From positions 326,762 to 390,761 of the IMG/VR virus record IMGVR_UViG_3300020429_000529: 64,000 nt of DNA; one strand, given 5' to 3'. Source of the stretch: a virus. The notes beneath the pieces were generated by a model that was given only the letters and a program-made list of their open reading frames with translations, did not search any database and was not told where the DNA came from. Positions 1 through 64,000 of the stretch are shown in pieces (position 1 is the first letter of the stretch; the number at the start of each line of letters is the position of its first letter). The translations under genes and the position numbers were made by a program.

Positions 1-330
1 CTCGATAACGACTTCAACACGGCGGAAGCCATCGGAGTTGTCAACAAGTACCTGTTCGAAATCAGCAAAGAAGATTGGGAAGAGATCGAACGGGTCTTTG
101 GCCTTGATGGGATGTTCCCCAAGATTCAAGTCCGAGGCAATGTCGAGTATCGAGAGATGAGCGACGAGATGATCCATGTCGTTGAACCTCTGGTTGTTCT
201 GAGACACAAAGCTCGACAGGACAAGAACTTCGAGGAATCAGACCGGCTTCGGAGCAGAATCGCTGCCGAGGGCTTTGAGATCGAGGATCGATCGTTAGGA
301 CGATATTTGGTCCAGCCAATTCTCGGTTGA
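1..330 (+). CDS. cysS: cysteinyl-tRNA synthetase, C-terminal part (5' partial, continues upstream of window)
   Basis: Frame 1 is open from nt 1 and reads DNDFNTAEAIGV...SDRLRSRIAAEGFEIED, like the CysRS C-terminal DDFNTPEALAVLFDL / ADRLRDxLxxxGVxLED region. Confidence 0.55.
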   Translation, partial: LDNDFNTAEAIGVVNKYLFEISKEDWEEIERVFGLDGMFPKIQVRGNVEYREMSDEMIHVVEPLVVLRHKARQDKNFEESDRLRSRIAAEGFEIEDRSLGRYLVQPILG

Positions 331-387
331 GCCGCTTGCAGGTGAGCGGGATCTTGTCTACAATGGCCTCTCAACGGAGATCAAGCC

Positions 388-909
388 ATGGAAGTGACAG
401 GATATCAGCTTCGGGAGGCGCTCAAGCGCTGGCAACTCAAACTGGACACCTCTGCGAAGCAGTTCAAGGAGTCCCTGTACCAGTTCGATGAAGATCAAGG
501 CGCGCAGGGCGAGAACTTCAACCCTGCTGCTCTGAGCGAACAGTTTCAGACGGCTGATACCGCTATCGCTACGCTCGAAGCGGCGCAGCAGCGGTACAAT
601 CAGCAGGTCGAGGTCAACATCCTTGGCGAGAAGATGCCGCTTGCGGTCGCTATCAAGCGAGTCGGCGGCGCTGGACGCCTTGAGAAGATGTGGAGAGGCG
701 TTGCCTCGGACACGGGTCGAGATCGTTACTCGTATCGAGAGATGACGAGGGACAAGGATCAGATCCGGGCCAAGAGGACGATCAGCGTTCAGGACTCGAT
801 CAAGTTCGCAGACGAGGCCGCTCGCAAGGCTGGGGCGCTGCGCTCCGCCATTGCGACGGCAAACAACACGAAAGTTGACCTCTCTGAGGTCACCGACGAC
901 CTGCTGTAA
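388..909 (+). CDS. hypothetical protein
   Basis: 173-aa ORF, GGAGA 8 nt upstream of the ATG, no stronger overlapping ORF. Confidence 0.55.
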   Translation: MEVTGYQLREALKRWQLKLDTSAKQFKESLYQFDEDQGAQGENFNPAALSEQFQTADTAIATLEAAQQRYNQQVEVNILGEKMPLAVAIKRVGGAGRLEKMWRGVASDTGRDRYSYREMTRDKDQIRAKRTISVQDSIKFADEAARKAGALRSAIATANNTKVDLSEVTDDLL

Positions 910-1093
910 AAGGCGGCGTCGGCAGCGGGGGCTAATTCCGTTTGGCCCAGAGATGGGAAGGCCCGTTGGACAATGAGGATGCCAGGAAGCTCGCAGCTTG
1001 CCTGAATGGTCAGGGGCATTGACCCTACCCCAATGATGGCTACATTCTGGTTCCCTCATGTCAAGACAATGCTCGTAGCTGTTCCCCGCTGTA

Positions 1094-1162
1094 GAGGATG
1101 TAGCTTAACTGGTAGAGCGCCCAAATTAATGGGTTGTGCAGGTTCGAAGCCCGCCGTCCTCT
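1094..1162 (+). tRNA. tRNA-like gene, only 69 nt, anticodon loop appears to be 6 nt (AAUUAA); possibly degenerate
   Basis: Acceptor gaggatg/cgtcctc, D-stem gctt/gagc, T-arm gcaggTTCGAAGcccgc; 4-bp anticodon stem with a 6-nt loop. Confidence 0.4.
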
Positions 1163-1408
1163 TTTGAACATCAAGGACAACCGAGATCGACACAAAGAAC
1201 TGGTCCTCAAGAAATTCAGAGGTCCAGGTCTGACAGATGACGAGCAGAAGGAGTTGGTTGAGATCGAGACGGCGATCAGAGAAGCGGTCATGAAGGAGTT
1301 TCCGCCGCTCAAAGATGCCGAACAGAATCCCAATCAGACGGGCCACTGACAAAAATCTGTCCCTTCTGCGTGGAATCTTGGCCGATTTGGAAGAAAAAGA
1401 CGAAGAGA

Positions 1409-1439
1409 GGGAGGAAGTGACGCCGCAAGGCGGTATACT
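1409..1439 (+). repeat. conserved 31-nt element GGGAGGAAGTGACGCCGCAAGGCGGTATACT, copy 1
   Basis: 30/31 identity with 11180-11210; GGAGG plus a GCAA-loop hairpin plus TATACT; about 220 nt upstream of the terminator at 1658. Confidence 0.6.
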
Positions 1440-1657
1440 CACCCACCAAGAGCCGCGAGTTGCGGCGGAGATTGAAGCAATGATGTCAGTAAGGTCCAAA
1501 GCCAGAACCAACGTCAACCAGCGCAAGCAGGCATGGCGTCAGTTCGCGTATGCGGGTTTTGCAGCCCGTAATGCGAAGGGGCTTGGACCTCGCGGACCTC
1601 AACAGGAGATCGAGAACATCTGATCTTCTGAAGACAGGTCAAGCAGAGAGGATTCCA

Positions 1658-1686
1658 AGCCCCGAGCAGAAGCTCGGGGTTTTTTC
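1658..1686 (+). terminator. rho-independent terminator
   Basis: gccccgagcagaagctcgggg hairpin followed by TTTTTT. Confidence 0.7.
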
Positions 1687-1696
1687 GTGCAAATAT

Positions 1697-1769
1697 GGGG
1701 CTATAGCGTAACTGGTAACGCGTCTCGATGGCATTGAGAAGAGTAGGGGTTCGAGTCCCCTTAGCTCCA
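1697..1769 (+). tRNA. tRNA-Ala(GGC)
   Basis: Full cloverleaf, G3:U70 pair, anticodon loop aUGGCAu, T-loop TTCGAGT. Confidence 0.85.
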
Positions 1770-1812
1770 CTTATGAGAGTTCGCAAGTTCTCTCAAGAAC
1801 GTAGTTCGCTTC

Positions 1813-1836
1813 GTTCGACTTCTTTGACAAGTGAAT
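1813..1836 (+). promoter_or_regulatory. recurrent motif TTCGACTTCTTTGACAAGTGAATA (contains TTGACA), copy 1
   Basis: 23/24 identical to 11544-11567; related CTCTTTGAC(A/T)A motifs at 5246, 26157 and 34750; 10 nt upstream of tRNA-Phe. Confidence 0.4.
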
Positions 1837-1845
1837 ACCTGCTAT

Positions 1846-1918
1846 TGGGTCAGTAGCTCAGTTGGTAGAGCAGTGGATTGAAGATCCGCGTGTCGTTGGT
1901 TCGAATCCGACCTGGCCC
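1846..1918 (+). tRNA. tRNA-Phe(GAA)
   Basis: gggtcag/ctggccc acceptor, tagctcagttggtagagca D-arm, anticodon loop uUGAAGa. Confidence 0.85.
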
Positions 1919-1925
1919 ACTTTAT

Positions 1926-1998
1926 AGCCTCGTAGCATAATTGGTAATGCAGGAGCCTCTGAAGCTCTGTATTGGGGGTTCGAGTCCCTCCGAGGCTG
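1926..1998 (+). tRNA. tRNA-Gln(CUG)
   Basis: agcctcg/cgaggct acceptor, anticodon stem ggagc/gctct, loop cUCUGaa. Confidence 0.8.
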
Positions 1999-2091
1999 TT
2001 TGATCTGGCGTGGGAATAGACGACCGAAACAGGTAATGCTGAACTGGTCACCCTTTGCGTATGGGCGAGTAGTCCTGAGAGTCAGATCGTT

Positions 2092-2165
2092 ATCCCGGTA
2101 GCTCAACTGGACAGAGTACCTGACTACGAATCAGGCGGTTGGGGGTTCGAATCCCTCTCGGGATG
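2092..2165 (+). tRNA. tRNA-Arg(ACG)
   Basis: atcccgg/tcgggat acceptor, anticodon stem cctga/tcagg, loop cUACGaa, T-loop TTCGAAT. Confidence 0.8.
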
Positions 2166-2203
2166 TTAGGCAAAGGTCGAAGGTTCGATTCCTTCTGCAT
2201 CAT
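2166..2203 (+). other. tRNA 3' half fragment (anticodon-loop UUA + 3' anticodon stem ggcaa + T-arm + 3' acceptor), matches the 5' half at 2239-2272
   Basis: ggcaa pairs with ttgcc of the downstream 5' half; T-arm gaaggTTCGATTccttc; acceptor tgcatca. Confidence 0.45.
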
Positions 2204-2238
2204 CACGGATCCTGAGACTGTTCGCGCAAACAGTCAAG

Positions 2239-2272
2239 AGATGTATAGCTCAATGGTGGAGCATTGCCATTT
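2239..2272 (+). other. tRNA 5' half fragment (acceptor agatgta, D-arm, 5' anticodon stem ttgcc, loop AUUU)
   Basis: tagctcaatggtggagca D-arm; ends exactly where tRNA-Ala(CGC) begins. Confidence 0.45.
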
Positions 2273-2345
2273 GGGGACGCATGTTCCAACGGCGGCGAAC
2301 TTCCCTCGCAAGGAAGTTGGGAGGGTTCGATTCCCTTCGTCTCCA
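2273..2345 (+). tRNA. tRNA-Ala(CGC)
   Basis: ggggacg/cgtctcc acceptor with G3:U70, anticodon stem cttcc/ggaag with loop cUCGCaa, T-arm gagggTTCGATTccctt; weak G-U rich D-stem. Confidence 0.6.
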
Positions 2346-2351
2346 CTTTAC

Positions 2352-2424
2352 GGGGTCGTAGCTCAACTGGTAGAGCATCTGCTTTGCAAGCAGAGGGTTA
2401 GGGGTTCGAGTCCCCTCGATTCCA
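2352..2424 (+). tRNA. tRNA-Ala(UGC)
   Basis: ggggtcg/cgattcc acceptor with G3:U70, anticodon stem tctgc/gcaga, loop uUUGCaa. Confidence 0.8.
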
Positions 2425-2546
2425 CTTACGGTATTGCCAACACGCCATTGCAGGTCTTTCCATGGACTGCAAGAAAGAGGGCTGGTTCCCTGAACCAATA
2501 CAGTCATTTGTTGAAGGCCTCTTCAAATGACTCAATCAGGATTTTC

Positions 2547-2626
2547 GGGTAGGCTATCCTGGGAGAGACAAGCTGGCTGTAAACCAGTGGCATTTTGCTG
2601 AGCAGGTTCGAATCCTGTCCTACCCA
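2547..2626 (+). tRNA. tRNA-Tyr(GUA), class II with long variable arm
   Basis: gggtagg/cctaccc acceptor, anticodon arm gctgg-CUGUAAA-ccagt (loop identical to E. coli Tyr), T-arm gcaggTTCGAATcctgt; D-arm unusual. Confidence 0.6.
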
Positions 2627-2637
2627 CTTTCTTTGTT

Positions 2638-2722
2638 AGGCGATAATGGGCAGTAGGTTTGCCCCGAGGGGAGTCATGACCCCAGTGTCAAAACGAAACA
2701 GGTTCGATTCCTGTATTGCCTG
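2638..2722 (+). tRNA. tRNA-like gene, 85 nt, anticodon arm not resolvable (gggg-AGUCAUGA-cccc)
   Basis: aggcgat/attgcct acceptor, gggc/gccc D-stem, acaggTTCGATTcctgt T-arm. Confidence 0.4.
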
Positions 2723-2726
2723 CCTT

Positions 2727-2811
2727 GGGAGATGATCTTGCCGGGTGACTGTAAATCACTTGACTTGTATATGGCAAGTGGCGTCAAGGGGTTCGATTCC
2801 TCCATCTCTCA
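2727..2811 (+). tRNA. tRNA-Tyr(GUA)-like with a shortened D region (possible pseudogene)
   Basis: gggagat/atctctc acceptor, ggtga-CUGUAAA-tcact anticodon arm, long variable hairpin, T-arm aggggTTCGATTcctcc. Confidence 0.45.
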
Positions 2812-3110
2812 TTCGTTTGTTTCAGGAGGGGATGCAATGCTTGAGTTCAAGAAAACAGCAGAATGCTCCCTCAATCAGGAAGGCATCAATCAGGTCAAAC
2901 AACTCAGCACCGATATGATGCTGGGCAATGTAGTCGAACGAATCGTTCGTATCGGATCGCATGACTACAACCTGAAGAGGGAAGGAAACAAAGTCGTCGT
3001 CTATCGTATGAAGATGACTCTCGAACAGAACGACCGTAATGTTCATGGCATGAACAGGAGAAAGTAATGACTGCTCTACGAAAACACAAACCGACCTGCA
3101 AGACAACCTT

Positions 3111-3194
3111 GGGTCGGTGACTGAGAGGCCGAAAGTATCCGCCTTTTAAGCGGGCAGCGAAAGCTCATCGCGGGTTCGAATCCTGCCCGGCCCA
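3111..3194 (+). tRNA. class II-like tRNA with anticodon UUU; variable arm carries a GCGAAAGC hairpin
   Basis: gggtcgg/ccggccc acceptor, 3-bp D-stem with 11-nt loop, anticodon arm tccgc-CUUUUAA-gcggg, variable cagcgaaagctcatc, T-arm gcgggTTCGAATcctgc. Confidence 0.5.
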
Positions 3195-3201
3195 CTTCAC
3201 T

Positions 3202-3274
3202 GGGGGCGTAGCTCAGTTGGTAGAGCATCGGACTTTTAATCCGAGGCGCGCAGGTTCGAGTCCTGTCGCCCTCA
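3202..3274 (+). tRNA. tRNA-Lys(UUU)
   Basis: gggggcg/cgccctc acceptor, anticodon arm tcgga-CUUUUAA-tccga, canonical class I structure. Confidence 0.85.
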
Positions 3275-3278
3275 TTTA

Positions 3279-3351
3279 GGAACGATGGTGTAGTTGGTCT
3301 GCACGCTTGTCTGAAGAACAAGAGGTCACGGCTCGAAACCGTGTCGTTCCA
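3279..3351 (+). tRNA. tRNA-Phe(GAA), atypical T-loop CTCGAAA
   Basis: ggaacga/tcgttcc acceptor, anticodon arm cttgt-CUGAAGA-acaag. Confidence 0.7.
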
Positions 3352-3358
3352 TTTTCAT

Positions 3359-3430
3359 ACCTCGGTAGCTCAATTGGCAGAGCAGCAGACTCTTAATCTG
3401 TGGGTTGTGGGTTCGACTCCCTCCCGGGGT
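3359..3430 (+). tRNA. tRNA-Lys(CUU)
   Basis: acctcgg/ccggggt acceptor, tagctcaattggcagagca D-arm, anticodon arm gcaga-CUCUUAA-tctgt. Confidence 0.8.
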
Positions 3431-3437
3431 ACTTTGA

Positions 3438-3509
3438 CGGGTCCGAAGCATAGGAGGAGATGCACCTGGCTCTTAACCAGGAGAAGAGGGTTCGAATCCC
3501 TACGGACTC
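3438..3509 (+). tRNA. tRNA-Lys(CUU), second copy
   Basis: gggtccg/cggactc acceptor, anticodon arm cctgg-CUCUUAA-ccagg, T-loop TTCGAAT. Confidence 0.75.
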
Positions 3510-3600
3510 ATTTGAAACAGGTCGAAAGCAATCAGTTAACAAGTTCAAATCCTGTATTCCCCACTTCAACAACTCTTGGGGAATTGCCTATTGGAGGCAC
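3510..3600 (+). other. degenerate tRNA-like region (T-arm-like acaagTTCAAATcctgt + attcccc upstream of a GGGGAAT acceptor-like 5' piece)
   Basis: The pieces resemble tRNA parts in the wrong order; no complete cloverleaf found. Confidence 0.25.
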
Positions 3601-3628
3601 CTGAAAGCACCAACATACCTGTTTTGTT

Positions 3629-3702
3629 TCCTCAGTAGCTCAGTTGGTAGTAGCGAATGGCTGTTAACCATTAGGTCGCTGGTTCGAGCCCAGCCTGAGG
3701 AG
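3629..3702 (+). tRNA. tRNA-Asn(GUU)
   Basis: tcctcag/ctgagga acceptor, anticodon arm aatgg-CUGUUAA-ccatt, T-arm gctggTTCGAGCccagc. Confidence 0.85.
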
Positions 3703-3832
3703 TTTAGAGAACGAGTCGAAGAGGCTTCGGTTATCACTTTGATTTTGATTCAAAATGCCCAAAGCGCCTGCCTGTAAAGCAGGAAATGCTGGGGGTAAAA
3801 ACACCGATCTTCACCCCATATTCGTTCTTGTT

Positions 3833-3920
3833 TCTGAGGTAGCCGAGTGGTAGCAGGCGTCTGACTGTTAATCAGAAGGGAGTCACATCCCCGTCGTTGG
3901 TTCGAATCCAACCCTCAGAG
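3833..3920 (+). tRNA. Ser-like class II tRNA body with anticodon GUU (Asn codons)
   Basis: tctgagg/cctcaga acceptor, Ser-type D-arm gcc-gagtggtagca-ggc, anticodon arm tctga-CUGUUAA-tcaga, 19-nt variable arm, T-arm gttggTTCGAATccaac. Confidence 0.6.
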
Positions 3921-4042
3921 TTTTTGATCTACGAAAGGTCTTTCGTTCCGAGTATCTCACAAAATACGGAGGGCCTTGTCTTGAATGTCTGAATCCGTGA
4001 CTTGTGCTTCGCATCCGAAGCGCTAACGGAGAGGACAGAGAC

Positions 4043-5122
4043 ATGAAGAAGGTCACGGTCAAGCCAACGCTTGTAGCATCTGCTGGATACGCAAAACCAG
4101 TAAACGTTGGTCAGAATGACGATATATTGAGCGAAAAAGAACAGCAGATCAAGAATCTTGCTGATCGACTCATCGCCGCAGTTCCTTGCGCTTCATCGAA
4201 CTGGGCAGAGGACAACCCTCACCATATGGGCTACGGACTCAAGTCCGAGGGCGGCTGGATGAGGTTCATGCAAGGTCACATCTGGCGCTGCGTTAGCGAG
4301 CTTGGATACAGACGAGTCTTCTTCCATCTTCCGTTCGGCAAAACAACGGGTCAGTCTCCTTACGAAGTTCAGAAGCGAGCTTTTGAAGCTGAGTATGGGC
4401 AGCCTTACTCAGAATGGACAGACGAGCAGAAAGCCGTTCTCGAAGACATGGACCTCAAGAGATGGCATATGAGTATCGATCATATGCACGACCTCGAACG
4501 AACAGGTAACGAGTTTATCGCAACTGGCTTCTATGAGGCGCTCGATTGGATTCATGAACAGGATCCGGGCGTTGAGATCATCTGCTACATCGGTTCGTAT
4601 GATTCGGAAGACAAGGGTCGCATCGACAACGGCGAGTACGGCGCAGTCTTCTTTGATTGGTGGAGATCAGTTTATCCGTTGATCGATCGAGACTGGGTTT
4701 CGATCGTCTACGATGCTGCGGTCGGTAAAGAACCTGACCACATCAACGCAAGGCTTGCTCAGCTAACGCAAGACGCAAAGAACCGTCAGCCTGGACGCTT
4801 TGTAGGGGTTGAGGCTCGCATCCAGAAGGGTCGTCCTTGGCCGAACGATTTGGGTATGACATGCGTTGCTTGGGCGGCGACATGGAGACGACAGGCTCAT
4901 TCGGGGAACATTCCTCGGGAGTTCTTGACTGTTCCGCCGATCGTTGTTTACGACGGGCACGCAAAGAGTCAGGTCAACAACAGCTACAATGGCGACTGGT
5001 TCGCATACATGGCTGAAGACTTGGCGCAAAACTGTCAGATCGCTCCTTCTCCGCTTGGAGGCGAGTTTGCGACCCTGACAACGACAGAGGTAGCCGCCAG
5101 ATTGTTAGATCTGGTTTCGTAG
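4043..5122 (+). CDS. hypothetical protein, paralog family A (with 19743, 38401, 39861)
   Basis: GGAGAGGA RBS before the ATG at 4043; shares RVFFHLPFG / IICYIGSYD-type motifs with three other ORFs in the window. Confidence 0.65.
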   Translation: MKKVTVKPTLVASAGYAKPVNVGQNDDILSEKEQQIKNLADRLIAAVPCASSNWAEDNPHHMGYGLKSEGGWMRFMQGHIWRCVSELGYRRVFFHLPFGKTTGQSPYEVQKRAFEAEYGQPYSEWTDEQKAVLEDMDLKRWHMSIDHMHDLERTGNEFIATGFYEALDWIHEQDPGVEIICYIGSYDSEDKGRIDNGEYGAVFFDWWRSVYPLIDRDWVSIVYDAAVGKEPDHINARLAQLTQDAKNRQPGRFVGVEARIQKGRPWPNDLGMTCVAWAATWRRQAHSGNIPREFLTVPPIVVYDGHAKSQVNNSYNGDWFAYMAEDLAQNCQIAPSPLGGEFATLTTTEVAARLLDLVS

Positions 5123-5245
5123 GAGAATGACATGTTGTTTCACACTTGTTTACAGATGAAGGTGTGGGTTCGCCCATCTCTGGTCGATTGAGATCAAGTT
5201 TCTGCTTCATCCGAAAGCCTGGCCTCATGGAAACGGAACGCTTTA

Positions 5246-5258
5246 CTCTTTGACTAAG
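5246..5258 (+). promoter_or_regulatory. CTCTTTGACTAAG motif copy
   Basis: Variant of the recurring CTCTTTGACAAG motif, in a 260-nt noncoding stretch. Confidence 0.25.
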
Positions 5259-5388
5259 GGTAAATCTCCGCTCTGGTCTTATTGGATTGAAATCCATGTA
5301 GGACCGATTTGGCTCAAGATCTACAAGCGGACGCTGAAGATGTGGAAGCAAGATCAGGAGTCGATCAAGAGGGCCAAGAAAAAATCAT

Positions 5389-5460
5389 GACTCGGTAGCT
5401 CAGCGGTAGAGCGGTCGCCTGTTAAGCGACTTGTCGAGGGTTCGATCCCCTCCCGAGTCT
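5389..5460 (+). tRNA. tRNA-Asn(GUU), second copy
   Basis: gactcgg/ccgagtc acceptor, anticodon arm gtcgc-CUGUUAA-gcgac. Confidence 0.85.
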
Positions 5461-5487
5461 TTTTGCTTCCTTGGGAAGGGTTGCAGT

Positions 5488-5560
5488 GCGCCGATAGCTC
5501 AATTGGTAGAGTCCTGGATTCCAAATCCAGTTGTTGGGAGTTCGAATCTCTCTCGGCGTG
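5488..5560 (+). tRNA. tRNA-Trp(CCA)
   Basis: gcgccga/tcggcgt acceptor, anticodon arm ctgga-UUCCAAA-tccag. Confidence 0.85.
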
Positions 5561-5561
5561 T

Positions 5562-5632
5562 TGAGGAGTCGTCTAAAGGTAGGACGCTGGATTTTGGTTC
5601 CGGAGATGCTGGTTCGAGTCCAGCCTCCTCAG
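5562..5632 (+). tRNA. tRNA-Gln(UUG)
   Basis: tgaggag/ctcctca acceptor, anticodon arm ctgga-UUUUGGU-tccgg, T-arm gctggTTCGAGTccagc. Confidence 0.75.
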
Positions 5633-5637
5633 TTCTT

Positions 5638-5709
5638 TGAAAGGTCGTCTAATTGGTAGGACGCTGGGTTCTGATCCCGGAAATGCTGGTTCGAGTCCAG
5701 CCCTTTCAG
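5638..5709 (+). tRNA. tRNA-Gln(CUG)
   Basis: tgaaagg/cctttca acceptor, anticodon arm ctggg-UUCUGAU-cccgg. Confidence 0.8.
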
Positions 5710-5713
5710 TTTC

Positions 5714-5815
5714 GGTTACAACTTGCAGAGGTCTGGTACATCTGCGGCGCGTCGCGATTCCGTAAGCTCAGCGCGAGGGTCATTCGGCCCCTCAAGTCGG
5801 TTCGAATCCGAGACG
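5714..5815 (+). other. elongated tRNA-like element (acceptor ggttaca/cgtaacc, T-arm tcggTTCGAATccga) with about 30 extra nt
   Basis: Ends pair but the internal cloverleaf is not resolvable; possible intron-containing or decayed tRNA. Confidence 0.3.
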
Positions 5816-5861
5816 TAACCAAGCAGTATCGAGGGACGCTTCGATGTCTGCTTTTTGATTG

Positions 5862-5983
5862 CCCTGTGGCGGAATGGTAGACGCACGGAAGACATTCCGA
5901 TTCGCCGTTCGAGTCGGCAAAGTAGGCGGATGCGCTGAAATCAAAGGTAGAATGTAGGTTCGAATCCTACCAGGGCAACTTGT
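5862..5983 (+). other. elongated tRNA-like element with Leu-type D-arm (tggcggaatggtagacgc) and two T-arm-like hairpins
   Basis: Acceptor tgccctg/cagggca pairs across 122 nt; internal gccgTTCGAGTcggc and gtaggTTCGAATcctac. Confidence 0.3.
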
Positions 5984-5990
5984 TCGAGTA

Positions 5991-6067
5991 GCGGCGGAAG
6001 CTGCATTGGTTCAGCGGTCGGATTCCAAATCCGATGTCTATGTGGGGTTCGAGTCCTCCCCGTCGCG
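5991..6067 (+). tRNA. tRNA-Trp(CCA), second copy, 8-nt variable region
   Basis: gcggcgg/ccgtcgc acceptor, anticodon arm tcgga-UUCCAAA-tccga. Confidence 0.6.
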
Positions 6068-6074
6068 TTTTGTT

Positions 6075-6146
6075 TGCCCCATGGTGTAACTGGCAACACG
6101 ACTGATTCTGATTCAGTTATTCCTGGTTCAAATCCAGGTGGGGTAG
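6075..6146 (+). tRNA. tRNA-Gln(CUG)
   Basis: tgcccca/tggggta acceptor, anticodon arm actga-UUCUGAU-tcagt, T-arm cctggTTCAAATccagg. Confidence 0.8.
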
Positions 6147-6150
6147 TTTA

Positions 6151-6287
6151 GTCAACGTGGTGTAACTGGCAACACACTTAAACGCCTTTCGCCATACCAT
6201 ACCTGTCTCGGGATCCCCGACAGGTCGAAGGATGGAAGGTTAACCTCTTGCAAAGGAGAGCTTCAGGTTCGAATCCTGACGTTGGCA
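6151..6287 (+). tRNA. insert-containing tRNA-like gene (137 nt); anticodon arm atypical (ctct-UUGCAAAGG-agag)
   Basis: Acceptor gtcaacg/cgttggc, D-arm same as the tRNA at 6075, then an insert of about 65 nt sharing aacgcctttcgccataccata...gtcgaaggatggaaggttaac with 6291-6421, T-arm tcaggTTCGAATcctga. Confidence 0.45.
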
Positions 6288-6290
6288 TTT

Positions 6291-6421
6291 CTCAGCGTGG
6301 TGTAATGGTAGCACAGTAACAAACGCCTTTCGCCATACCATATTTCGTAAGAAGTCGAAGGATGGAAGGTTAACATTCCTCTGTAAAAGGAAAGGTTCGG
6401 GTTCGAATCCCGACGCTGGGT
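6291..6421 (+). tRNA. insert-containing tRNA-Tyr(GUA)-like gene (131 nt)
   Basis: Acceptor ctcagcg/cgctggg, D-arm, about 55-nt insert paralogous to the one in 6151-6287, anticodon arm ttcct-CUGUAAA-aggaa, T-arm tcgggTTCGAATcccga. Confidence 0.5.
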
Positions 6422-6425
6422 TTTT

Positions 6426-6537
6426 GGTGCCGCACGAGGAATGATCCCAGAAGCGCGCGATCCCAAGATGAAGGAGAGGCCTCTCTTGATTCGAGGGTGA
6501 TCATGGGATGGAGGTTCGATGCCTCCCGGCGCTGTTT
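6426..6537 (+). other. elongated tRNA-like element (acceptor ggtgccg/cggcgct, T-arm ggaggTTCGATGcctcc; possible anticodon loop UUGAUUC)
   Basis: 112 nt with an internal palindrome gagaggcctctc; structure only partly resolvable. Confidence 0.3.
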
Positions 6538-6540
6538 GAT

Positions 6541-6617
6541 AGTCCCGTAGCTCAGACTGGTTAGAGCGCTATCCCGACACGATAGGACATGCGGAGGTTC
6601 GAATCCTCTCGGGACTA
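6541..6617 (+). tRNA. tRNA-Val(GAC), unusual C33 and 7-nt variable loop
   Basis: agtcccg/cgggact acceptor, anticodon arm ctatc-CCGACAC-gatag. Confidence 0.6.
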
Positions 6618-6623
6618 TTTGTT

Positions 6624-6699
6624 ACCGCCAAGGTGTAATGGAATTATGCACGCTACCCTGCGAAGGTAGAGGCTCTTGGTTCGATTCCAAGTGGCGGTG
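6624..6699 (+). tRNA. tRNA-Arg(GCG)
   Basis: accgcca/tggcggt acceptor, anticodon arm ctacc-CUGCGAA-ggtag, T-arm cttggTTCGATTccaag. Confidence 0.75.
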
Positions 6700-6787
6700 T
6701 TCAAACCTGGAGTTAGCTAAACTCCCTCATCAAATGAGTACCGACAGTTTTGACCCGTATCCAATCGGGGAGGTCTGTCAGCTTTAT

Positions 6788-6861
6788 GGGCGGCTGGGAA
6801 AACTGGCTAATCCGCTTGTGTTACATACAAGAGACTCTCGGTTCGAGTCCGAGGCTGCCTA
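6788..6861 (+). tRNA. tRNA-Val(UAC)
   Basis: gggcggc/gctgcct acceptor, anticodon arm cttgt-GUUACAU-acaag, T-arm ctcggTTCGAGTccgag. Confidence 0.75.
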
Positions 6862-6882
6862 CTTTTGAAAGGAGGAGATGCA

Positions 6883-7041
6883 ATGGAACATCTCTATGAT
6901 CGGAACGGTCTCGTCTTCTGGACCGAAGATGAGATTCTCGCCAGAGAGGATATGGCGAGCCGTTTGAGTCGCACGGTCCAATCGAATCTGCGGGAGCAAA
7001 ACCCGGGTTTCGGTTCGCTCGGGTCGAGGCACCTCAGCTAA
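6883..7041 (+). CDS. small hypothetical protein (52 aa)
   Basis: AAGGAGGAG RBS 6 nt upstream of the ATG; below the ORF-track size cutoff. Confidence 0.4.
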   Translation: MEHLYDRNGLVFWTEDEILAREDMASRLSRTVQSNLREQNPGFGSLGSRHLS

Positions 7042-7124
7042 CCCCTCTTGATCGGATTAATCCGAACTACTCGGAAGATGACTACTTCCGAACAGATGAG
7101 TTAGCGCTTCGACCCGAGACCACC

Positions 7125-7550
7125 ATGGGCTCATACGCCTACGCTCGACACCTTCTGACTTCGCAGAAGAAGATCAGACTGCCGCTCGTCATCTGGCAGC
7201 ACGGTAAGAGCTTCCGCAGGGAGCAAGATCAAGTCACCAAGAACATGAGACTCAAGGAGTTCTATCAGCTTGAGTTTCAGATCATGTTTGCGCCGACCAC
7301 GGCAAACGACTACTCGATCAAGCTCATTCCTGCGATTCGGCGTATCATCGAGTTGTTCATCGGTCCCTGCCGAGTCGAGCCGTCCGACAGACTGCCCGAC
7401 TACGCAGAATGGACTCAAGACATTGTGAGAGAAGCGAACGACATGGAAGTCTGTTCAGTTTCTCTCCGTCACGACTTTGATCTTGCAAAGGTCTTGGAGG
7501 TGGCGATCGGAACTGATAGACTTGTTTACAACCACTTTGATTGGCTGTAA
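7125..7550 (+). CDS. class II aminoacyl-tRNA synthetase motif-2 fragment (GlyRS/HisRS-like), 141 aa
   Basis: GKSFRREQDQVTKNMRLKEFYQLEFQIMF resembles class IIa motif 2 (GKxFRNE...REFxQxExE); no in-frame ATG upstream. Confidence 0.45.
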   Translation: MGSYAYARHLLTSQKKIRLPLVIWQHGKSFRREQDQVTKNMRLKEFYQLEFQIMFAPTTANDYSIKLIPAIRRIIELFIGPCRVEPSDRLPDYAEWTQDIVREANDMEVCSVSLRHDFDLAKVLEVAIGTDRLVYNHFDWL

Positions 7551-7554
7551 GCTG

Positions 7555-7932
7555 GTGAAGATTTGCAGAGGAACCAACAGAATCGTCTTTCTTGTTTCTC
7601 GCTGGGCGATCAAAATCCCAGCGTTCATTCCTCATGGCTGGTCTTTGGGAATCTATGGCATTCTGGCATCGCTGCGAGAAGCCGGATCCTGGGAGGCCGT
7701 CTGCTGCGAAGGCGCTGCAAATGAGGACTGCAAGCCAATGCTTGTTCCTGTCCGTTGGAGCTTTGCGGGATTGATACTGGTTCAGCCCCGAGGTACAGAG
7801 GTATCAACGCAGGAATGGAATGATTGGGATGGCTTCGATAGAATGACAAAGTTCTGCGGAGACATCAAGCAGGAGAACACTGTTTGGTTGAACGGCAAAA
7901 TACGAGTATGCGACTATGGATCGGTCGCATAA
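7555..7932 (+). CDS. hypothetical protein with a protein-kinase-like catalytic-loop/DFG segment (GTG start)
   Basis: CGDIKQENTVWLNGKIRVCDYG resembles HGDLKPENILL...IKIxDFG; start chosen at the first in-frame GTG after the upstream stop. Confidence 0.35.
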   Translation: MKICRGTNRIVFLVSRWAIKIPAFIPHGWSLGIYGILASLREAGSWEAVCCEGAANEDCKPMLVPVRWSFAGLILVQPRGTEVSTQEWNDWDGFDRMTKFCGDIKQENTVWLNGKIRVCDYGSVA

Positions 7933-7935
7933 CTT

Positions 7936-8017
7936 GCGGGCGTAGTCTAACGGTAAGGCACTGGCCTTCGAAGCCAGCGGTGAAAATCCATTGGGGGTTC
8001 GAATCCCTCCGCCCGTG
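7936..8017 (+). tRNA. tRNA-Arg(UCG) with an enlarged 15-nt variable region
   Basis: gcgggcg/cgcccgt acceptor, anticodon arm ctggc-CUUCGAA-gccag, T-arm gggggTTCGAATccctc. Confidence 0.65.
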
Positions 8018-8031
8018 TTTAGGAGAATCAG

Positions 8032-8604
8032 ATGGCAACCATTGAAGACGGACGCTACATCGAAGCCCCTCAAACACTGCCCATTCGGGCGCTGATTGCT
8101 GACCATATCAGGACGGTCTTCCTGGCTGGCGGCATATCGGGCACCGAAGACTGGCAGATACATGCCGCTCAACGCTTCATCGATGAAAGCCGTCTGACGG
8201 TCATCAATCCTCGTCGTCCTGGCGGCTTGTCCAAGACAGGAGATGAAGCTGCTCGACAGATCCAATGGGAGTTTGAGTCTCTGCGGCATTCGCAGTTCGT
8301 TCTTTTCTGGTTCCCTCCTGAAACTGTCTGCCCCATCGCTCTCTTTGAGTTGGGGACATTCCTCGGAAGAGGTCGAAACTACCGCTTCGAGGGGAAGAGA
8401 CCGATCGACGGAGGAGAGGGATACAACGGCACTCCGTGGCCGTACATCTATGTCGGATGCCATCCAGACTACTCTCGTCGTTTCGATCTCGAACAGCAGA
8501 TTCCGCTGTACGATGAAAGAGTTACTCTCAGGTACGATCTTGATGAGGTCATCGATGCGATCATCGAGGACAGCAAGATTCTCGCCGAGAGACGAGATTC
8601 GTAA
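8032..8604 (+). CDS. nucleoside 2-deoxyribosyltransferase-like protein (tentative)
   Basis: AGGAGA RBS; VFLAGGISGTEDWQ...NPRRPGG pattern. Confidence 0.55.
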   Translation: MATIEDGRYIEAPQTLPIRALIADHIRTVFLAGGISGTEDWQIHAAQRFIDESRLTVINPRRPGGLSKTGDEAARQIQWEFESLRHSQFVLFWFPPETVCPIALFELGTFLGRGRNYRFEGKRPIDGGEGYNGTPWPYIYVGCHPDYSRRFDLEQQIPLYDERVTLRYDLDEVIDAIIEDSKILAERRDS

Positions 8605-8858
8605 TGGCAAAGAAAAAGGTCATCCATGTCAACCGTCAGTTCATTGCGATGAACGCCAAAGACGGAAGAAACCGACCTGTCTTCACGATCAAAGAAGGCG
8701 GCAAGGTTACTTACGCTCGCAACGTTGAGATCCTTGGGCCATGCAAGCTGCTTGGTACGGCGGATCAACTCAGTTGCGGCGCAAGAGCTTGGATCGAAAC
8801 AACATCAGACGTTGCTTTGGATGACCCGATGACTTTTGCCGAGGCAAAGGCATCGTAG
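8604..8858 (+). CDS. hypothetical protein
   Basis: ATG overlaps the upstream stop (TAATG); 84 aa, basic N-terminus. Confidence 0.5.
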   Translation: MAKKKVIHVNRQFIAMNAKDGRNRPVFTIKEGGKVTYARNVEILGPCKLLGTADQLSCGARAWIETTSDVALDDPMTFAEAKAS

Positions 8859-8866
8859 CAAACATT

Positions 8867-8957
8867 GCCCCCGTAGCTCAATTGGAAGAGCGGCCGGCTT
8901 CTATCCGGTTTAGACCAACTAAGGTCGAGGTTGAGGGTTCGAGTCCTTCCGGGGGTG
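8867..8957 (+). tRNA. tRNA-Arg(UCU)-like with class I D-arm and a 23-nt variable arm
   Basis: gcccccg/cgggggt acceptor, anticodon arm gccgg-CUUCUAU-ccggt, variable hairpin gacc...ggtc, T-arm gagggTTCGAGTccttc. Confidence 0.55.
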
Positions 8958-8976
8958 CTTTGAAAGGAGAGTCGCT

Positions 8977-9342
8977 ATGGGATGGGATATTGACCTGACT
9001 CGCAATGACGAGACCCTCGAAGTATCGCCTCATCAGACCGGCTCGATTCAGCAAGCCGAAATGATCGATGGCGTTTTGGTCGCCGTTGATCGATCGGAAG
9101 CGTCTTGCTGTATCACTTACAACTACTCGAAACTTTACGGCATGGTTGGTTTCTCGATGAGAGACCTGGATGGCAAGACCGCCAGCGAAACCGCCGAATC
9201 GCTCCGCTCCGCTGTCGAGAAGCTTGGCACGGACAAGTACGACGACTATTGGGCTCCGACGCCTGGTAACGCAGGAGCGGCGCTTCAGACGCTTCTGAGT
9301 TGGGCTGAAGAGCATCCTGATGGCGTTTGGAAAGTCACCTAA
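8977..9342 (+). CDS. hypothetical protein
   Basis: AAGGAGAG RBS; 121 aa. Confidence 0.55.
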   Translation: MGWDIDLTRNDETLEVSPHQTGSIQQAEMIDGVLVAVDRSEASCCITYNYSKLYGMVGFSMRDLDGKTASETAESLRSAVEKLGTDKYDDYWAPTPGNAGAALQTLLSWAEEHPDGVWKVT

Positions 9343-9352
9343 CAGGTGCCTC

Positions 9353-9368
9353 GTTTGTGATGTATAAT
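9353..9368 (+). promoter_or_regulatory. sigma70-like -10 (TGTATAAT) only 7 nt upstream of the ATG at 9376 (leaderless candidate)
   Basis: Perfect TATAAT at 9363-9368 immediately preceded by TG; weak -35. Confidence 0.4.
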
Positions 9369-9375
9369 CTCGCGC

Positions 9376-9807
9376 ATGAGTAACAAAACATCACGGCTAA
9401 AACGCGCCATCGAAAAAGGAGACGATTGGTCATGCGCCATTCGTCAAGTCATGCTGCCCCGAGACACGAACATGTACGGGACAGTCTTCGGCGGCATCAT
9501 TCTCAGCATGATTGACCAGGCCGCCCTTGTTGAGGCAAGGCTGCATGGCATCCACAAATGGGTGACCGCTTCTTTCGATCGAGTCGATTTCAAGTCGCCA
9601 ATTCGGGTCGGAGACACGGTTAGTCTTTACACTCGAACGGAAAAGCTTGGAACCTCAAGCGTGACTGTTGAGATCAGCGTAGAGGTTCATCGTTATGATT
9701 CAAACGCCATTCATGAGGTCACGAAGGCTGTTGTGACTATGGTTTCTGTTGGTCATGACGGACGACCGATCCCGTTTACCGAGCCATCGACGCTATTAGA
9801 ACAGTAG
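9376..9807 (+). CDS. acyl-CoA thioesterase (hotdog fold, YciA-like)
   Basis: PRDTNMYGTVFGGIILSMIDQAA matches the YciA-type DTNANGxIFGG motif. Confidence 0.75.
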   Translation: MSNKTSRLKRAIEKGDDWSCAIRQVMLPRDTNMYGTVFGGIILSMIDQAALVEARLHGIHKWVTASFDRVDFKSPIRVGDTVSLYTRTEKLGTSSVTVEISVEVHRYDSNAIHEVTKAVVTMVSVGHDGRPIPFTEPSTLLEQ

Positions 9808-9879
9808 GATGTCTTGAAGGACATTTGGCTTCAGGTATGAAAATGTGAAGTATCGCACGACATACTTGGAGTCAACAAA

Positions 9880-10194
9880 ATGAAGAAACTACTGGCATGT
9901 GTCGCAATCCTCGGTATGAACGCTGTTTCTCTCGGATTCGCCGCTCATTTTGCGGTGAATAGCGAGCTAAACGCCGCAGATGAACTGGTCCCGCTTGCTG
10001 ATCGCCGTCCCGCTGAACTAACATGGGAACATGTAGAAAGCGAAGACGGAGGCGTTCTTGCTTGGATCGAGACCGATGAAGATGGCGAGCGTCATCAATA
10101 CGAAACCCGTATTCCCGCTTCTGATCCCGAAGCAGATGAAAACATCAACGAATGGGACAAGCAGAATGCGGAAGATTGGAAGCCTGGCGAATAG
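9880..10194 (+). CDS. secreted acidic protein with signal peptide
   Basis: N-terminal MKKLLACVAILGMNAVSLGFAA signal-like segment. Confidence 0.55.
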   Translation: MKKLLACVAILGMNAVSLGFAAHFAVNSELNAADELVPLADRRPAELTWEHVESEDGGVLAWIETDEDGERHQYETRIPASDPEADENINEWDKQNAEDWKPGE

Positions 10195-10381
10195 GAGGTT
10201 GTCATATGTCGAGGCGTAACGCATAACAGAAACGTTTAGGGAGAACTATGAGTTCTACCTGCGTTTCAAGAATGATCTTTCCAGTCAAACTGGCTGGTAC
10301 AGCAAGGATCAGTACCCATACGATAAGGACGGGCACGATCCGATCGAAGTATTCGAGAGCATCGAAAGCAGAGGCAAGATT

Positions 10382-10690
10382 TTGCCCTGCAACGATGTAG
10401 AAACCCTCGTCAAAGCTCTCGATGGCAAACGGAGCATCAACCTTCATATCAAGATGTGGGCTGAAGGCATCGCCGAGGGCTCGTTCTTCAAGTGGGAGAT
10501 TCAAGAGTCGTTTCCATATCTGCCGAAGTGGGTATGGGAGAGCCTGAATAACCAGATCTGGAAGAAAGATCCAGACGGCAAGAGATTCGAGATGACGGGC
10601 TTTCTGTATCTCGAAAGATTGACAAGACCTGATGGACGAGAAGATCAAGCAACTCGGAGACACACTCGCAAGCCTCAAGACAGCGGGTGA
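10382..10690 (+). CDS. hypothetical protein (TTG start per ORF track)
   Basis: 102-aa ORF with no in-frame ATG upstream. Confidence 0.35.
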   Translation: MPCNDVETLVKALDGKRSINLHIKMWAEGIAEGSFFKWEIQESFPYLPKWVWESLNNQIWKKDPDGKRFEMTGFLYLERLTRPDGREDQATRRHTRKPQDSG

Positions 10691-10826
10691 GGCGAAGGCT
10701 GTCGGCGAGGCGCTGGCGGCTTCTCTTGGCGGGCACGAGCCTCCCTCAGCGGGAGGAGCGGTTCAGTCGAGTCCGAAGCCGTCGCCCACGCCGTTGGCCG
10801 CAGCAGCAAGCACAGAGACCCCGTAG
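10632..10826 (+). CDS. hypothetical small Ala/Pro-rich protein
   Basis: 64-aa ORF; its TAG stop is formed by U8-A9-G10 of the downstream tRNA. Confidence 0.3.
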   Translation: MDEKIKQLGDTLASLKTAGEAKAVGEALAASLGGHEPPSAGGAVQSSPKPSPTPLAAAASTETP

Positions 10827-10891
10827 CATAATATGGACAATGCATCTGCCTCCTAAGCAGACGATTAGAGGTTCGAATCCTCTCGGGGTCG
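10817..10891 (+). tRNA. tRNA-Arg(CCU)
   Basis: gaccccg/cggggtc acceptor, anticodon arm tctgc-CUCCUAA-gcaga, T-arm agaggTTCGAATcctct. Confidence 0.85.
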
Positions 10892-10914
10892 TTCAGAACA
10901 TAGCAGGTATTCAC

Positions 10915-11154
10915 ATGGAATCTCATTGCACAGGACCAAAGGTTTCTCAAATGTCTGACGAGGAAGCTCATGCAGTTCTCGCAGAGATGGACCTGCCGCC
11001 CAAGCGTATCGAATCGCTGACCGAATACAATCTCGGTTGGCTGAGGCGAAACGTCTGGATCAGAAACGGCAACCATCCTCGCTGCGCTGCGCTAATGATG
11101 TGGCTTCGGGAGAGGATGGCTGATTTTTCTGCCACTGACGGCGTGGAATCCTAA
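10915..11154 (+). CDS. hypothetical protein
   Basis: First ATG downstream of the tRNA within ORF 10687-11154, whose N-terminal part is a tRNA read-through artefact. Confidence 0.35.
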   Translation: MESHCTGPKVSQMSDEEAHAVLAEMDLPPKRIESLTEYNLGWLRRNVWIRNGNHPRCAALMMWLRERMADFSATDGVES

Positions 11155-11179
11155 GCATTTTCGAGATTTTCTTCCGATG

Positions 11180-11210
11180 AGGGAGGAAGTGACGCCGTAA
11201 GGCGGTATAC
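11180..11210 (+). repeat. conserved 31-nt element, copy 2 (GGGAGGAAGTGACGCCGTAAGGCGGTATACT)
   Basis: 30/31 identical to 1409-1439; about 210 nt upstream of the terminator at 11389. Confidence 0.6.
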
Positions 11211-11388
11211 TGAGGAACCGCAAGGGCGGAGATTGTACGAACCATGAAGACCATGACCTCAACAACCGGGCATATGACAACGACCCAAAGCGGCGGAAGC
11301 TGCGGCGGTACGTCGTCTTGCGCCATGGCTGGGTCTGGCCCTTCTGGTCCGTAATACTGCACGGACAAGCACGGAAGAGGATACCAGA

Positions 11389-11418
11389 GCCCCAGCCTAC
11401 GAAGGTTGGGGCTTTTTT
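11389..11418 (+). terminator. rho-independent terminator
   Basis: gccccagcctacgaaggttggggc hairpin followed by TTTTTT. Confidence 0.7.
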
Positions 11419-11434
11419 CATTGACAGACATTTT

Positions 11435-11518
11435 GAGGGTGAAGTCTATTCGGCATGACGCCTGCCTTCCAAGCAGGAGAGCGAAAGCTCATTGCGGGTT
11501 CGAATCCCGTCACCCTCT
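11435..11518 (+). tRNA. class II-like tRNA with anticodon UCC; variable arm carries a GCGAAAGC hairpin
   Basis: gagggtg/caccctc acceptor, 3-bp D-stem, anticodon arm cctgc-CUUCCAA-gcagg, variable agagcgaaagctcatt, T-arm gcgggTTCGAATcccgt. Confidence 0.55.
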
Positions 11519-11543
11519 TTAGACAAACCAGAAGACTTCGGTC

Positions 11544-11567
11544 TTCGACCTCTTTGACAAGTGAATA
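11544..11567 (+). promoter_or_regulatory. recurrent motif TTCGACCTCTTTGACAAGTGAATA, copy 2
   Basis: 23/24 identical to 1813-1836; immediately upstream of the RNase P RNA-like element. Confidence 0.4.
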
Positions 11568-11593
11568 GAGACGATTTGAAAGACTTCTCTTAA

Positions 11594-11841
11594 CGAGAGA
11601 AAGGCAGCCGATCCATCGCTCTATCCGCCCCTGCATTCTGCATGCGGACGAGAGGAAGGTCGGGGCACCACTGCTAACAAGGTAGGAGACGGACCTGCGC
11701 AATGCGGGCGAGTTGCTTGGACTACCGAGGGTGCAACCTCATGCAGGCTGAGCGGGTGAGCAGCGCTATGAAGCCGGGTCGAGGGCCATTAGAGAAATGA
11801 TGGAATAGAACAGAACCCCGCCTACGGGCACTTTTCTCTCG
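11594..11841 (+). ncRNA. rnpB: RNase P RNA (rnpB)-like element, reduced size (about 250 nt)
   Basis: gagaggaaggtcggggcacc resembles P4 5' strand GAGGAAAGUCCGGGCUCC; acagaaccccgcc resembles P4 3' strand ACAGAACCCGGCU; terminal P1-like pairing cgagagaaag/cttttctctcg; no ORF. Confidence 0.45.
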
Positions 11842-11846
11842 TTTTT

Positions 11847-11919
11847 GCAGGTATCGTATAGTTGGTTATTACATCACGTTGCCAACGTGAATACGTCGGT
11901 TCGAATCCGGCTACCTGCA
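11847..11919 (+). tRNA. tRNA-Gly(GCC)
   Basis: gcaggta/tacctgc acceptor, anticodon arm tcacg-UUGCCAA-cgtga, T-arm gtcggTTCGAATccggc. Confidence 0.8.
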
Positions 11920-11927
11920 TTTGATTC

Positions 11928-12260
11928 TTATCGATCGTGCAAATAGCGGAAATCTACAAGCTCCGCAAACGGAACCGTAAACTCTGTTTGGTTGTCTGTT
12001 AGATTCCCGCTCATTATTTGCGACGGATCGAATCGGTATTTTCCCAAGACTTCTTGAGGGTCTTCTGGATCATCAGATCCATGGGAGTAATACTCGATAA
12101 CGTAGTTTGGATCAAGACTCAAATATAGGCCTCCTGGCTTTCTGTGAACAGAGCCAGCCTGAAGAGGAAAGCCATCGAGCGTTTGCCCTTGTTCATTGAG
12201 GGTCATGACTCTGTAGCCTATATTCTGCTGCGATTGTTTGAGCAGTTTGTACCAGTTCAT
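11928..12260 (-). CDS. hypothetical protein
   Basis: 110-aa minus-strand ORF convergent with 12339-12614; no conflict with tRNAs. Confidence 0.4.
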   Translation of the reverse strand: MNWYKLLKQSQQNIGYRVMTLNEQGQTLDGFPLQAGSVHRKPGGLYLSLDPNYVIEYYSHGSDDPEDPQEVLGKYRFDPSQIMSGNLTDNQTEFTVPFAELVDFRYLHDR

Positions 12261-12338
12261 ATGTCTTTATATCGTCTTGGCCTGATGAATCCTTTCAGAG
12301 TGAACCTGAATGTTCGCAACGAAAGAAAGGAGAACATC

Positions 12339-12614
12339 ATGGTTAAGAGACGATTTGGCGTTGATTTCTACAGCGACGGAGGTGCGTTGACCCTCTCTCC
12401 TGGAGAGATCGGCGAGAACGAGTCCGGTTGGACCATTGTTGGAGAAGTTCATGAAGACTACTACGAATGGGTGAACTACTTTGAAGCCTCTCATCCTGAC
12501 TTCGGTTGGGTAAAGGGAGACTTCGAGGATGAGGTGAAAGCTTCATCCAAGAAGGCGTTCGACCATTTCTGGAAGCATCATGAACCTTCGGCTTGGGACT
12601 ATCAGGACATCTAA
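12339..12614 (+). CDS. hypothetical protein
   Basis: Internal ATG with a strong AAGGAGA RBS within ORF 12144-12614. Confidence 0.5.
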   Translation: MVKRRFGVDFYSDGGALTLSPGEIGENESGWTIVGEVHEDYYEWVNYFEASHPDFGWVKGDFEDEVKASSKKAFDHFWKHHEPSAWDYQDI

Positions 12615-12641
12615 CCAGCAGCCGCCTTCGGGCGGCCCTAT

Positions 12642-12712
12642 GCTCCCATGTTGTAGTGGTAGCCTCCTTTCTTGGTACGAAAGTGGCGTCGGTTCGATTC
12701 CGACTGGGAGCT
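12642..12712 (+). tRNA. tRNA-Thr(GGU)
   Basis: gctccca/tgggagc acceptor, anticodon arm ctttc-UUGGUAC-gaaag, T-arm gtcggTTCGATTccgac. Confidence 0.85.
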
Positions 12713-12729
12713 TTGTCGATAAGAGAAGC

Positions 12730-13101
12730 ATGGAACTCAACACAAACATCAAGAGAGGCAAAGTCTGGGGCAATACTTCTTGTCTCTTCGCAAAGAACAA
12801 TGTCGAACTGCATCGGATCGAGGCAAAGAAGGGCGGCTTCTGCTCCAAGCATTGTCACAGATCTAAGTTCAATATGTTCTTTGTCGAAAACGGCGCTCTC
12901 AAGATCACGATTTACCGTCCTGATGCTGGTCAAATCCTTGAAGATGAGACTATTATCAAGACTGGCGAATCAACGCTGGTCGAACCTGGTTTGTATCACA
13001 AGTTTGAGGCTCTTGAAGATTCGGTTGCCCTTGAGGTTTACTGGGTCGAGCTTGAACACGATGATATAGAGAGGGAGTCGGTTGGCGGCATGAAGCAGTA
13101 A
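12730..13101 (+). CDS. cupin domain protein
   Basis: First ATG after the tRNA; HRIEAKKGGFCSKHCH...LVEPGLYHKFEA cupin-like beta-barrel motifs. Confidence 0.55.
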   Translation: MELNTNIKRGKVWGNTSCLFAKNNVELHRIEAKKGGFCSKHCHRSKFNMFFVENGALKITIYRPDAGQILEDETIIKTGESTLVEPGLYHKFEALEDSVALEVYWVELEHDDIERESVGGMKQ

Positions 13102-13183
13102 GCCCATGTGTCTTCGAGCATGGTCGAAGCGTGAATAGTCGGGCGGGACGAGAGACCGTCGCCGTAAGCGTAAACGGCTTCTC

Positions 13184-13211
13184 TTCAATGTGAGGATGTT
13201 TGTGATACAAT
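13184..13211 (+). promoter_or_regulatory. promoter TTCAAT-16-TGaTACAAT (extended -10), ATG 6 nt downstream (leaderless candidate)
   Basis: -10 TACAAT at 13206-13211 preceded by TG at 13203-13204; start codon at 13218. Confidence 0.45.
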
Positions 13212-13217
13212 GCGATC

Positions 13218-14009
13218 ATGCCTCGCATCACAAGAGATTGGGCATACCTCGATAGCCTCTTCCAAGACCCGAGCGAAGAGTCGCAGAATCTCCTCATTGA
13301 GGAGTTCTTTGATTCTGCAGTTCAAATCGGGTTATCTCTTTATCCTCAACTAAGAAGGCGCGTTTCCAATGCTGCTGCCTTTGACAGAGATGAGGCAGTA
13401 TCTCTGGCTTTGACTTGTCTCGTAATAGAGATCAAGAAAAAGACTGGCATGTCTTCGGTTGAGTTTCATATGCGGCTAAAGTCGATGATTCGCTGCTACA
13501 TGCTGAGCTTTTGCGCTGACAACTGTAATGATTTCCCCTCAAGGGGCTATACTCATACAAAGCAGTATGTCGAGAAGGTCAATGAGGCGCACTTCAAGAG
13601 AAAGGGCGTCAAAGTAAGCTCAGACCAGTTGCTTTCAATCTGCGAAAAAGAAAGAAAGCTTCGGAAGTCTCACAGGAGAAAACTTCGGAAGAAGATACGA
13701 TCTCCGATTCCGGTTGTTGACAACTCGCTGCTGTCAATAATACAGCTTCCTCGTTTCTCGGCTTTTCAGGGATTACCTATCAAGCATAGCGGGTTCGATG
13801 AGGTTGATACTCAGGAGATTATCGACATCATCAAGGGAAAGCTCACAAAAAGAGAATGCATGGTCCTTGATATGAGGCTCAAGTATTCTTCAAACAAGAT
13901 GATAGCTGACGCTCTCGGGTTGACTCAATCGCCTGCTAATACGGTGATTGCTTTCGTCAAAAAGACAGCAGAGAGAGTTCTGAGAAGTCAGCATTTGATT
14001 CCGGCGTAG
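13218..14009 (+). CDS. putative transcription regulator / sigma-factor-like protein (C-terminal HTH)
   Basis: The C-terminus ECMVLDMRLKYSSNKMIADALGLTQSPANTV resembles sigma-70 region 4 / LuxR HTH. Confidence 0.55.
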   Translation: MPRITRDWAYLDSLFQDPSEESQNLLIEEFFDSAVQIGLSLYPQLRRRVSNAAAFDRDEAVSLALTCLVIEIKKKTGMSSVEFHMRLKSMIRCYMLSFCADNCNDFPSRGYTHTKQYVEKVNEAHFKRKGVKVSSDQLLSICEKERKLRKSHRRKLRKKIRSPIPVVDNSLLSIIQLPRFSAFQGLPIKHSGFDEVDTQEIIDIIKGKLTKRECMVLDMRLKYSSNKMIADALGLTQSPANTVIAFVKKTAERVLRSQHLIPA

Positions 14010-14072
14010 CTCAATTGGCAGAGCAGCGTACTCGTAATACGCAGGTTGCAGGTTCAACCCCTGTCGTCGGAT
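14000..14072 (+). tRNA. tRNA-Thr(CGU)
   Basis: tccggcg/cgtcgga acceptor, anticodon arm gcgta-CUCGUAA-tacgc, T-arm gcaggTTCAACCcctgt. Confidence 0.85.
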
Positions 14073-14075
14073 TTA

Positions 14076-14149
14076 TGCCTGCTTAGCTCAGTTGGTAGAG
14101 CATTGGTTTTGTAAACCAACGGTCGTCGGTTCGAGTCCGACAGTAGGCT
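14076..14149 (+). tRNA. tRNA-Thr(UGU)
   Basis: gcctgct/agtaggc acceptor, anticodon arm ttggt-UUUGUAA-accaa, T-arm gtcggTTCGAGTccgac. Confidence 0.85.
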
Positions 14150-14176
14150 TTGTTAGAGAAGTTGAAAGGACATACT

Positions 14177-14500
14177 ATGAAGCCATCTGATCTCCTTGAA
14201 TGCGCCTTTGAACAGAGGGGCCTGAGAGAAGAGGACTTGGTTCGAAAAGATTTGTTTGATAAGCAGATCTTCATGGGCGCAGGTCATCCATCAGATCCAA
14301 AACGCAACTTCAGCGGACAAGATGTTGCGCTACTTCATGCAAAAGTTGACCAGGTTTGTAGTTTGATATCTGGCTTACAGCAAGCTCCAAGGCCGGGCAC
14401 CGACGATAACTTCGAAGGATATGCTCAAGAGCTTGCAGACGGAGAAAAGGCCATCGATCTTGCCGTTCAAGATATTGTTCGGGCACTCAAGGGAAGCTGA
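14177..14500 (+). CDS. hypothetical protein
   Basis: ATG with AAAGGA RBS, downstream of the TTG start used by the ORF track. Confidence 0.5.
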   Translation: MKPSDLLECAFEQRGLREEDLVRKDLFDKQIFMGAGHPSDPKRNFSGQDVALLHAKVDQVCSLISGLQQAPRPGTDDNFEGYAQELADGEKAIDLAVQDIVRALKGS

Positions 14501-14501
14501 T

Positions 14502-15041
14502 ATGCTGAATGAAAACGATGACTGGTACGAGCAGATTCGTCTTCATTATGGGGATCGAACAGCCGAACGCTCAGGCGTTCCTCTGATCTCTCATATCGAC
14601 GAAGGACTGATCGTTCTTGGTCTGCTGGGCGCAACCGAGAGGGCCAAGAAAGCCTACTGCATCCATCCCGTGATGCAAGGCGACTCGGACCTTGTTGAAT
14701 GGTTCAGCGGCCCAGATTGGCTTGAGCGACTCTACGGCCCTGATAACAACGCCGAAGTCATTGTCCTCGCCATGGAATACCGTTCGGTTGCCAACGAGTA
14801 TCTTTCAACCCGAGAAATCGAAGACATCAGCGAGATTCGCTTGAGTCCGCTGAATGAAGTCAACATCATGTTGGCTGCTGACAAGATACAGAACAGGAAG
14901 GATTTCGAGAAATACCACAAGGGAACGCATCCTCGATCGGATGCTCTCGATCGGTACTTCAAGAACTGGTTGAGAAGGCTTGGTATCTCTGAAGAGAGGT
15001 ATGAAGTAATCTGCAAGGACATCAAACTTCGCACAGCATAA
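14502..15041 (+). CDS. hypothetical protein
   Basis: Internal ATG with AAGGGAAG RBS placed right after the upstream stop; 179 aa. Confidence 0.55.
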   Translation: MLNENDDWYEQIRLHYGDRTAERSGVPLISHIDEGLIVLGLLGATERAKKAYCIHPVMQGDSDLVEWFSGPDWLERLYGPDNNAEVIVLAMEYRSVANEYLSTREIEDISEIRLSPLNEVNIMLAADKIQNRKDFEKYHKGTHPRSDALDRYFKNWLRRLGISEERYEVICKDIKLRTA

Positions 15042-15053
15042 CAGGAAATAGCC

Positions 15054-15389
15054 ATGGAGCCTCATGTATTTGAAGCCGAGAAGCATCTTCGCAGACACGG
15101 CCTTAGCTACAGTCAGAACCTCTATGGCTATTCAGAGCGGTCGAACGCTTACCTCAATCTGTTGACGGCTCCGAGCCTGCAAGCCTCCAACTACAGGTCC
15201 AAGTTTGGGTACTACGATCGTTTGATCGTTACTCAGGGGACGATCGAGTTCGAGGACGGGAAGATCAAGAACGAAGTCGATTCGCTGAACTGCCGTGAAT
15301 CACTGAGCGCGCATCCACTGAACGCCGACTCAGTGAGAGACATAGCGGCAGTAGCCGAGGGGTCAGAGGTAGATCCCAAGGGCGGTTGA
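15054..15389 (+). CDS. hypothetical protein
   Basis: 111-aa ORF, weak RBS. Confidence 0.4.
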   Translation: MEPHVFEAEKHLRRHGLSYSQNLYGYSERSNAYLNLLTAPSLQASNYRSKFGYYDRLIVTQGTIEFEDGKIKNEVDSLNCRESLSAHPLNADSVRDIAAVAEGSEVDPKGG

Positions 15390-15683
15390 GGGGCGTCTCA
15401 TTCCTCTCAAACTTGTTCTCTCGCCATCATCTCTGTTGACCATCGTGTACGGCAGAGTTACTTGAAGGGTTGAGGCGTGCGTCATCTTTAGATGACGGGT
15501 GAGAGATTCTTTCACGCTGGTAGATAGGAACCTCTGCGCGTAGTCAATGCCAAAGCGCAAAGCTTCACAACCCAACTGATAAGCGACGGGCGTAAGACCG
15601 TCGCAAATGCCGAGCGAAGCGAGGCATGACAGGGCGCGCAGAAGCGCACTGAAGCGCGCAGGTGCGGGCCAAGAGCCAAACAT
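15363..15683 (-). CDS. hypothetical protein (low confidence)
   Basis: Minus ORF trimmed to an internal Met to avoid overlapping tRNA-Met; Ala/Leu/Arg-rich, possibly a GC-frame artefact. Confidence 0.25.
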   Translation of the reverse strand: MFGSWPAPARFSALLRALSCLASLGICDGLTPVAYQLGCEALRFGIDYAQRFLSTSVKESLTRHLKMTHASTLQVTLPYTMVNRDDGERTSLRGMRRPSTALGIYL

Positions 15684-15724
15684 GAAGTGGTTTGCAAAGT
15701 CTTCGAAGAGAAGTGGAAAACGAT

Positions 15725-15796
15725 TGCCGATATGGTGTAACAGGTAGCACAGCGCTCTCATAAGGCGTTAGTCCCAGTTCAAATCTGGGTATCGGT
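15725..15796 (+). tRNA. tRNA-Met(CAU) (initiator, elongator or Ile2-type not resolved)
   Basis: gccgata/tatcggt acceptor, anticodon arm gcgct-CUCAUAA-ggcgt, T-arm cccagTTCAAATctggg. Confidence 0.8.
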
Positions 15797-15798
15797 AT

Positions 15799-15873
15799 TG
15801 TGGCTGAAACCGAAGTGGCCGAGGTACTTGCCTGTGAAGCAAGTTATTAGCGGGTTCGAGTCCCGTCAGTCAC
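15799..15873 (+). tRNA. tRNA-His(GUG)-like (no encoded G-1; -1 is T)
   Basis: gtggctg/cagtcac acceptor, 3-bp D-stem with 11-nt loop, anticodon arm cttgc-CUGUGAA-gcaag. Confidence 0.65.
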
Positions 15874-15878
15874 CCTTT

Positions 15879-15950
15879 TAGGGCGGTAGTGTAATTGGCA
15901 ACACTACAGATTTTGATTCTGTCATTCTGGGTTCGAGTCCCGGTCGCCCT
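15879..15950 (+). tRNA. tRNA-Gln(UUG), second copy
   Basis: agggcgg/tcgccct acceptor, anticodon arm acaga-UUUUGAU-tctgt, T-arm ctgggTTCGAGTcccgg. Confidence 0.7.
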
Positions 15951-16230
15951 GTTAAAACCAAGAGACCCTGCTGCTCGTCAGCAACAGGGTCTTCAAACGG
16001 CGGGATGAACTCTACGGACCTTGGACACTATTAACCAGGCTGGTCGCCCCAAGGTCATGTTTCTCCTGCTTACGCAGGCAATCCCTTGGTTTGACGAAGG
16101 CTGCTTTCAAGCCTTCATGATCACTGCCTTCGGCCTTCACCGACTCCGTTGAGCAGCTTGGTCTGCTCTACCGTCCTGCTCCTTGGTACGGACGGCGCAC
16201 GTGGATTGTAGCAGATTTTGTTTCACCTGT

Positions 16231-16301
16231 TGGGGGTGTGATGTAATGGAAGCATCTGAGGCGTTGAACCTCGGCGCGGGAGTTCGATTCTCTCCGCCCC
16301 T
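16231..16301 (+). tRNA. tRNA, anticodon uncertain (loop CGUUGAA with G33; UUG if canonical)
   Basis: gggggtg/cgcccct acceptor, atgt/gcat D-stem, T-arm gggagTTCGATTctctc. Confidence 0.5.
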
Positions 16302-16324
16302 ATTTCTGACGAAGGAGACCCGAG

Positions 16325-17068
16325 ATGATAGACTTTGAACGAGGCGCAAAAGCCACAGGTACAAAGTTCTACTTTCTGACAGGCAACGATGCCCTCAGAG
16401 AGTTGCAACTCTGTATGAAGATGATCGAGTTTCATGCCGAACGAGGATACGAGCCGGTCATTCCGCCGTATCTCGTCAACAAGAAGACATGCGAGATGGC
16501 TGGTATCCTTCCTCGCTTCGAGGGAGACTTCTACGAGACGCAGGACGGGTTCGTTCTGATTCCGACCGCAGAAACGCCCCTCGTCGGTTTTCGCGCCAAC
16601 GAGATCATCCCCGAAGAAGAACTCCCGCTCAAGTATGTCGCCTTCTCGCCCTGTTTCCGCAGAGAGGCTGGCGCAGCGGGGAAGAAGGACAAGGGCCTCA
16701 AGAGGGTCCACCAGTTCCACAAGATCGAACTGTTCGTCATCTGCAAGCCCGAAGACTCGGAGCGGCTCCATGAGGAGATGACGGCTCAGGTCGAAGAGCT
16801 TCTTGATGAACTGGGCGTCGAGCATCGAAGGATCGAGCTTGACGAGAACGATCGTCCCCCAACGTCGGCCAAGACGTATGACATCGAGGTTCGAGCAGGA
16901 GAAGAATGGCTTGAAGTCTCTTCGATCTCGAACACGCTGGATCGGCAGGCAAAGCCCGCTCAGATCCGTTATCGGCCACGACCGCAGGCGAAACCCGTCA
17001 AGTGTCATATCTTGAACGGTTCGGGTGTCGCGCTGCCTCGGCTGACTCTTGCGATGTTGGGTGGATGA
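16325..17068 (+). CDS. seryl-tRNA synthetase catalytic core (class II), lacking the N-terminal tRNA-binding arm
   Basis: GAAGGAGAC RBS; GTKFYFLTG...GYEPVIPPYLV, FSPCFRREAGAAGKKDKGLKRVHQFHKIELF (motif 2) and the GSG motif region; the ORF starts about 25 nt after a tRNA. Confidence 0.75.
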   Translation: MIDFERGAKATGTKFYFLTGNDALRELQLCMKMIEFHAERGYEPVIPPYLVNKKTCEMAGILPRFEGDFYETQDGFVLIPTAETPLVGFRANEIIPEEELPLKYVAFSPCFRREAGAAGKKDKGLKRVHQFHKIELFVICKPEDSERLHEEMTAQVEELLDELGVEHRRIELDENDRPPTSAKTYDIEVRAGEEWLEVSSISNTLDRQAKPAQIRYRPRPQAKPVKCHILNGSGVALPRLTLAMLGG

Positions 17069-17098
17069 ATGGCAAGATCAGGGCCAGGTGGCCGATAC

Positions 17099-17170
17099 GC
17101 TCCCTAAGCATAGTAGGAGATGCACTCGCCTCGTAAGCGAGAGAAACCAGTTCGAATCTGGTAGGGAGCT
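17099..17170 (+). tRNA. tRNA-Thr(CGU), second copy
   Basis: gctccct/agggagc acceptor, anticodon arm ctcgc-CUCGUAA-gcgag. Confidence 0.8.
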
Positions 17171-17174
17171 TTCT

Positions 17175-17375
17175 ATGGCGCGCAAACTTACAATCGCAGA
17201 GGCGAAAGAGATCGTGCCAGAAAGCGAGATCATGGGCAAGCTTCCTTTGTTCCCTCTCAAGAAGGGCGGAGGCAAGCTCACAGAAGAAGAACTTGACAAT
17301 CTGATCGAGCATGTTTGGATCTCGGTCGCTGAAGAAAAGCTGGCAAAACAGCAGAATACAAATGGGAAGAATTGA
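17175..17375 (+). CDS. hypothetical small protein
   Basis: ATG just after the tRNA 3' end (whose sequence supplies a GGGAG RBS); 66 aa. Confidence 0.45.
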   Translation: MARKLTIAEAKEIVPESEIMGKLPLFPLKKGGGKLTEEELDNLIEHVWISVAEEKLAKQQNTNGKN

Positions 17376-17712
17376 TTCCACACTCGACTTCGAGATAGCA
17401 AATGTCTGGATCTCTCTTCATGAGGTGGTCGGCGACATTGCTTACGAAGAAAACGCCGATAAGAGAAAGAACCTGTTCGACAAGTATCTTTACCTGGATC
17501 GGCGTCTGCATCTGATGATGTGTGCCCTTAAGGACGGATGGGAAAAGTTCTCGTTCGAGAGGATGCACGAAGAGCGAAAGAACCTTTGCGCCGCAGACTA
17601 CTGGCGGTTCAAGGAGCTTTGGGATTTGCCGATGCCCGAAATCTTCAAGAGACATGAAGAGAAGCGGGTTGCGGAGATAGAGAAGAGAAGGAAGGGCGGC
17701 GAACATTGGTGA
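17362..17712 (+). CDS. hypothetical protein
   Basis: ATG...TGA overlap with the upstream gene; C-terminus overlaps tRNA-Ser by about 23 nt. Confidence 0.4.
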   Translation: MGRIDSTLDFEIANVWISLHEVVGDIAYEENADKRKNLFDKYLYLDRRLHLMMCALKDGWEKFSFERMHEERKNLCAADYWRFKELWDLPMPEIFKRHEEKRVAEIEKRRKGGEHW

Positions 17713-17780
17713 GTCGCATCCGCTTGGAAAGCGGACGGTCCTCGCGAGAGGGCCTGAGGGTTCGATTCCCTTCCCTTCCG
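17690..17780 (+). tRNA. tRNA-Ser(GGA)
   Basis: ggaaggg/cccttcc acceptor, anticodon arm tccgc-UUGGAAA-gcgga, 20-nt variable arm, T-arm gagggTTCGATTccctt. Confidence 0.8.
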
Positions 17781-17796
17781 CTTTGATAGAGATTCC

Positions 17797-18129
17797 ATGC
17801 CCAAGCAAACTTACATAACTCCAAAGTGTTGTAAGGAGGCAGACAACAACGCAGTTGTTCTCTCGGGCAGGGAATGGGAGTCAGACGAAGACGCCGTAAG
17901 CATCAAGCCGAAATGGGTTGTCCCTGTTTTCAAGGGAGAGTATTACGGGTTGATGGAGGTAAGCTTCTGTCCGTTTTGCGGCAAAGACCTGCCTGATGTA
18001 GAACTTGATCCGACAATTGATTCGAGCAAGATCTACAAGTTTGACGATGACTACTGCGGGAACTGCGGCGAGCGAAACAGGACATGCTCTTGTTTGCAAC
18101 CCGAGTTTCGATGGAAACCGATTGGATAG
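17797..18129 (+). CDS. Cys-rich (zinc-binding?) hypothetical protein
   Basis: CPFCG...CGNCG...CSC motifs; the stop codon is the tRNA's U8-A9-G10. Confidence 0.5.
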   Translation: MPKQTYITPKCCKEADNNAVVLSGREWESDEDAVSIKPKWVVPVFKGEYYGLMEVSFCPFCGKDLPDVELDPTIDSSKIYKFDDDYCGNCGERNRTCSCLQPEFRWKPIG

Positions 18130-18217
18130 GAGGCAACTGATGGTTCGTTGCATCTGCCTGCTAAGCAGACGTGCCCTGTAAACCAGGGCACCGAGGGTTC
18201 GAGTCCCTTCCTATCCG
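18124..18217 (+). tRNA. tRNA-Ser(GCU)
   Basis: ggatagg/cctatcc acceptor, anticodon arm tctgc-CUGCUAA-gcaga, long variable arm gtgccctgtaaaccagggcac. Confidence 0.8.
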
Positions 18218-18333
18218 CTTTGATTTACCTGTTGGGCATATCGCTTGGATTCTTGGCGTTAGCTGTCGTGATTTACGCCATCGTTAGCGCCATGTCTGGC
18301 CGATATGCAAGCAGCGTACCAGAGGGAGAAGTC

Positions 18334-18534
18334 ATGTCAGAAGATCAGAACACTCCGAAAGAGTTCGAACTGTACCGAGACAACGATGGAGAGTTCCGTT
18401 GGAGGCTTCGAGCCCGAAACGGTCGAGTCATCGCTTCCTCGGGAGAAGGCTACAAGAACAAGGCTGACGCCGAACATGCGATCGGCCTGGTCAAGAACGC
18501 TTCAGCAGCAACAGTAGTAGAGGATCTGACATGA
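18334..18534 (+). CDS. DUF1508/YegP-like protein
   Basis: GAGGGAGAAG RBS; FELYRDNDGEFRWRLRARNGRVIASSGEGYKNKADAEHAI matches the YegP repeat; an upstream in-frame TM-like segment would require a non-ATG start. Confidence 0.55.
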   Translation: MSEDQNTPKEFELYRDNDGEFRWRLRARNGRVIASSGEGYKNKADAEHAIGLVKNASAATVVEDLT

Positions 18535-18734
18535 ACAACGACATCACAAGAGATGAAAACGGCGAACCTGTTGTATACGAAGGCGACATGGTTTCCAAGC
18601 CTGTCGAGGGATCAAAGGGCCGAGCCTTTACGATGGAAGATGCCATCAAGTATCTCAACAGACCGAGAGGCACTCGTAAGAATGCCATAGAGAACAAGCG
18701 CCGCTACAAGCAGCGCCCTAAGAAGTCTCGATAA
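18531..18734 (+). CDS. hypothetical basic protein
   Basis: ATGA overlap with the upstream stop; 67 aa. Confidence 0.5.
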   Translation: MNNDITRDENGEPVVYEGDMVSKPVEGSKGRAFTMEDAIKYLNRPRGTRKNAIENKRRYKQRPKKSR

Positions 18735-18737
18735 CAT

Positions 18738-18822
18738 TTGGATGGGCCAACATTGGCGTGTGAAGCTGTCTTGAAAACAGTCATGGGTTCATAGCCCTTG
18801 AGGGTTCGACTCCCTCCCCATC
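18738..18822 (+). tRNA. tRNA-Ser(UGA)
   Basis: ggatggg/cccatcc acceptor, anticodon arm gctgt-CUUGAAA-acagt, long variable arm. Confidence 0.8.
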
Positions 18823-18860
18823 CGCTTATATTGAAAACCCGCTCTAATCGGAGGATGCGT

Positions 18861-19250
18861 ATGAAGTCTCTCAAGTATCTCTCGCCAGAAAAACGCGCCA
18901 TCAAGATCAGTAACGGAGCCTTTCGAGGGCTCACAGTTGACCTGGAAGCCTTCCCAAACAGCAGCTTCCAAGACGATCTCCAAGAAGGCAAATGCTCTGA
19001 AGTCTCCTTGGTCTTCCTAAGACCAGACATTCAGAAAGACGACGAGGGATACGTCACGGTCCCGATCGACAGAGAGACGCAGCGAGCCTACAACCGAGCG
19101 GCTCAGACAAGAGCAGATGTCTGCGGAAGATGCAGGCACAAAACAAAGGGCCTGATCGAAGCCTACAAGTTCGATCGCAAGACGGGCGAGTTCGTAGAGA
19201 GTACGAGCGCAACCCCTTACTCCGAGAGACCATTTCTTCTGGTCGCATGA
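18861..19250 (+). CDS. hypothetical protein
   Basis: First ATG with a GGAGGA RBS after the tRNA, within ORF 18798-19250. Confidence 0.5.
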   Translation: MKSLKYLSPEKRAIKISNGAFRGLTVDLEAFPNSSFQDDLQEGKCSEVSLVFLRPDIQKDDEGYVTVPIDRETQRAYNRAAQTRADVCGRCRHKTKGLIEAYKFDRKTGEFVESTSATPYSERPFLLVA

Positions 19251-19579
19251 AGATCTACTGCGACATCGATGGAACGCTCACAGATGAGCCGTTCAAGAAA
19301 TGGGGCAAGCCCAAGCAGGAGCGGATCGATAAGCTGAAGCAGCTTATCCAAGAAGGCCATCAGGTCATTCTTTGGTCGGGCGGAGGAACGAGATATGCCC
19401 GACAGTTTGCCAAGAAGTATGGCATCAGGGCGACGGCTGCTGTTGGTAAGCCAGATGTCATCATTGATGACAACCCCAAGATCCGCCCAACGAAGAGAAC
19501 GACATATCTGTCTCCCGAGCAGTTTGAATCGCAGGACATCGATTCGGGAGACAGATGGATAGATCACATTGGAAGGTAG
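19247..19579 (+). CDS. HAD-superfamily hydrolase-like protein
   Basis: ATGA overlap; MKIYCDIDGTLTD...ILWSGGG...GKPDVIIDDN. Confidence 0.65.
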   Translation: MKIYCDIDGTLTDEPFKKWGKPKQERIDKLKQLIQEGHQVILWSGGGTRYARQFAKKYGIRATAAVGKPDVIIDDNPKIRPTKRTTYLSPEQFESQDIDSGDRWIDHIGR

Positions 19580-19664
19580 GCGACTGCCGGTTCGTCGCAC
19601 CTGTTTCGAAAACAGACGTGCCCTGTAGCCCAGGGCACCGGGGGTTCGACTCCCCCACCTTCCG
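19571..19664 (+). tRNA. tRNA-Ser(CGA)
   Basis: ggaaggt/accttcc acceptor, anticodon arm ctgt-UUCGAAA-acag, long variable arm gtgccctgtagcccagggcac. Confidence 0.75.
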
Positions 19665-19742
19665 CTTTCTGAGAAGGATTTTATCGAAACCTGAAGTATA
19701 GATTGTCCTCGCAGTTCAAATCCGCTGCGATTTGGAGGATAG

Positions 19743-20705
19743 ATGCTTGGGGAAAATGTTCGAAAGATTCCTTTCCACCCTATACCTACAAACCCCATCG
19801 CAACAAACGCCAACACCAAAAACCTGTTCGATAGCGATCCGACAGCCGAGAAAAAGCCAACCCTTAGAAAGACAACAGAAGGCAAACAGCCCTTTGTTGC
19901 GTATTGGCTCATCGGAGGAGCCTCAAACAATGCCAGCCTGAGGCGCATTGGTTGGGGAGTCGCAACAAGAGGTTGGAACGAGTTCATACAAGAGAAAATC
20001 GTTCCTCAAATTCAGGTCGGAGTTCGCAGATTCCATCTTCACAACCCATTTGGCCTTGACGCATCAGGCCCTATGCCAGCCGATCAATACATCAAAGCTG
20101 TTGAGCAGGGACTTGATCTTGTCTATGGCAACTTTGTTGAAGCGTGGAAGCCAATCGCCGACAATCCGAACTTTGAAGTTACAGCCTACCTTGGCAAGTT
20201 GCCTGATTCGGCTATCTTCAATGAACTGATCGGGTTGAAAGATTCATCAGGCTGGATGAAGAGACTGACCGAATCATATCAGGCTGTCATGGAAGCGGGA
20301 ATGTCTATTGGCTTTGACGCTATGGCAATTGCAGAAGACAGCGATGAATCGTATCTCGCTTACGACTTGATTGACAAGCTTTGTCAGCTAACGGGTCGCA
20401 GAACGTACATCGAGGCGACTCCGAAGAAGAGAGATGAGCATCTGACGGGCAGAAACATCTTTGTCATTGATAGCACATGGAGAACTCGCCTGACTCTCCC
20501 CGCTTTTGCGCATGACGAGGATCTATCAGGCGAGATCGTAAGACTTGCTGTCAAGCCGAGATCAGAAACAAGGACTACGCTTGAGTGGTGTCTTGGTATC
20601 GGAGAAGAGATTCTTGCCGATGGTCACACCTTCTGCCCCTCTCAAGGGTGGCAGCTTTCGATGGATGAGTTGGCGCATCTGCTTCGGATGTTGAGGATTC
20701 TTTAG
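19743..20705 (+). CDS. hypothetical protein, paralog family A
   Basis: GGAGGA RBS; RRFHLHNPFGLDASGPM / VTAYLGKLPD motifs shared with 4043, 38401 and 39861. Confidence 0.7.
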   Translation: MLGENVRKIPFHPIPTNPIATNANTKNLFDSDPTAEKKPTLRKTTEGKQPFVAYWLIGGASNNASLRRIGWGVATRGWNEFIQEKIVPQIQVGVRRFHLHNPFGLDASGPMPADQYIKAVEQGLDLVYGNFVEAWKPIADNPNFEVTAYLGKLPDSAIFNELIGLKDSSGWMKRLTESYQAVMEAGMSIGFDAMAIAEDSDESYLAYDLIDKLCQLTGRRTYIEATPKKRDEHLTGRNIFVIDSTWRTRLTLPAFAHDEDLSGEIVRLAVKPRSETRTTLEWCLGIGEEILADGHTFCPSQGWQLSMDELAHLLRMLRIL

Positions 20706-21046
20706 TCAAGGTCAGGCCAAGTTTGAAACGGCAAATCATGTTCGGTGCGAAGTTCGTTGATCCAGTCTCTATGAGTGCCGGTGATTCGCCAGAACTTGCG
20801 TAGCTGAGCATCTTGCGATGCGTCTTTTTCTGTGTTGTCTACAATGGCATCGAGCGTTTGTTGCATGAGGGCCATGTCGGTACGAAGATCAGCCGCATCA
20901 TCGTTGAGGTCGTTGATTCTGGTGAGGGACCATGTAAAGAGTCCGCTGAGAATGAGAATAAGCAGCCCGAGCAAGGACTGGATGACTTGATCTGGTTTCA
21001 TTGCCATTTGAGAGACGCCTCCGTATGAGTTATTGGGATCACTCAT
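20702..21046 (-). CDS. hypothetical membrane/coiled-coil protein
   Basis: 114-aa minus ORF with one hydrophobic segment; weak RBS. Confidence 0.4.
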   Translation of the reverse strand: MSDPNNSYGGVSQMAMKPDQVIQSLLGLLILILSGLFTWSLTRINDLNDDAADLRTDMALMQQTLDAIVDNTEKDASQDAQLRKFWRITGTHRDWINELRTEHDLPFQTWPDLD

Positions 21047-21081
21047 ACTTGGGCAGGAAAACTGAGAATCCCTTCTGATAA

Positions 21082-21106
21082 GGCCGGGTGCCCGAGCGGT
21101 TAGGGG
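21082..21106 (+). other. tRNA 5' fragment (acceptor ggccggg + Tyr-type D-arm cccgagcggttagggg)
   Basis: Acceptor strand pairs with the 3' fragment at 21974-21980 (cccggtc); no anticodon or T-arm follows. Confidence 0.45.
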
Positions 21107-21181
21107 TTGGATGAAGGAATGATAGTCAACTAATCGAATACCTATAAATCGTCGATATACACGATAGATAGGAGTTCGATT

Positions 21182-21859
21182 ATGAGACAGAAAACCAAGG
21201 AGCGAAGTCAGGCTATCGATCTTCGCAAGCAGGGTAAATCGCTATCAGAGATTCAAGAAAAGCTTGGCGTTGCTCGCAGCACCGTTAGCGTTTGGGTTAG
21301 AGATGTTGAGCTTTCTGATGAACAGAGAAACAGGCTCGATAGCAGAAAACCAGCAAAGCCCGAGGCTTTTTATCAGCAAAGATCTGAAGCATATAGAGCC
21401 AAGCGACAAGAGTATCAACAGCGAGGTAGGGATCTTGCTCGCAAATTTGCATCTGATCGATTGTTCATAGCAGGATGCATGCTTTATTGGGCAGAAGGGT
21501 CAAAGGCAAAGAACTCCGTCATATTCTGTAACTCAGATGCAGACATGATGAGAATGTTCATTCGGTTTCTCTTGAAATACTTCGATGTCACAAAACATGA
21601 CATTCGAGCAAGATGCAACTTCTATACGGATATTCATTCTCAGGATGAGGTAGAGTCTTATTGGCAATCGAACCTTTCATTGCCTGAAAGTTCTTTCACC
21701 AAAAGCGTTGTTGATTACAACAATCGATACAGCAAGAGACAGGGCAAGCTTGAGTACGGAACCTGTTCAATTTCAATACATAGTACCGAGCTTGTTCAGA
21801 TTATCTTTGGTTCTATTTCTGAGATCGCTGAAATAGAAGGCGAGAAATGGTTAGACTGA
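21182..21859 (+). CDS. HTH + LAGLIDADG-like homing endonuclease (tentative)
   Basis: N-terminal helix-turn-helix (SLSEIQEKLGVARSTVSVW); IAGCMLYWAEGSK resembles a single LAGLIDADG motif; lies between the two tRNA fragments. Confidence 0.45.
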   Translation: MRQKTKERSQAIDLRKQGKSLSEIQEKLGVARSTVSVWVRDVELSDEQRNRLDSRKPAKPEAFYQQRSEAYRAKRQEYQQRGRDLARKFASDRLFIAGCMLYWAEGSKAKNSVIFCNSDADMMRMFIRFLLKYFDVTKHDIRARCNFYTDIHSQDEVESYWQSNLSLPESSFTKSVVDYNNRYSKRQGKLEYGTCSISIHSTELVQIIFGSISEIAEIEGEKWLD

Positions 21860-21860
21860 T

Positions 21861-21945
21861 GCCCGTATGGCCGAGTGGCGAAGGCGGCGGATTGCAAATC
21901 CGCTGAGGCTTGACCTCCACGTTGGTTCGAATCCAACTGCGGGCT
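21861..21945 (+). tRNA. Ser-like class II tRNA body with anticodon GCA (Cys codons)
   Basis: gcccgta/tgcgggc acceptor, Ser-type D-arm ggccgagtggcgaaggc, anticodon arm gcgga-UUGCAAA-tccgc, 17-nt variable arm, T-arm gttggTTCGAATccaac. Confidence 0.6.
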
Positions 21946-21981
21946 TTGAAGACTACGAGGGTTCGAATCCCTCCCCGGTCT
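21946..21981 (+). other. tRNA 3' fragment (T-arm gagggTTCGAATccctc + acceptor cccggtc)
   Basis: Pairs with the 5' fragment at 21082; no anticodon arm upstream. Confidence 0.45.
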
Positions 21982-21988
21982 TTTGAAT

Positions 21989-22062
21989 GGCCTCTGGTCC
22001 GCTTGGAGCGGGACTCGGTTGCAACCCGAGTTGAATATCTGGTTCGAATCCAGCAGGGGTCT
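21989..22062 (+). tRNA. tRNA-Cys(GCA)
   Basis: ggcctct/aggggtc acceptor, anticodon arm ctcgg-UUGCAAC-ccgag, T-loop TTCGAAT. Confidence 0.7.
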
Positions 22063-22064
22063 TT

Positions 22065-22340
22065 ATGAGCGAAGTTCCAGAAGAATATCGTATCTCGCCT
22101 GAAAAGGCGGAAGAGATGGTCGATGACGCCATCCGAGAGGGCGACCTTGAGGGCTTTTACGAGGCAGTTTGCCCATGCGGAGAGATTTGCGGCATGCATT
22201 TTCACTCTGTCATTGGCGGCGAGCCTCCGAAGCCGAGCAAATACATCGCTTGCCCTTCTTGTCATCGGGTAGGCTTCAAGGATGGCATCGAGTGGAAGTA
22301 TGTCCCTCCGATCTTGGAGCAGGACGATGAGGTTGCATGA
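22065..22340 (+). CDS. Cys-rich hypothetical protein
   Basis: CPCGEICGMH...CPSCH motifs; starts 3 nt after tRNA-Cys. Confidence 0.5.
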   Translation: MSEVPEEYRISPEKAEEMVDDAIREGDLEGFYEAVCPCGEICGMHFHSVIGGEPPKPSKYIACPSCHRVGFKDGIEWKYVPPILEQDDEVA

Positions 22341-22615
22341 ACAGCGTCATCTACGAGACCTCTGAGGGCTACAGGACGCACGTTGGCATTCAGGACGGCA
22401 CAGAGTATGGCGGTCCCTTTCCGACGCTCACAGAGGCTCAGGACGACTGCTGGAAGACAGAGAAGATCATGAACGGAAACGACATCGACGTTGATGCGAT
22501 TCCGATTATGCGCGGGTCTCTTGGAGATAAAGGCCCCGACAGAATCCCGGGAGAACTGTCGGACGCCAAACGAGAGGGTTCGAATCCCTTGACCCGCTTT
22601 ATGAGACCGATTTGA
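22337..22615 (+). CDS. hypothetical protein (3' end contains a tRNA-like T-arm/acceptor sequence)
   Basis: ATGA overlap; the C-terminal EGSNPLTRF is coded by gagggTTCGAATcccttgacccgc, which pairs with gcgggtc at 22512. Confidence 0.3.
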   Translation: MNSVIYETSEGYRTHVGIQDGTEYGGPFPTLTEAQDDCWKTEKIMNGNDIDVDAIPIMRGSLGDKGPDRIPGELSDAKREGSNPLTRFMRPI

Positions 22616-22616
22616 T

Positions 22617-22688
22617 GTGGGTGTAGCTCAGCGGTAGAGCGCCAGCTTGCCAAGTTGGATGTCGAGGGTTCAAATCCCTTTACCCACT
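22617..22688 (+). tRNA. tRNA-Gly(GCC), second copy
   Basis: gtgggtg/tacccac acceptor, anticodon arm ccagc-UUGCCAA-gttgg, T-arm gagggTTCAAATccctt. Confidence 0.8.
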
Positions 22689-22692
22689 TTTC

Positions 22693-23091
22693 ATGGACAA
22701 ATGCGAATGTCAAGAACCTGATGCTTGCTACTATCCTGCAATCAACGAGGATGGTTGGAAGTGTTTGAACTGCATGAAAACCTTGGGTTTTCGACCAGAC
22801 CTTGATCGAGAGTTCATTCACGAGAAGGTCGAGGGCATCATGCAGGATATGCAGATGTCTAAGCTTGCATACTTCTCAAACAGTACCGAAGGGCATATGA
22901 TCGCAGCGCAGGTTGCGAGCGAATGTTCTCGTCAGAATCTCTACGATCAGGCGACGATCATTCTTGAGATCATGCGGGTCATTCAGCCAGATAAATCCCT
23001 GTTTTGGCAGTCAAAGGCCTCTGGCGCTATGGCGGAAACTTTAGATGTTGCAAAACGGGAGGAAGTTTGCGCTGATTGGTGGGAGAACTGA
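22693..23091 (+). CDS. hypothetical Cys-rich protein
   Basis: 132 aa; CECQEPDACYYP...CLNC. Confidence 0.55.
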   Translation: MDKCECQEPDACYYPAINEDGWKCLNCMKTLGFRPDLDREFIHEKVEGIMQDMQMSKLAYFSNSTEGHMIAAQVASECSRQNLYDQATIILEIMRVIQPDKSLFWQSKASGAMAETLDVAKREEVCADWWEN

Positions 23092-23118
23092 TTAGCCCTC
23101 AAAATAAGGAGCTAATCA

Positions 23119-23907
23119 ATGAGAGTATCAAATGGATTAGTAGTCCTGTTCGATGAAAACGGACAGGACATCGGCGGCGTTGGAGATCCAATGAATCTCA
23201 CGCCCTCTGGTTCGGCCTTTCTAACGGACGGTCCCGCCACCAAAGTCATCAGCGCTTGTAAGGCGACGAATGAGGTTACGATCGAGGCTTGGGCCACTCC
23301 GGTAAACCTGACTGACTCTGGCCCCGCTCGTATCATCACGTTGTCCAAAGATGCAGGCGCTCGAAACTTCACGATAGGTCAAGAAGCAACCGTTTATGAA
23401 TGGCGTCTGCGAACGCAGGATACGCAGTCTAACGGACAGCCGTATGTAGAGCTTGGAGCCGTTCGTCTTCAGACTCAGCATCTCGTGTTGGTCAACGACA
23501 ACAATGCAAATGTCATTCTGTACGTTGATGGTCAAGAGATTCATCGAGAGATTCGTCCCGGCGGTCTTTCAACATGGGACAATAGTTACCGACTGGCGAT
23601 AGGCGATGAGATTTCTCGCGACAGACCTTGGGCGGGCACGTTTCATCTCGGAGGCGTTTACAACAGAGCGCTGACTGAGGCTGAAGTTCAGCAGAACTTT
23701 GCTGCGGGGCCCGATGGCGAACAAGAACCGCCCGAGCCGCCAGAGCCGCCTCATGACTATCTGGTACAGAATGTTGGAGCAGAGTGTTCTCTTTACATGC
23801 CGTCGTCAGCCAGCGGCGCAAGACGTAGAACGGCAAAAGGAAGAACCTACCCGGCGTATGCTGATAGCTGTATCTATTCGTATGGGACGCTATACGGAAG
23901 ATCGTAA
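23119..23907 (+). CDS. LamG/concanavalin A-like lectin domain protein
   Basis: AAGGAG RBS; LVLVNDNNANVILYVDGQEI...WAGTFHLGGVYNRALTEAEVQQNF is a LamG-type signature. Confidence 0.7.
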   Translation: MRVSNGLVVLFDENGQDIGGVGDPMNLTPSGSAFLTDGPATKVISACKATNEVTIEAWATPVNLTDSGPARIITLSKDAGARNFTIGQEATVYEWRLRTQDTQSNGQPYVELGAVRLQTQHLVLVNDNNANVILYVDGQEIHREIRPGGLSTWDNSYRLAIGDEISRDRPWAGTFHLGGVYNRALTEAEVQQNFAAGPDGEQEPPEPPEPPHDYLVQNVGAECSLYMPSSASGARRRTAKGRTYPAYADSCIYSYGTLYGRS

Positions 23908-23942
23908 AGGATTCGGGCTTTACTGCTTTGTATAGAGAGCGA

Positions 23943-24101
23943 TGAAGATCGCTGTCACTCTACAACTTCAGGCTTGCATCGAGTTCGCTCACGAAGACGA
24001 ATACTCAGAGACCCTGTTCCACATGATACAGCATCTTGAGGAACACGGGTTTTCTGTTAATATCGTTTCCGAAGAGAAGGTCGAGTCTCAGGACTCGTAA
24101 C
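23943..24101 (+). CDS. small hypothetical protein (52 aa)
   Basis: Short ORF in an otherwise noncoding gap; weak RBS. Confidence 0.25.
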
Positions 24102-24297
24102 TCCCTGCTTGCAATCTGAGACTGCAATTCAGGCATTGCTGACCGCTATCGGTCTTTTCTCTATTCTACCAGAATAGTTTCAGAAAAAAGACGAGGATGT
24201 ATCCTTGTCGCCCTGAATAGGTTGGATGGTAACTCGCTGGTAGCGTGCATATCCATTCGGCCAAAGAAGCAACATATGCTTTTCAGGGAGATCGTAC

Positions 24298-25320
24298 ATG
24301 GCTAATCCATCATTCGATCAAATTTCTGCGCTTCTGCAGAACATCAGTATACTGTCAGGAACATCGTCGTCGCTTCATTCTGAGCTTTCATCCATAGCTT
24401 CGGAACTTAAAGGGCGAGAAGATAGTCGTCAGCCTCGTATCGGAAAACCATACAAGTCAGACATTGATTTGACGAGCGCTATTGAGAAGGCCCAATCGTT
24501 GCTAATCGAATCTGGTAGTCTTAGTAGCAACTTTGTAGATCTCATCAAGATCATTCAAGATAGGCCTGATGAGCCAGTAGTTTCAGGTTGGACACTTGAA
24601 CCGTCAACAAGAGTTTGGATGTCGGTCAACATGCCGTTGTATTACGGGGACCGACCGGGCTTTCCGTTGCTCAGAGAGCATATCGATCTTGCGAACCAAC
24701 TGAATGCAGGTTTGTTGCTCAACAATCTGTATGGGCAAAGAACTGGTCATCATTACGATGCGGGGTGGCCCGAGAGCAAGATCGAAGAGATCGAAGCCGA
24801 GTTTTCTCGGTACTCTGGCGCAGCAATACAGCTTTACTTGTGCATCAAAGAACGTCTCGAAGACGGATCGCTGATTGACGTAGATGATGATCGAGTAAGG
24901 GATCACTGGATCCCGTTGGTTGAGCAGCTACGGGGCTGGATAGGAGAGGAGCCCGCTATCGATATTGGAATCGATGTTGGTTCTGCGAATCCTTCGAGAT
25001 GGAAAGATGTGCATGAGAGATTGCTTGCTCCGAACGGTGTCATGAGAACTGTTCTTGAGGCATCTGTAAGAGACAGCAACGGATTGCCTGCTCTCGACGT
25101 TCCTCAAGAGTTCCTTCATCAGCACATATTGGCGAGATGGGGTTCCGTTGATCCGTTGCCAACTCTTGAGACGCCTGGTTCGGTATTGCTGTGGATGACG
25201 AATCATGCATGGCAGAATGAGGCCAACAAGCAGGGCGTCATCGAGCAGTCTTGGGAAAAGGGATATGCTCTTGCTCTCGAAGCGGAAGATCTTGAGCAGT
25301 TCTCTCACCTGTTGATTTGA
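24298..25320 (+). CDS. hypothetical protein
   Basis: GGGAGA RBS; 340 aa. Confidence 0.65.
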   Translation: MANPSFDQISALLQNISILSGTSSSLHSELSSIASELKGREDSRQPRIGKPYKSDIDLTSAIEKAQSLLIESGSLSSNFVDLIKIIQDRPDEPVVSGWTLEPSTRVWMSVNMPLYYGDRPGFPLLREHIDLANQLNAGLLLNNLYGQRTGHHYDAGWPESKIEEIEAEFSRYSGAAIQLYLCIKERLEDGSLIDVDDDRVRDHWIPLVEQLRGWIGEEPAIDIGIDVGSANPSRWKDVHERLLAPNGVMRTVLEASVRDSNGLPALDVPQEFLHQHILARWGSVDPLPTLETPGSVLLWMTNHAWQNEANKQGVIEQSWEKGYALALEAEDLEQFSHLLI

Positions 25321-25411
25321 GTTTCGGAGCCTCAAGGCGGAAACCTTTGGGCTCCATTGCGGTGTATTGGTAGATGCCAGGTGGCTTTTCTGCCGATACA
25401 ATGCGCATCGA

Positions 25412-25482
25412 GCGAGATTGATGTAGTGGTAACATGCCTGCCTTCCAAGCAGATCTCAGGGGTTCGAGTCCCCTATCTCGCA
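25412..25482 (+). tRNA. tRNA-Gly(UCC)
   Basis: gcgagat/atctcgc acceptor, anticodon arm ctgc-CUUCCAA-gcag, T-arm aggggTTCGAGTcccct. Confidence 0.75.
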
Positions 25483-25484
25483 TT

Positions 25485-25904
25485 ATGACAAAACCAATGA
25501 AATGCATCATCTGCGAAAAAGAACTGGAACCAGTTTCAGAGACTTCTCATATGCAGCCTTACGGAGGGGGAGAGGTCAAGGTCTCTTTCCACTATGGGAG
25601 CCGTTTCGATTGGCTCGGATCTCAGAGAGGAATCGAAGACCCCAACGCTCCCGTTCAACCTGATCCTATCGCAAAGATCTTCGGCAAGAAGAGCGACAAG
25701 ATGGTTCGGGTTATATCCGAAGAGCATCCGGGCACAACCGAGCCTGTTGATGGCGCTCTCAATCATGAGAAGCGGGCCATTCAACTGACAAGCTGCTCTC
25801 ACATCTACGGCGTCATGTGCGATGACTGTTTCGAGGCGAAGGCTCATCTTTTCCAGGGTTTCGTCAGACCGCCAACTCCCAAACTCAAGTTGACCGTCGA
25901 ATGA
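25485..25904 (+). CDS. hypothetical Cys-containing protein
   Basis: First ATG after the tRNA within ORF 25434-25904. Confidence 0.45.
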   Translation: MTKPMKCIICEKELEPVSETSHMQPYGGGEVKVSFHYGSRFDWLGSQRGIEDPNAPVQPDPIAKIFGKKSDKMVRVISEEHPGTTEPVDGALNHEKRAIQLTSCSHIYGVMCDDCFEAKAHLFQGFVRPPTPKLKLTVE

Positions 25905-26050
25905 CAGAAGAACAGCTACATGACAAGATCAAAGAATGGCATAACTCCAATTCAGAGTTGACCATTTATGAGTATCTTGGTTGGACCCGAGAAGAGTATG
26001 CTCGTTGGATAGAAACCTGCGAGATGCCAGATCGTATTACGCCTCCTTAG
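25901..26050 (+). CDS. small hypothetical protein (49 aa)
   Basis: ATGA overlap with the upstream stop; its TAG stop is the tRNA's U8-A9-G10. Confidence 0.35.
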   Translation: MTEEQLHDKIKEWHNSNSELTIYEYLGWTREEYARWIETCEMPDRITPP

Positions 26051-26111
26051 TGTCAACGCAGCACGCTCCCCTTGTAAGGAAGTAGTGTCGGTTCAAGTCC
26101 GGCAGGAGGCT
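26041..26111 (+). tRNA. tRNA, anticodon tentatively UGU (loop CUUGUAA; anticodon stem has a mismatch)
   Basis: gcctcct/aggaggc acceptor, T-arm gtcggTTCAAGTccggc. Confidence 0.55.
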
Positions 26112-26130
26112 TTTACAAATCGTCTCTATT

Positions 26131-26157
26131 CACGAAAAAGGCCCCCTTTCGGGGCCT
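26131..26157 (-). terminator. rho-independent terminator for the minus-strand gene 26182-26391
   Basis: ggccccctttcggggcc hairpin with an A-run on the + strand (U-run on the - strand). Confidence 0.6.
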
Positions 26158-26181
26158 TACTTCTTTGACAAGTTACTGTCG

Positions 26182-26391
26182 TTAGTCGATGTCGTGAACG
26201 TTGCGGACTGTCAGGCATTGCCAGACAAAGCTGCTACGTTCTTGGGTGTAGGGGCTATCCCCAAACTCCTTGAGCGCATCGTTGTGGGCGTTGATAACGA
26301 TTGCTGAACCAGCAATACAGACGCCGATACCGAGAAAGAAACCAACCAGACCCCCAATGAATCGGGGGCTCTCCTTGCTGCTCTGGGCCAT
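26182..26391 (-). CDS. small membrane protein
   Basis: AGGAGAT RBS on the minus strand; hydrophobic core GGLVGFFLGIGVCIAGSAIVI. Confidence 0.55.
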   Translation of the reverse strand: MAQSSKESPRFIGGLVGFFLGIGVCIAGSAIVINAHNDALKEFGDSPYTQERSSFVWQCLTVRNVHDID

Positions 26392-26572
26392 GTATGTATC
26401 TCCTGTCTAAGGCTTGAAGCTCACTTGCCTCAGGGATTCGATCTCTTCTCTCGCTTTCCTTCTGATTACCAGGAAACTCTTGGAGATTTTAGGGAGGAGG
26501 ATTGAAGCTGAGACTGCATGTAATACACAGAGCCGAAAGAGTTCAACTCAACAGCTATTAGGAGAGAGAATC

Positions 26573-26872
26573 ATGCCTCAGTGCGTAAAATTCCCAAGTC
26601 AGGAAGGCAAGCCAACAACGCTTCCAGGAAACTTTGAAACCTACCTGAGTGCGGATGGCCGCAATGCTTGGATGGAATACATTCGAGACAAGGTAGAATG
26701 GGGATCCTGGCGTCAGGCAGAGCAGAAGCTCTATGCCATTCAGCTTCGCCAGAACGGAACAAACACAGACCTTGCTTCGGCATTCCTCGCCCGCGAGCGT
26801 CCTTTCCGCAGAGCGGAAGAGGATATGTTTGATCTTGCGAAGGCATGGGTCGCCGCAGGTCCGATTGAATAA
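26573..26872 (+). CDS. hypothetical protein
   Basis: Internal ATG with TAGGAGAGAGAA RBS in ORF 26414-26872. Confidence 0.5.
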   Translation: MPQCVKFPSQEGKPTTLPGNFETYLSADGRNAWMEYIRDKVEWGSWRQAEQKLYAIQLRQNGTNTDLASAFLARERPFRRAEEDMFDLAKAWVAAGPIE

Positions 26873-26984
26873 CGCTTCGCGTTGTCTGCGCCAACTGGTA
26901 CTTGGCCCCCGCTGTCCATTCTGACCGAGTGGACAGCGGTTTTCATTCCGGTGCATCGAGACGATAGTAGAATAGGTATGAATC

Positions 26985-27212
26985 ATGATGCGCCCAAGTT
27001 GGACAGCACAGACAGACGAAGCGCGGTTTCTATTTTCGCGCGCAGAACGAATCATCGAGGACTCTCGAATCGATGAGTTCGTTGGTCCAGCATTGTCCGA
27101 CGAGGAGATTGAGTTAGCGCACAAGGCCATTCGGATGCTCGCTCAAGCGAGATTGATCGAAGCCAATCACCGACACAGATGCAGACGAGAAAGCGATGAC
27201 GCGAGCGACTGA
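26985..27212 (+). CDS. hypothetical protein
   Basis: 75-aa ORF. Confidence 0.4.
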   Translation: MMRPSWTAQTDEARFLFSRAERIIEDSRIDEFVGPALSDEEIELAHKAIRMLAQARLIEANHRHRCRRESDDASD

Positions 27213-27972
27213 TCTGATCTATGGGAACTACAAAGTTCTCTCGCCTGAAAACCAAGTCATGTTCAGGTGCAACAAGAAGCGATACAACTGGTATCTGCAA
27301 AGAGGTCTGGCCGAGGAGATCGGGGACAAGACTATCCGTCTGACGTTCACTCCGAACGGCGGAGGTTACGCCAAGAACTCGTTCTACACGCAGGACCGAG
27401 AGAATCGTTGCGTGATCTGCGGGACGAGAGAATCCCTAACCAGGCACCATGTTGTTCCTCATTGCTATCGCAAGCACTTCCCGGAAGATCTCAAGCGCAA
27501 TAACTTTCATGACATCTTGCCTGTTTGTCTTGATTGCCATGAAGAATACGAGAGCAACTATTCGCTTCAGATGCGCAAGCGTTTGGAGAAGAAGTATGAT
27601 GCGCCGTTGCAGGGCAGGGGCTACACCGAAGCGGATGATGACTATCTGCATGCTATCCGTTTGGCTGGATGCTTGATCGATTATGGAGATCGCATACCAG
27701 AAAAGCGACAAGAAGAGATGAGAGAGATCATCCGAGGCGCTACAGGCAAGGAAGTTGACGAACGTCTTCTGATTGAGTTGGCAAATGACAAAGTGAAGAA
27801 GCTCTCACGAAGCGAGCATTTCTGTTCGCATGGCGAGCTTGTTATGGATCAGGTCGAAGATATTCAATCATTCGTGGAGGAATGGCGGCTCGATTTTCTG
27901 GAGAATATGGAGCCGAAGTACCTTCCGAAAGGCTGGAAGGTCGATATGCCTGTAGACCATCACCTTGTATGA
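27196..27972 (+). CDS. HNH endonuclease domain protein
   Basis: CVICGTRESLTRHHVVPHCYRKHF...CLDCHEEYE is an HNH/zinc-finger nuclease signature. Confidence 0.6.
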   Translation: MTRATDLIYGNYKVLSPENQVMFRCNKKRYNWYLQRGLAEEIGDKTIRLTFTPNGGGYAKNSFYTQDRENRCVICGTRESLTRHHVVPHCYRKHFPEDLKRNNFHDILPVCLDCHEEYESNYSLQMRKRLEKKYDAPLQGRGYTEADDDYLHAIRLAGCLIDYGDRIPEKRQEEMREIIRGATGKEVDERLLIELANDKVKKLSRSEHFCSHGELVMDQVEDIQSFVEEWRLDFLENMEPKYLPKGWKVDMPVDHHLV

Positions 27973-29468
27973 CGAACATCGACTACAAAGATGACGAGCT
28001 ATTCGAAAGCTCTTTCATGTTCTCCAAGATTGGCAAGTGTCTTGTCTCTCTTGAGGGACGTTTTCTCAAGGTAAATCCTGCGCTCTGTTCTATTCTCGGG
28101 TATTCTGAGAAAGAACTGCTTTCGATTACGTTTCAAGAGATCACGCATCCAGACGATCTTGACATAGATGTAAAGCAGGTAAAAAGATGTATAGCAGGAG
28201 AGATATCAACTTATTCTCTTGACAAGAGATACATCAAGAAGAATGGCAAGGTCGTTTGGGCTGAGTTGAATGTTGCAATCACGAAGAGTCCGTCACGGGA
28301 TGACTTCTTTATCGTTGAAGTTGTCAACATTCAAGACAGAAAGACTCAAGAGAAGCTGCTTCTCAAGCATGAGGCATCTCTAAGAGACTACAGAGATAGG
28401 TTGGAGATTGCGCTTGATGCAAGTCAGATAGGTATTTGGCGATGGTATCCCGAAGAGGACAAGCTCGAATGGGATGACCGTATGTTTGAGATCTTTGGAG
28501 TTGAACGAAATGAGTTCACTGGTAAAGTTAATGATTGGCGTCTGACTGTTATCGAAGAAGACAGAGCCAAAGCGTTTTCGTATGTATTGGAAAGCGTACA
28601 GAAGGGTTTGCCATTCGAGACCGAGTTTCGTATCTATCGCAAAGGCGAGGTTCGCTATATCGCTGCCTATGGCCTTCATGACATAGACAGCACGGGCGAA
28701 GTAATCAGCATGATCGGCGCAAACTACGATATTACTGATCTGCGAATCGCTGAACAAAACCTGATACGATCAAACGTAGAACTTGAGAAGTTTGCGTATG
28801 CTGCCTCTCATGATCTCAAAGAACCGCTTCGGACAATCGGCGGTTTTGCTACGTTGTTGAACAGCAATCATAGGGAGAAGCTTGATGAGCAAGGACAGAA
28901 GTTCCTTGACTTCATTCTGCAAGGCTGTCAGAAGATGCAGTCTCTCATTGATAGTCTGTTGAACTACTCGAAGGTTGATAGGAGGCTTACTGAAGGTTTC
29001 CAAGAAGTCGATATGAGGGCAAAAGCAAAGAAGGCTTGCGAGTACCTGATTGCAAAGATTAGCGAGGTTGATGCAGATGTTGTTTGGGAGGAAGATCTAC
29101 CTGTTGTTTGGGCTCATCCCGATCTCATGCTACAAGTTGTTTTGAACCTTGTTCACAACGCTCTCAAGTTCCGTCATCCTGATCGCAAATGCAAGATCAG
29201 CATCAACTGGGAAGATTTGGGGCACTTGTACCGATTCAATATCACAGACAATGGGATCGGCATCGAAGAAGAGTATCAGGAGCAGATTTTCAGCCTGTTC
29301 CAAAGGCTTCATGACAGGTCTATGGAGGGATCAGGTATGGGGCTTGCTCTTTGCAAGAAGATCATAGGAAGCTTCGGCGGTCAGATATGGGTCGAATCCG
29401 AATACGGGAAGGGTTCGAAGTTTAGCTTCACGATTCCAAAGGGGAGGGGAGAAAATGAGGGTAGCTGA
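27969..29468 (+). CDS. PAS-domain sensor histidine kinase
   Basis: ATGA overlap; PAS repeats, H-box HDLKEPLRTIGGFATLL, HATPase_c region with GSGMGLALCKKI. Confidence 0.8.
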   Translation: MTNIDYKDDELFESSFMFSKIGKCLVSLEGRFLKVNPALCSILGYSEKELLSITFQEITHPDDLDIDVKQVKRCIAGEISTYSLDKRYIKKNGKVVWAELNVAITKSPSRDDFFIVEVVNIQDRKTQEKLLLKHEASLRDYRDRLEIALDASQIGIWRWYPEEDKLEWDDRMFEIFGVERNEFTGKVNDWRLTVIEEDRAKAFSYVLESVQKGLPFETEFRIYRKGEVRYIAAYGLHDIDSTGEVISMIGANYDITDLRIAEQNLIRSNVELEKFAYAASHDLKEPLRTIGGFATLLNSNHREKLDEQGQKFLDFILQGCQKMQSLIDSLLNYSKVDRRLTEGFQEVDMRAKAKKACEYLIAKISEVDADVVWEEDLPVVWAHPDLMLQVVLNLVHNALKFRHPDRKCKISINWEDLGHLYRFNITDNGIGIEEEYQEQIFSLFQRLHDRSMEGSGMGLALCKKIIGSFGGQIWVESEYGKGSKFSFTIPKGRGENEGS

Positions 29469-29889
29469 GATTCTCCTTGTTGAAGACAACCCTGCAGACA
29501 TTGAGCTTACAAAAGAAGCTCTGTTCGCTGAACGTTTTCAAGTCAACTTGCATGTCGTTACAGATGGCGTTGAGGCTATACGCTTTCTAAACAGAGAAGG
29601 AGAGTATGCTCACGCCATTCGGCCTGACATCATTTTTCTGGATCTCAATCTCCCTAAGAAAGACGGCAGGGAGGTACTTTCTGACATAAAATCGAACGAT
29701 AAGTTCAAGAGTATACCCATTGTTGTGCTTACAACTTCTGACAATGCCAGCGATGTCAATGATAGCTACCAGAAATACGCAAACTGCTACATACAGAAGC
29801 CCATGGACTTTGTGGCCTTCAGAAGAGCCATACAATCCACAAAGAGTTTCTGGTTTACAGTTGTAAAGCTACCAGAGGGAGGAGGATGA
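29455..29889 (+). CDS. response regulator receiver protein (CheY-like, single domain)
   Basis: ILLVEDNPADIELTKEA...IIFLDLNLPKKDG...KSIPIVVLTTS. Confidence 0.8.
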   Translation: MRVAEILLVEDNPADIELTKEALFAERFQVNLHVVTDGVEAIRFLNREGEYAHAIRPDIIFLDLNLPKKDGREVLSDIKSNDKFKSIPIVVLTTSDNASDVNDSYQKYANCYIQKPMDFVAFRRAIQSTKSFWFTVVKLPEGGG

Positions 29890-30311
29890 TGGAAACAGTC
29901 AAGATCTTGCTGATAGATGATGACATCGCCTTCTGCGAACTGTTCAAAGCAAATCTTTCGCAGTTTGACTCTGGCGTGGAAGTCGAACTATCGGTTGCAT
30001 CAACCGCCGATGATCCGCTTGTAGATGCCAATAATCAGGACATTTACCTTGTTGATCACAGATTCTATGGAAGGCCCATGGCTCCTGAGATCGTCAAGAG
30101 GATCAAGAGGAATGGAGAGGGCAGGATATTCGTCATCTCGAAGTTTGGAGATTTCGATCTGCTCAAAGAGCTTCTAAACCTCGGCATTAGTGGATTCATC
30201 GATAAGGACGAGATAGACTACGCAGAGTTTTTGAAGTTCTGTGAGAGCATTTCTCAGACCAAGACTTCGCTTGAAGCGATTACGATGAAGTTGAACAGAC
30301 TCGGAGATTGA
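29886..30311 (+). CDS. receiver-like domain protein
   Basis: ATGA overlap; KILLIDDDIAFCELF...IYLVDHRF divergent receiver fold. Confidence 0.55.
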   Translation: MMETVKILLIDDDIAFCELFKANLSQFDSGVEVELSVASTADDPLVDANNQDIYLVDHRFYGRPMAPEIVKRIKRNGEGRIFVISKFGDFDLLKELLNLGISGFIDKDEIDYAEFLKFCESISQTKTSLEAITMKLNRLGD

Positions 30312-30372
30312 GTCATGAGTATTGAAAGGCTGGTTCCCTTGTAGTTAGTCCATAACTGCAAGGAGAATCAGA

Positions 30373-30714
30373 ATGAACAGAGCAGAACGTCGCAGAAGAA
30401 CCCGTAAGGTTCAACTCCGTCGATACCGGCTCATCCGTTACAGAAATGATACGGACGGTCACTACTCTTGGAGAGGGGAGTGGCAAGAGCCTATGTGGTG
30501 GTTCGACCACGAGAAAGATTTCGGACAGCTTCGCAACGACCAGAACTCAGATTATGCCTGTTGGTTCAAGGCTCATGAGAGAGATCTCTGGGCAATGGGC
30601 AAGCGAGTCAAGGCTATTCGTGCCAACCTGGATTTTGCAGAGGCGCTCGAAGAGCAGGGCTTCACTCATAAGTTGAGGATGAGTATTTACGCAGGCACCG
30701 GCCTTTGGGATTAG
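30373..30714 (+). CDS. hypothetical protein
   Basis: AAGGAGAA RBS; 113 aa, basic N-terminus. Confidence 0.6.
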   Translation: MNRAERRRRTRKVQLRRYRLIRYRNDTDGHYSWRGEWQEPMWWFDHEKDFGQLRNDQNSDYACWFKAHERDLWAMGKRVKAIRANLDFAEALEEQGFTHKLRMSIYAGTGLWD

Positions 30715-30796
30715 CAGGTGCAGGCGTTTCTGCGTACAATATAGGTGCGCCGCTGTATCGGACAGCGACCGATGAAACATCTGACGGAGATCGCCC

Positions 30797-33544
30797 ATGC
30801 AAGGTCACGATGACAGCGGAAGGGGCGGAACTCGCGGGGATCTACTGATCCCTCCGGGCTCGTATGCCTATTTCCAGTCAACGCAGAACGGTTCGATTTC
30901 GACGAAAGTCGGACCAACCAATGTCCCCTCGTCGGGTAACGAAAACCCGATCAAGTTCGATCCTCAATCGAGGAGATTCACTTCCTGTACGCCAGACCAG
31001 GCGATGCAGACAACAATTCGCGCAGGCGAGAATGATTACATCATCCTCGAAAATCCCTGTCTTCAGGGCGGCGAACTCGTCTTCCCCGGCACCAACAAAG
31101 ACAAGCTGCCCGAAAACGGCTTGGAGATGGGACGGCGAGTTGTTGTTCATGGACCTGTCTCTTTCGCGCTGTGGCCGGGCCAAGTCGCAACGGTTGTCGA
31201 GGGCCACGCTCTTCGGACCAACGAATACCTCGAACTGCGGGTCTACGACGCCGAAGCTGCGAAGAAGAACTGGTCCGAGGCCTCGGTAGTCGCTGCCTCG
31301 GCAACGACCGATACGGGAGGACAGGGCGGAGGACAGGGCGGTTCAGGCGGGGAGGATGACCAAAACGCTGGCTCTGCGGACGCTACTTCTGCTGACAAGG
31401 CTGGCGCTGCGGTGGTAAGCGGAGAAGTTCCTGACCTTAGAGTCGGTCAGCGGCTCATCATCAAGGGCACGGATGTCAGCTTCTACATGCCTCCGAGCGG
31501 TATCCAGGTTGTTTCCAGCGATGGAGACCGAACCTATGTTCGCAGCGCTGTCTCTCTCGAACTGCTCGAATACACGATCCTTGTTGATGAGTCGGGCGAC
31601 AAGCGATTCGTCCAAGGCCCTGCCGTTGTCTTCCCCGAGCCCACGGAGACTTTCTTCACGAAGAACGACACTCGGAAGTTCCGAGCGATCGAGCTTCAGG
31701 AGCAGGCTGGTCTTCATCTGAAGGCGCTCAAGGATTTCACCGACGAGGGAGGCAAGCAGCGCAAGGCTGGCGATGAATACTTCGTCACGGGCAAGGAACG
31801 ACCCATCTACTACCCGAGAGAAGAGGAAGCGATCGTTCCTTACGCCGAGGGCGAGCGAGTCCACTATGCCGTTGCGGTTCCCAAGGGAGAGGGCCGCTAT
31901 GTCATGGAGAAGGACTCGGGCGAGATCGATACTCGTACCGGACCCGAGATGCTTCTCTGCGACCCGACCGATGAAGTCATCGTTCGCAGGATCCTGACCG
32001 ATCGACAGTGCGAAGATTGGTATCCCGGCAACGATGCCGCTCGACGCTATAACGCCAGTCTGCGATCGATTCAGGAAGCTGCTGGTTCTGCTCGGAGCGA
32101 TGTTGTTTCCGATTCGGTCACTCGGAGAGCGGCAACTAAGGGCGTCAGTTCGTTGAGGTCTATCGCTCGTCGGGGCGAGGGCCTTGAGTCGCTGGCGTAT
32201 GCCGCTGCGGGCGAAGAATCCTTTGGGGCTGCGGAAGAGGCGGGTTCTGCCGTTCTCGAAGAGTTCGAGCGTAGGGGGAACTTCACTCAGCCCAAGAGTA
32301 TTACGCTCGACACCAAGTTCGAGGGCGTGCCGACGATCGAGCTTTGGACCGGCTACGCCGTTATGGTCGTCAACAAGAGCGGCGACCGTCGCATCGAGGT
32401 TGGTCCGACCACTCTTCTTCTCGACTACGACGAATCGTTGGAGATCATGGAGCTTTCGACCGGCAAGCCCAAGTCTACCGACACTCTGCTGCGAACCGTT
32501 TACCTCCGAGTTCAGAACAACAAGGTCTCGGATGTCATCGAAGTCGAGACAAGCGATCATGTTCGAGTCAAGGTCAAGGTTTCGTTCCGAGTCAACTTCG
32601 CTGAGAGCAACCCGAACAACGCTGAAGACAAGACTGACTACAAGACCCGTTGGTTCGCTACCGAGAACTATGTCAAGCTGCTCTGCGACCATGTTCGTTC
32701 TGTTCTCAAGGGCGAGGTCAAGAAGCACTCGATCTCGGAGTTCTACGCCACGGCGACGGCGACGATTCGAGATATCCTTCTCGGCAAGAGAGCGGAAGGA
32801 ACGGGTCGTCCTGGTATGTTCTTCGACGAGAACGGCATGCACGTCGTTGATGTCGAAGTTCTCGCCACCGACATCGAAGATCGAGAGATCAGCGCTTTAC
32901 TGATCGGCGCTCAGCGAGAAGCTGTCGAATCCAACATCAAGGTCGCTGCTGCCAAGCGTCAGCTTGAAACGACGACCAGCATGGAGGATATGGCTCGTCA
33001 AGAGGCCACGGCTCGCGAAGCGACGAAGAAGCATGCTCATGATCTGCAACTCGCTGAGTTCCAGCGAGATCTCACTCGTTCGCTCGATCGGATCAGGTCC
33101 GAACTCGAAACCCATCAATCGAACAAGGAAGTCATCGAGGCTCGCATCGCCAACGGCGACATCGAGGCTCAGGCGGAGCTTGTTCGCGAGAAGGCTCGAC
33201 ACGACCAGTTGATCGAGCAGAAGAAGGCGGAGCAGGAAATCGAACTCGCCAAGCTCAAGGCCGAGGTCGATGCTGTCAAGGAACGCTTCGGCGCTCTCGA
33301 CGACAGCAACCTGCCCGAGATGTTGGCGGTTCTCAGCAGAGAGGACATGCTGACTCGTATCGCTACGGCCTCGTCTTGGCAGACTGTCATCGGCGGTCAG
33401 AGCCTCGACGACGCTCTCGGCGGTATCTTCGGACCTGACTCGCCTGTCGCCAAGATGCTCGCCACGCTCAAGGCTGGCTCCTCGATCGCTCCTGCGGTCA
33501 TCGGCAGCAGTCGAACGGCGGCAAGGGCTGGCAGCGAGGACTGA
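30797..33544 (+). CDS. major vault protein (MVP) homolog
   Basis: 915 aa. The N-terminal LLIPPGSYAYFQSTQNGSISTKVGPTNVP matches the MVP repeat VIRIPPYHYIHVLDQN...VEVGPKTYI; there are several further MVP-type repeats; an SPFH/shoulder-like segment RTVYLRVQNNKVSDVIEVETSDHVRVKVKVSFRVNF; and a long C-terminal coiled coil like the cap helix. Confidence 0.8.
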   Translation: MQGHDDSGRGGTRGDLLIPPGSYAYFQSTQNGSISTKVGPTNVPSSGNENPIKFDPQSRRFTSCTPDQAMQTTIRAGENDYIILENPCLQGGELVFPGTNKDKLPENGLEMGRRVVVHGPVSFALWPGQVATVVEGHALRTNEYLELRVYDAEAAKKNWSEASVVAASATTDTGGQGGGQGGSGGEDDQNAGSADATSADKAGAAVVSGEVPDLRVGQRLIIKGTDVSFYMPPSGIQVVSSDGDRTYVRSAVSLELLEYTILVDESGDKRFVQGPAVVFPEPTETFFTKNDTRKFRAIELQEQAGLHLKALKDFTDEGGKQRKAGDEYFVTGKERPIYYPREEEAIVPYAEGERVHYAVAVPKGEGRYVMEKDSGEIDTRTGPEMLLCDPTDEVIVRRILTDRQCEDWYPGNDAARRYNASLRSIQEAAGSARSDVVSDSVTRRAATKGVSSLRSIARRGEGLESLAYAAAGEESFGAAEEAGSAVLEEFERRGNFTQPKSITLDTKFEGVPTIELWTGYAVMVVNKSGDRRIEVGPTTLLLDYDESLEIMELSTGKPKSTDTLLRTVYLRVQNNKVSDVIEVETSDHVRVKVKVSFRVNFAESNPNNAEDKTDYKTRWFATENYVKLLCDHVRSVLKGEVKKHSISEFYATATATIRDILLGKRAEGTGRPGMFFDENGMHVVDVEVLATDIEDREISALLIGAQREAVESNIKVAAAKRQLETTTSMEDMARQEATAREATKKHAHDLQLAEFQRDLTRSLDRIRSELETHQSNKEVIEARIANGDIEAQAELVREKARHDQLIEQKKAEQEIELAKLKAEVDAVKERFGALDDSNLPEMLAVLSREDMLTRIATASSWQTVIGGQSLDDALGGIFGPDSPVAKMLATLKAGSSIAPAVIGSSRTAARAGSED

Positions 33545-33575
33545 CCCACTCCGAGAGCCTTGTCTCTCCTCTACG

Positions 33576-33606
33576 CCCCTCGGGGATTCGTTCCCGAGGG
33601 GTTTTC
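33576..33606 (+). terminator. rho-independent terminator after the MVP gene
   Basis: cccctcggggattcgttcccgagggg hairpin followed by TTTT. Confidence 0.65.
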
Positions 33607-33622
33607 TTTCGCGGGCACGGCA

Positions 33623-33650
33623 TTGCCGGTGAAAGACTGAATGGTATAAT
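33623..33650 (+). promoter_or_regulatory. promoter TTGCCG-16-TGgTATAAT (extended -10)
   Basis: Perfect TATAAT at 33645-33650 preceded by TG; about 125 nt upstream of the ATG at 33775. Confidence 0.5.
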
Positions 33651-33774
33651 GGGCTTCGGTCGATAAGACCGCAGACAACTGAAGATTCCCAGGAGCGGTT
33701 CCTGGAAACTCCAACCGGCTGAAAACAAACCTGATAGGCGGTTAGCCGGTACGCCTACTGTAGGAGGTACATCA

Positions 33775-34596
33775 ATGATGTATACCGCTCATTTTGTGTG
33801 CGCCATCAAAGTCGATGGCAAGACGATGCGAGAGTTCAATTCTGAGGGCAGCAAGGATATTTACCTGCCCTTCGGTTCTGATTACTCGCTCTACCTTAAG
33901 AACATGGATTCGCGCCGAGCCGTTGTATCGATCTCGATCGATGGCGAGGATGTCCTTGACGGCACTCAGATCGTCATCGATGGTAACGACTCCATGGAAC
34001 TTGAAGGCTTCCTGAACTCGTCGTCTAACCTTGTCAAGAACAAGTTCAGGTTCATCGAGAAAAGCGACAAGGTTCGAGAGCATCGGGGCGAGGAGCCTGA
34101 GGATGGTCTGATTCGGGTTGAGTTCCAGTTCGAGGAGCCTGCTCCTCCGCCTCCTCCCGTTACTCCTTGGCCTCGTCGCAGAGATCGCTACCCTGATGAT
34201 CGCCCTTGGCGTCCTGATGGGCCGTACTTTGCTTCTCATACCAAGGGTATCGATGGGGCTCCGCAGTCGAGCATCCTTCGAGGCGTTGGCGGATCGAGCG
34301 AGGTTTCTGTTCAGTCGTTCAACTGTACGCATACGCCCTGCTCGCATACTCCCGTCAATGATGAGGGTATTACGGTTGCGGGCGCTCAGACGCATCAGAA
34401 GTTCGGCACGACCTGGGTTCGTCGTCTCGATCCTCAGAAGCATGTCATGGTCTTCAAGCTGCGAGGCGAGACCGGACAGCAGAAGCCTGTTTCTCGTCCT
34501 GTGACGGCTCGGAGAAAGGTCAAGTGTCCGACCTGCGGCACGCCGAGTCGTTCTGACGCTCGCTTCTGCGGCGAATGCGCTACGGCGCTCGTCTAA
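33775..34596 (+). CDS. hypothetical protein with Pro-rich linker and C-terminal zinc ribbon
   Basis: GTAGGAGG RBS; C-terminal KCPTCGTPSRSDARFCGECA. Confidence 0.7.
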   Translation: MMYTAHFVCAIKVDGKTMREFNSEGSKDIYLPFGSDYSLYLKNMDSRRAVVSISIDGEDVLDGTQIVIDGNDSMELEGFLNSSSNLVKNKFRFIEKSDKVREHRGEEPEDGLIRVEFQFEEPAPPPPPVTPWPRRRDRYPDDRPWRPDGPYFASHTKGIDGAPQSSILRGVGGSSEVSVQSFNCTHTPCSHTPVNDEGITVAGAQTHQKFGTTWVRRLDPQKHVMVFKLRGETGQQKPVSRPVTARRKVKCPTCGTPSRSDARFCGECATALV

Positions 34597-34604
34597 GGCA
34601 CTAA

Positions 34605-34640
34605 CCCTCTCAGGGGGCGCGAAAAAATCGCCCCTGAGGG
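34605..34640 (+). terminator. strong hairpin (13-bp stem) without a clear U-tract; terminator-like or regulatory
   Basis: ccctctcagggggcg...cgcccctgaggg inverted repeat just after the stop at 34596. Confidence 0.35.
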
Positions 34641-34749
34641 CTTGCAGGTGAATCGGAAAGGGCCTATACTCCGTGGACCTCTGGCGGACTAAGGCCGAAA
34701 AAGCCGACCACTGACAGAGGAATCGTCCTGACTACGCATGTATAGGGAC

Positions 34750-34761
34750 AAGCCTCTTTGA
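34750..34761 (+). promoter_or_regulatory. CTCTTTGACAAC motif copy immediately upstream of the tmRNA 5' end
   Basis: Related to the motif copies at 1817, 11548 and 26157. Confidence 0.3.
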
Positions 34762-34767
34762 CAACCT

Positions 34768-35118
34768 GGGGGTGATATGGAATCGACCGAATGATGTAGG
34801 TTGATGATCGCGAGTCGGGGATGCATGCTCAGGCCCCGTTATCAAGGTATGCACAAATTAGTTGCCAACAGCAACACCCTCCGCATGGCTGCTTAATCAG
34901 CCTGCTCGCAACCCGAAGACACCGATATTCGGGAAGCGAAAGACCATCGGGTTAGGCATCGTCTTCAACGCCTGAGGATTCGATGACCGAAACTAAAAGG
35001 GCTGCTCCGAAGGTCATGCTGTCGCTGGCAGGACTGAGGCTAAGATAAATCAGCGAATACACTCGTAGAGGTCTCTGCTGACCCATTCGACACCGGGGTT
35101 CGAGTCCCCGCACCTCCA
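34768..35118 (+). ncRNA. ssrA: tmRNA (ssrA), tag reading frame ANSNTLRMAA*
   Basis: The 5' end GGGGGUGAUAUGGAAUCGACCG resembles the tmRNA consensus GGGGCUGAUUCUGGAUUCGACGGG. The 3' end ccgggguucgaguccccgcaccucca pairs with the 5' acceptor with G3:U70. The internal ORF gcc aac agc aac acc ctc cgc atg gct gct taa gives the tag. Confidence 0.8.
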
Positions 35119-35126
35119 CTTCAGAA

Positions 35127-35151
35127 AGGCCCGCCGCAAGGCGGGTTTTTC
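35127..35151 (+). terminator. rho-independent terminator (GCAA tetraloop) after the tmRNA; shared with the convergent minus gene
   Basis: gcccgccgcaaggcggg hairpin followed by TTTTT. Confidence 0.7.
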
Positions 35152-35654
35152 TATGCGCCCTGCTCATTGAGCCAAGCATCGTGCCTGGCTTGTATTGCCT
35201 CGCAAGCAGCATCGGCTCTCTTCTGCGCCTGCTCTCGACCCTCAGGGCCTTGGTAGATCTTCGAATCAGGAGCGTTCTCAATAGAGAACGTGTTTGATCC
35301 GTCGATGGGGAAACGAGAAGGCCCATCGGGGCCGAGCATGGTGGGAATGCCATCAGCGATACGCATGCCAGTTTCAGCAGCAACCTGCTCCGCTACTTCT
35401 CTCTTGTCTGCGGGGATTGAAATGACAAACCATGTCATCTCTTCCCATTTGATCTGAAAGAACTGGAACTCATCGTTGTCAGGCGTGCCTGGTACAAAGT
35501 TTTCGTACTCAAGCTTCATGCAGAACCAGTTTACGCATGGTCTGTTCGCCATGACAATGATATTGAACCGATTTTCGCTGTTGCAGAACTCGGTGATTTC
35601 AGCGAGCGTTGTCGGTTGAAACTGAACAGGCGAATCTTCAGGTACAGAAACCAT
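35151..35654 (-). CDS. hypothetical protein
   Basis: Start set at an internal Met with AGGAGA RBS; the longer ORF-track version would overlap the AAA+ gene by 106 nt. Confidence 0.6.
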   Translation of the reverse strand: MVSVPEDSPVQFQPTTLAEITEFCNSENRFNIIVMANRPCVNWFCMKLEYENFVPGTPDNDEFQFFQIKWEEMTWFVISIPADKREVAEQVAAETGMRIADGIPTMLGPDGPSRFPIDGSNTFSIENAPDSKIYQGPEGREQAQKRADAACEAIQARHDAWLNEQGA

Positions 35655-35661
35655 GGTATCT

Positions 35662-35700
35662 CCTAAGAGGAAAAAAGGCCGCCCGCCGCAGAACGACGGA
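35662..35700 (-). terminator. putative terminator downstream of the AAA+ gene (minus strand)
   Basis: GC-rich imperfect hairpin followed by TTTTTT on the minus strand. Confidence 0.35.
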
Positions 35701-35733
35701 CGGCCCGGGTATGCCCGGCAATGCCGGAGCAGA

Positions 35734-37407
35734 TCAGGAGGTAGCATCGTCGGCGGTGGTTCCAGCGCCGACAAGCGTATCCTTGCTACCCGCAGTGACT
35801 TCCTTGACGACCACCTCGACCTGATCGGGGTGGATGCCAAGTTCCTTGACGGCGGCTTCGGCTCGCTCGGCCATTTCCTTCTGAGCCTCCTCAGAGGAAA
35901 GGGGTCCGCTGCCGTCCTGAGTCATGGCAAGACCGACCTTGCCAGCGATGAGCCCCATGATGGGCGGAGGAATGATGCCTCCGAGGGGCGAGCGAGCGGC
36001 GATGACCGAACCGATGCCAGCGCCGAGCGAAGCCAGTCCGACTTCCATGGCCGAAGGACCATCGCCCTTCGCGCCATCCATCAGGTCGAGGTGAGGCTTC
36101 ATGCCGTCGAAGGCATCTCGCAGATGCTTCGCATTGACATTGCCCTCGATCTCGTCGTACTCTTCGAGAGCGATGAGCTTGGCTCGCTCGACGCACTCTC
36201 GAATCGTCGCAGGGATCTGCCCCTGCAGAGCCTCGGCAGCAGCATCGATATCGATGTTCTCGGTCAGCAGGGAGCCGCCGTACTGCTTGATGAGGCGAGC
36301 CGCAGCCGCCTGGTCCGGCGGTTCGATCGGAACGACCGCATCGAGACGACCGGGACGGACCATCGCCTTGTTGATCTGCTCGGGATGGTTGGTCGAGACA
36401 ACGGTGATGATCTCGCTGTTCTTGAACTCAACGCCATCGATCGTGTTGAGGATCTTGTTGAGTTCGTCGGTGCGGCCCTGGTTCGTCGCCTTGTCAACAT
36501 CTTCGGCGAAGATGACGCAGGGAGCGTACAGCTTGGCGTAGCGGAGAGCAAGCGCCAGATCGTTGACATCTTCCAGGTACAGGAAGGTCCAGCCGTTGTC
36601 CACGCACTTGCGAGCGGTGACCTTGGCCGTCAGCGTCTTGCCGCAGCCGTATGGACCCTTGAGCAGAACGCCTCGCTTGAGCGGAATGCGAGCCTTGCGG
36701 CAGCGATCCGTATGCTCGATCGGCGTGAAGAGGCCCTGGCGGATCAGCTTCTCTGCCATCTCGGGCAGAATAAGCTGGTTGACATCGGTGTCGTCGGTGT
36801 CCATGAACTCGGGGGAATCGATGTTCGGGTCGAACGCTCGATCCTCTCGGATCCAGTCGAACTTGACGCGGATGGCCTTGCCCTTGTAGATCGAATGCTC
36901 GCGGAGCATCTGCTGTGTCAGCAGACCGATGTGCTGCGCCTCGGCTTCATCCTTTTTCTTGATGTTGCCAGAGATGACGAAGGCAGGATCAGCCTTTTTG
37001 CGGTGCGGAATGTCGGTTTCGAACATGCCGTCGATGCCCGGAACCTTGAACGAGCCCCACGGAACCTGCATGCGGTCCTCGTCCCTGGGGCCTGTGGGGA
37101 CGGTGATGAGGACCGGCGGACTCCCAGAGTCGAAGAAGTGCTTCGGCGGAGTACGAGTTCCGATCGAATGGCCGTAGCGTTCGAGCAAAGCTCGCTGCAT
37201 AGCGACAGCGCCGTCGAGAGGGAAGCAGGGAATCTCGTGGCTGACGCCGACCATCGTCTCCTGCTCTTCCTGGATCATGTAGAGCGCATCAATTGCTTCT
37301 TGCGTCTCCATTTTCCGAGGTTGATTGGGAAGAACGATCTTCGACCCGTGATGCGCGAGCGCAACACTCTTGAACGGATTCTTCTTTTCCTTTGGCATAG
37401 TGGACAT
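35734..37407 (-). CDS. AAA+ ATPase (single AAA domain, CDC48/FtsH-type fold)
   Basis: Walker A GPYGCGKT, Walker B CVIFAEDVD, sensor and arginine finger region ...VSTNHPEQINKAMVRPGRLD. Confidence 0.8.
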   Translation of the reverse strand: MSTMPKEKKNPFKSVALAHHGSKIVLPNQPRKMETQEAIDALYMIQEEQETMVGVSHEIPCFPLDGAVAMQRALLERYGHSIGTRTPPKHFFDSGSPPVLITVPTGPRDEDRMQVPWGSFKVPGIDGMFETDIPHRKKADPAFVISGNIKKKDEAEAQHIGLLTQQMLREHSIYKGKAIRVKFDWIREDRAFDPNIDSPEFMDTDDTDVNQLILPEMAEKLIRQGLFTPIEHTDRCRKARIPLKRGVLLKGPYGCGKTLTAKVTARKCVDNGWTFLYLEDVNDLALALRYAKLYAPCVIFAEDVDKATNQGRTDELNKILNTIDGVEFKNSEIITVVSTNHPEQINKAMVRPGRLDAVVPIEPPDQAAAARLIKQYGGSLLTENIDIDAAAEALQGQIPATIRECVERAKLIALEEYDEIEGNVNAKHLRDAFDGMKPHLDLMDGAKGDGPSAMEVGLASLGAGIGSVIAARSPLGGIIPPPIMGLIAGKVGLAMTQDGSGPLSSEEAQKEMAERAEAAVKELGIHPDQVEVVVKEVTAGSKDTLVGAGTTADDATS

Positions 37408-37577
37408 ACCCTTAGTCGTTCCCGAGGTTTCTTGCTTCGATCCGTTCGAAGCGATCTGCCTCGCTGATTACTGAATGTCATTATGGCGGTTTCGCTGTCA
37501 CCTGCAAGTCGAGAAACAAGGTGCAAGGAGAATCCTTTACAATAGGCTTCGTAAACGAAAGATCGGAGACAGGTGAA

Positions 37578-38048
37578 ATGGATCGAGAGAGCGTTCTGAA
37601 TCTACCCGATGATGAGAAGCGAGAGAAGCTTTATGACGGGGCAGGAGCGGTCGAGGGCAGCTTTCTGGCAGAACTGTTTGATGCCAAAGGCGAAAGAGTT
37701 TATCTCTATGACATTTACGGGTATGAACACTCGACTATTTATGTTTCTCGACAGAAGGTATCGCAAGCGGAGCTAAACGATCTGCTTGCAGGATTCTATC
37801 TTGACCAGAACAAGGCTCGCAAGTTCGATCAAGAATGGGAGAAACAGCCTCGTATTGAAGCGCTTTATGAGGCTCAGAACTTTGACGAGATATACCGCCT
37901 CAAGGAAGTAGAAGGCGTTGATGCGGAGCGGGACAGAATCGAAGGCGTTGATCTGCCCGAGCGTTTGTTCGCAGAGTTTGGCATGTTGCGGATCTCTTGC
38001 GAGCAGAAGATTTTCGAAGACGATTTCAGGTTGAGAAACTATGCTTGA
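37578..38048 (+). CDS. hypothetical protein
   Basis: ATG with GGAGACAGG RBS; the ORF-track version starts earlier at GTG. Confidence 0.5.
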   Translation: MDRESVLNLPDDEKREKLYDGAGAVEGSFLAELFDAKGERVYLYDIYGYEHSTIYVSRQKVSQAELNDLLAGFYLDQNKARKFDQEWEKQPRIEALYEAQNFDEIYRLKEVEGVDAERDRIEGVDLPERLFAEFGMLRISCEQKIFEDDFRLRNYA

Positions 38049-38289
38049 ATGGTTTAGTGCTGATACGCTGTCTTGGGCGTCTGCGGTCGTTCTGATTGTG
38101 GCATATATCCTTGTAGGGCAGCGCAAGAGTTACGGATGGGGTATCAACTTGATCGGTAGCGGCGGCTTCGTTGCGACCGGCATTTGGATCGAGAACTACG
38201 GTATCTCTTTCTTCAACGCATTCATGATGCTCGTATCTGCATTCAACTGGTGGCTTTGGTCTCGGCCAAAATCTCCTGAGAAAACCTGA
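38041..38289 (+). CDS. small membrane protein (2-3 TM helices)
   Basis: Overlaps the upstream stop; hydrophobic segments WASAVVLIVAYILV and FNAFMMLVSAFNWWLW. Confidence 0.5.
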   Translation: MLEWFSADTLSWASAVVLIVAYILVGQRKSYGWGINLIGSGGFVATGIWIENYGISFFNAFMMLVSAFNWWLWSRPKSPEKT

Positions 38290-38400
38290 CTCAAATCTCC
38301 TACGGCGATTTTCTAACCCCAAAGAGGGTATTCGCATGAGGGGGCGTAGTAGCTTCTATAGCCCCTTTGGCGCATAATCGCCGTATAGGAGAACACAGAC

Positions 38401-39780
38401 ATGGAAAGGGTAACAAACCTGAGCAGACGCTCGGGCGGTATCGCTCCGCCAACTTCTAAAGTTCCTTCCAAAACCCTACAAGCGGCTACTTCACCGTTCT
38501 CCGCGAAACTCACAGAAGTCGATGCAGATAAGATTGTCAAGCCCATCGATGTCAAGCCCGTTGATCCGCCGGTAAGCGTTCTGCCGCCAGGCGGAACTCT
38601 GGTCATTCAGCTTCTTCTGAAGTTTGGCTTCGAGCAGGCTAAGGCATATGCTCTGGTCAAGGAACTCGGAACAGATGACCCAGAACTTTGGCGCGCAGAG
38701 TTCGAGGTCATGGGTCTCGACGAGAAGCTTTACATTGCTATTCGGGACTTGCTGAACGAGATCAACGACACCAACCCGGTCGATCCCACCGATCATCCAG
38801 ACTTTACCTACGCCCACTTCGTTGACAACTTCTACTCGATGTGGTTGACGGGCGCAAGCGGCAATCTTGATCTGTATGGCATGGGATGGGGTATCCCAAC
38901 AAGAGGGTACAGCAACTTCTTTGATACCTACATCGCTGAAAGTATTGAGAAGGGAGTCAAGAAGACGCATATCCACCTTCCTCATGGAACCTCGGGCGGG
39001 CCGATGCAGTTTGACATGCTCCTTGAGGCGCAGGATTCAGGAAAGACCTTCGCATACGAAGGGTTCTATGAGAATCTTGAGTCTGTTTACCAGAATCATC
39101 CAGATCACAGATTCTTGCTCTACTTTGGTTCAATTCGTCTTGATGCGTACTTCAAGGATGCGCTAACCGATGGAAGAGCAAGAGACTGGTTCAAGCGAGC
39201 AGTAGACAGTATTGCTCCCGCTCTTGCGGCTCGTAATGTTGACATTGGTTTCGATGCCCCAATGGGAGCCCCTGCTACTTACGATCAAGAGGGACCAGTT
39301 CTTCAGTTTATTCGAACGGTTCGAGCCCTAAAGAAGACGCAGGGTTGCGAAGTCTATGTTGAACCTCGACAGCACTTCGACGCTCCGATGTGGCATGACT
39401 TCAATGTCTTGAGTATTGAATCATTCTGGAATCGGTCGAACCCCGATCGTTATGCTGATTCTGCTCGTTGGGCCATCCGTAATCAGGATATTCGCGCCAA
39501 GGTTATCCGCATGGAGGCAAGTCGCCCTCCTGTTGATAGCAACAATCGTCCTCTTGATTGGAGAGCATATATCCCGCAAAGAATCACCAATGTCATGATT
39601 GATAATCAAGACGGACAGTTCCCATACCAGTATTCTCATGGACTGGTGAGAAGCATGATCTTCCCTGATGGTAGCACTGGCGCAACCTACGGACCTCTTG
39701 CGGAAAACATGAGAGAGATCTACGACGAAACTATTGCATACGCTCAGAGCGTCGGTTCTTTGTCAACCGCTTCAGGCTGA
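38401..39780 (+). CDS. hypothetical protein, paralog family A
   Basis: TAGGAGAACA RBS; KTHIHLPHGTSGGPM / FLLYFGSIRLD motifs. Confidence 0.75.
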   Translation: MERVTNLSRRSGGIAPPTSKVPSKTLQAATSPFSAKLTEVDADKIVKPIDVKPVDPPVSVLPPGGTLVIQLLLKFGFEQAKAYALVKELGTDDPELWRAEFEVMGLDEKLYIAIRDLLNEINDTNPVDPTDHPDFTYAHFVDNFYSMWLTGASGNLDLYGMGWGIPTRGYSNFFDTYIAESIEKGVKKTHIHLPHGTSGGPMQFDMLLEAQDSGKTFAYEGFYENLESVYQNHPDHRFLLYFGSIRLDAYFKDALTDGRARDWFKRAVDSIAPALAARNVDIGFDAPMGAPATYDQEGPVLQFIRTVRALKKTQGCEVYVEPRQHFDAPMWHDFNVLSIESFWNRSNPDRYADSARWAIRNQDIRAKVIRMEASRPPVDSNNRPLDWRAYIPQRITNVMIDNQDGQFPYQYSHGLVRSMIFPDGSTGATYGPLAENMREIYDETIAYAQSVGSLSTASG

Positions 39781-39810
39781 TAGTCCAAGACATCAAGACC
39801 GTCTACAAAA

Positions 39811-39839
39811 GTAGCCCCGAAATGGGGGCTACTTCTTTA
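39811..39839 (+). terminator. bidirectional rho-independent terminator
   Basis: gtagccccgaaatgggggctac hairpin flanked by an A-run upstream and a T-run downstream, between convergent genes. Confidence 0.7.
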
Positions 39840-39860
39840 ATCAGGTTCGTCTGCAAGAGC

Positions 39861-49053: not shown

Positions 49054-49980
49054 ATGTTCAATTGGACAAAGCCGTTTATCGGTCTGGTATTTGTCTTGTT
49101 GTCGGGTTGTTCGACAATGCAGGCATCGGATCGGCAGCAAACATCAACTGAGCGATACGCAATCCGAACCAGGATTATCGTTGAAGAAATGGGCGATCGT
49201 TCTGCTCGGTCCTATGGCGACATCGTTCGAGACATTGAAAGAACCGAGCAGATCTATAACGGACTTGGAATGGAGTTCATTGTCGTTGAGATGGCGCTCG
49301 CTCGACCGAATCAAGAGTGGTATGCCTACGCAGCGCAAGATGCAGCGAAGTACGAAGACACGCTGAGTATCTACTACACTTTTTGGCGTCCTGCGACAGG
49401 TCGATCGATGTCTCCGATTATTGGCATGGGATCGTTACCATTTGGCACGCCTTCTCTTGGCGTTTTCATTTATGGCCCCGCCATGGATAACAACTCACTG
49501 GCCCATGAGATCGGGCACTACTTCGGTCTACTTCACACATTTGAGGGCGGAATCAACGGAGACTTCGTGAATGATACGCAATCCCGAGAAGAGTATGCCG
49601 ATCAGAATGGAGAAGAAGCAGATTACTACAGGTATGGAAATGTGATGAACTATCACTACCCGAACCTGTTGCCTTCAGTAACGGCAGGGCAAGAGGAAAG
49701 GATGCGATTCTATCTCGGAAAGCATCGTAAGAATCACGTTCTTGCCGATAGTGAAATCAGGCAAAAGCCGCAGCAATCCCCTGAGATTGTGATAATCTTT
49801 GAAGAAGCGGAGTCAGATGATGTCAAAGAAGATACGGATTTGGACAATCGGGTCGGAGACAAAGCCAGCATCGGAGGAGGACGTTCAGGACTTCGAGAGC
49901 CGACTGAAAGAGGCGTTCAAGACGCCTTCACCAGACGGTTCTTTCGATGTGACTGTTCCCTATCCTGTTCATCTGACTGA
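49054..49980 (+). CDS. zinc metallopeptidase (M43/pappalysin-like HExxHxxGxxH) lipoprotein
   Basis: CGAGGAGG RBS; signal peptide + lipobox LLSGC; AHEIGHYFGLLHTF zinc-binding motif. Confidence 0.75.
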   Translation: MFNWTKPFIGLVFVLLSGCSTMQASDRQQTSTERYAIRTRIIVEEMGDRSARSYGDIVRDIERTEQIYNGLGMEFIVVEMALARPNQEWYAYAAQDAAKYEDTLSIYYTFWRPATGRSMSPIIGMGSLPFGTPSLGVFIYGPAMDNNSLAHEIGHYFGLLHTFEGGINGDFVNDTQSREEYADQNGEEADYYRYGNVMNYHYPNLLPSVTAGQEERMRFYLGKHRKNHVLADSEIRQKPQQSPEIVIIFEEAESDDVKEDTDLDNRVGDKASIGGGRSGLREPTERGVQDAFTRRFFRCDCSLSCSSD

Positions 49981-50206
49981 GGCATCGTCAGATGTTTTCT
50001 GCTCAGGTTCGTTTGATATAACAGGCGATTTGTCGAACACAACAAACGCCATGATCTCTTATGGATCAGTCAGCATGAACGGTTCGGGAGCGGGTACTTG
50101 GACAACCAACTCGGGCGCACCAGGTGGCATCTTCATCAGCGGTATACAGCAGGTTGTTGAAGACAAGAAGGATGAGCCCGAAGATCCAAGGATGAGACCT
50201 CTGTGA
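49817..50206 (+). CDS. hypothetical protein (overlaps the protease 3' end in another frame)
   Basis: ATGATG with AAGCGGAG RBS; the 164-nt overlap makes this uncertain. Confidence 0.3.
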   Translation: MMSKKIRIWTIGSETKPASEEDVQDFESRLKEAFKTPSPDGSFDVTVPYPVHLTEASSDVFCSGSFDITGDLSNTTNAMISYGSVSMNGSGAGTWTTNSGAPGGIFISGIQQVVEDKKDEPEDPRMRPL

Positions 50207-50517
50207 TTCCGGATCCAGTTCTTCCAATCTTCGATCAACCATTGATTCCTCAGCTTGAGTTCGTTGAACTTCCGCCGAGAGAATGGCAACTGCCCAAAGA
50301 AGGCGAATGGGCCAGGTTCCTCTTTCCTCATGCAGGACAAGACGATCCTCAAAGAGAAGTTGTCGGAAAGATACTCAAGTATCAATGGATAGGCTCAACA
50401 AGCATGGGCGTTGTCCGTATGTTCTTTCGCGAACAAAACACAACCCACTACCAGTTGACTGTTGTCAATCCGGCAGACGGCTATGAGCGAGTTTCTGCAC
50501 CTGAGGAGGACGTATGA
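50203..50517 (+). CDS. hypothetical protein
   Basis: ATGA overlap; 104 aa. Confidence 0.45.
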   Translation: MIPDPVLPIFDQPLIPQLEFVELPPREWQLPKEGEWARFLFPHAGQDDPQREVVGKILKYQWIGSTSMGVVRMFFREQNTTHYQLTVVNPADGYERVSAPEEDV

Positions 50518-50822
50518 GCGCGGTACAATGTCAGACGAATGGACAGCCCTATACTCCAACAGCGGACGAGTTGCTTGCAAGACGAATCGCAAGTGAGCGA
50601 GTTCGGGTCGTTGATGGCAAGGGAGTCTATGGCGTCTATATTCTCAACAAGAACCACGGCGAAGCTGAATGGCAAGAAGTAGCAACGTACAAGTATGGCG
50701 ATGCAGCAGATGATTTGGAGATTGAGCTACGGCAGACGATCAAGGAAGCCGTGTTTGATACTCTGACAGAGATGAGAAATGGGAATACGAATCAAGAAGG
50801 CGCTGGTTTGGGCTCTGCCTGA
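50514..50822 (+). CDS. hypothetical protein
   Basis: ATGA overlap; 102 aa. Confidence 0.45.
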   Translation: MSAVQCQTNGQPYTPTADELLARRIASERVRVVDGKGVYGVYILNKNHGEAEWQEVATYKYGDAADDLEIELRQTIKEAVFDTLTEMRNGNTNQEGAGLGSA

Positions 50823-51567
50823 TGTTCAGGTTGAAAATCTGCGCATCGTTGATCCTCGATTCAGCGAGAGCTTTCTCGCGGACGAACAAAGCAACGACGA
50901 TCGCCACGAATGGAGAAATCGAGCAACCTTTGCTCAGTTCCTTGACTGGTTGAAGAGCAACAAGGACGAAGCGGTAGCGGTTCTTGGTTCTCAGGATCCC
51001 AGCAAGTTTGGACACAGCGCTCAGATCTCGTTCATCCTTCATAGTCATGGTAAAGATGGACCTGTTGAAAGAACAGCAAACGATTTCATCTTTGAGCCTG
51101 TCTATGATACGGAGTTCGGTATCCCAGAAGTCTTCGGCTTCGTTGCCGGTCTTGAGAAGAACTACATCCGAAGAGACGACACTCTCGATTACTACACTGA
51201 GGCGAAGTTTACGCCCAAGCATGAATCTCCGCCAAACTGGATCGATTGGCAACCATGCGGCATCTATCCCTGGTTAGGGATGGTTCATATGCCGATTGGC
51301 GAACAACCGGCGTTCGCAAATGAAGAGCAAGGTCGAGACTGGCAAATGCTAATGCCTGCCGAGTATCAGATGATGGTCGGCGAGTTTGCTGAAAAGCACA
51401 GCCCCTCCATGGGGTACGAAATTGCTGAATACCTGAAAATCCATTATCGCCCCATTATCCCGCCTGCGATCGTCCTTTGGACGCATTGGCTCGGCGATCG
51501 ACTATGGGCTGATTGGAACTCTACAGTCAACCAGCTACGACCTGCTATGTATACCTATTGGAGTTAG
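50779..51567 (+). CDS. hypothetical protein
   Basis: 262 aa; overlaps the upstream gene by 44 nt. Confidence 0.5.
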   Translation: MGIRIKKALVWALPDVQVENLRIVDPRFSESFLADEQSNDDRHEWRNRATFAQFLDWLKSNKDEAVAVLGSQDPSKFGHSAQISFILHSHGKDGPVERTANDFIFEPVYDTEFGIPEVFGFVAGLEKNYIRRDDTLDYYTEAKFTPKHESPPNWIDWQPCGIYPWLGMVHMPIGEQPAFANEEQGRDWQMLMPAEYQMMVGEFAEKHSPSMGYEIAEYLKIHYRPIIPPAIVLWTHWLGDRLWADWNSTVNQLRPAMYTYWS

Positions 51568-51786
51568 CGCTGACAGAAGTTAGAAACATCAGGATTTGTA
51601 AGCTTCCATACCAGAAGCATCCGTTCGTTCACGGAGAACGAAACGGCAAAGATGTCTGGTTATTGGATGATGGAACGTGGACAGAAGAAGACGGACATCC
51701 AAGAGCGTCGATACCTCTCTATGCAGATACCGATCTAATGCCTCGCTCTACAAGTTCTACACGAGAAAAAGAGGAATGAAAGACTC

Positions 51787-52419
51787 ATGGATTATTTTAC
51801 CGCAGACCCGCATTTCGGGCACGCAAACATCATCAAGTTTTTGAATCGCCCATTCGCCTCGGTTGAGGAAATGGACGCAACGATTCTTGAGAACATCAAC
51901 AAGCAAGTAGGAGTCGATGACCGATTGTTTGTCATCGGAGATTTCTGCTGGCACAACAGACAAAACGAGTACCTGAATCGGTTGACTTGTCGGAACGTTG
52001 TTCTGATTCGAGGCAATCACGATTTCAAGGGCAACTACGATCTCCGCAAGAGCCACAAGATACAGGGCTATGAACAGTTTGCGGGCGTCTATGACCATTA
52101 CGAACTCAAAGTAACGGTCAAGGGGCAGCCGCAGTTCATTGTCATGTATCATTACCCGACTCTTGAATGGAACCGTTGGCATCATGGAAGCTGGCATCTC
52201 TTTGGTCATGTTCATGGCAAGCGATGTGGAGACTTCGAGAATGAGCTTGCGATCGATGCCGGCGTTGATGTTCATGACTTCAAGCCGCTCAGCGTCAATG
52301 ACGTTGCGAGAATCATGTCTGAGAAAGACTGGGAGAGTCCGAAGGTTCGGTGGGCCAAGTCGAACGATCTTTGGGTCAAAGACGGCGAGGTCGAGAACCG
52401 AGCGATGACTGATCGATAA
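51787..52419 (+). CDS. metallophosphoesterase (calcineurin-like)
   Basis: AGAGGAA RBS; FTADPHFGH...VIGDFCWHN...GNHD...GHVH motifs. Confidence 0.8.
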   Translation: MDYFTADPHFGHANIIKFLNRPFASVEEMDATILENINKQVGVDDRLFVIGDFCWHNRQNEYLNRLTCRNVVLIRGNHDFKGNYDLRKSHKIQGYEQFAGVYDHYELKVTVKGQPQFIVMYHYPTLEWNRWHHGSWHLFGHVHGKRCGDFENELAIDAGVDVHDFKPLSVNDVARIMSEKDWESPKVRWAKSNDLWVKDGEVENRAMTDR

Positions 52420-52535
52420 TCGCTGTTTGCGGGCACCTCCCGATTGCTGGTGACGCTTGAATAGGCTATCATGAGTCTGCGGATAAATCGCGCAGATTCA
52501 TGTTTTACCTGCGCACTTGACAAGGCGATACTCAG

Positions 52536-52826
52536 ATGAGGGAAACGATTGTTGTCAGCGGCGAACCTGATGCAGAGCAGAAGCGCTGTTACGATTGTTT
52601 CTACATGCGAGGGGCCTGTTCTTGGTGGTGCAAAAACGAAGAAGCCATCAAGTTCAGAGGAACCAGAATCCCTGGAGTGAGGGAATGCAAGTTCTGGAAA
52701 CCGGCTCGAAAAGTGTCTGATCTCAGCATGGGCGAACGGTTAGCCTTCCATCTTGACGTACTTGGGCTTGGTTTTGTGCCACTGACGATCGAAGCGTCGG
52801 AGCAAACAGAGACAACGCCTCAATAG
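52536..52826 (+). CDS. Cys-rich hypothetical protein
   Basis: 96 aa with CYDCFYMRGACSWWC; its TAG stop is the U8-A9-G10 of the suppressor tRNA. Confidence 0.4.
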   Translation: MRETIVVSGEPDAEQKRCYDCFYMRGACSWWCKNEEAIKFRGTRIPGVRECKFWKPARKVSDLSMGERLAFHLDVLGLGFVPLTIEASEQTETTPQ

Positions 52827-52888
52827 CTCAATTGGCAGAGCAGCGGGCTCTAACCCCGCGGTTGGGGGTTCAAGTCCCCCTTGAGGCA
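52817..52888 (+). tRNA. amber suppressor tRNA (anticodon CUA, reads UAG)
   Basis: gcctcaa/ttgaggc acceptor, D-arm tagctcaattggcagagca (same as tRNA-Lys(CUU) at 3359), anticodon arm gcggg-CUCUAAC-cccgc, T-arm gggggTTCAAGTccccc. Confidence 0.8.
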
Positions 52889-52892
52889 TTCG

Positions 52893-53060
52893 ATGAAGAA
52901 GACAGTTGTCAAAGTCGAAGTTGAGATCTGCTACGATCCTGATGCAGATGCTCCGATTGAGTTCGAAAACGAACGAGACATCGTGGAGCATTTCGCTTCT
53001 TGCGTCATCGGCAATGATTTTGCGTCAGTTTCAATTCTCTACGAGGGCGAGGAGTTTTAG
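52893..53060 (+). CDS. small hypothetical protein (55 aa)
   Basis: ATG 5 nt after the tRNA; acidic sequence that reads better than the overlapping ORF-track ORF 52906-53151. Confidence 0.4.
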   Translation: MKKTVVKVEVEICYDPDADAPIEFENERDIVEHFASCVIGNDFASVSILYEGEEF

Positions 53061-53062
53061 TT

Positions 53063-53419
53063 ATGGGCTTCAGCTATTCAGTTTACTGCGGACCTGCGAT
53101 CGTCATTCTCGACAATGGCGAAAAAGGGCCGAGTTGGTACGATGTCTCTGAAGCTACAGATGAACGCCTGTCTGAAAGCAGGATTGAAATCCGCAAAGAC
53201 AACGAGCCTCGCTACTTCATCCCGAACATCGGAGGCTACGGGAAAGACATCGACCCGAGAGAAAACACCGATGTCTCTGTCGTTGAGATCGATAAGATCG
53301 AAAAAGACATCAACAAGTTCGAATCAGAGTTCAGCGCTGATATCGAGAAGGTCAAGAGCATGTTCCCAGGAGAAGGTCGGGTCGCCATCAAGTGGGTGAT
53401 CCTCAGTGATGCGAGATGA
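53063..53419 (+). CDS. hypothetical protein
   Basis: GAGGAG RBS; 118 aa. Confidence 0.55.
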   Translation: MGFSYSVYCGPAIVILDNGEKGPSWYDVSEATDERLSESRIEIRKDNEPRYFIPNIGGYGKDIDPRENTDVSVVEIDKIEKDINKFESEFSADIEKVKSMFPGEGRVAIKWVILSDAR

Positions 53420-53826
53420 CATACGACCCGACCCAACCTGCGGACATCCATAATCCTCTGCCTCAGTCGCAATGGCCGATCAGAGAGGGGAAGGCGGTTG
53501 TTTGTATCGATCCTCGTTCGGATGATCGACTGACTATTGTTGACGAGGCAAAAGTCAGGTTCTACAATCCTGCAACGCATGGCAGTATGGTGGTTACAAA
53601 GGGTAGGCCCTTTTTTACCATTGAGTTTGGTGGAACTGCTCAGGTTGTTGACGCCAACAATGTCTTTCCTGACAACCAGACAGGTCGCAAGCAGTTGTTG
53701 AGCCGCCGAGCCCATTTGCTGAGAGATCTCGCCCAGAGGAAGCGAGAGGCTGCGCAGCGCATGCTGGATAGGGCGGACGAGTTGGACAGAGAAGCAATCC
53801 TCAATGAGAAATCGAGCCGAGCATGA
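53416..53826 (+). CDS. hypothetical protein
   Basis: ATGA overlap; 136 aa. Confidence 0.5.
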   Translation: MTYDPTQPADIHNPLPQSQWPIREGKAVVCIDPRSDDRLTIVDEAKVRFYNPATHGSMVVTKGRPFFTIEFGGTAQVVDANNVFPDNQTGRKQLLSRRAHLLRDLAQRKREAAQRMLDRADELDREAILNEKSSRA

Positions 53827-54233
53827 GCGACCAGATCAACTTCCGTATGCCTCGCGTCTTTGTTGGAGGCCCTTGGACCAAACCTGATCCTTTGGCGAAT
53901 GTCAATGCAACGCTCAAGTTGCGATCCGATATTCAAGCCGCAGGCACGGTCCATACGGTTTGCTCGATGTGCGATACCTTCCTTTGGGGGACGGTCTACC
54001 CGAGCAACTACGAAGAGCAAACGATGTTCTGCTTGCATGAACTGGCAAGCTGCGACATCGCCGTTTTCCGTCGAGGCGAATCTTCGGGTAGGGATCGAGA
54101 GATTCAGATCTGCAACGACCTCGGTATTCCAGTTTTCTGGGAGGGCGAACTGCGGGGCTTTTGGGATCTGGTCAAGGAGTACCAGAACGGCGAGAAGACG
54201 CCCAAGTGGGCAATGCAACTGCAAAGGGTCTAA
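53823..54233 (+). CDS. hypothetical protein (possible nucleoside 2-deoxyribosyltransferase-like fold)
   Basis: ATGA overlap; PRVFVGGPW...DIAVFRRGESSGRDREI. Confidence 0.45.
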   Translation: MSDQINFRMPRVFVGGPWTKPDPLANVNATLKLRSDIQAAGTVHTVCSMCDTFLWGTVYPSNYEEQTMFCLHELASCDIAVFRRGESSGRDREIQICNDLGIPVFWEGELRGFWDLVKEYQNGEKTPKWAMQLQRV

Positions 54234-54236
54234 ACG

Positions 54237-54920
54237 ATGGGAGCCACAGCCGTAGCCAGTTCGAACGATGTCAAGAGCGTCATGGTCGGAAAGAACATGG
54301 CTCCTGTTGGCGTGGCTCCGTCCATTGTCCTCGAAGACCCCAAGTACGCCCGCAACGTTTCGCAGATCGTCCGTCTGGCGTCTGGATATGACATCAATCA
54401 GGTCTTTTTCACGGGCAATCGAGTCAGCTTGACAGACCCGACAAAGAACCTTGATGGGCGAAGCGGTTCTCGCACGAAGAAGGGAGCGGGCAAGGCTCGT
54501 TTGCCTCGCGAGGAGCGGATGAAGGGTTATCAGAAGGTTGACATCTGTCATCATGACAGGCCCTTTGATTGTTTCTCATCAGGTATTCCTGTCATTGGCA
54601 TCGAGCTTCGAGAAGGCGCTCTGCCTCTGCATCAGTTTGAGCATCCCGAAGAAGCCATCTATGTCTTTGGACCCGAAGACGGCAGCATCAATCGACTGTC
54701 TCGACAGGTTCATCAGTTTGTCGTTATCCCGGTTGCGCATTGTTTGAATCTTGCCACAGCGGTTTCGACAATTCTTTGGGATCGCAAGCGTCAGCTTATC
54801 GAGCGAGGTTTGCTACCTGATCTTACGATGGATGAACTGCTTGTTGGAGACCGAGCAAGTCTTCGCATGCAGGACTTTGAGTCTGATGACATGCTGTTTG
54901 ATGGAGGGGGCAAGCGTTGA
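54237..54920 (+). CDS. SpoU/TrmH-family RNA 2'-O-methyltransferase (SPOUT)
   Basis: YVFGPEDGSINRLSRQVHQFVVIPVAHCLNLATAVSTILWD matches the SpoU C-terminal knot motifs. Confidence 0.7.
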   Translation: MGATAVASSNDVKSVMVGKNMAPVGVAPSIVLEDPKYARNVSQIVRLASGYDINQVFFTGNRVSLTDPTKNLDGRSGSRTKKGAGKARLPREERMKGYQKVDICHHDRPFDCFSSGIPVIGIELREGALPLHQFEHPEEAIYVFGPEDGSINRLSRQVHQFVVIPVAHCLNLATAVSTILWDRKRQLIERGLLPDLTMDELLVGDRASLRMQDFESDDMLFDGGGKR

Positions 54921-55633
54921 TTCTACATCTGGTACGACATGGAGAGTCGCAAGCCAATACGGGAGAAATCCCTCATGGCAGTATCGGCGACCACAAGGTT
55001 CCCCTGACCGAGAAGGGCAAACAGCAGGCTCGTTTCCGAGGCGCTGCGCTTCGAGATGCTGGTTTTGGTCTTGACGAAGATTACCTGATCTATTGTTCTC
55101 CGTATCGTCGGGCGAGAGAAACTCTTGCCTGCATACTTGAAGGTAACGGGATTGCCGATGCTTCGAAGGTCACGGTCTACGAAGATCCTCGACTACGAGA
55201 AGTTGACCATGGCTATAGCGATGTAGCAGCGCAAGATGCGATGCGCGCTGAACATGGTTGGTTCTATTATCGATTCAAGGAAGGCGAATCGCCTGCTGAT
55301 TGTTTCGATCGTTGCTGCACGTTCCTTGAGAGTCTAAAACGTCAGGTCTATCGTAAGTTTCCTCCTGTTCCGGCAAGTTTGCGTTTGAGTCTTAGCGGCC
55401 CCGATCGTCCTCGGCGAGTCCTGATTGTCTCTCATGGGCTTACGCTTCGGTGCTTTGTTACTCGCTACATGCACTTGACTGTTGAACAGTTCGAGACTTT
55501 GGCAAACCCGCATAACTGCGATCTGATTACTATTACTCCTCATGAAGGAATGAAAGACCCGCAGTTTATAAGCGGTCGATGGGGTATTGAAGGTCTTCGA
55601 TTTAGGGGCTCTTCGAACAGGAGCGAAGCATGA
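54917..55633 (+). CDS. histidine phosphatase (phosphoglycerate mutase family)
   Basis: TTGA-overlap TTG start; LVRHGESQAN...SPYRRARET...IVSHG motifs. Confidence 0.8.
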   Translation: MILHLVRHGESQANTGEIPHGSIGDHKVPLTEKGKQQARFRGAALRDAGFGLDEDYLIYCSPYRRARETLACILEGNGIADASKVTVYEDPRLREVDHGYSDVAAQDAMRAEHGWFYYRFKEGESPADCFDRCCTFLESLKRQVYRKFPPVPASLRLSLSGPDRPRRVLIVSHGLTLRCFVTRYMHLTVEQFETLANPHNCDLITITPHEGMKDPQFISGRWGIEGLRFRGSSNRSEA

Positions 55634-56028
55634 AGCTCTTTGTCCCTCCTCTTAAGACCGAACTCAAGCTAACGTCTGCATGGACGTTTGACCTGCATCA
55701 CGAACATCGCAACAAGAAGATGTTCGAATTCATGAACCTCGATTACACTAACCCTTGGCAATGGAGAAGGGGGCATGACGATCGTTGGGGTCGTTTGCCT
55801 GATCCTGTTTCTATCAAGTTGCCGAAGGGTACTGTTCTGGTTGTTGATCGAATCTACATTCGTCAGCAAGCGGAGGACTTCGACAGCATCACGTTCCGAA
55901 TCAAGAGTTTTCCGGGCAAATCTCCGAGCGGCAAGAAGACTGCTCGTTTCTGGGCAAAGCTCGATGACTGTAATGGTATAAACGTTCAAGTTCTTACCGG
56001 CGAAGAATCGCCCAAGGAGAAGGTATAA
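55630..56028 (+). CDS. hypothetical protein
   Basis: ATGA overlap; 132 aa. Confidence 0.5.
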   Translation: MKLFVPPLKTELKLTSAWTFDLHHEHRNKKMFEFMNLDYTNPWQWRRGHDDRWGRLPDPVSIKLPKGTVLVVDRIYIRQQAEDFDSITFRIKSFPGKSPSGKKTARFWAKLDDCNGINVQVLTGEESPKEKV

Positions 56029-56032
56029 GCCC

Positions 56033-56323
56033 ATGAAAATTCAAGCCGCTAATGCCAAGACTCTTCTTGACCTGCAAACAGAGAAGAGTGTTGTAGAGGG
56101 CTATGTCAAGAAGCTGCAAGAGCTTCTTGATTCTGATGGAGAGTTCTCTATCTGCGTCAGACACGACAGATACTACGGCAGCGAGCGCGATTGCAGTTTT
56201 GACCACTACAACTACGGCATGACATTCCCGAGAGAATCTCGCTTCATTCAGCCTATGATCGAACACTGGAAGGCAAAGCTTCGGGAGGTCGAACAGAAGA
56301 TTGATCGATTGGCGGTGGTTTGA
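56033..56323 (+). CDS. hypothetical protein
   Basis: 96 aa. Confidence 0.5.
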   Translation: MKIQAANAKTLLDLQTEKSVVEGYVKKLQELLDSDGEFSICVRHDRYYGSERDCSFDHYNYGMTFPRESRFIQPMIEHWKAKLREVEQKIDRLAVV

Positions 56324-56916
56324 TGGCGGTCTTGACTGAACAACGGCTCAAGGAGCTTCGTCTGGTTTCTAATCGAGTTGTACGAGCGAAGGACTTTGCT
56401 CGTACAGCCCATCAGGGGCAGACAAGAGATGACGGCGCGGAATACTTCTCTCATCCGTCGAGAGTTGTTGATCGAGTTCGAGGTTACTCGGGCGACGAGA
56501 ACACCATCTGCGCCGCATGGTTGCATGATACGATCGAGGATTGCGAGGGCGTTACTTCGGAGATGCTGCAGGATCTCTTCGGTTCTCAGGTTACGAGCAT
56601 CGTTGAAGAACTGACGCTCCCTGAGATTCCTTCTAAGATCAGTCCTCCTCATCGGTGGCAATACAAGACGGATCTGCTCGTCAAAAAGGCAGGCACGATG
56701 TCTAATGAGGCGAAGCTGGTCAAGATTTGCGACCGCATTGACAACTTGAATTCTGCGATGACGGATTGGAAGCCCCGTCGTCTTGTCCGTTACGCTATTC
56801 AGGGCTGCAAGATGCTGGAAGCTATGCGCCCTCTCGATCCGATGCATCAGCAAGCTGCAAACGACCTGCTCTTTCTGATCGCTCAGATCTTGATCGAAAA
56901 CCAACAGTCCTCGTAG
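56323..56916 (+). CDS. HD-domain phosphohydrolase (RelA/SpoT-type HD)
   Basis: ARTAHQGQTRDDGAEYFSHPSRVV...AAWLHDTIED motifs; its TAG stop is the tRNA's U8-A9-G10. Confidence 0.7.
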   Translation: MAVLTEQRLKELRLVSNRVVRAKDFARTAHQGQTRDDGAEYFSHPSRVVDRVRGYSGDENTICAAWLHDTIEDCEGVTSEMLQDLFGSQVTSIVEELTLPEIPSKISPPHRWQYKTDLLVKKAGTMSNEAKLVKICDRIDNLNSAMTDWKPRRLVRYAIQGCKMLEAMRPLDPMHQQAANDLLFLIAQILIENQQSS

Positions 56917-56982
56917 CTCAGTATGGCCAGAGCCGCCGACTCTAAATCGGTGTGAGCGCGGGTTCGAGTCCCGCCGAGGACG
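56907..56982 (+). tRNA. amber suppressor tRNA (anticodon CUA), second copy with a different body
   Basis: gtcctcg/cgaggac acceptor, D-stem gctc/gagc, anticodon arm gccga-CUCUAAA-tcggt, T-arm gcgggTTCGAGTcccgc. Confidence 0.75.
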
Positions 56983-56998
56983 TTCATGGAGGAACAAC

Positions 56999-57508
56999 AT
57001 GCTGTCTGTTTTGGCTGAACTTGAAGATGAGACTTTGCCTCGTTTGTTGATGGACCCGAACTGGTCAAGTCTCGATATCAATCATGAAAACCCTCGGGTA
57101 GAGAGGGTTTGGCGACAGTGGGGCGATTATCGCATTTGTCTGCATCGTATTCATCAATGCGCTGAAGACGAGGCTCATTTCCATCCTCATCCTTGGCCGT
57201 CCGCTATGCGGATTATCTCCGGTCATTACGAGATGGGTATCGGTTATTCCGAAACCGATCAGCCTCCTCCATGCGCTGCTGTCGTTCGAGGTTCGGACGG
57301 CATGACATACGAGATGACTGACCCGAATGGATGGCATTATGTCCGTCCTTTGAGCCGAGAGGTTATCTCGCTGATGATTACCGGCAAAAGATGGGGTCGA
57401 ACGGATCTGCTCAAGCCGCAGGGTCTCAAGCCTCTGTCGGAAGATCGATTGCATGAGATCATCGATATCTTTGCTCGGATCTATGTCAGCGAGGATATGA
57501 TGGAGTGA
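56999..57508 (+). CDS. hypothetical protein
   Basis: TGGAGGAAC RBS; 169 aa. Confidence 0.55.
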   Translation: MLSVLAELEDETLPRLLMDPNWSSLDINHENPRVERVWRQWGDYRICLHRIHQCAEDEAHFHPHPWPSAMRIISGHYEMGIGYSETDQPPPCAAVVRGSDGMTYEMTDPNGWHYVRPLSREVISLMITGKRWGRTDLLKPQGLKPLSEDRLHEIIDIFARIYVSEDMME

Positions 57509-57518
57509 CGGGAGCCTT

Positions 57519-57911
57519 ATGGATGACCTGCCAGATCTTGTTGCTAATCGCTATTCGGAAGGAGAGATCCAGGCTTTCCTGTGGTTCTTGTTTGGCTGTC
57601 TCATCCTCGTTATCGTTGCGTATGTCATAGCCGCTTTCATTAGAGCGTCTACCGAGAGTCCTTTTCAGTTTCTCGTTCGACCGATCAAGAAGACCAGACT
57701 AAGAAGAGTCAGCGAAGACGAACTCAAGAGACCGTTTACAGCAGGAACAAGGAAGAGCATTCGTTCGGTTGTCTGGGGATTCATTAAGCAGGTTTGGCCT
57801 CGGCGTCAAAAGAAATCGCGCCGACCGAAGAAGATCAGCAAGACAGAGTATCCTCGTTGCATAAACCAATCGTTTCCAGAAGAGAAAAGGGCAGATGATG
57901 ACAGGTCATGA
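57519..57911 (+). CDS. membrane protein (one TM helix, basic C-terminus)
   Basis: FLWFLFGCLILVIVAYVIAAFI. Confidence 0.45.
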   Translation: MDDLPDLVANRYSEGEIQAFLWFLFGCLILVIVAYVIAAFIRASTESPFQFLVRPIKKTRLRRVSEDELKRPFTAGTRKSIRSVVWGFIKQVWPRRQKKSRRPKKISKTEYPRCINQSFPEEKRADDDRS

Positions 57912-58455
57912 AGAAGGCACAAGGGTTGTGGCTGTTAGAAACGGCAACAAGGATGCGGTCTATATTTTCGGGTACGGTACTTATGTTGGCAATCGCCGAC
58001 TCCCTCCTGAAATGCCTTCTATCTTCGGGACCAATGAAGAGTCCATGCGCAAGATCATGACGCAGGAATATCTCGGCAAGCCAAAGCAAAGCATCTCTGA
58101 GATACTTGATCGTTCCAGGATGACCGAACCTGCTCATATCGCTGAATATGATGCGGCGATCGAGAGAGAAGAAACAGAAAAGGCCGCAGGCACGTTTGTC
58201 TACAGCGAGAAAGATATCGAGACCATGATTGATAGGTCTCGTCGAAACCCCTGCATCGAACTGGACAGCGGAGAGATTGTTTGGGGCTGCGAATGCTGGT
58301 GGGGTCCAGAAGAGGATTTCAAGAAGTCCATCGGCGACAAGCCTGTTGAAGTGGTCAGTTTGCAGGATTTCCGCCGTGAAGTTAGAGAAGCTGCCGCAAC
58401 CAGGCAACTCGAACCAGAGCAGGATGACGATCAGCAACCGAAAACCGAATCCTGA
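57895..58455 (+). CDS. hypothetical protein
   Basis: 186 aa; start overlaps the upstream gene end. Confidence 0.5.
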   Translation: MMTGHEEGTRVVAVRNGNKDAVYIFGYGTYVGNRRLPPEMPSIFGTNEESMRKIMTQEYLGKPKQSISEILDRSRMTEPAHIAEYDAAIEREETEKAAGTFVYSEKDIETMIDRSRRNPCIELDSGEIVWGCECWWGPEEDFKKSIGDKPVEVVSLQDFRREVREAAATRQLEPEQDDDQQPKTES

Positions 58456-58549
58456 AATCTGTCTTGCCACTGACGCTCCGAGCGCTACAGTAAGAGCATG
58501 TAGGCTATAAGCCTTTTGTGTTCCGAGACATAGATGAAGGAGAGATACG

Positions 58550-64000: not shown

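Follow-up and report, generated by a model that had tools for sequence, protein, structure and literature searches.

What do amber suppressor tRNAs do in a phage that may not be recoded? The window analysed here, a stretch of 64 kb from a marine megaphage genome of about 500 kb, encodes two tRNAs with the anticodon CUA, called Sup1 and Sup2, and the initial annotation took them to indicate either programmed read-through of UAG or a reassignment of this codon. The features discussed below are listed in Table 1.

Table 1. Positions in the window of the two CUA tRNAs, the stop-gated gene and their neighbours
Feature	Position	Strand	Basis
Sup1, putative amber suppressor tRNA	52817..52888	+	ARAGORN; Rfam RF00005, 69.4 bits
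SpoU-family (TrmH/TrmL-type) RNA 2'-O-methyltransferase gene	54237..54920	+	Pfam SpoU_methylase 2.6e-11
HD_4 / SpoT-RelA hydrolase-domain gene, abuts Sup2	56320..56916	+	phrog_990 1.6e-29; TIGR00691 9e-21
Sup2, putative amber suppressor tRNA	56907..56982	+	ARAGORN; Rfam RF00005, 58.4 bits
Promoter-like site, sigma-70-type, TTGACA-N16-TACAAT	59436..59463	+	11/12 consensus matches
Shine-Dalgarno (SD) sequence AAAGGAGG, 6 nt 5' of ATG at 59508	59494..59501	+	read from sequence
Amber-gated PTH2-like hydrolase gene	59508..59891	+	profile matches, conserved TAGs, predicted fold
Gate stop 1, TAG at codon 5, context ACA TAG GAC (next base G)	59520..59522	+	
Gate stop 2, TAG at codon 48, next base G	59649..59651	+	
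Partner gene, 154 aa, motif S-R-W-G-Y-H-P-C-D-Y-E-T-F, directly downstream of gated gene	59905..60369	+	

Two CUA tRNAs and a gene interrupted by TAG

Both tRNAs are real: ARAGORN recovered them with exactly the ends first proposed and assigned the anticodon CUA to each (its label “tRNA-Pyl” is simply the program's name for this anticodon), and their scores against the Rfam tRNA model exceed its gathering score of 29. They are class I tRNAs that fold into perfect cloverleaves whose D-loop has G18G19 and whose T-loop reads TTCRAGT, and their CCA ends are not encoded. Sup1 is 72 nt long and has a variable region of 4 nt, the anticodon loop CUCUAAC and the discriminator A73. Sup2 is 76 nt long, has the classic suppressor loop CUCUAAA and the discriminator G73, and overlaps with its 5' end the TAG stop of the SpoT-like HD gene upstream. 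The two tRNAs recur identically in independent assemblies, including contigs of 498,610 bp and 502,461 bp and TARA fragments. A 101-nt query for Sup1 was 100% and 99% identical in two assemblies of about 500 kb, with a single-base gap in one of them, and Sup2 was 100% identical across six independent contigs, TARA fragments included. The window also holds 45 other tRNAs and, according to ARAGORN, a tmRNA.

Sup1 and Sup2 are 70% identical, which agrees with the earlier statement that they have different bodies. It was also claimed that one of them shares its D-arm with the tRNA-Lys(CUU) at 3359 and arose from it by one anticodon change. Sup1 does have a D-arm of 21 nt (TAGCTCAATTGGCAGAGCAGC) in common with this tRNA, but the overall identity is 73%. 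The same D-arm is found in the tRNA-Thr(CGU) at 14000 (71% overall identity), and Sup1 differs from both tRNAs in its acceptor, anticodon and T stems. Descent of Sup1 from tRNA-Lys(CUU) is therefore not supported, since the shared D-arm is not diagnostic and the other stems differ.

The TAG-interrupted gene that had been noted 2.5 kb away was located 2.5 kb downstream of Sup2. It consists of an ATG, three codons for GFT, a TAG, 42 codons, a second TAG, 79 codons and a TAA, and its read-through product would be 127 aa long. The second stop is placed in a variable loop after helix 1, just 5' of the conserved HPHLV strand. The promoter-like site, which precedes the ATG by about 45 nt, is the best sigma-70-type consensus site between positions 52300 and 60500, and may act as the promoter of the gene. 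The read-through product matches phrog_1866 (3.6e-7, residues 10-101) and Pfam PTH2 (E 3e-4, residues 16-95), the latter across the second TAG and with a score of 21.4 bits, under the gathering cut-off of 23. The gated family is a divergent PTH2-like branch. The protein has a PTH2 fold as modelled by AF2: the model of an ortholog (pLDDT 84) had Pth2-family structures as all of its top 14 Foldseek matches in the PDB.

An ortholog with 73% amino acid identity (L010) has kept both TAGs at a dS of 1.11, with a dN/dS of 0.18 over the gene and of 0.25 over the 41 codons between the TAGs. Because these codons can be translated only if the first TAG is decoded, the purifying selection on them speaks for read-through. 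The SD sequence, which occupies the same position in L010, is the sole upstream element that can be aligned, and two independent assemblies of about 500 kb contain the gated gene in identical form. This evidence argues firmly for a genuine gene rather than a pseudogene, and its translation very probably needs stop-codon suppression.

The partner gene had no match in Pfam, PHROG, PADLOC or NCBIfam, and the AF2 model of its product (pLDDT 68) had no fold match. Members of its family are also located 3' of the PTH2-like gene in L013, L014, L017, L030 and the Planctomycetes-type contig L040. The SpoU-family gene, which has a weak TrmL match, stands between Sup1 and Sup2. It is uncertain whether this gene is part of the gate system, and the same holds for the HD_4 / SpoT-RelA gene. 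In XacN1 and pT24, HD-type phosphoesterase partners are fused to the PTH2-like domain, in both orders. The HD-type partner of XacN1 and GAP32 is no homologue of the HD_4 / SpoT-RelA gene, which did not align to the N-terminal domain of XacN1.

Recurrence of the gate and its linkage to suppressor tRNAs

The same order of SD sequence, ATG, short leader, in-frame stop and PTH2-like domain, in one frame throughout, was found in about 40 lineages. The leader comprises 1-10 codons in nearly all of them, with the stop at codons 2-11, and most have an SD sequence ahead of the leader ATG. The carriers include phages from IMG/VR, huge phages of 462-735 kb, chromosomes of Gemmataceae (Planctomycetota) and the cultured phages GAP32, ME3, XacN1, RsoM2USA, Arash, fHe-Yen9-04 and pT24, and their GC contents range from 24% to 68%. 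The gate stop is TAG in 39 lineages, TGA in one and TAA in none, AT-rich genomes included. It is followed by a purine in every lineage (27/27 in one count, and also in the lineages added later), compared to 5/15 of the ordinary terminal TAGs in the window, a difference whose significance (p about 4e-7) is overstated because the lineages are not phylogenetically independent. A purine in this 3' context reportedly favours amber suppression. In the 735-kb phage LR756501, the variable loop after helix 1 likewise contains a second TAG, and two tandem CUA tRNAs are present; two TAGs are paired with two CUA tRNAs both there and in the window.

An unbiased search of 656 kb for the gate pattern yielded 14 matches for TAG, 12 of which were the PTH2-like gene, besides three for TGA and one for TAA; the stop gate is specific to the PTH2-like gene. 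The gene is unannotated in many GenBank records, and GAP32, fHe-Yen9-04, RsoM2USA, Arash and pT24 are among the many carriers whose records truncate or omit it. In the literature, we found no earlier description of a suppressor tRNA combined with a stop-gated PTH2-like gene.

In 33 of the approximately 40 lineages, the gate comes with a cognate suppressor tRNA, either in the flank examined, as a rule no more than a few kb away and often within 1 kb, or as reported in a genome paper (PMC5852040, PMC8504454). No suppressor was found in the examined flank of seven gated lineages, and a tRNA-Met(CAU) takes the slot usual for the suppressor in L023 and L024. Among the linked amber suppressors, 18 of 22 have the loop YYCUAAA while their bodies and discriminators vary; the loops are optimised. 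One lineage (L050) is ungated, yet a CUA tRNA adjoins the gene; in RaK2, the single ungated lineage with a tRNA region examined, that region holds no intact suppressor. The sole TGA-gated lineage (L017) has a UCA tRNA at a distance of 0.9 kb. In further clades, members of the PTH2-like family stand beside UUA and UCA suppressors, and L061 combines an upstream TAG with an adjacent UCA tRNA. The UUA clade and L061 are ambiguous as examples of covariation between gate stop and anticodon, which would rest on the one clear TGA/UCA case. Linkage and covariation together suggest that the gates are decoded by the adjoining tRNAs. Consistently, the recurrence of the stop-gated design with a suppressor in these lineages, along with the two TAGs kept under purifying selection in a diverged relative, supports the programmed read-through of UAG proposed in the initial annotation.

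Possible functions of the gate

The best explanation of these data, which taken as a whole we hold to be evenly balanced between right and wrong, is that the phage encodes both CUA tRNAs as working amber suppressors, while its genome otherwise follows the standard code. Their conserved and dedicated target would be the PTH2-like gene, where a suppressor-dependent gate would couple the synthesis of the hydrolase to the read-through capacity. The gene would be transcribed from its own consensus promoter and initiated at its own SD sequence and ATG, and RF1 would terminate translation at the UAG in codons 5 and 48 unless a charged suppressor tRNA decodes it. The amount of hydrolase would then follow the capacity of the cell for UAG read-through, as set by suppressor versus RF1. 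Since the first stop falls in the leader, which is not conserved, and the second in a variable loop, the inserted amino acid would be immaterial, which may be why the suppressor bodies differ among lineages while the CUCUAAA loop is kept. The PTH2-like enzyme may hydrolyse tRNA esters in the service of the suppressor system, either by recycling peptidyl-tRNAs from drop-off or ribosome rescue after read-through, or by restraining the charged suppressor. Hydrolase supply would thereby keep step with suppression, in the way that the in-frame UGA of prfB adjusts RF2 synthesis to RF2 activity. That the purpose of the gate is such coupling or feedback could equally well prove right or wrong. Efficient suppression should also extend those phage genes, roughly 20%, that end in TAG, which counts against the proposal; in the window, backup stops are not enriched close behind the TAG-ended genes, and the base after their TAGs shows only a weak bias for C (p 0.03).

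Alternatively, though we think this rather unlikely, the gate may be a safety lock or timer, by which a potentially harmful or stage-specific hydrolase is made only after transcription, processing and charging of the tRNA that the phage or cassette itself encodes. Such a coherent feed-forward delay, which would also block expression in the wrong cell, draws on the same gate and linkage evidence, and the strong host-type promoter implies that control must act after transcription. Synthetic amber-gated feed-forward circuits operate likewise (PMC7969014). The task of the enzyme would be unrelated to the consequences of suppression and might be ribosome rescue after an attack by host anticodon nucleases, a role proposed for the PTH2 of jumbo phages, or shut-off of host translation; Iyer et al. 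(2021, PMC7824862) assign this PTH2 to the repair of tRNAs and the rescue of ribosomes, and the HD-type phosphoesterase fusions in XacN1 and pT24 suggest tRNA-end repair. However, any gene could serve a pure timer, and on a chromosome there is no infection cycle for a cassette to time. A timer also leaves unexplained why phages and Planctomycetota chromosomes should both gate this one enzyme family, and why ungated members still adjoin suppressor tRNAs.

It is improbable that the leader is a regulatory upstream ORF or a bar-like minigene, with the PTH2-like ORF re-initiated or started downstream and with suppressors that add C-terminal extensions, act as decoys for host anticodon nucleases or disturb host termination. 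Leader and domain share the same frame in all of the about 40 lineages, which re-initiation does not need, and in many lineages the first ATG, GTG or TTG past the stop would come only after 17 to more than 100 codons, well into the conserved domain. XacN1, Xoo-sp13 and L039 do have an ATG 3-4 codons past the gate, and some suppression-independent initiation is possible there; the seven gated loci with no suppressor in the flank examined would also fit. Moreover, the bar minigenes of phage lambda, with two to five codons, generate peptidyl-tRNA, the substrate of Pth, and peptidyl-tRNA from minigenes would give another logic for joining a leader to a hydrolase. Against this stand the preference for TAG, seen in 39 of 40 lineages and even where a GC content of 24-30% would lead one to expect TAA, the one case of TGA/UCA covariation, the second TAG of the window lineage and LR756501, which is located within the domain and 3' of the conserved VQxxHA motif, and the purifying selection on the 41 codons ahead of that TAG in the window lineage.

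We consider it more improbable still that TAG is reassigned across the genome or in late genes, as in Lak and crAss-like phages, with the window being an early region in the standard code. Suppressor tRNAs are typical of recoded phages, recoding may be confined to late genes (bioRxiv 10.1101/2021.08.26.457843), and a public gene caller picked the amber-recoded table for the 1.3-kb contig of L010. Within the sequence read, about 77 kb of the approximately 500 kb or 15% of the genome, the reassignment (code 15) offered by the initial annotation was not borne out. TAG ends about 15 of the 72 candidate genes in the window (~21%), and the product of the gene with the TAG stop at 62382 matches phrog_11575 from end to end, which confirms this stop. 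Reading on in frame past TAG yields a median of 12 codons, no more than past TGA or TAA (12 and 15 codons, respectively), and the extensions carry no coding signal. Gap-based and pattern-based scans of the 64-kb window found no TAG-containing gene other than the gated one, nor was a further one found in the flanks of the other gated loci. Reading TAG as sense left the ORF coverage of related huge-phage loci practically unchanged (e.g. 0.677 to 0.679 in LR756501). The cassette also occurs in cellular chromosomes and in cultured phages in which UAG was taken as a stop codon by the authors of the genome papers (PMC5852040, PMC8504454).

Finally, decay or chance, with the gene a pseudogene and the CUA tRNAs incidental mutants in a very large tRNA set, would be favoured by the single substitution that turns CAG, AAG or GAG into TAG, by the 45 other window tRNAs that make mutant copies plausible and by the missing annotation in many GenBank records, but appears effectively refuted by the two TAGs kept at a dS of about 1.1 and an omega of 0.18, the intact SD sequence and promoter, the optimised suppressor loops and the same architecture in about 40 phage and bacterial lineages.

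Comparison with known systems

As is proposed for the gated megaphage, the phages with code 15 (crAss-like and Lak phages, TAG to Gln; Ivanova 2014, Borges 2022, Peters 2022) decode UAG with a phage tRNA(CUA) in a host with the standard code, and their recoding has been linked tentatively to temporal or translational control. In these phages, tens to hundreds of mostly late genes contain many TAGs, and TAG has largely been dropped as a terminator. In the gated megaphage, by contrast, TAG is a normal stop in about 20% of the genes, and the design concerns one small non-structural gene with a fixed stop right after the start, which is also found in cellular chromosomes.

The autoregulation of prfB (RF2) likewise relies on an early in-frame stop (UGA) in the gene for a translation factor, where it serves as sensor and feedback on stop-codon decoding and ties the full-length product to termination. 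The PTH2-like product may exert a similar feedback on UAG decoding. However, prfB escapes by +1 frameshifting without a dedicated tRNA, whereas the gated gene would depend on in-frame read-through by a co-encoded suppressor. In Q-beta A1 (UGA) and MuLV gag-pol (UAG), a conserved in-frame stop is also read through to give a functional protein, at a set efficiency, and the product is a C-terminal extension made with host near-cognate tRNAs and RNA context. The gated gene differs in that its stop is located at codons 2-11 or within the domain, so that nothing functional would be made without read-through, and in having its own tRNA. Synthetic amber circuits, such as the feed-forward “leak dampener” (PMC7969014) and control by sup-tRNA (PMC13276491), also combine an early amber codon with a required cognate suppressor. 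These are engineered, and the gated cassette appears to be their counterpart in nature, conserved in evolution and always with the one cargo gene.

The description of PTH2 genes in jumbo phages (Iyer et al. 2021, PMC7824862) does not report an early in-frame stop or a linkage to suppressors, and the gated family differs from those genes in scoring under the Pfam PTH2 threshold. XacN1 (two CUA), RsoM2USA (one CUA) and Atu_ph07 (UCA) are jumbo phages with the standard code and large tRNA sets that include a suppressor; the PTH genes of Atu_ph07 were not recovered in our homolog searches. For the “orphan” suppressors of such cultured phages, their authors found no target, and XacN1 and RsoM2USA carry the gated PTH2-like gene. 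This leader-gated gene is a candidate for the target and is invisible to an analysis of read-through at the ends of genes. The orphan suppressor tRNAs of jumbo phages would thereby gain a specific and testable target.

The TAG-interrupted gene and its product

The TAG-interrupted gene that the initial annotation had placed 2.5 kb from a suppressor tRNA was recovered at that distance downstream of the second of the two suppressors, Sup2, in an otherwise empty 575-nt gap. It is preceded by a putative sigma-70-like promoter that matches the consensus and is the best in a region of 8 kb, and it encodes a PTH2-like protein whose short leader is closed by an early in-frame stop, here called the gate. 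The 127-residue read-through product matches the Pfam PTH2 model (PF01981) across the second TAG (TAG2) with an E-value of 3e-4 and a score of 21.4 bits, which is under the gathering cut-off of 23, and the distal half alone scores 12.5 bits. The product also matches phrog_1866 over residues 10-101, as does the fragment between the two TAG codons on its own.

The closest database homolog, P0001, is equal in length to the product and 73% identical to it, starts with the same residues (MGFT), and contains a glutamine at both TAG positions. However, the DNA that encodes this homolog, L010, reads TAG twice, so the glutamines stem from the gene caller of the record and are no evidence for glutamine as the inserted residue. 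The window gene and L010 differ by a dS of 1.11, with a dN/dS of 0.18 overall, 0.25 in 41 codons between the TAG codons and 0.15 past TAG2, and the DNA upstream of the gene is unalignable save for the SD sequence. This comparison excludes a pseudogene, which is a disfavoured reading also in general, and since the stretch between the TAG codons is under selection at the protein level, the first TAG must be decoded. The gate is placed within a non-conserved leader and TAG2 within a variable, low-confidence loop, where the residue varies among homologs. It should therefore not matter which residue is inserted, in keeping with the variety of suppressor tRNA bodies.

A structure was modelled with AF2 for P0001 in place of the window protein (pLDDT 84.3, pTM 0.76). 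The top 14 Foldseek matches of this model in the PDB were all members of the Pth2 family, with a probability of 1.00 and TM-scores of 0.58-0.76, and included 2zv3, 3erj, 1q7s, 1wn2, 1xty, 1rlk, and 2gax. The gene product is thus modelled with the PTH2 alpha/beta fold. The family comprises 3,596 representative clusters at E <= 1e-3, many of which are N-terminally truncated gene calls, and some homologs have a precomputed PF01981 match. Judged by sequence, it is a divergent PTH2-like branch of putative hydrolases, and the residues that are invariant or nearly so in its alignment include Q31, H34, A35, E84, D86, T92, and T96.

Features of the window and of retrieved loci (L-numbers)
Feature	Position	Details
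tRNA array	1093-26111	single strand; one gene found by Rfam alone (15800-15874)
tRNA-like gene	1093-1163	2-nt "anticodon" (6-nt loop) by ARAGORN; Rfam tRNA score 42 bits
Overlong tRNAs	3111-3195, 3832-3921, 7935-8018, 8867-8958, 11435-11518, 21861-21945	84-92 nt
Major Vault Protein homolog	30797-33544	915 aa
tmRNA	34768-35119	tag peptide ANSNTLRMAA; after the tRNA array
PARP-catalytic/WGR protein	44620-46278	552 aa
Sup1 (+)	52817-52888	loop C-U-CUA-A-C, discriminator A73, 5-bp anticodon stem; ARAGORN; Rfam 69.4 bits
Sup2 (+)	56907-56982	loop C-U-CUA-A-A, discriminator G73; ARAGORN; Rfam 58.4 bits
Variable spot	57508-58455	just 3' of the 169-aa gene after Sup2
Sigma-70-like promoter	59436-59463	TTGACA-N16-TACAAT
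SD of gated gene		AAAGGAGG; between promoter-like site and ATG
Gated gene (+)	59508-59891	ATG at 59508, then GGA TTC ACA, then TAG at 59520
Between TAGs		42 codons, then TAG at 59649
Distal part		79 codons, then TAA at 59889
Partner gene	59905-60369	RWGxHPC motif family
Cell-like genes	27882-29468, 41161-42423, 49027-49980; L007:612-1832, 3738-5405
CysRS gene	L007:8507-9943	just upstream of the tRNA array

Suppressor tRNAs and the meaning of TAG in the window

ARAGORN, run on the window, called two CUA tRNAs at exactly the coordinates first proposed, with the same loops (CUCUAAC in Sup1 and CUCUAAA in Sup2) and with bodies that differ as claimed (70% identity). Both form textbook cloverleaves in which the nucleotides of the tertiary interactions are kept, and both score far over the gathering score of 29 of the Rfam tRNA model. 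Like functional suppressors, they carry CUA in a 7-nt anticodon loop that has U33 and, at position 37, a purine, and the window provides a selected gene with in-frame UAG that needs decoding (59508-59891, two conserved TAGs, omega 0.18). The D-arm is common to Sup1 and the tRNA-Lys(CUU) at 3359, as the initial annotation stated, but the proposed descent by a single anticodon change is unsupported, because the tRNA-Thr(CGU) at 14000 has the same D-arm and all other arms differ.

Both suppressors are class I tRNAs, which excludes Tyr-, Leu-, and Ser-type bodies. Attempts to narrow the isotype further were set aside, as similarity to the other tRNAs of the window is not diagnostic and comparison to E. 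coli tRNAs was uninformative. The label "tRNA-Pyl" in the ARAGORN output names the CUA anticodon only. As criteria for a tRNA-Pyl we used a short D-loop without G18G19, a 3-nt variable loop and a 6-bp anticodon stem, and this identity was rejected since Sup1 and Sup2 have standard GG D-loops, standard T-loops and variable regions of 4-5 nt. The anticodon stem of Sup2 has six pairs as drawn by ARAGORN, the remainder of the molecule being canonical. No pylS or pylBCD domains were found in a scan of about 35 window proteins or among the Pfam labels precomputed for the flanks. An initiator-like suppressor that begins translation at UAG was entertained for Sup1, which has three G-C pairs adjoining the anticodon loop, and was rejected because its G1-C72 end is paired and a well-spaced SD-ATG always precedes the stop.

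In total, ARAGORN identified 46 tRNAs and one tmRNA in the window. Sup1 and Sup2 are located apart from an array of 45 tRNA genes, 44 of which were called by ARAGORN, and the start of the array falls within the window. No tRNAs for Leu, Pro, His, Ile, Asp, or Glu were found in the window. Several tRNAs of normally class I isotypes (Lys-UUU, Asn, Arg-UCG, Arg-UCU, Gly-UCC, and Cys) are overlong, apparently with long variable arms or inserts, and the Lys tRNA at 3111 and the Gly tRNA at 11435 have the insert AGCGAAAGCTCAT in common.

The initial annotation had suggested programmed read-through or stop-codon reassignment. The former is supported, for one gene with conserved TAG codons, and the latter does not hold in the window. 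A crude codon-usage gene finder produced 72 candidate genes, about 15 of which end in TAG, and contrary to a reassignment as in code 15 the extensions beyond these codons are short and non-coding. The median in-frame extension beyond the stop is 12 codons for TAG, 12 for TGA and 15 for TAA, there is no coding signal beyond TAG, and TAG shows no excess over TAA or TGA in junctions with coding potential to either side. A gain in coding density specific to TAG as a sense codon was found neither in the window nor in related huge-phage loci. Stop-to-stop coverage under alternative codes does not discriminate, because the removal of any stop raises coverage. Gap-filling and pattern scans revealed a single locus in the 64 kb of the window that needs TAG to be decoded. 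The protein closed by the TAG at 62382 matches phrog_11575 over its whole length (profile positions 1-182 of 189), and this TAG is a true terminator, because the closed protein is full-length. Read-through at this site, where ORFs of 200 and 96 aa share one frame, was rejected, the second ORF having its own ATG, and a junction at 18127 was discarded as it overlaps a tRNA-Ser. Within the sequence read, about 15% of the genome, TAG is not reassigned, and genome-wide recoding is disfavoured. The base after the terminal TAG is C in 9/15 of the window genes versus 15/57 for TAA and TGA together (p 0.03), a bias that could mean that real stops avoid contexts prone to suppression.

By exact-protein look-ups, the window corresponds to about 273-337 kb of a contig of roughly 500 kb, which was assembled twice independently (498,610 bp, ENA ERZ17089788 NODE_1289088; 502,461 bp, ERZ25074452 ctg12106) and is present as fragments in TARA Oceans samples. 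The source is treated here as a marine megaphage. Several window genes match PHROGs, a megablast of 44000-64000 against GenBank phages gave no match, and an IMG/VR scan with the neighbouring 259-aa protein gave no relatives. The window also encodes a homolog of the Major Vault Protein (MVP_shoulder 1.7e-25 plus Vault repeats), whose relatives (35-38% identity) were found only in the 462-735 kb huge phages LR756500-503, and a PARP-catalytic/WGR protein. Together they are reminiscent of the MVP/vPARP pair in the vaults of eukaryotes, and here they occur in a phage. Other genes are cell-like, namely a PAS histidine kinase, a phosphate-selective-porin-like protein, an M43-like metallopeptidase, a sigma-70 factor, and a flotillin/Band_7 protein. 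Gene content varies at the strain level, as genes of 130, 77, and 111 aa replace a 186-aa gene of the window in two TARA loci (L004 and L006).

Recurrence of the gate and the suppressor in other lineages

We searched IMG/VR with the family alignment and obtained 15 loci with a GC content of 37% to 64%. All 15 contain an ATG, a leader of 1-10 codons, a stop, and the PTH2-like domain in one frame, with an SD sequence in most; an upstream ORF followed by re-initiation is a disfavoured account of this arrangement. A tRNA with an anticodon for the gate stop is present in nearly all of the loci, often within 1 kb. The gate is TAG except in one locus (L017), in which it is TGA and a UCA tRNA adjoins. 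Gated genes are also present in sequenced phages, listed below.

Gated PTH2-like genes in sequenced phages, with the misannotated GenBank records (retrieved loci in brackets)
Phage	Gate	Suppressor tRNA	HD/HDIG-type domain	Misannotated record
GAP32	MAQ-TAG	Sup-tRNA at 2.8 kb	separate gene	GAP32_397 (L027)
ME3	MT-TAG	CUA tRNA at 0.45 kb	separate gene
fHe-Yen9-04	MSH-TAG	Sup-CTA at 3 kb	separate gene	289139-289450 (L032)
Arash	ML-TAG	CUA tRNA at 1 kb (49176-49247), GenBank label tRNA-Phe	separate gene	gp84c (L033)
RsoM2USA	ML-TAG	one CUA suppressor in genome (PMC8504454)		(L034)
XacN1	MK-TAG, 4 codons 5' of annotated ATG	two CUA suppressors (PMC5852040)	N-terminal fusion	ORF364 (L026)
Xoo-sp13	MKK-TAG, 4 codons 5' of annotated ATG	none found in examined flank	N-terminal fusion
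pT24	MK-TAG	none found in examined flank	C-terminal fusion	BPT24_235 (L052)
LR756511, LR756500	gated	CUA tRNA present
LR756501	gated, plus an internal second TAG in the loop that holds TAG2 in the window	two tandem CUA tRNAs
LR756504, LR745206	gated	none within 20 kb either side

The cellular carriers include a 1.64-Mb Gemmataceae contig, Frigoriglobus, other Planctomycetota, and a Nitrospiraceae MAG, and in all of them the contigs have typical cellular neighbours, TAG gates, and adjoining CUA tRNAs. A second IMG/VR scan added three amber-gated loci, each with a CUA tRNA alongside, and further clades in which family members adjoin ochre (UUA) or opal (UCA) suppressors. Cognate gates in the latter clades (L058, L061, and L064) are ambiguous in AT-rich sequence. 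In all, about 40 lineages are gated, 39 by TAG, one by TGA and none by TAA, with the stop at codons 2-11 in nearly all, and a cognate suppressor was seen for 33. Clearly ungated members are the RaK2 group, whose PTH2-like gene adjoins tRNAs that include no intact suppressor, the divergent homolog of Aeromonas phage 65, and one locus (L050) that nevertheless has an adjoining CUA tRNA. The cassette occurs in jumbo and mega phages and as far afield as chromosomes of Planctomycetota; its amber gates are clear, one opal gate is clear, and in one clade ochre suppressors adjoin. The suppressor tRNAs are genuine, the early in-frame stop is under selection and conserved, and the gate is physically linked to a suppressor, including one case of covariation between stop and anticodon.

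The gate was also recovered blindly. We scanned 656 kb for an SD-ATG followed within 10 codons by a stop and a long ORF without a nearby start, and obtained 14 matches for TAG, 12 of which were the gated PTH2-like gene, three for TGA and one for TAA, even though TAG is the least frequent of the three trinucleotides. In every lineage, a purine directly follows the gate stop, as compared to 5/15 of the ordinary terminal TAG codons in the window. Among the linked amber suppressors, 18/22 have a YYCUAAA loop. The linked suppressors vary in their acceptor stems, have a median pairwise identity of 0.65, and carry the discriminator A in 15, G in 6, and U in 2 of 23.

Some loci depart from this pattern. 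In RaK2, the only ungated lineage that is well sampled, a weak tRNA of 30 bits (L041:35542-35617, a "tRNA-OTHER" pseudogene in GenBank) has an 11-nt anticodon loop (AUGUGUAUCUA) and could be a decayed suppressor. Directly 3' of a gated gene with the leader MGFT is a tRNA (L015:10430-10502) with an apparent 8-nt anticodon loop (UCUCUAAC) containing CUA; either the suppressor loop is expanded or the assembly may contain an indel. In L023/L024, a tRNA-Met(CAU) at 9889-9965 occupies the slot directly 5' of the TAG-gated gene that is taken by the CUA tRNA in other lineages, and no suppressor was found within 10 kb either side of the gene. A 173-kb IMG/VR contig (L062:~2400-2800) contains two in-frame TGA codons within the domain, one aligned to a Trp of its relatives, with adjoining UCA and CUA tRNAs, and is probably a genuinely TGA-recoded phage. 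In GenBank, the gated gene is systematically misannotated, being left unannotated, cut to an internal start, or split. Gene prediction pipelines thus systematically overlook or shorten it, and at least once the tRNA is mislabelled.

Three types of gene follow the PTH2-like ORF: the RWGxHPC family of the window (also in L013, L014, L017, L030, and L040), another small family (six IMG/VR loci), or an HD/HDIG-type domain, separate or fused. The window partner gave no match to a family or fold, with a shallow alignment and an AF2 pLDDT of 68. None of the PADLOC models of anti-phage defence systems matched the PTH2-like protein, a partner of any of the three types, or a neighbouring gene. The HD_4 (SpoT-like) gene of the window was compared with the HD-type domain that is joined to PTH2 in XacN1, and no homology was found. 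In Planctomycetes-type contigs (L040:10001-10708, L039, and L048), the PTH2-like gene itself ends in TAG, and in L040 the partner's ATG comes immediately after this codon in the same frame, so that read-through would fuse the proteins.

A putative role for the gate

Suppressor tRNAs of jumbo phages are known, with no target identified (PMC5852040, PMC6102473, PMC8504454). The authors of the XacN1 study identified none for its two CUA suppressors (PMC5852040), and in the papers on RsoM2USA and Atu_ph07 the role of the suppressor is a matter of speculation. PTH2 in jumbo phages (PMC7824862) and stop-codon recoding in phages have already been described. The literature searched, the coverage of which was incomplete, gave no account of a PTH2-like gene that is stop-gated and linked to suppressor tRNAs, so an earlier account elsewhere is possible. 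The gate and the suppressor would represent a variation on programmed read-through and suppressor-tRNA regulation, in which the orphan suppressor tRNAs of standard-code jumbo phages gain a specific, conserved candidate target, namely the PTH2-like gene with its early stop of the cognate type as a lock.

We infer that the co-encoded suppressor would decode the gate in competition with RF1, in which case the output of the hydrolase would track the read-through capacity. The purpose would be to tie the supply of a tRNA-ester hydrolase to the level of suppression, and such a coupling is the most likely purpose of the gate. The hydrolase might either clear peptidyl-tRNA from read-through, drop-off or ribosome rescue, a theme that the tmRNA encoded in the window fits, or restrain the charged suppressor. 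Going by the enzyme class and the constant linkage to a suppressor, ungated members included, the PTH2-like product may act on the same decoding event and so close a loop. The main rival to this coupling is a feed-forward role, with the gate as a lock or timer.

A more far-reaching proposal, which we consider possible but rather doubtful, is that the suppressor tRNA, the gated hydrolase and the partner (or a fused HD phosphoesterase) form an autonomous, horizontally mobile read-through homeostat. The hydrolase would then be specific for the esters of its own suppressor, and the cassette would install and self-limit stop-codon read-through in a standard-code cell. If true, such a homeostat would form a class, not recognised before, of natural elements that modulate the genetic code, and it would account for the suppressor tRNAs of some bacteria and of phages with the standard code. 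The chance is realistic that the cassette represents a distinct mobile element acting as a modulator of the genetic code. Carriers have been cultured on tractable hosts, namely Salmonella phage Arash, Cronobacter phage GAP32, Acinetobacter phage ME3, Yersinia phage fHe-Yen9-04, Xanthomonas phage XacN1, and Ralstonia phage RsoM2USA. The Gemmataceae with the gated gene on the chromosome would be cells that hold a chromosomal amber suppressor in an otherwise standard-code genome. The pairs of leader and tRNA could serve synthetic biology as natural, tuned, orthogonal translational switches.

The gate resembles the in-frame UGA sensor of prfB in that both are early, conserved in-frame stops. However, escape in the prfB type occurs by a +1 frameshift, whereas the leader and the domain are kept in one frame in all gated lineages, and escape from the gate is therefore by read-through.
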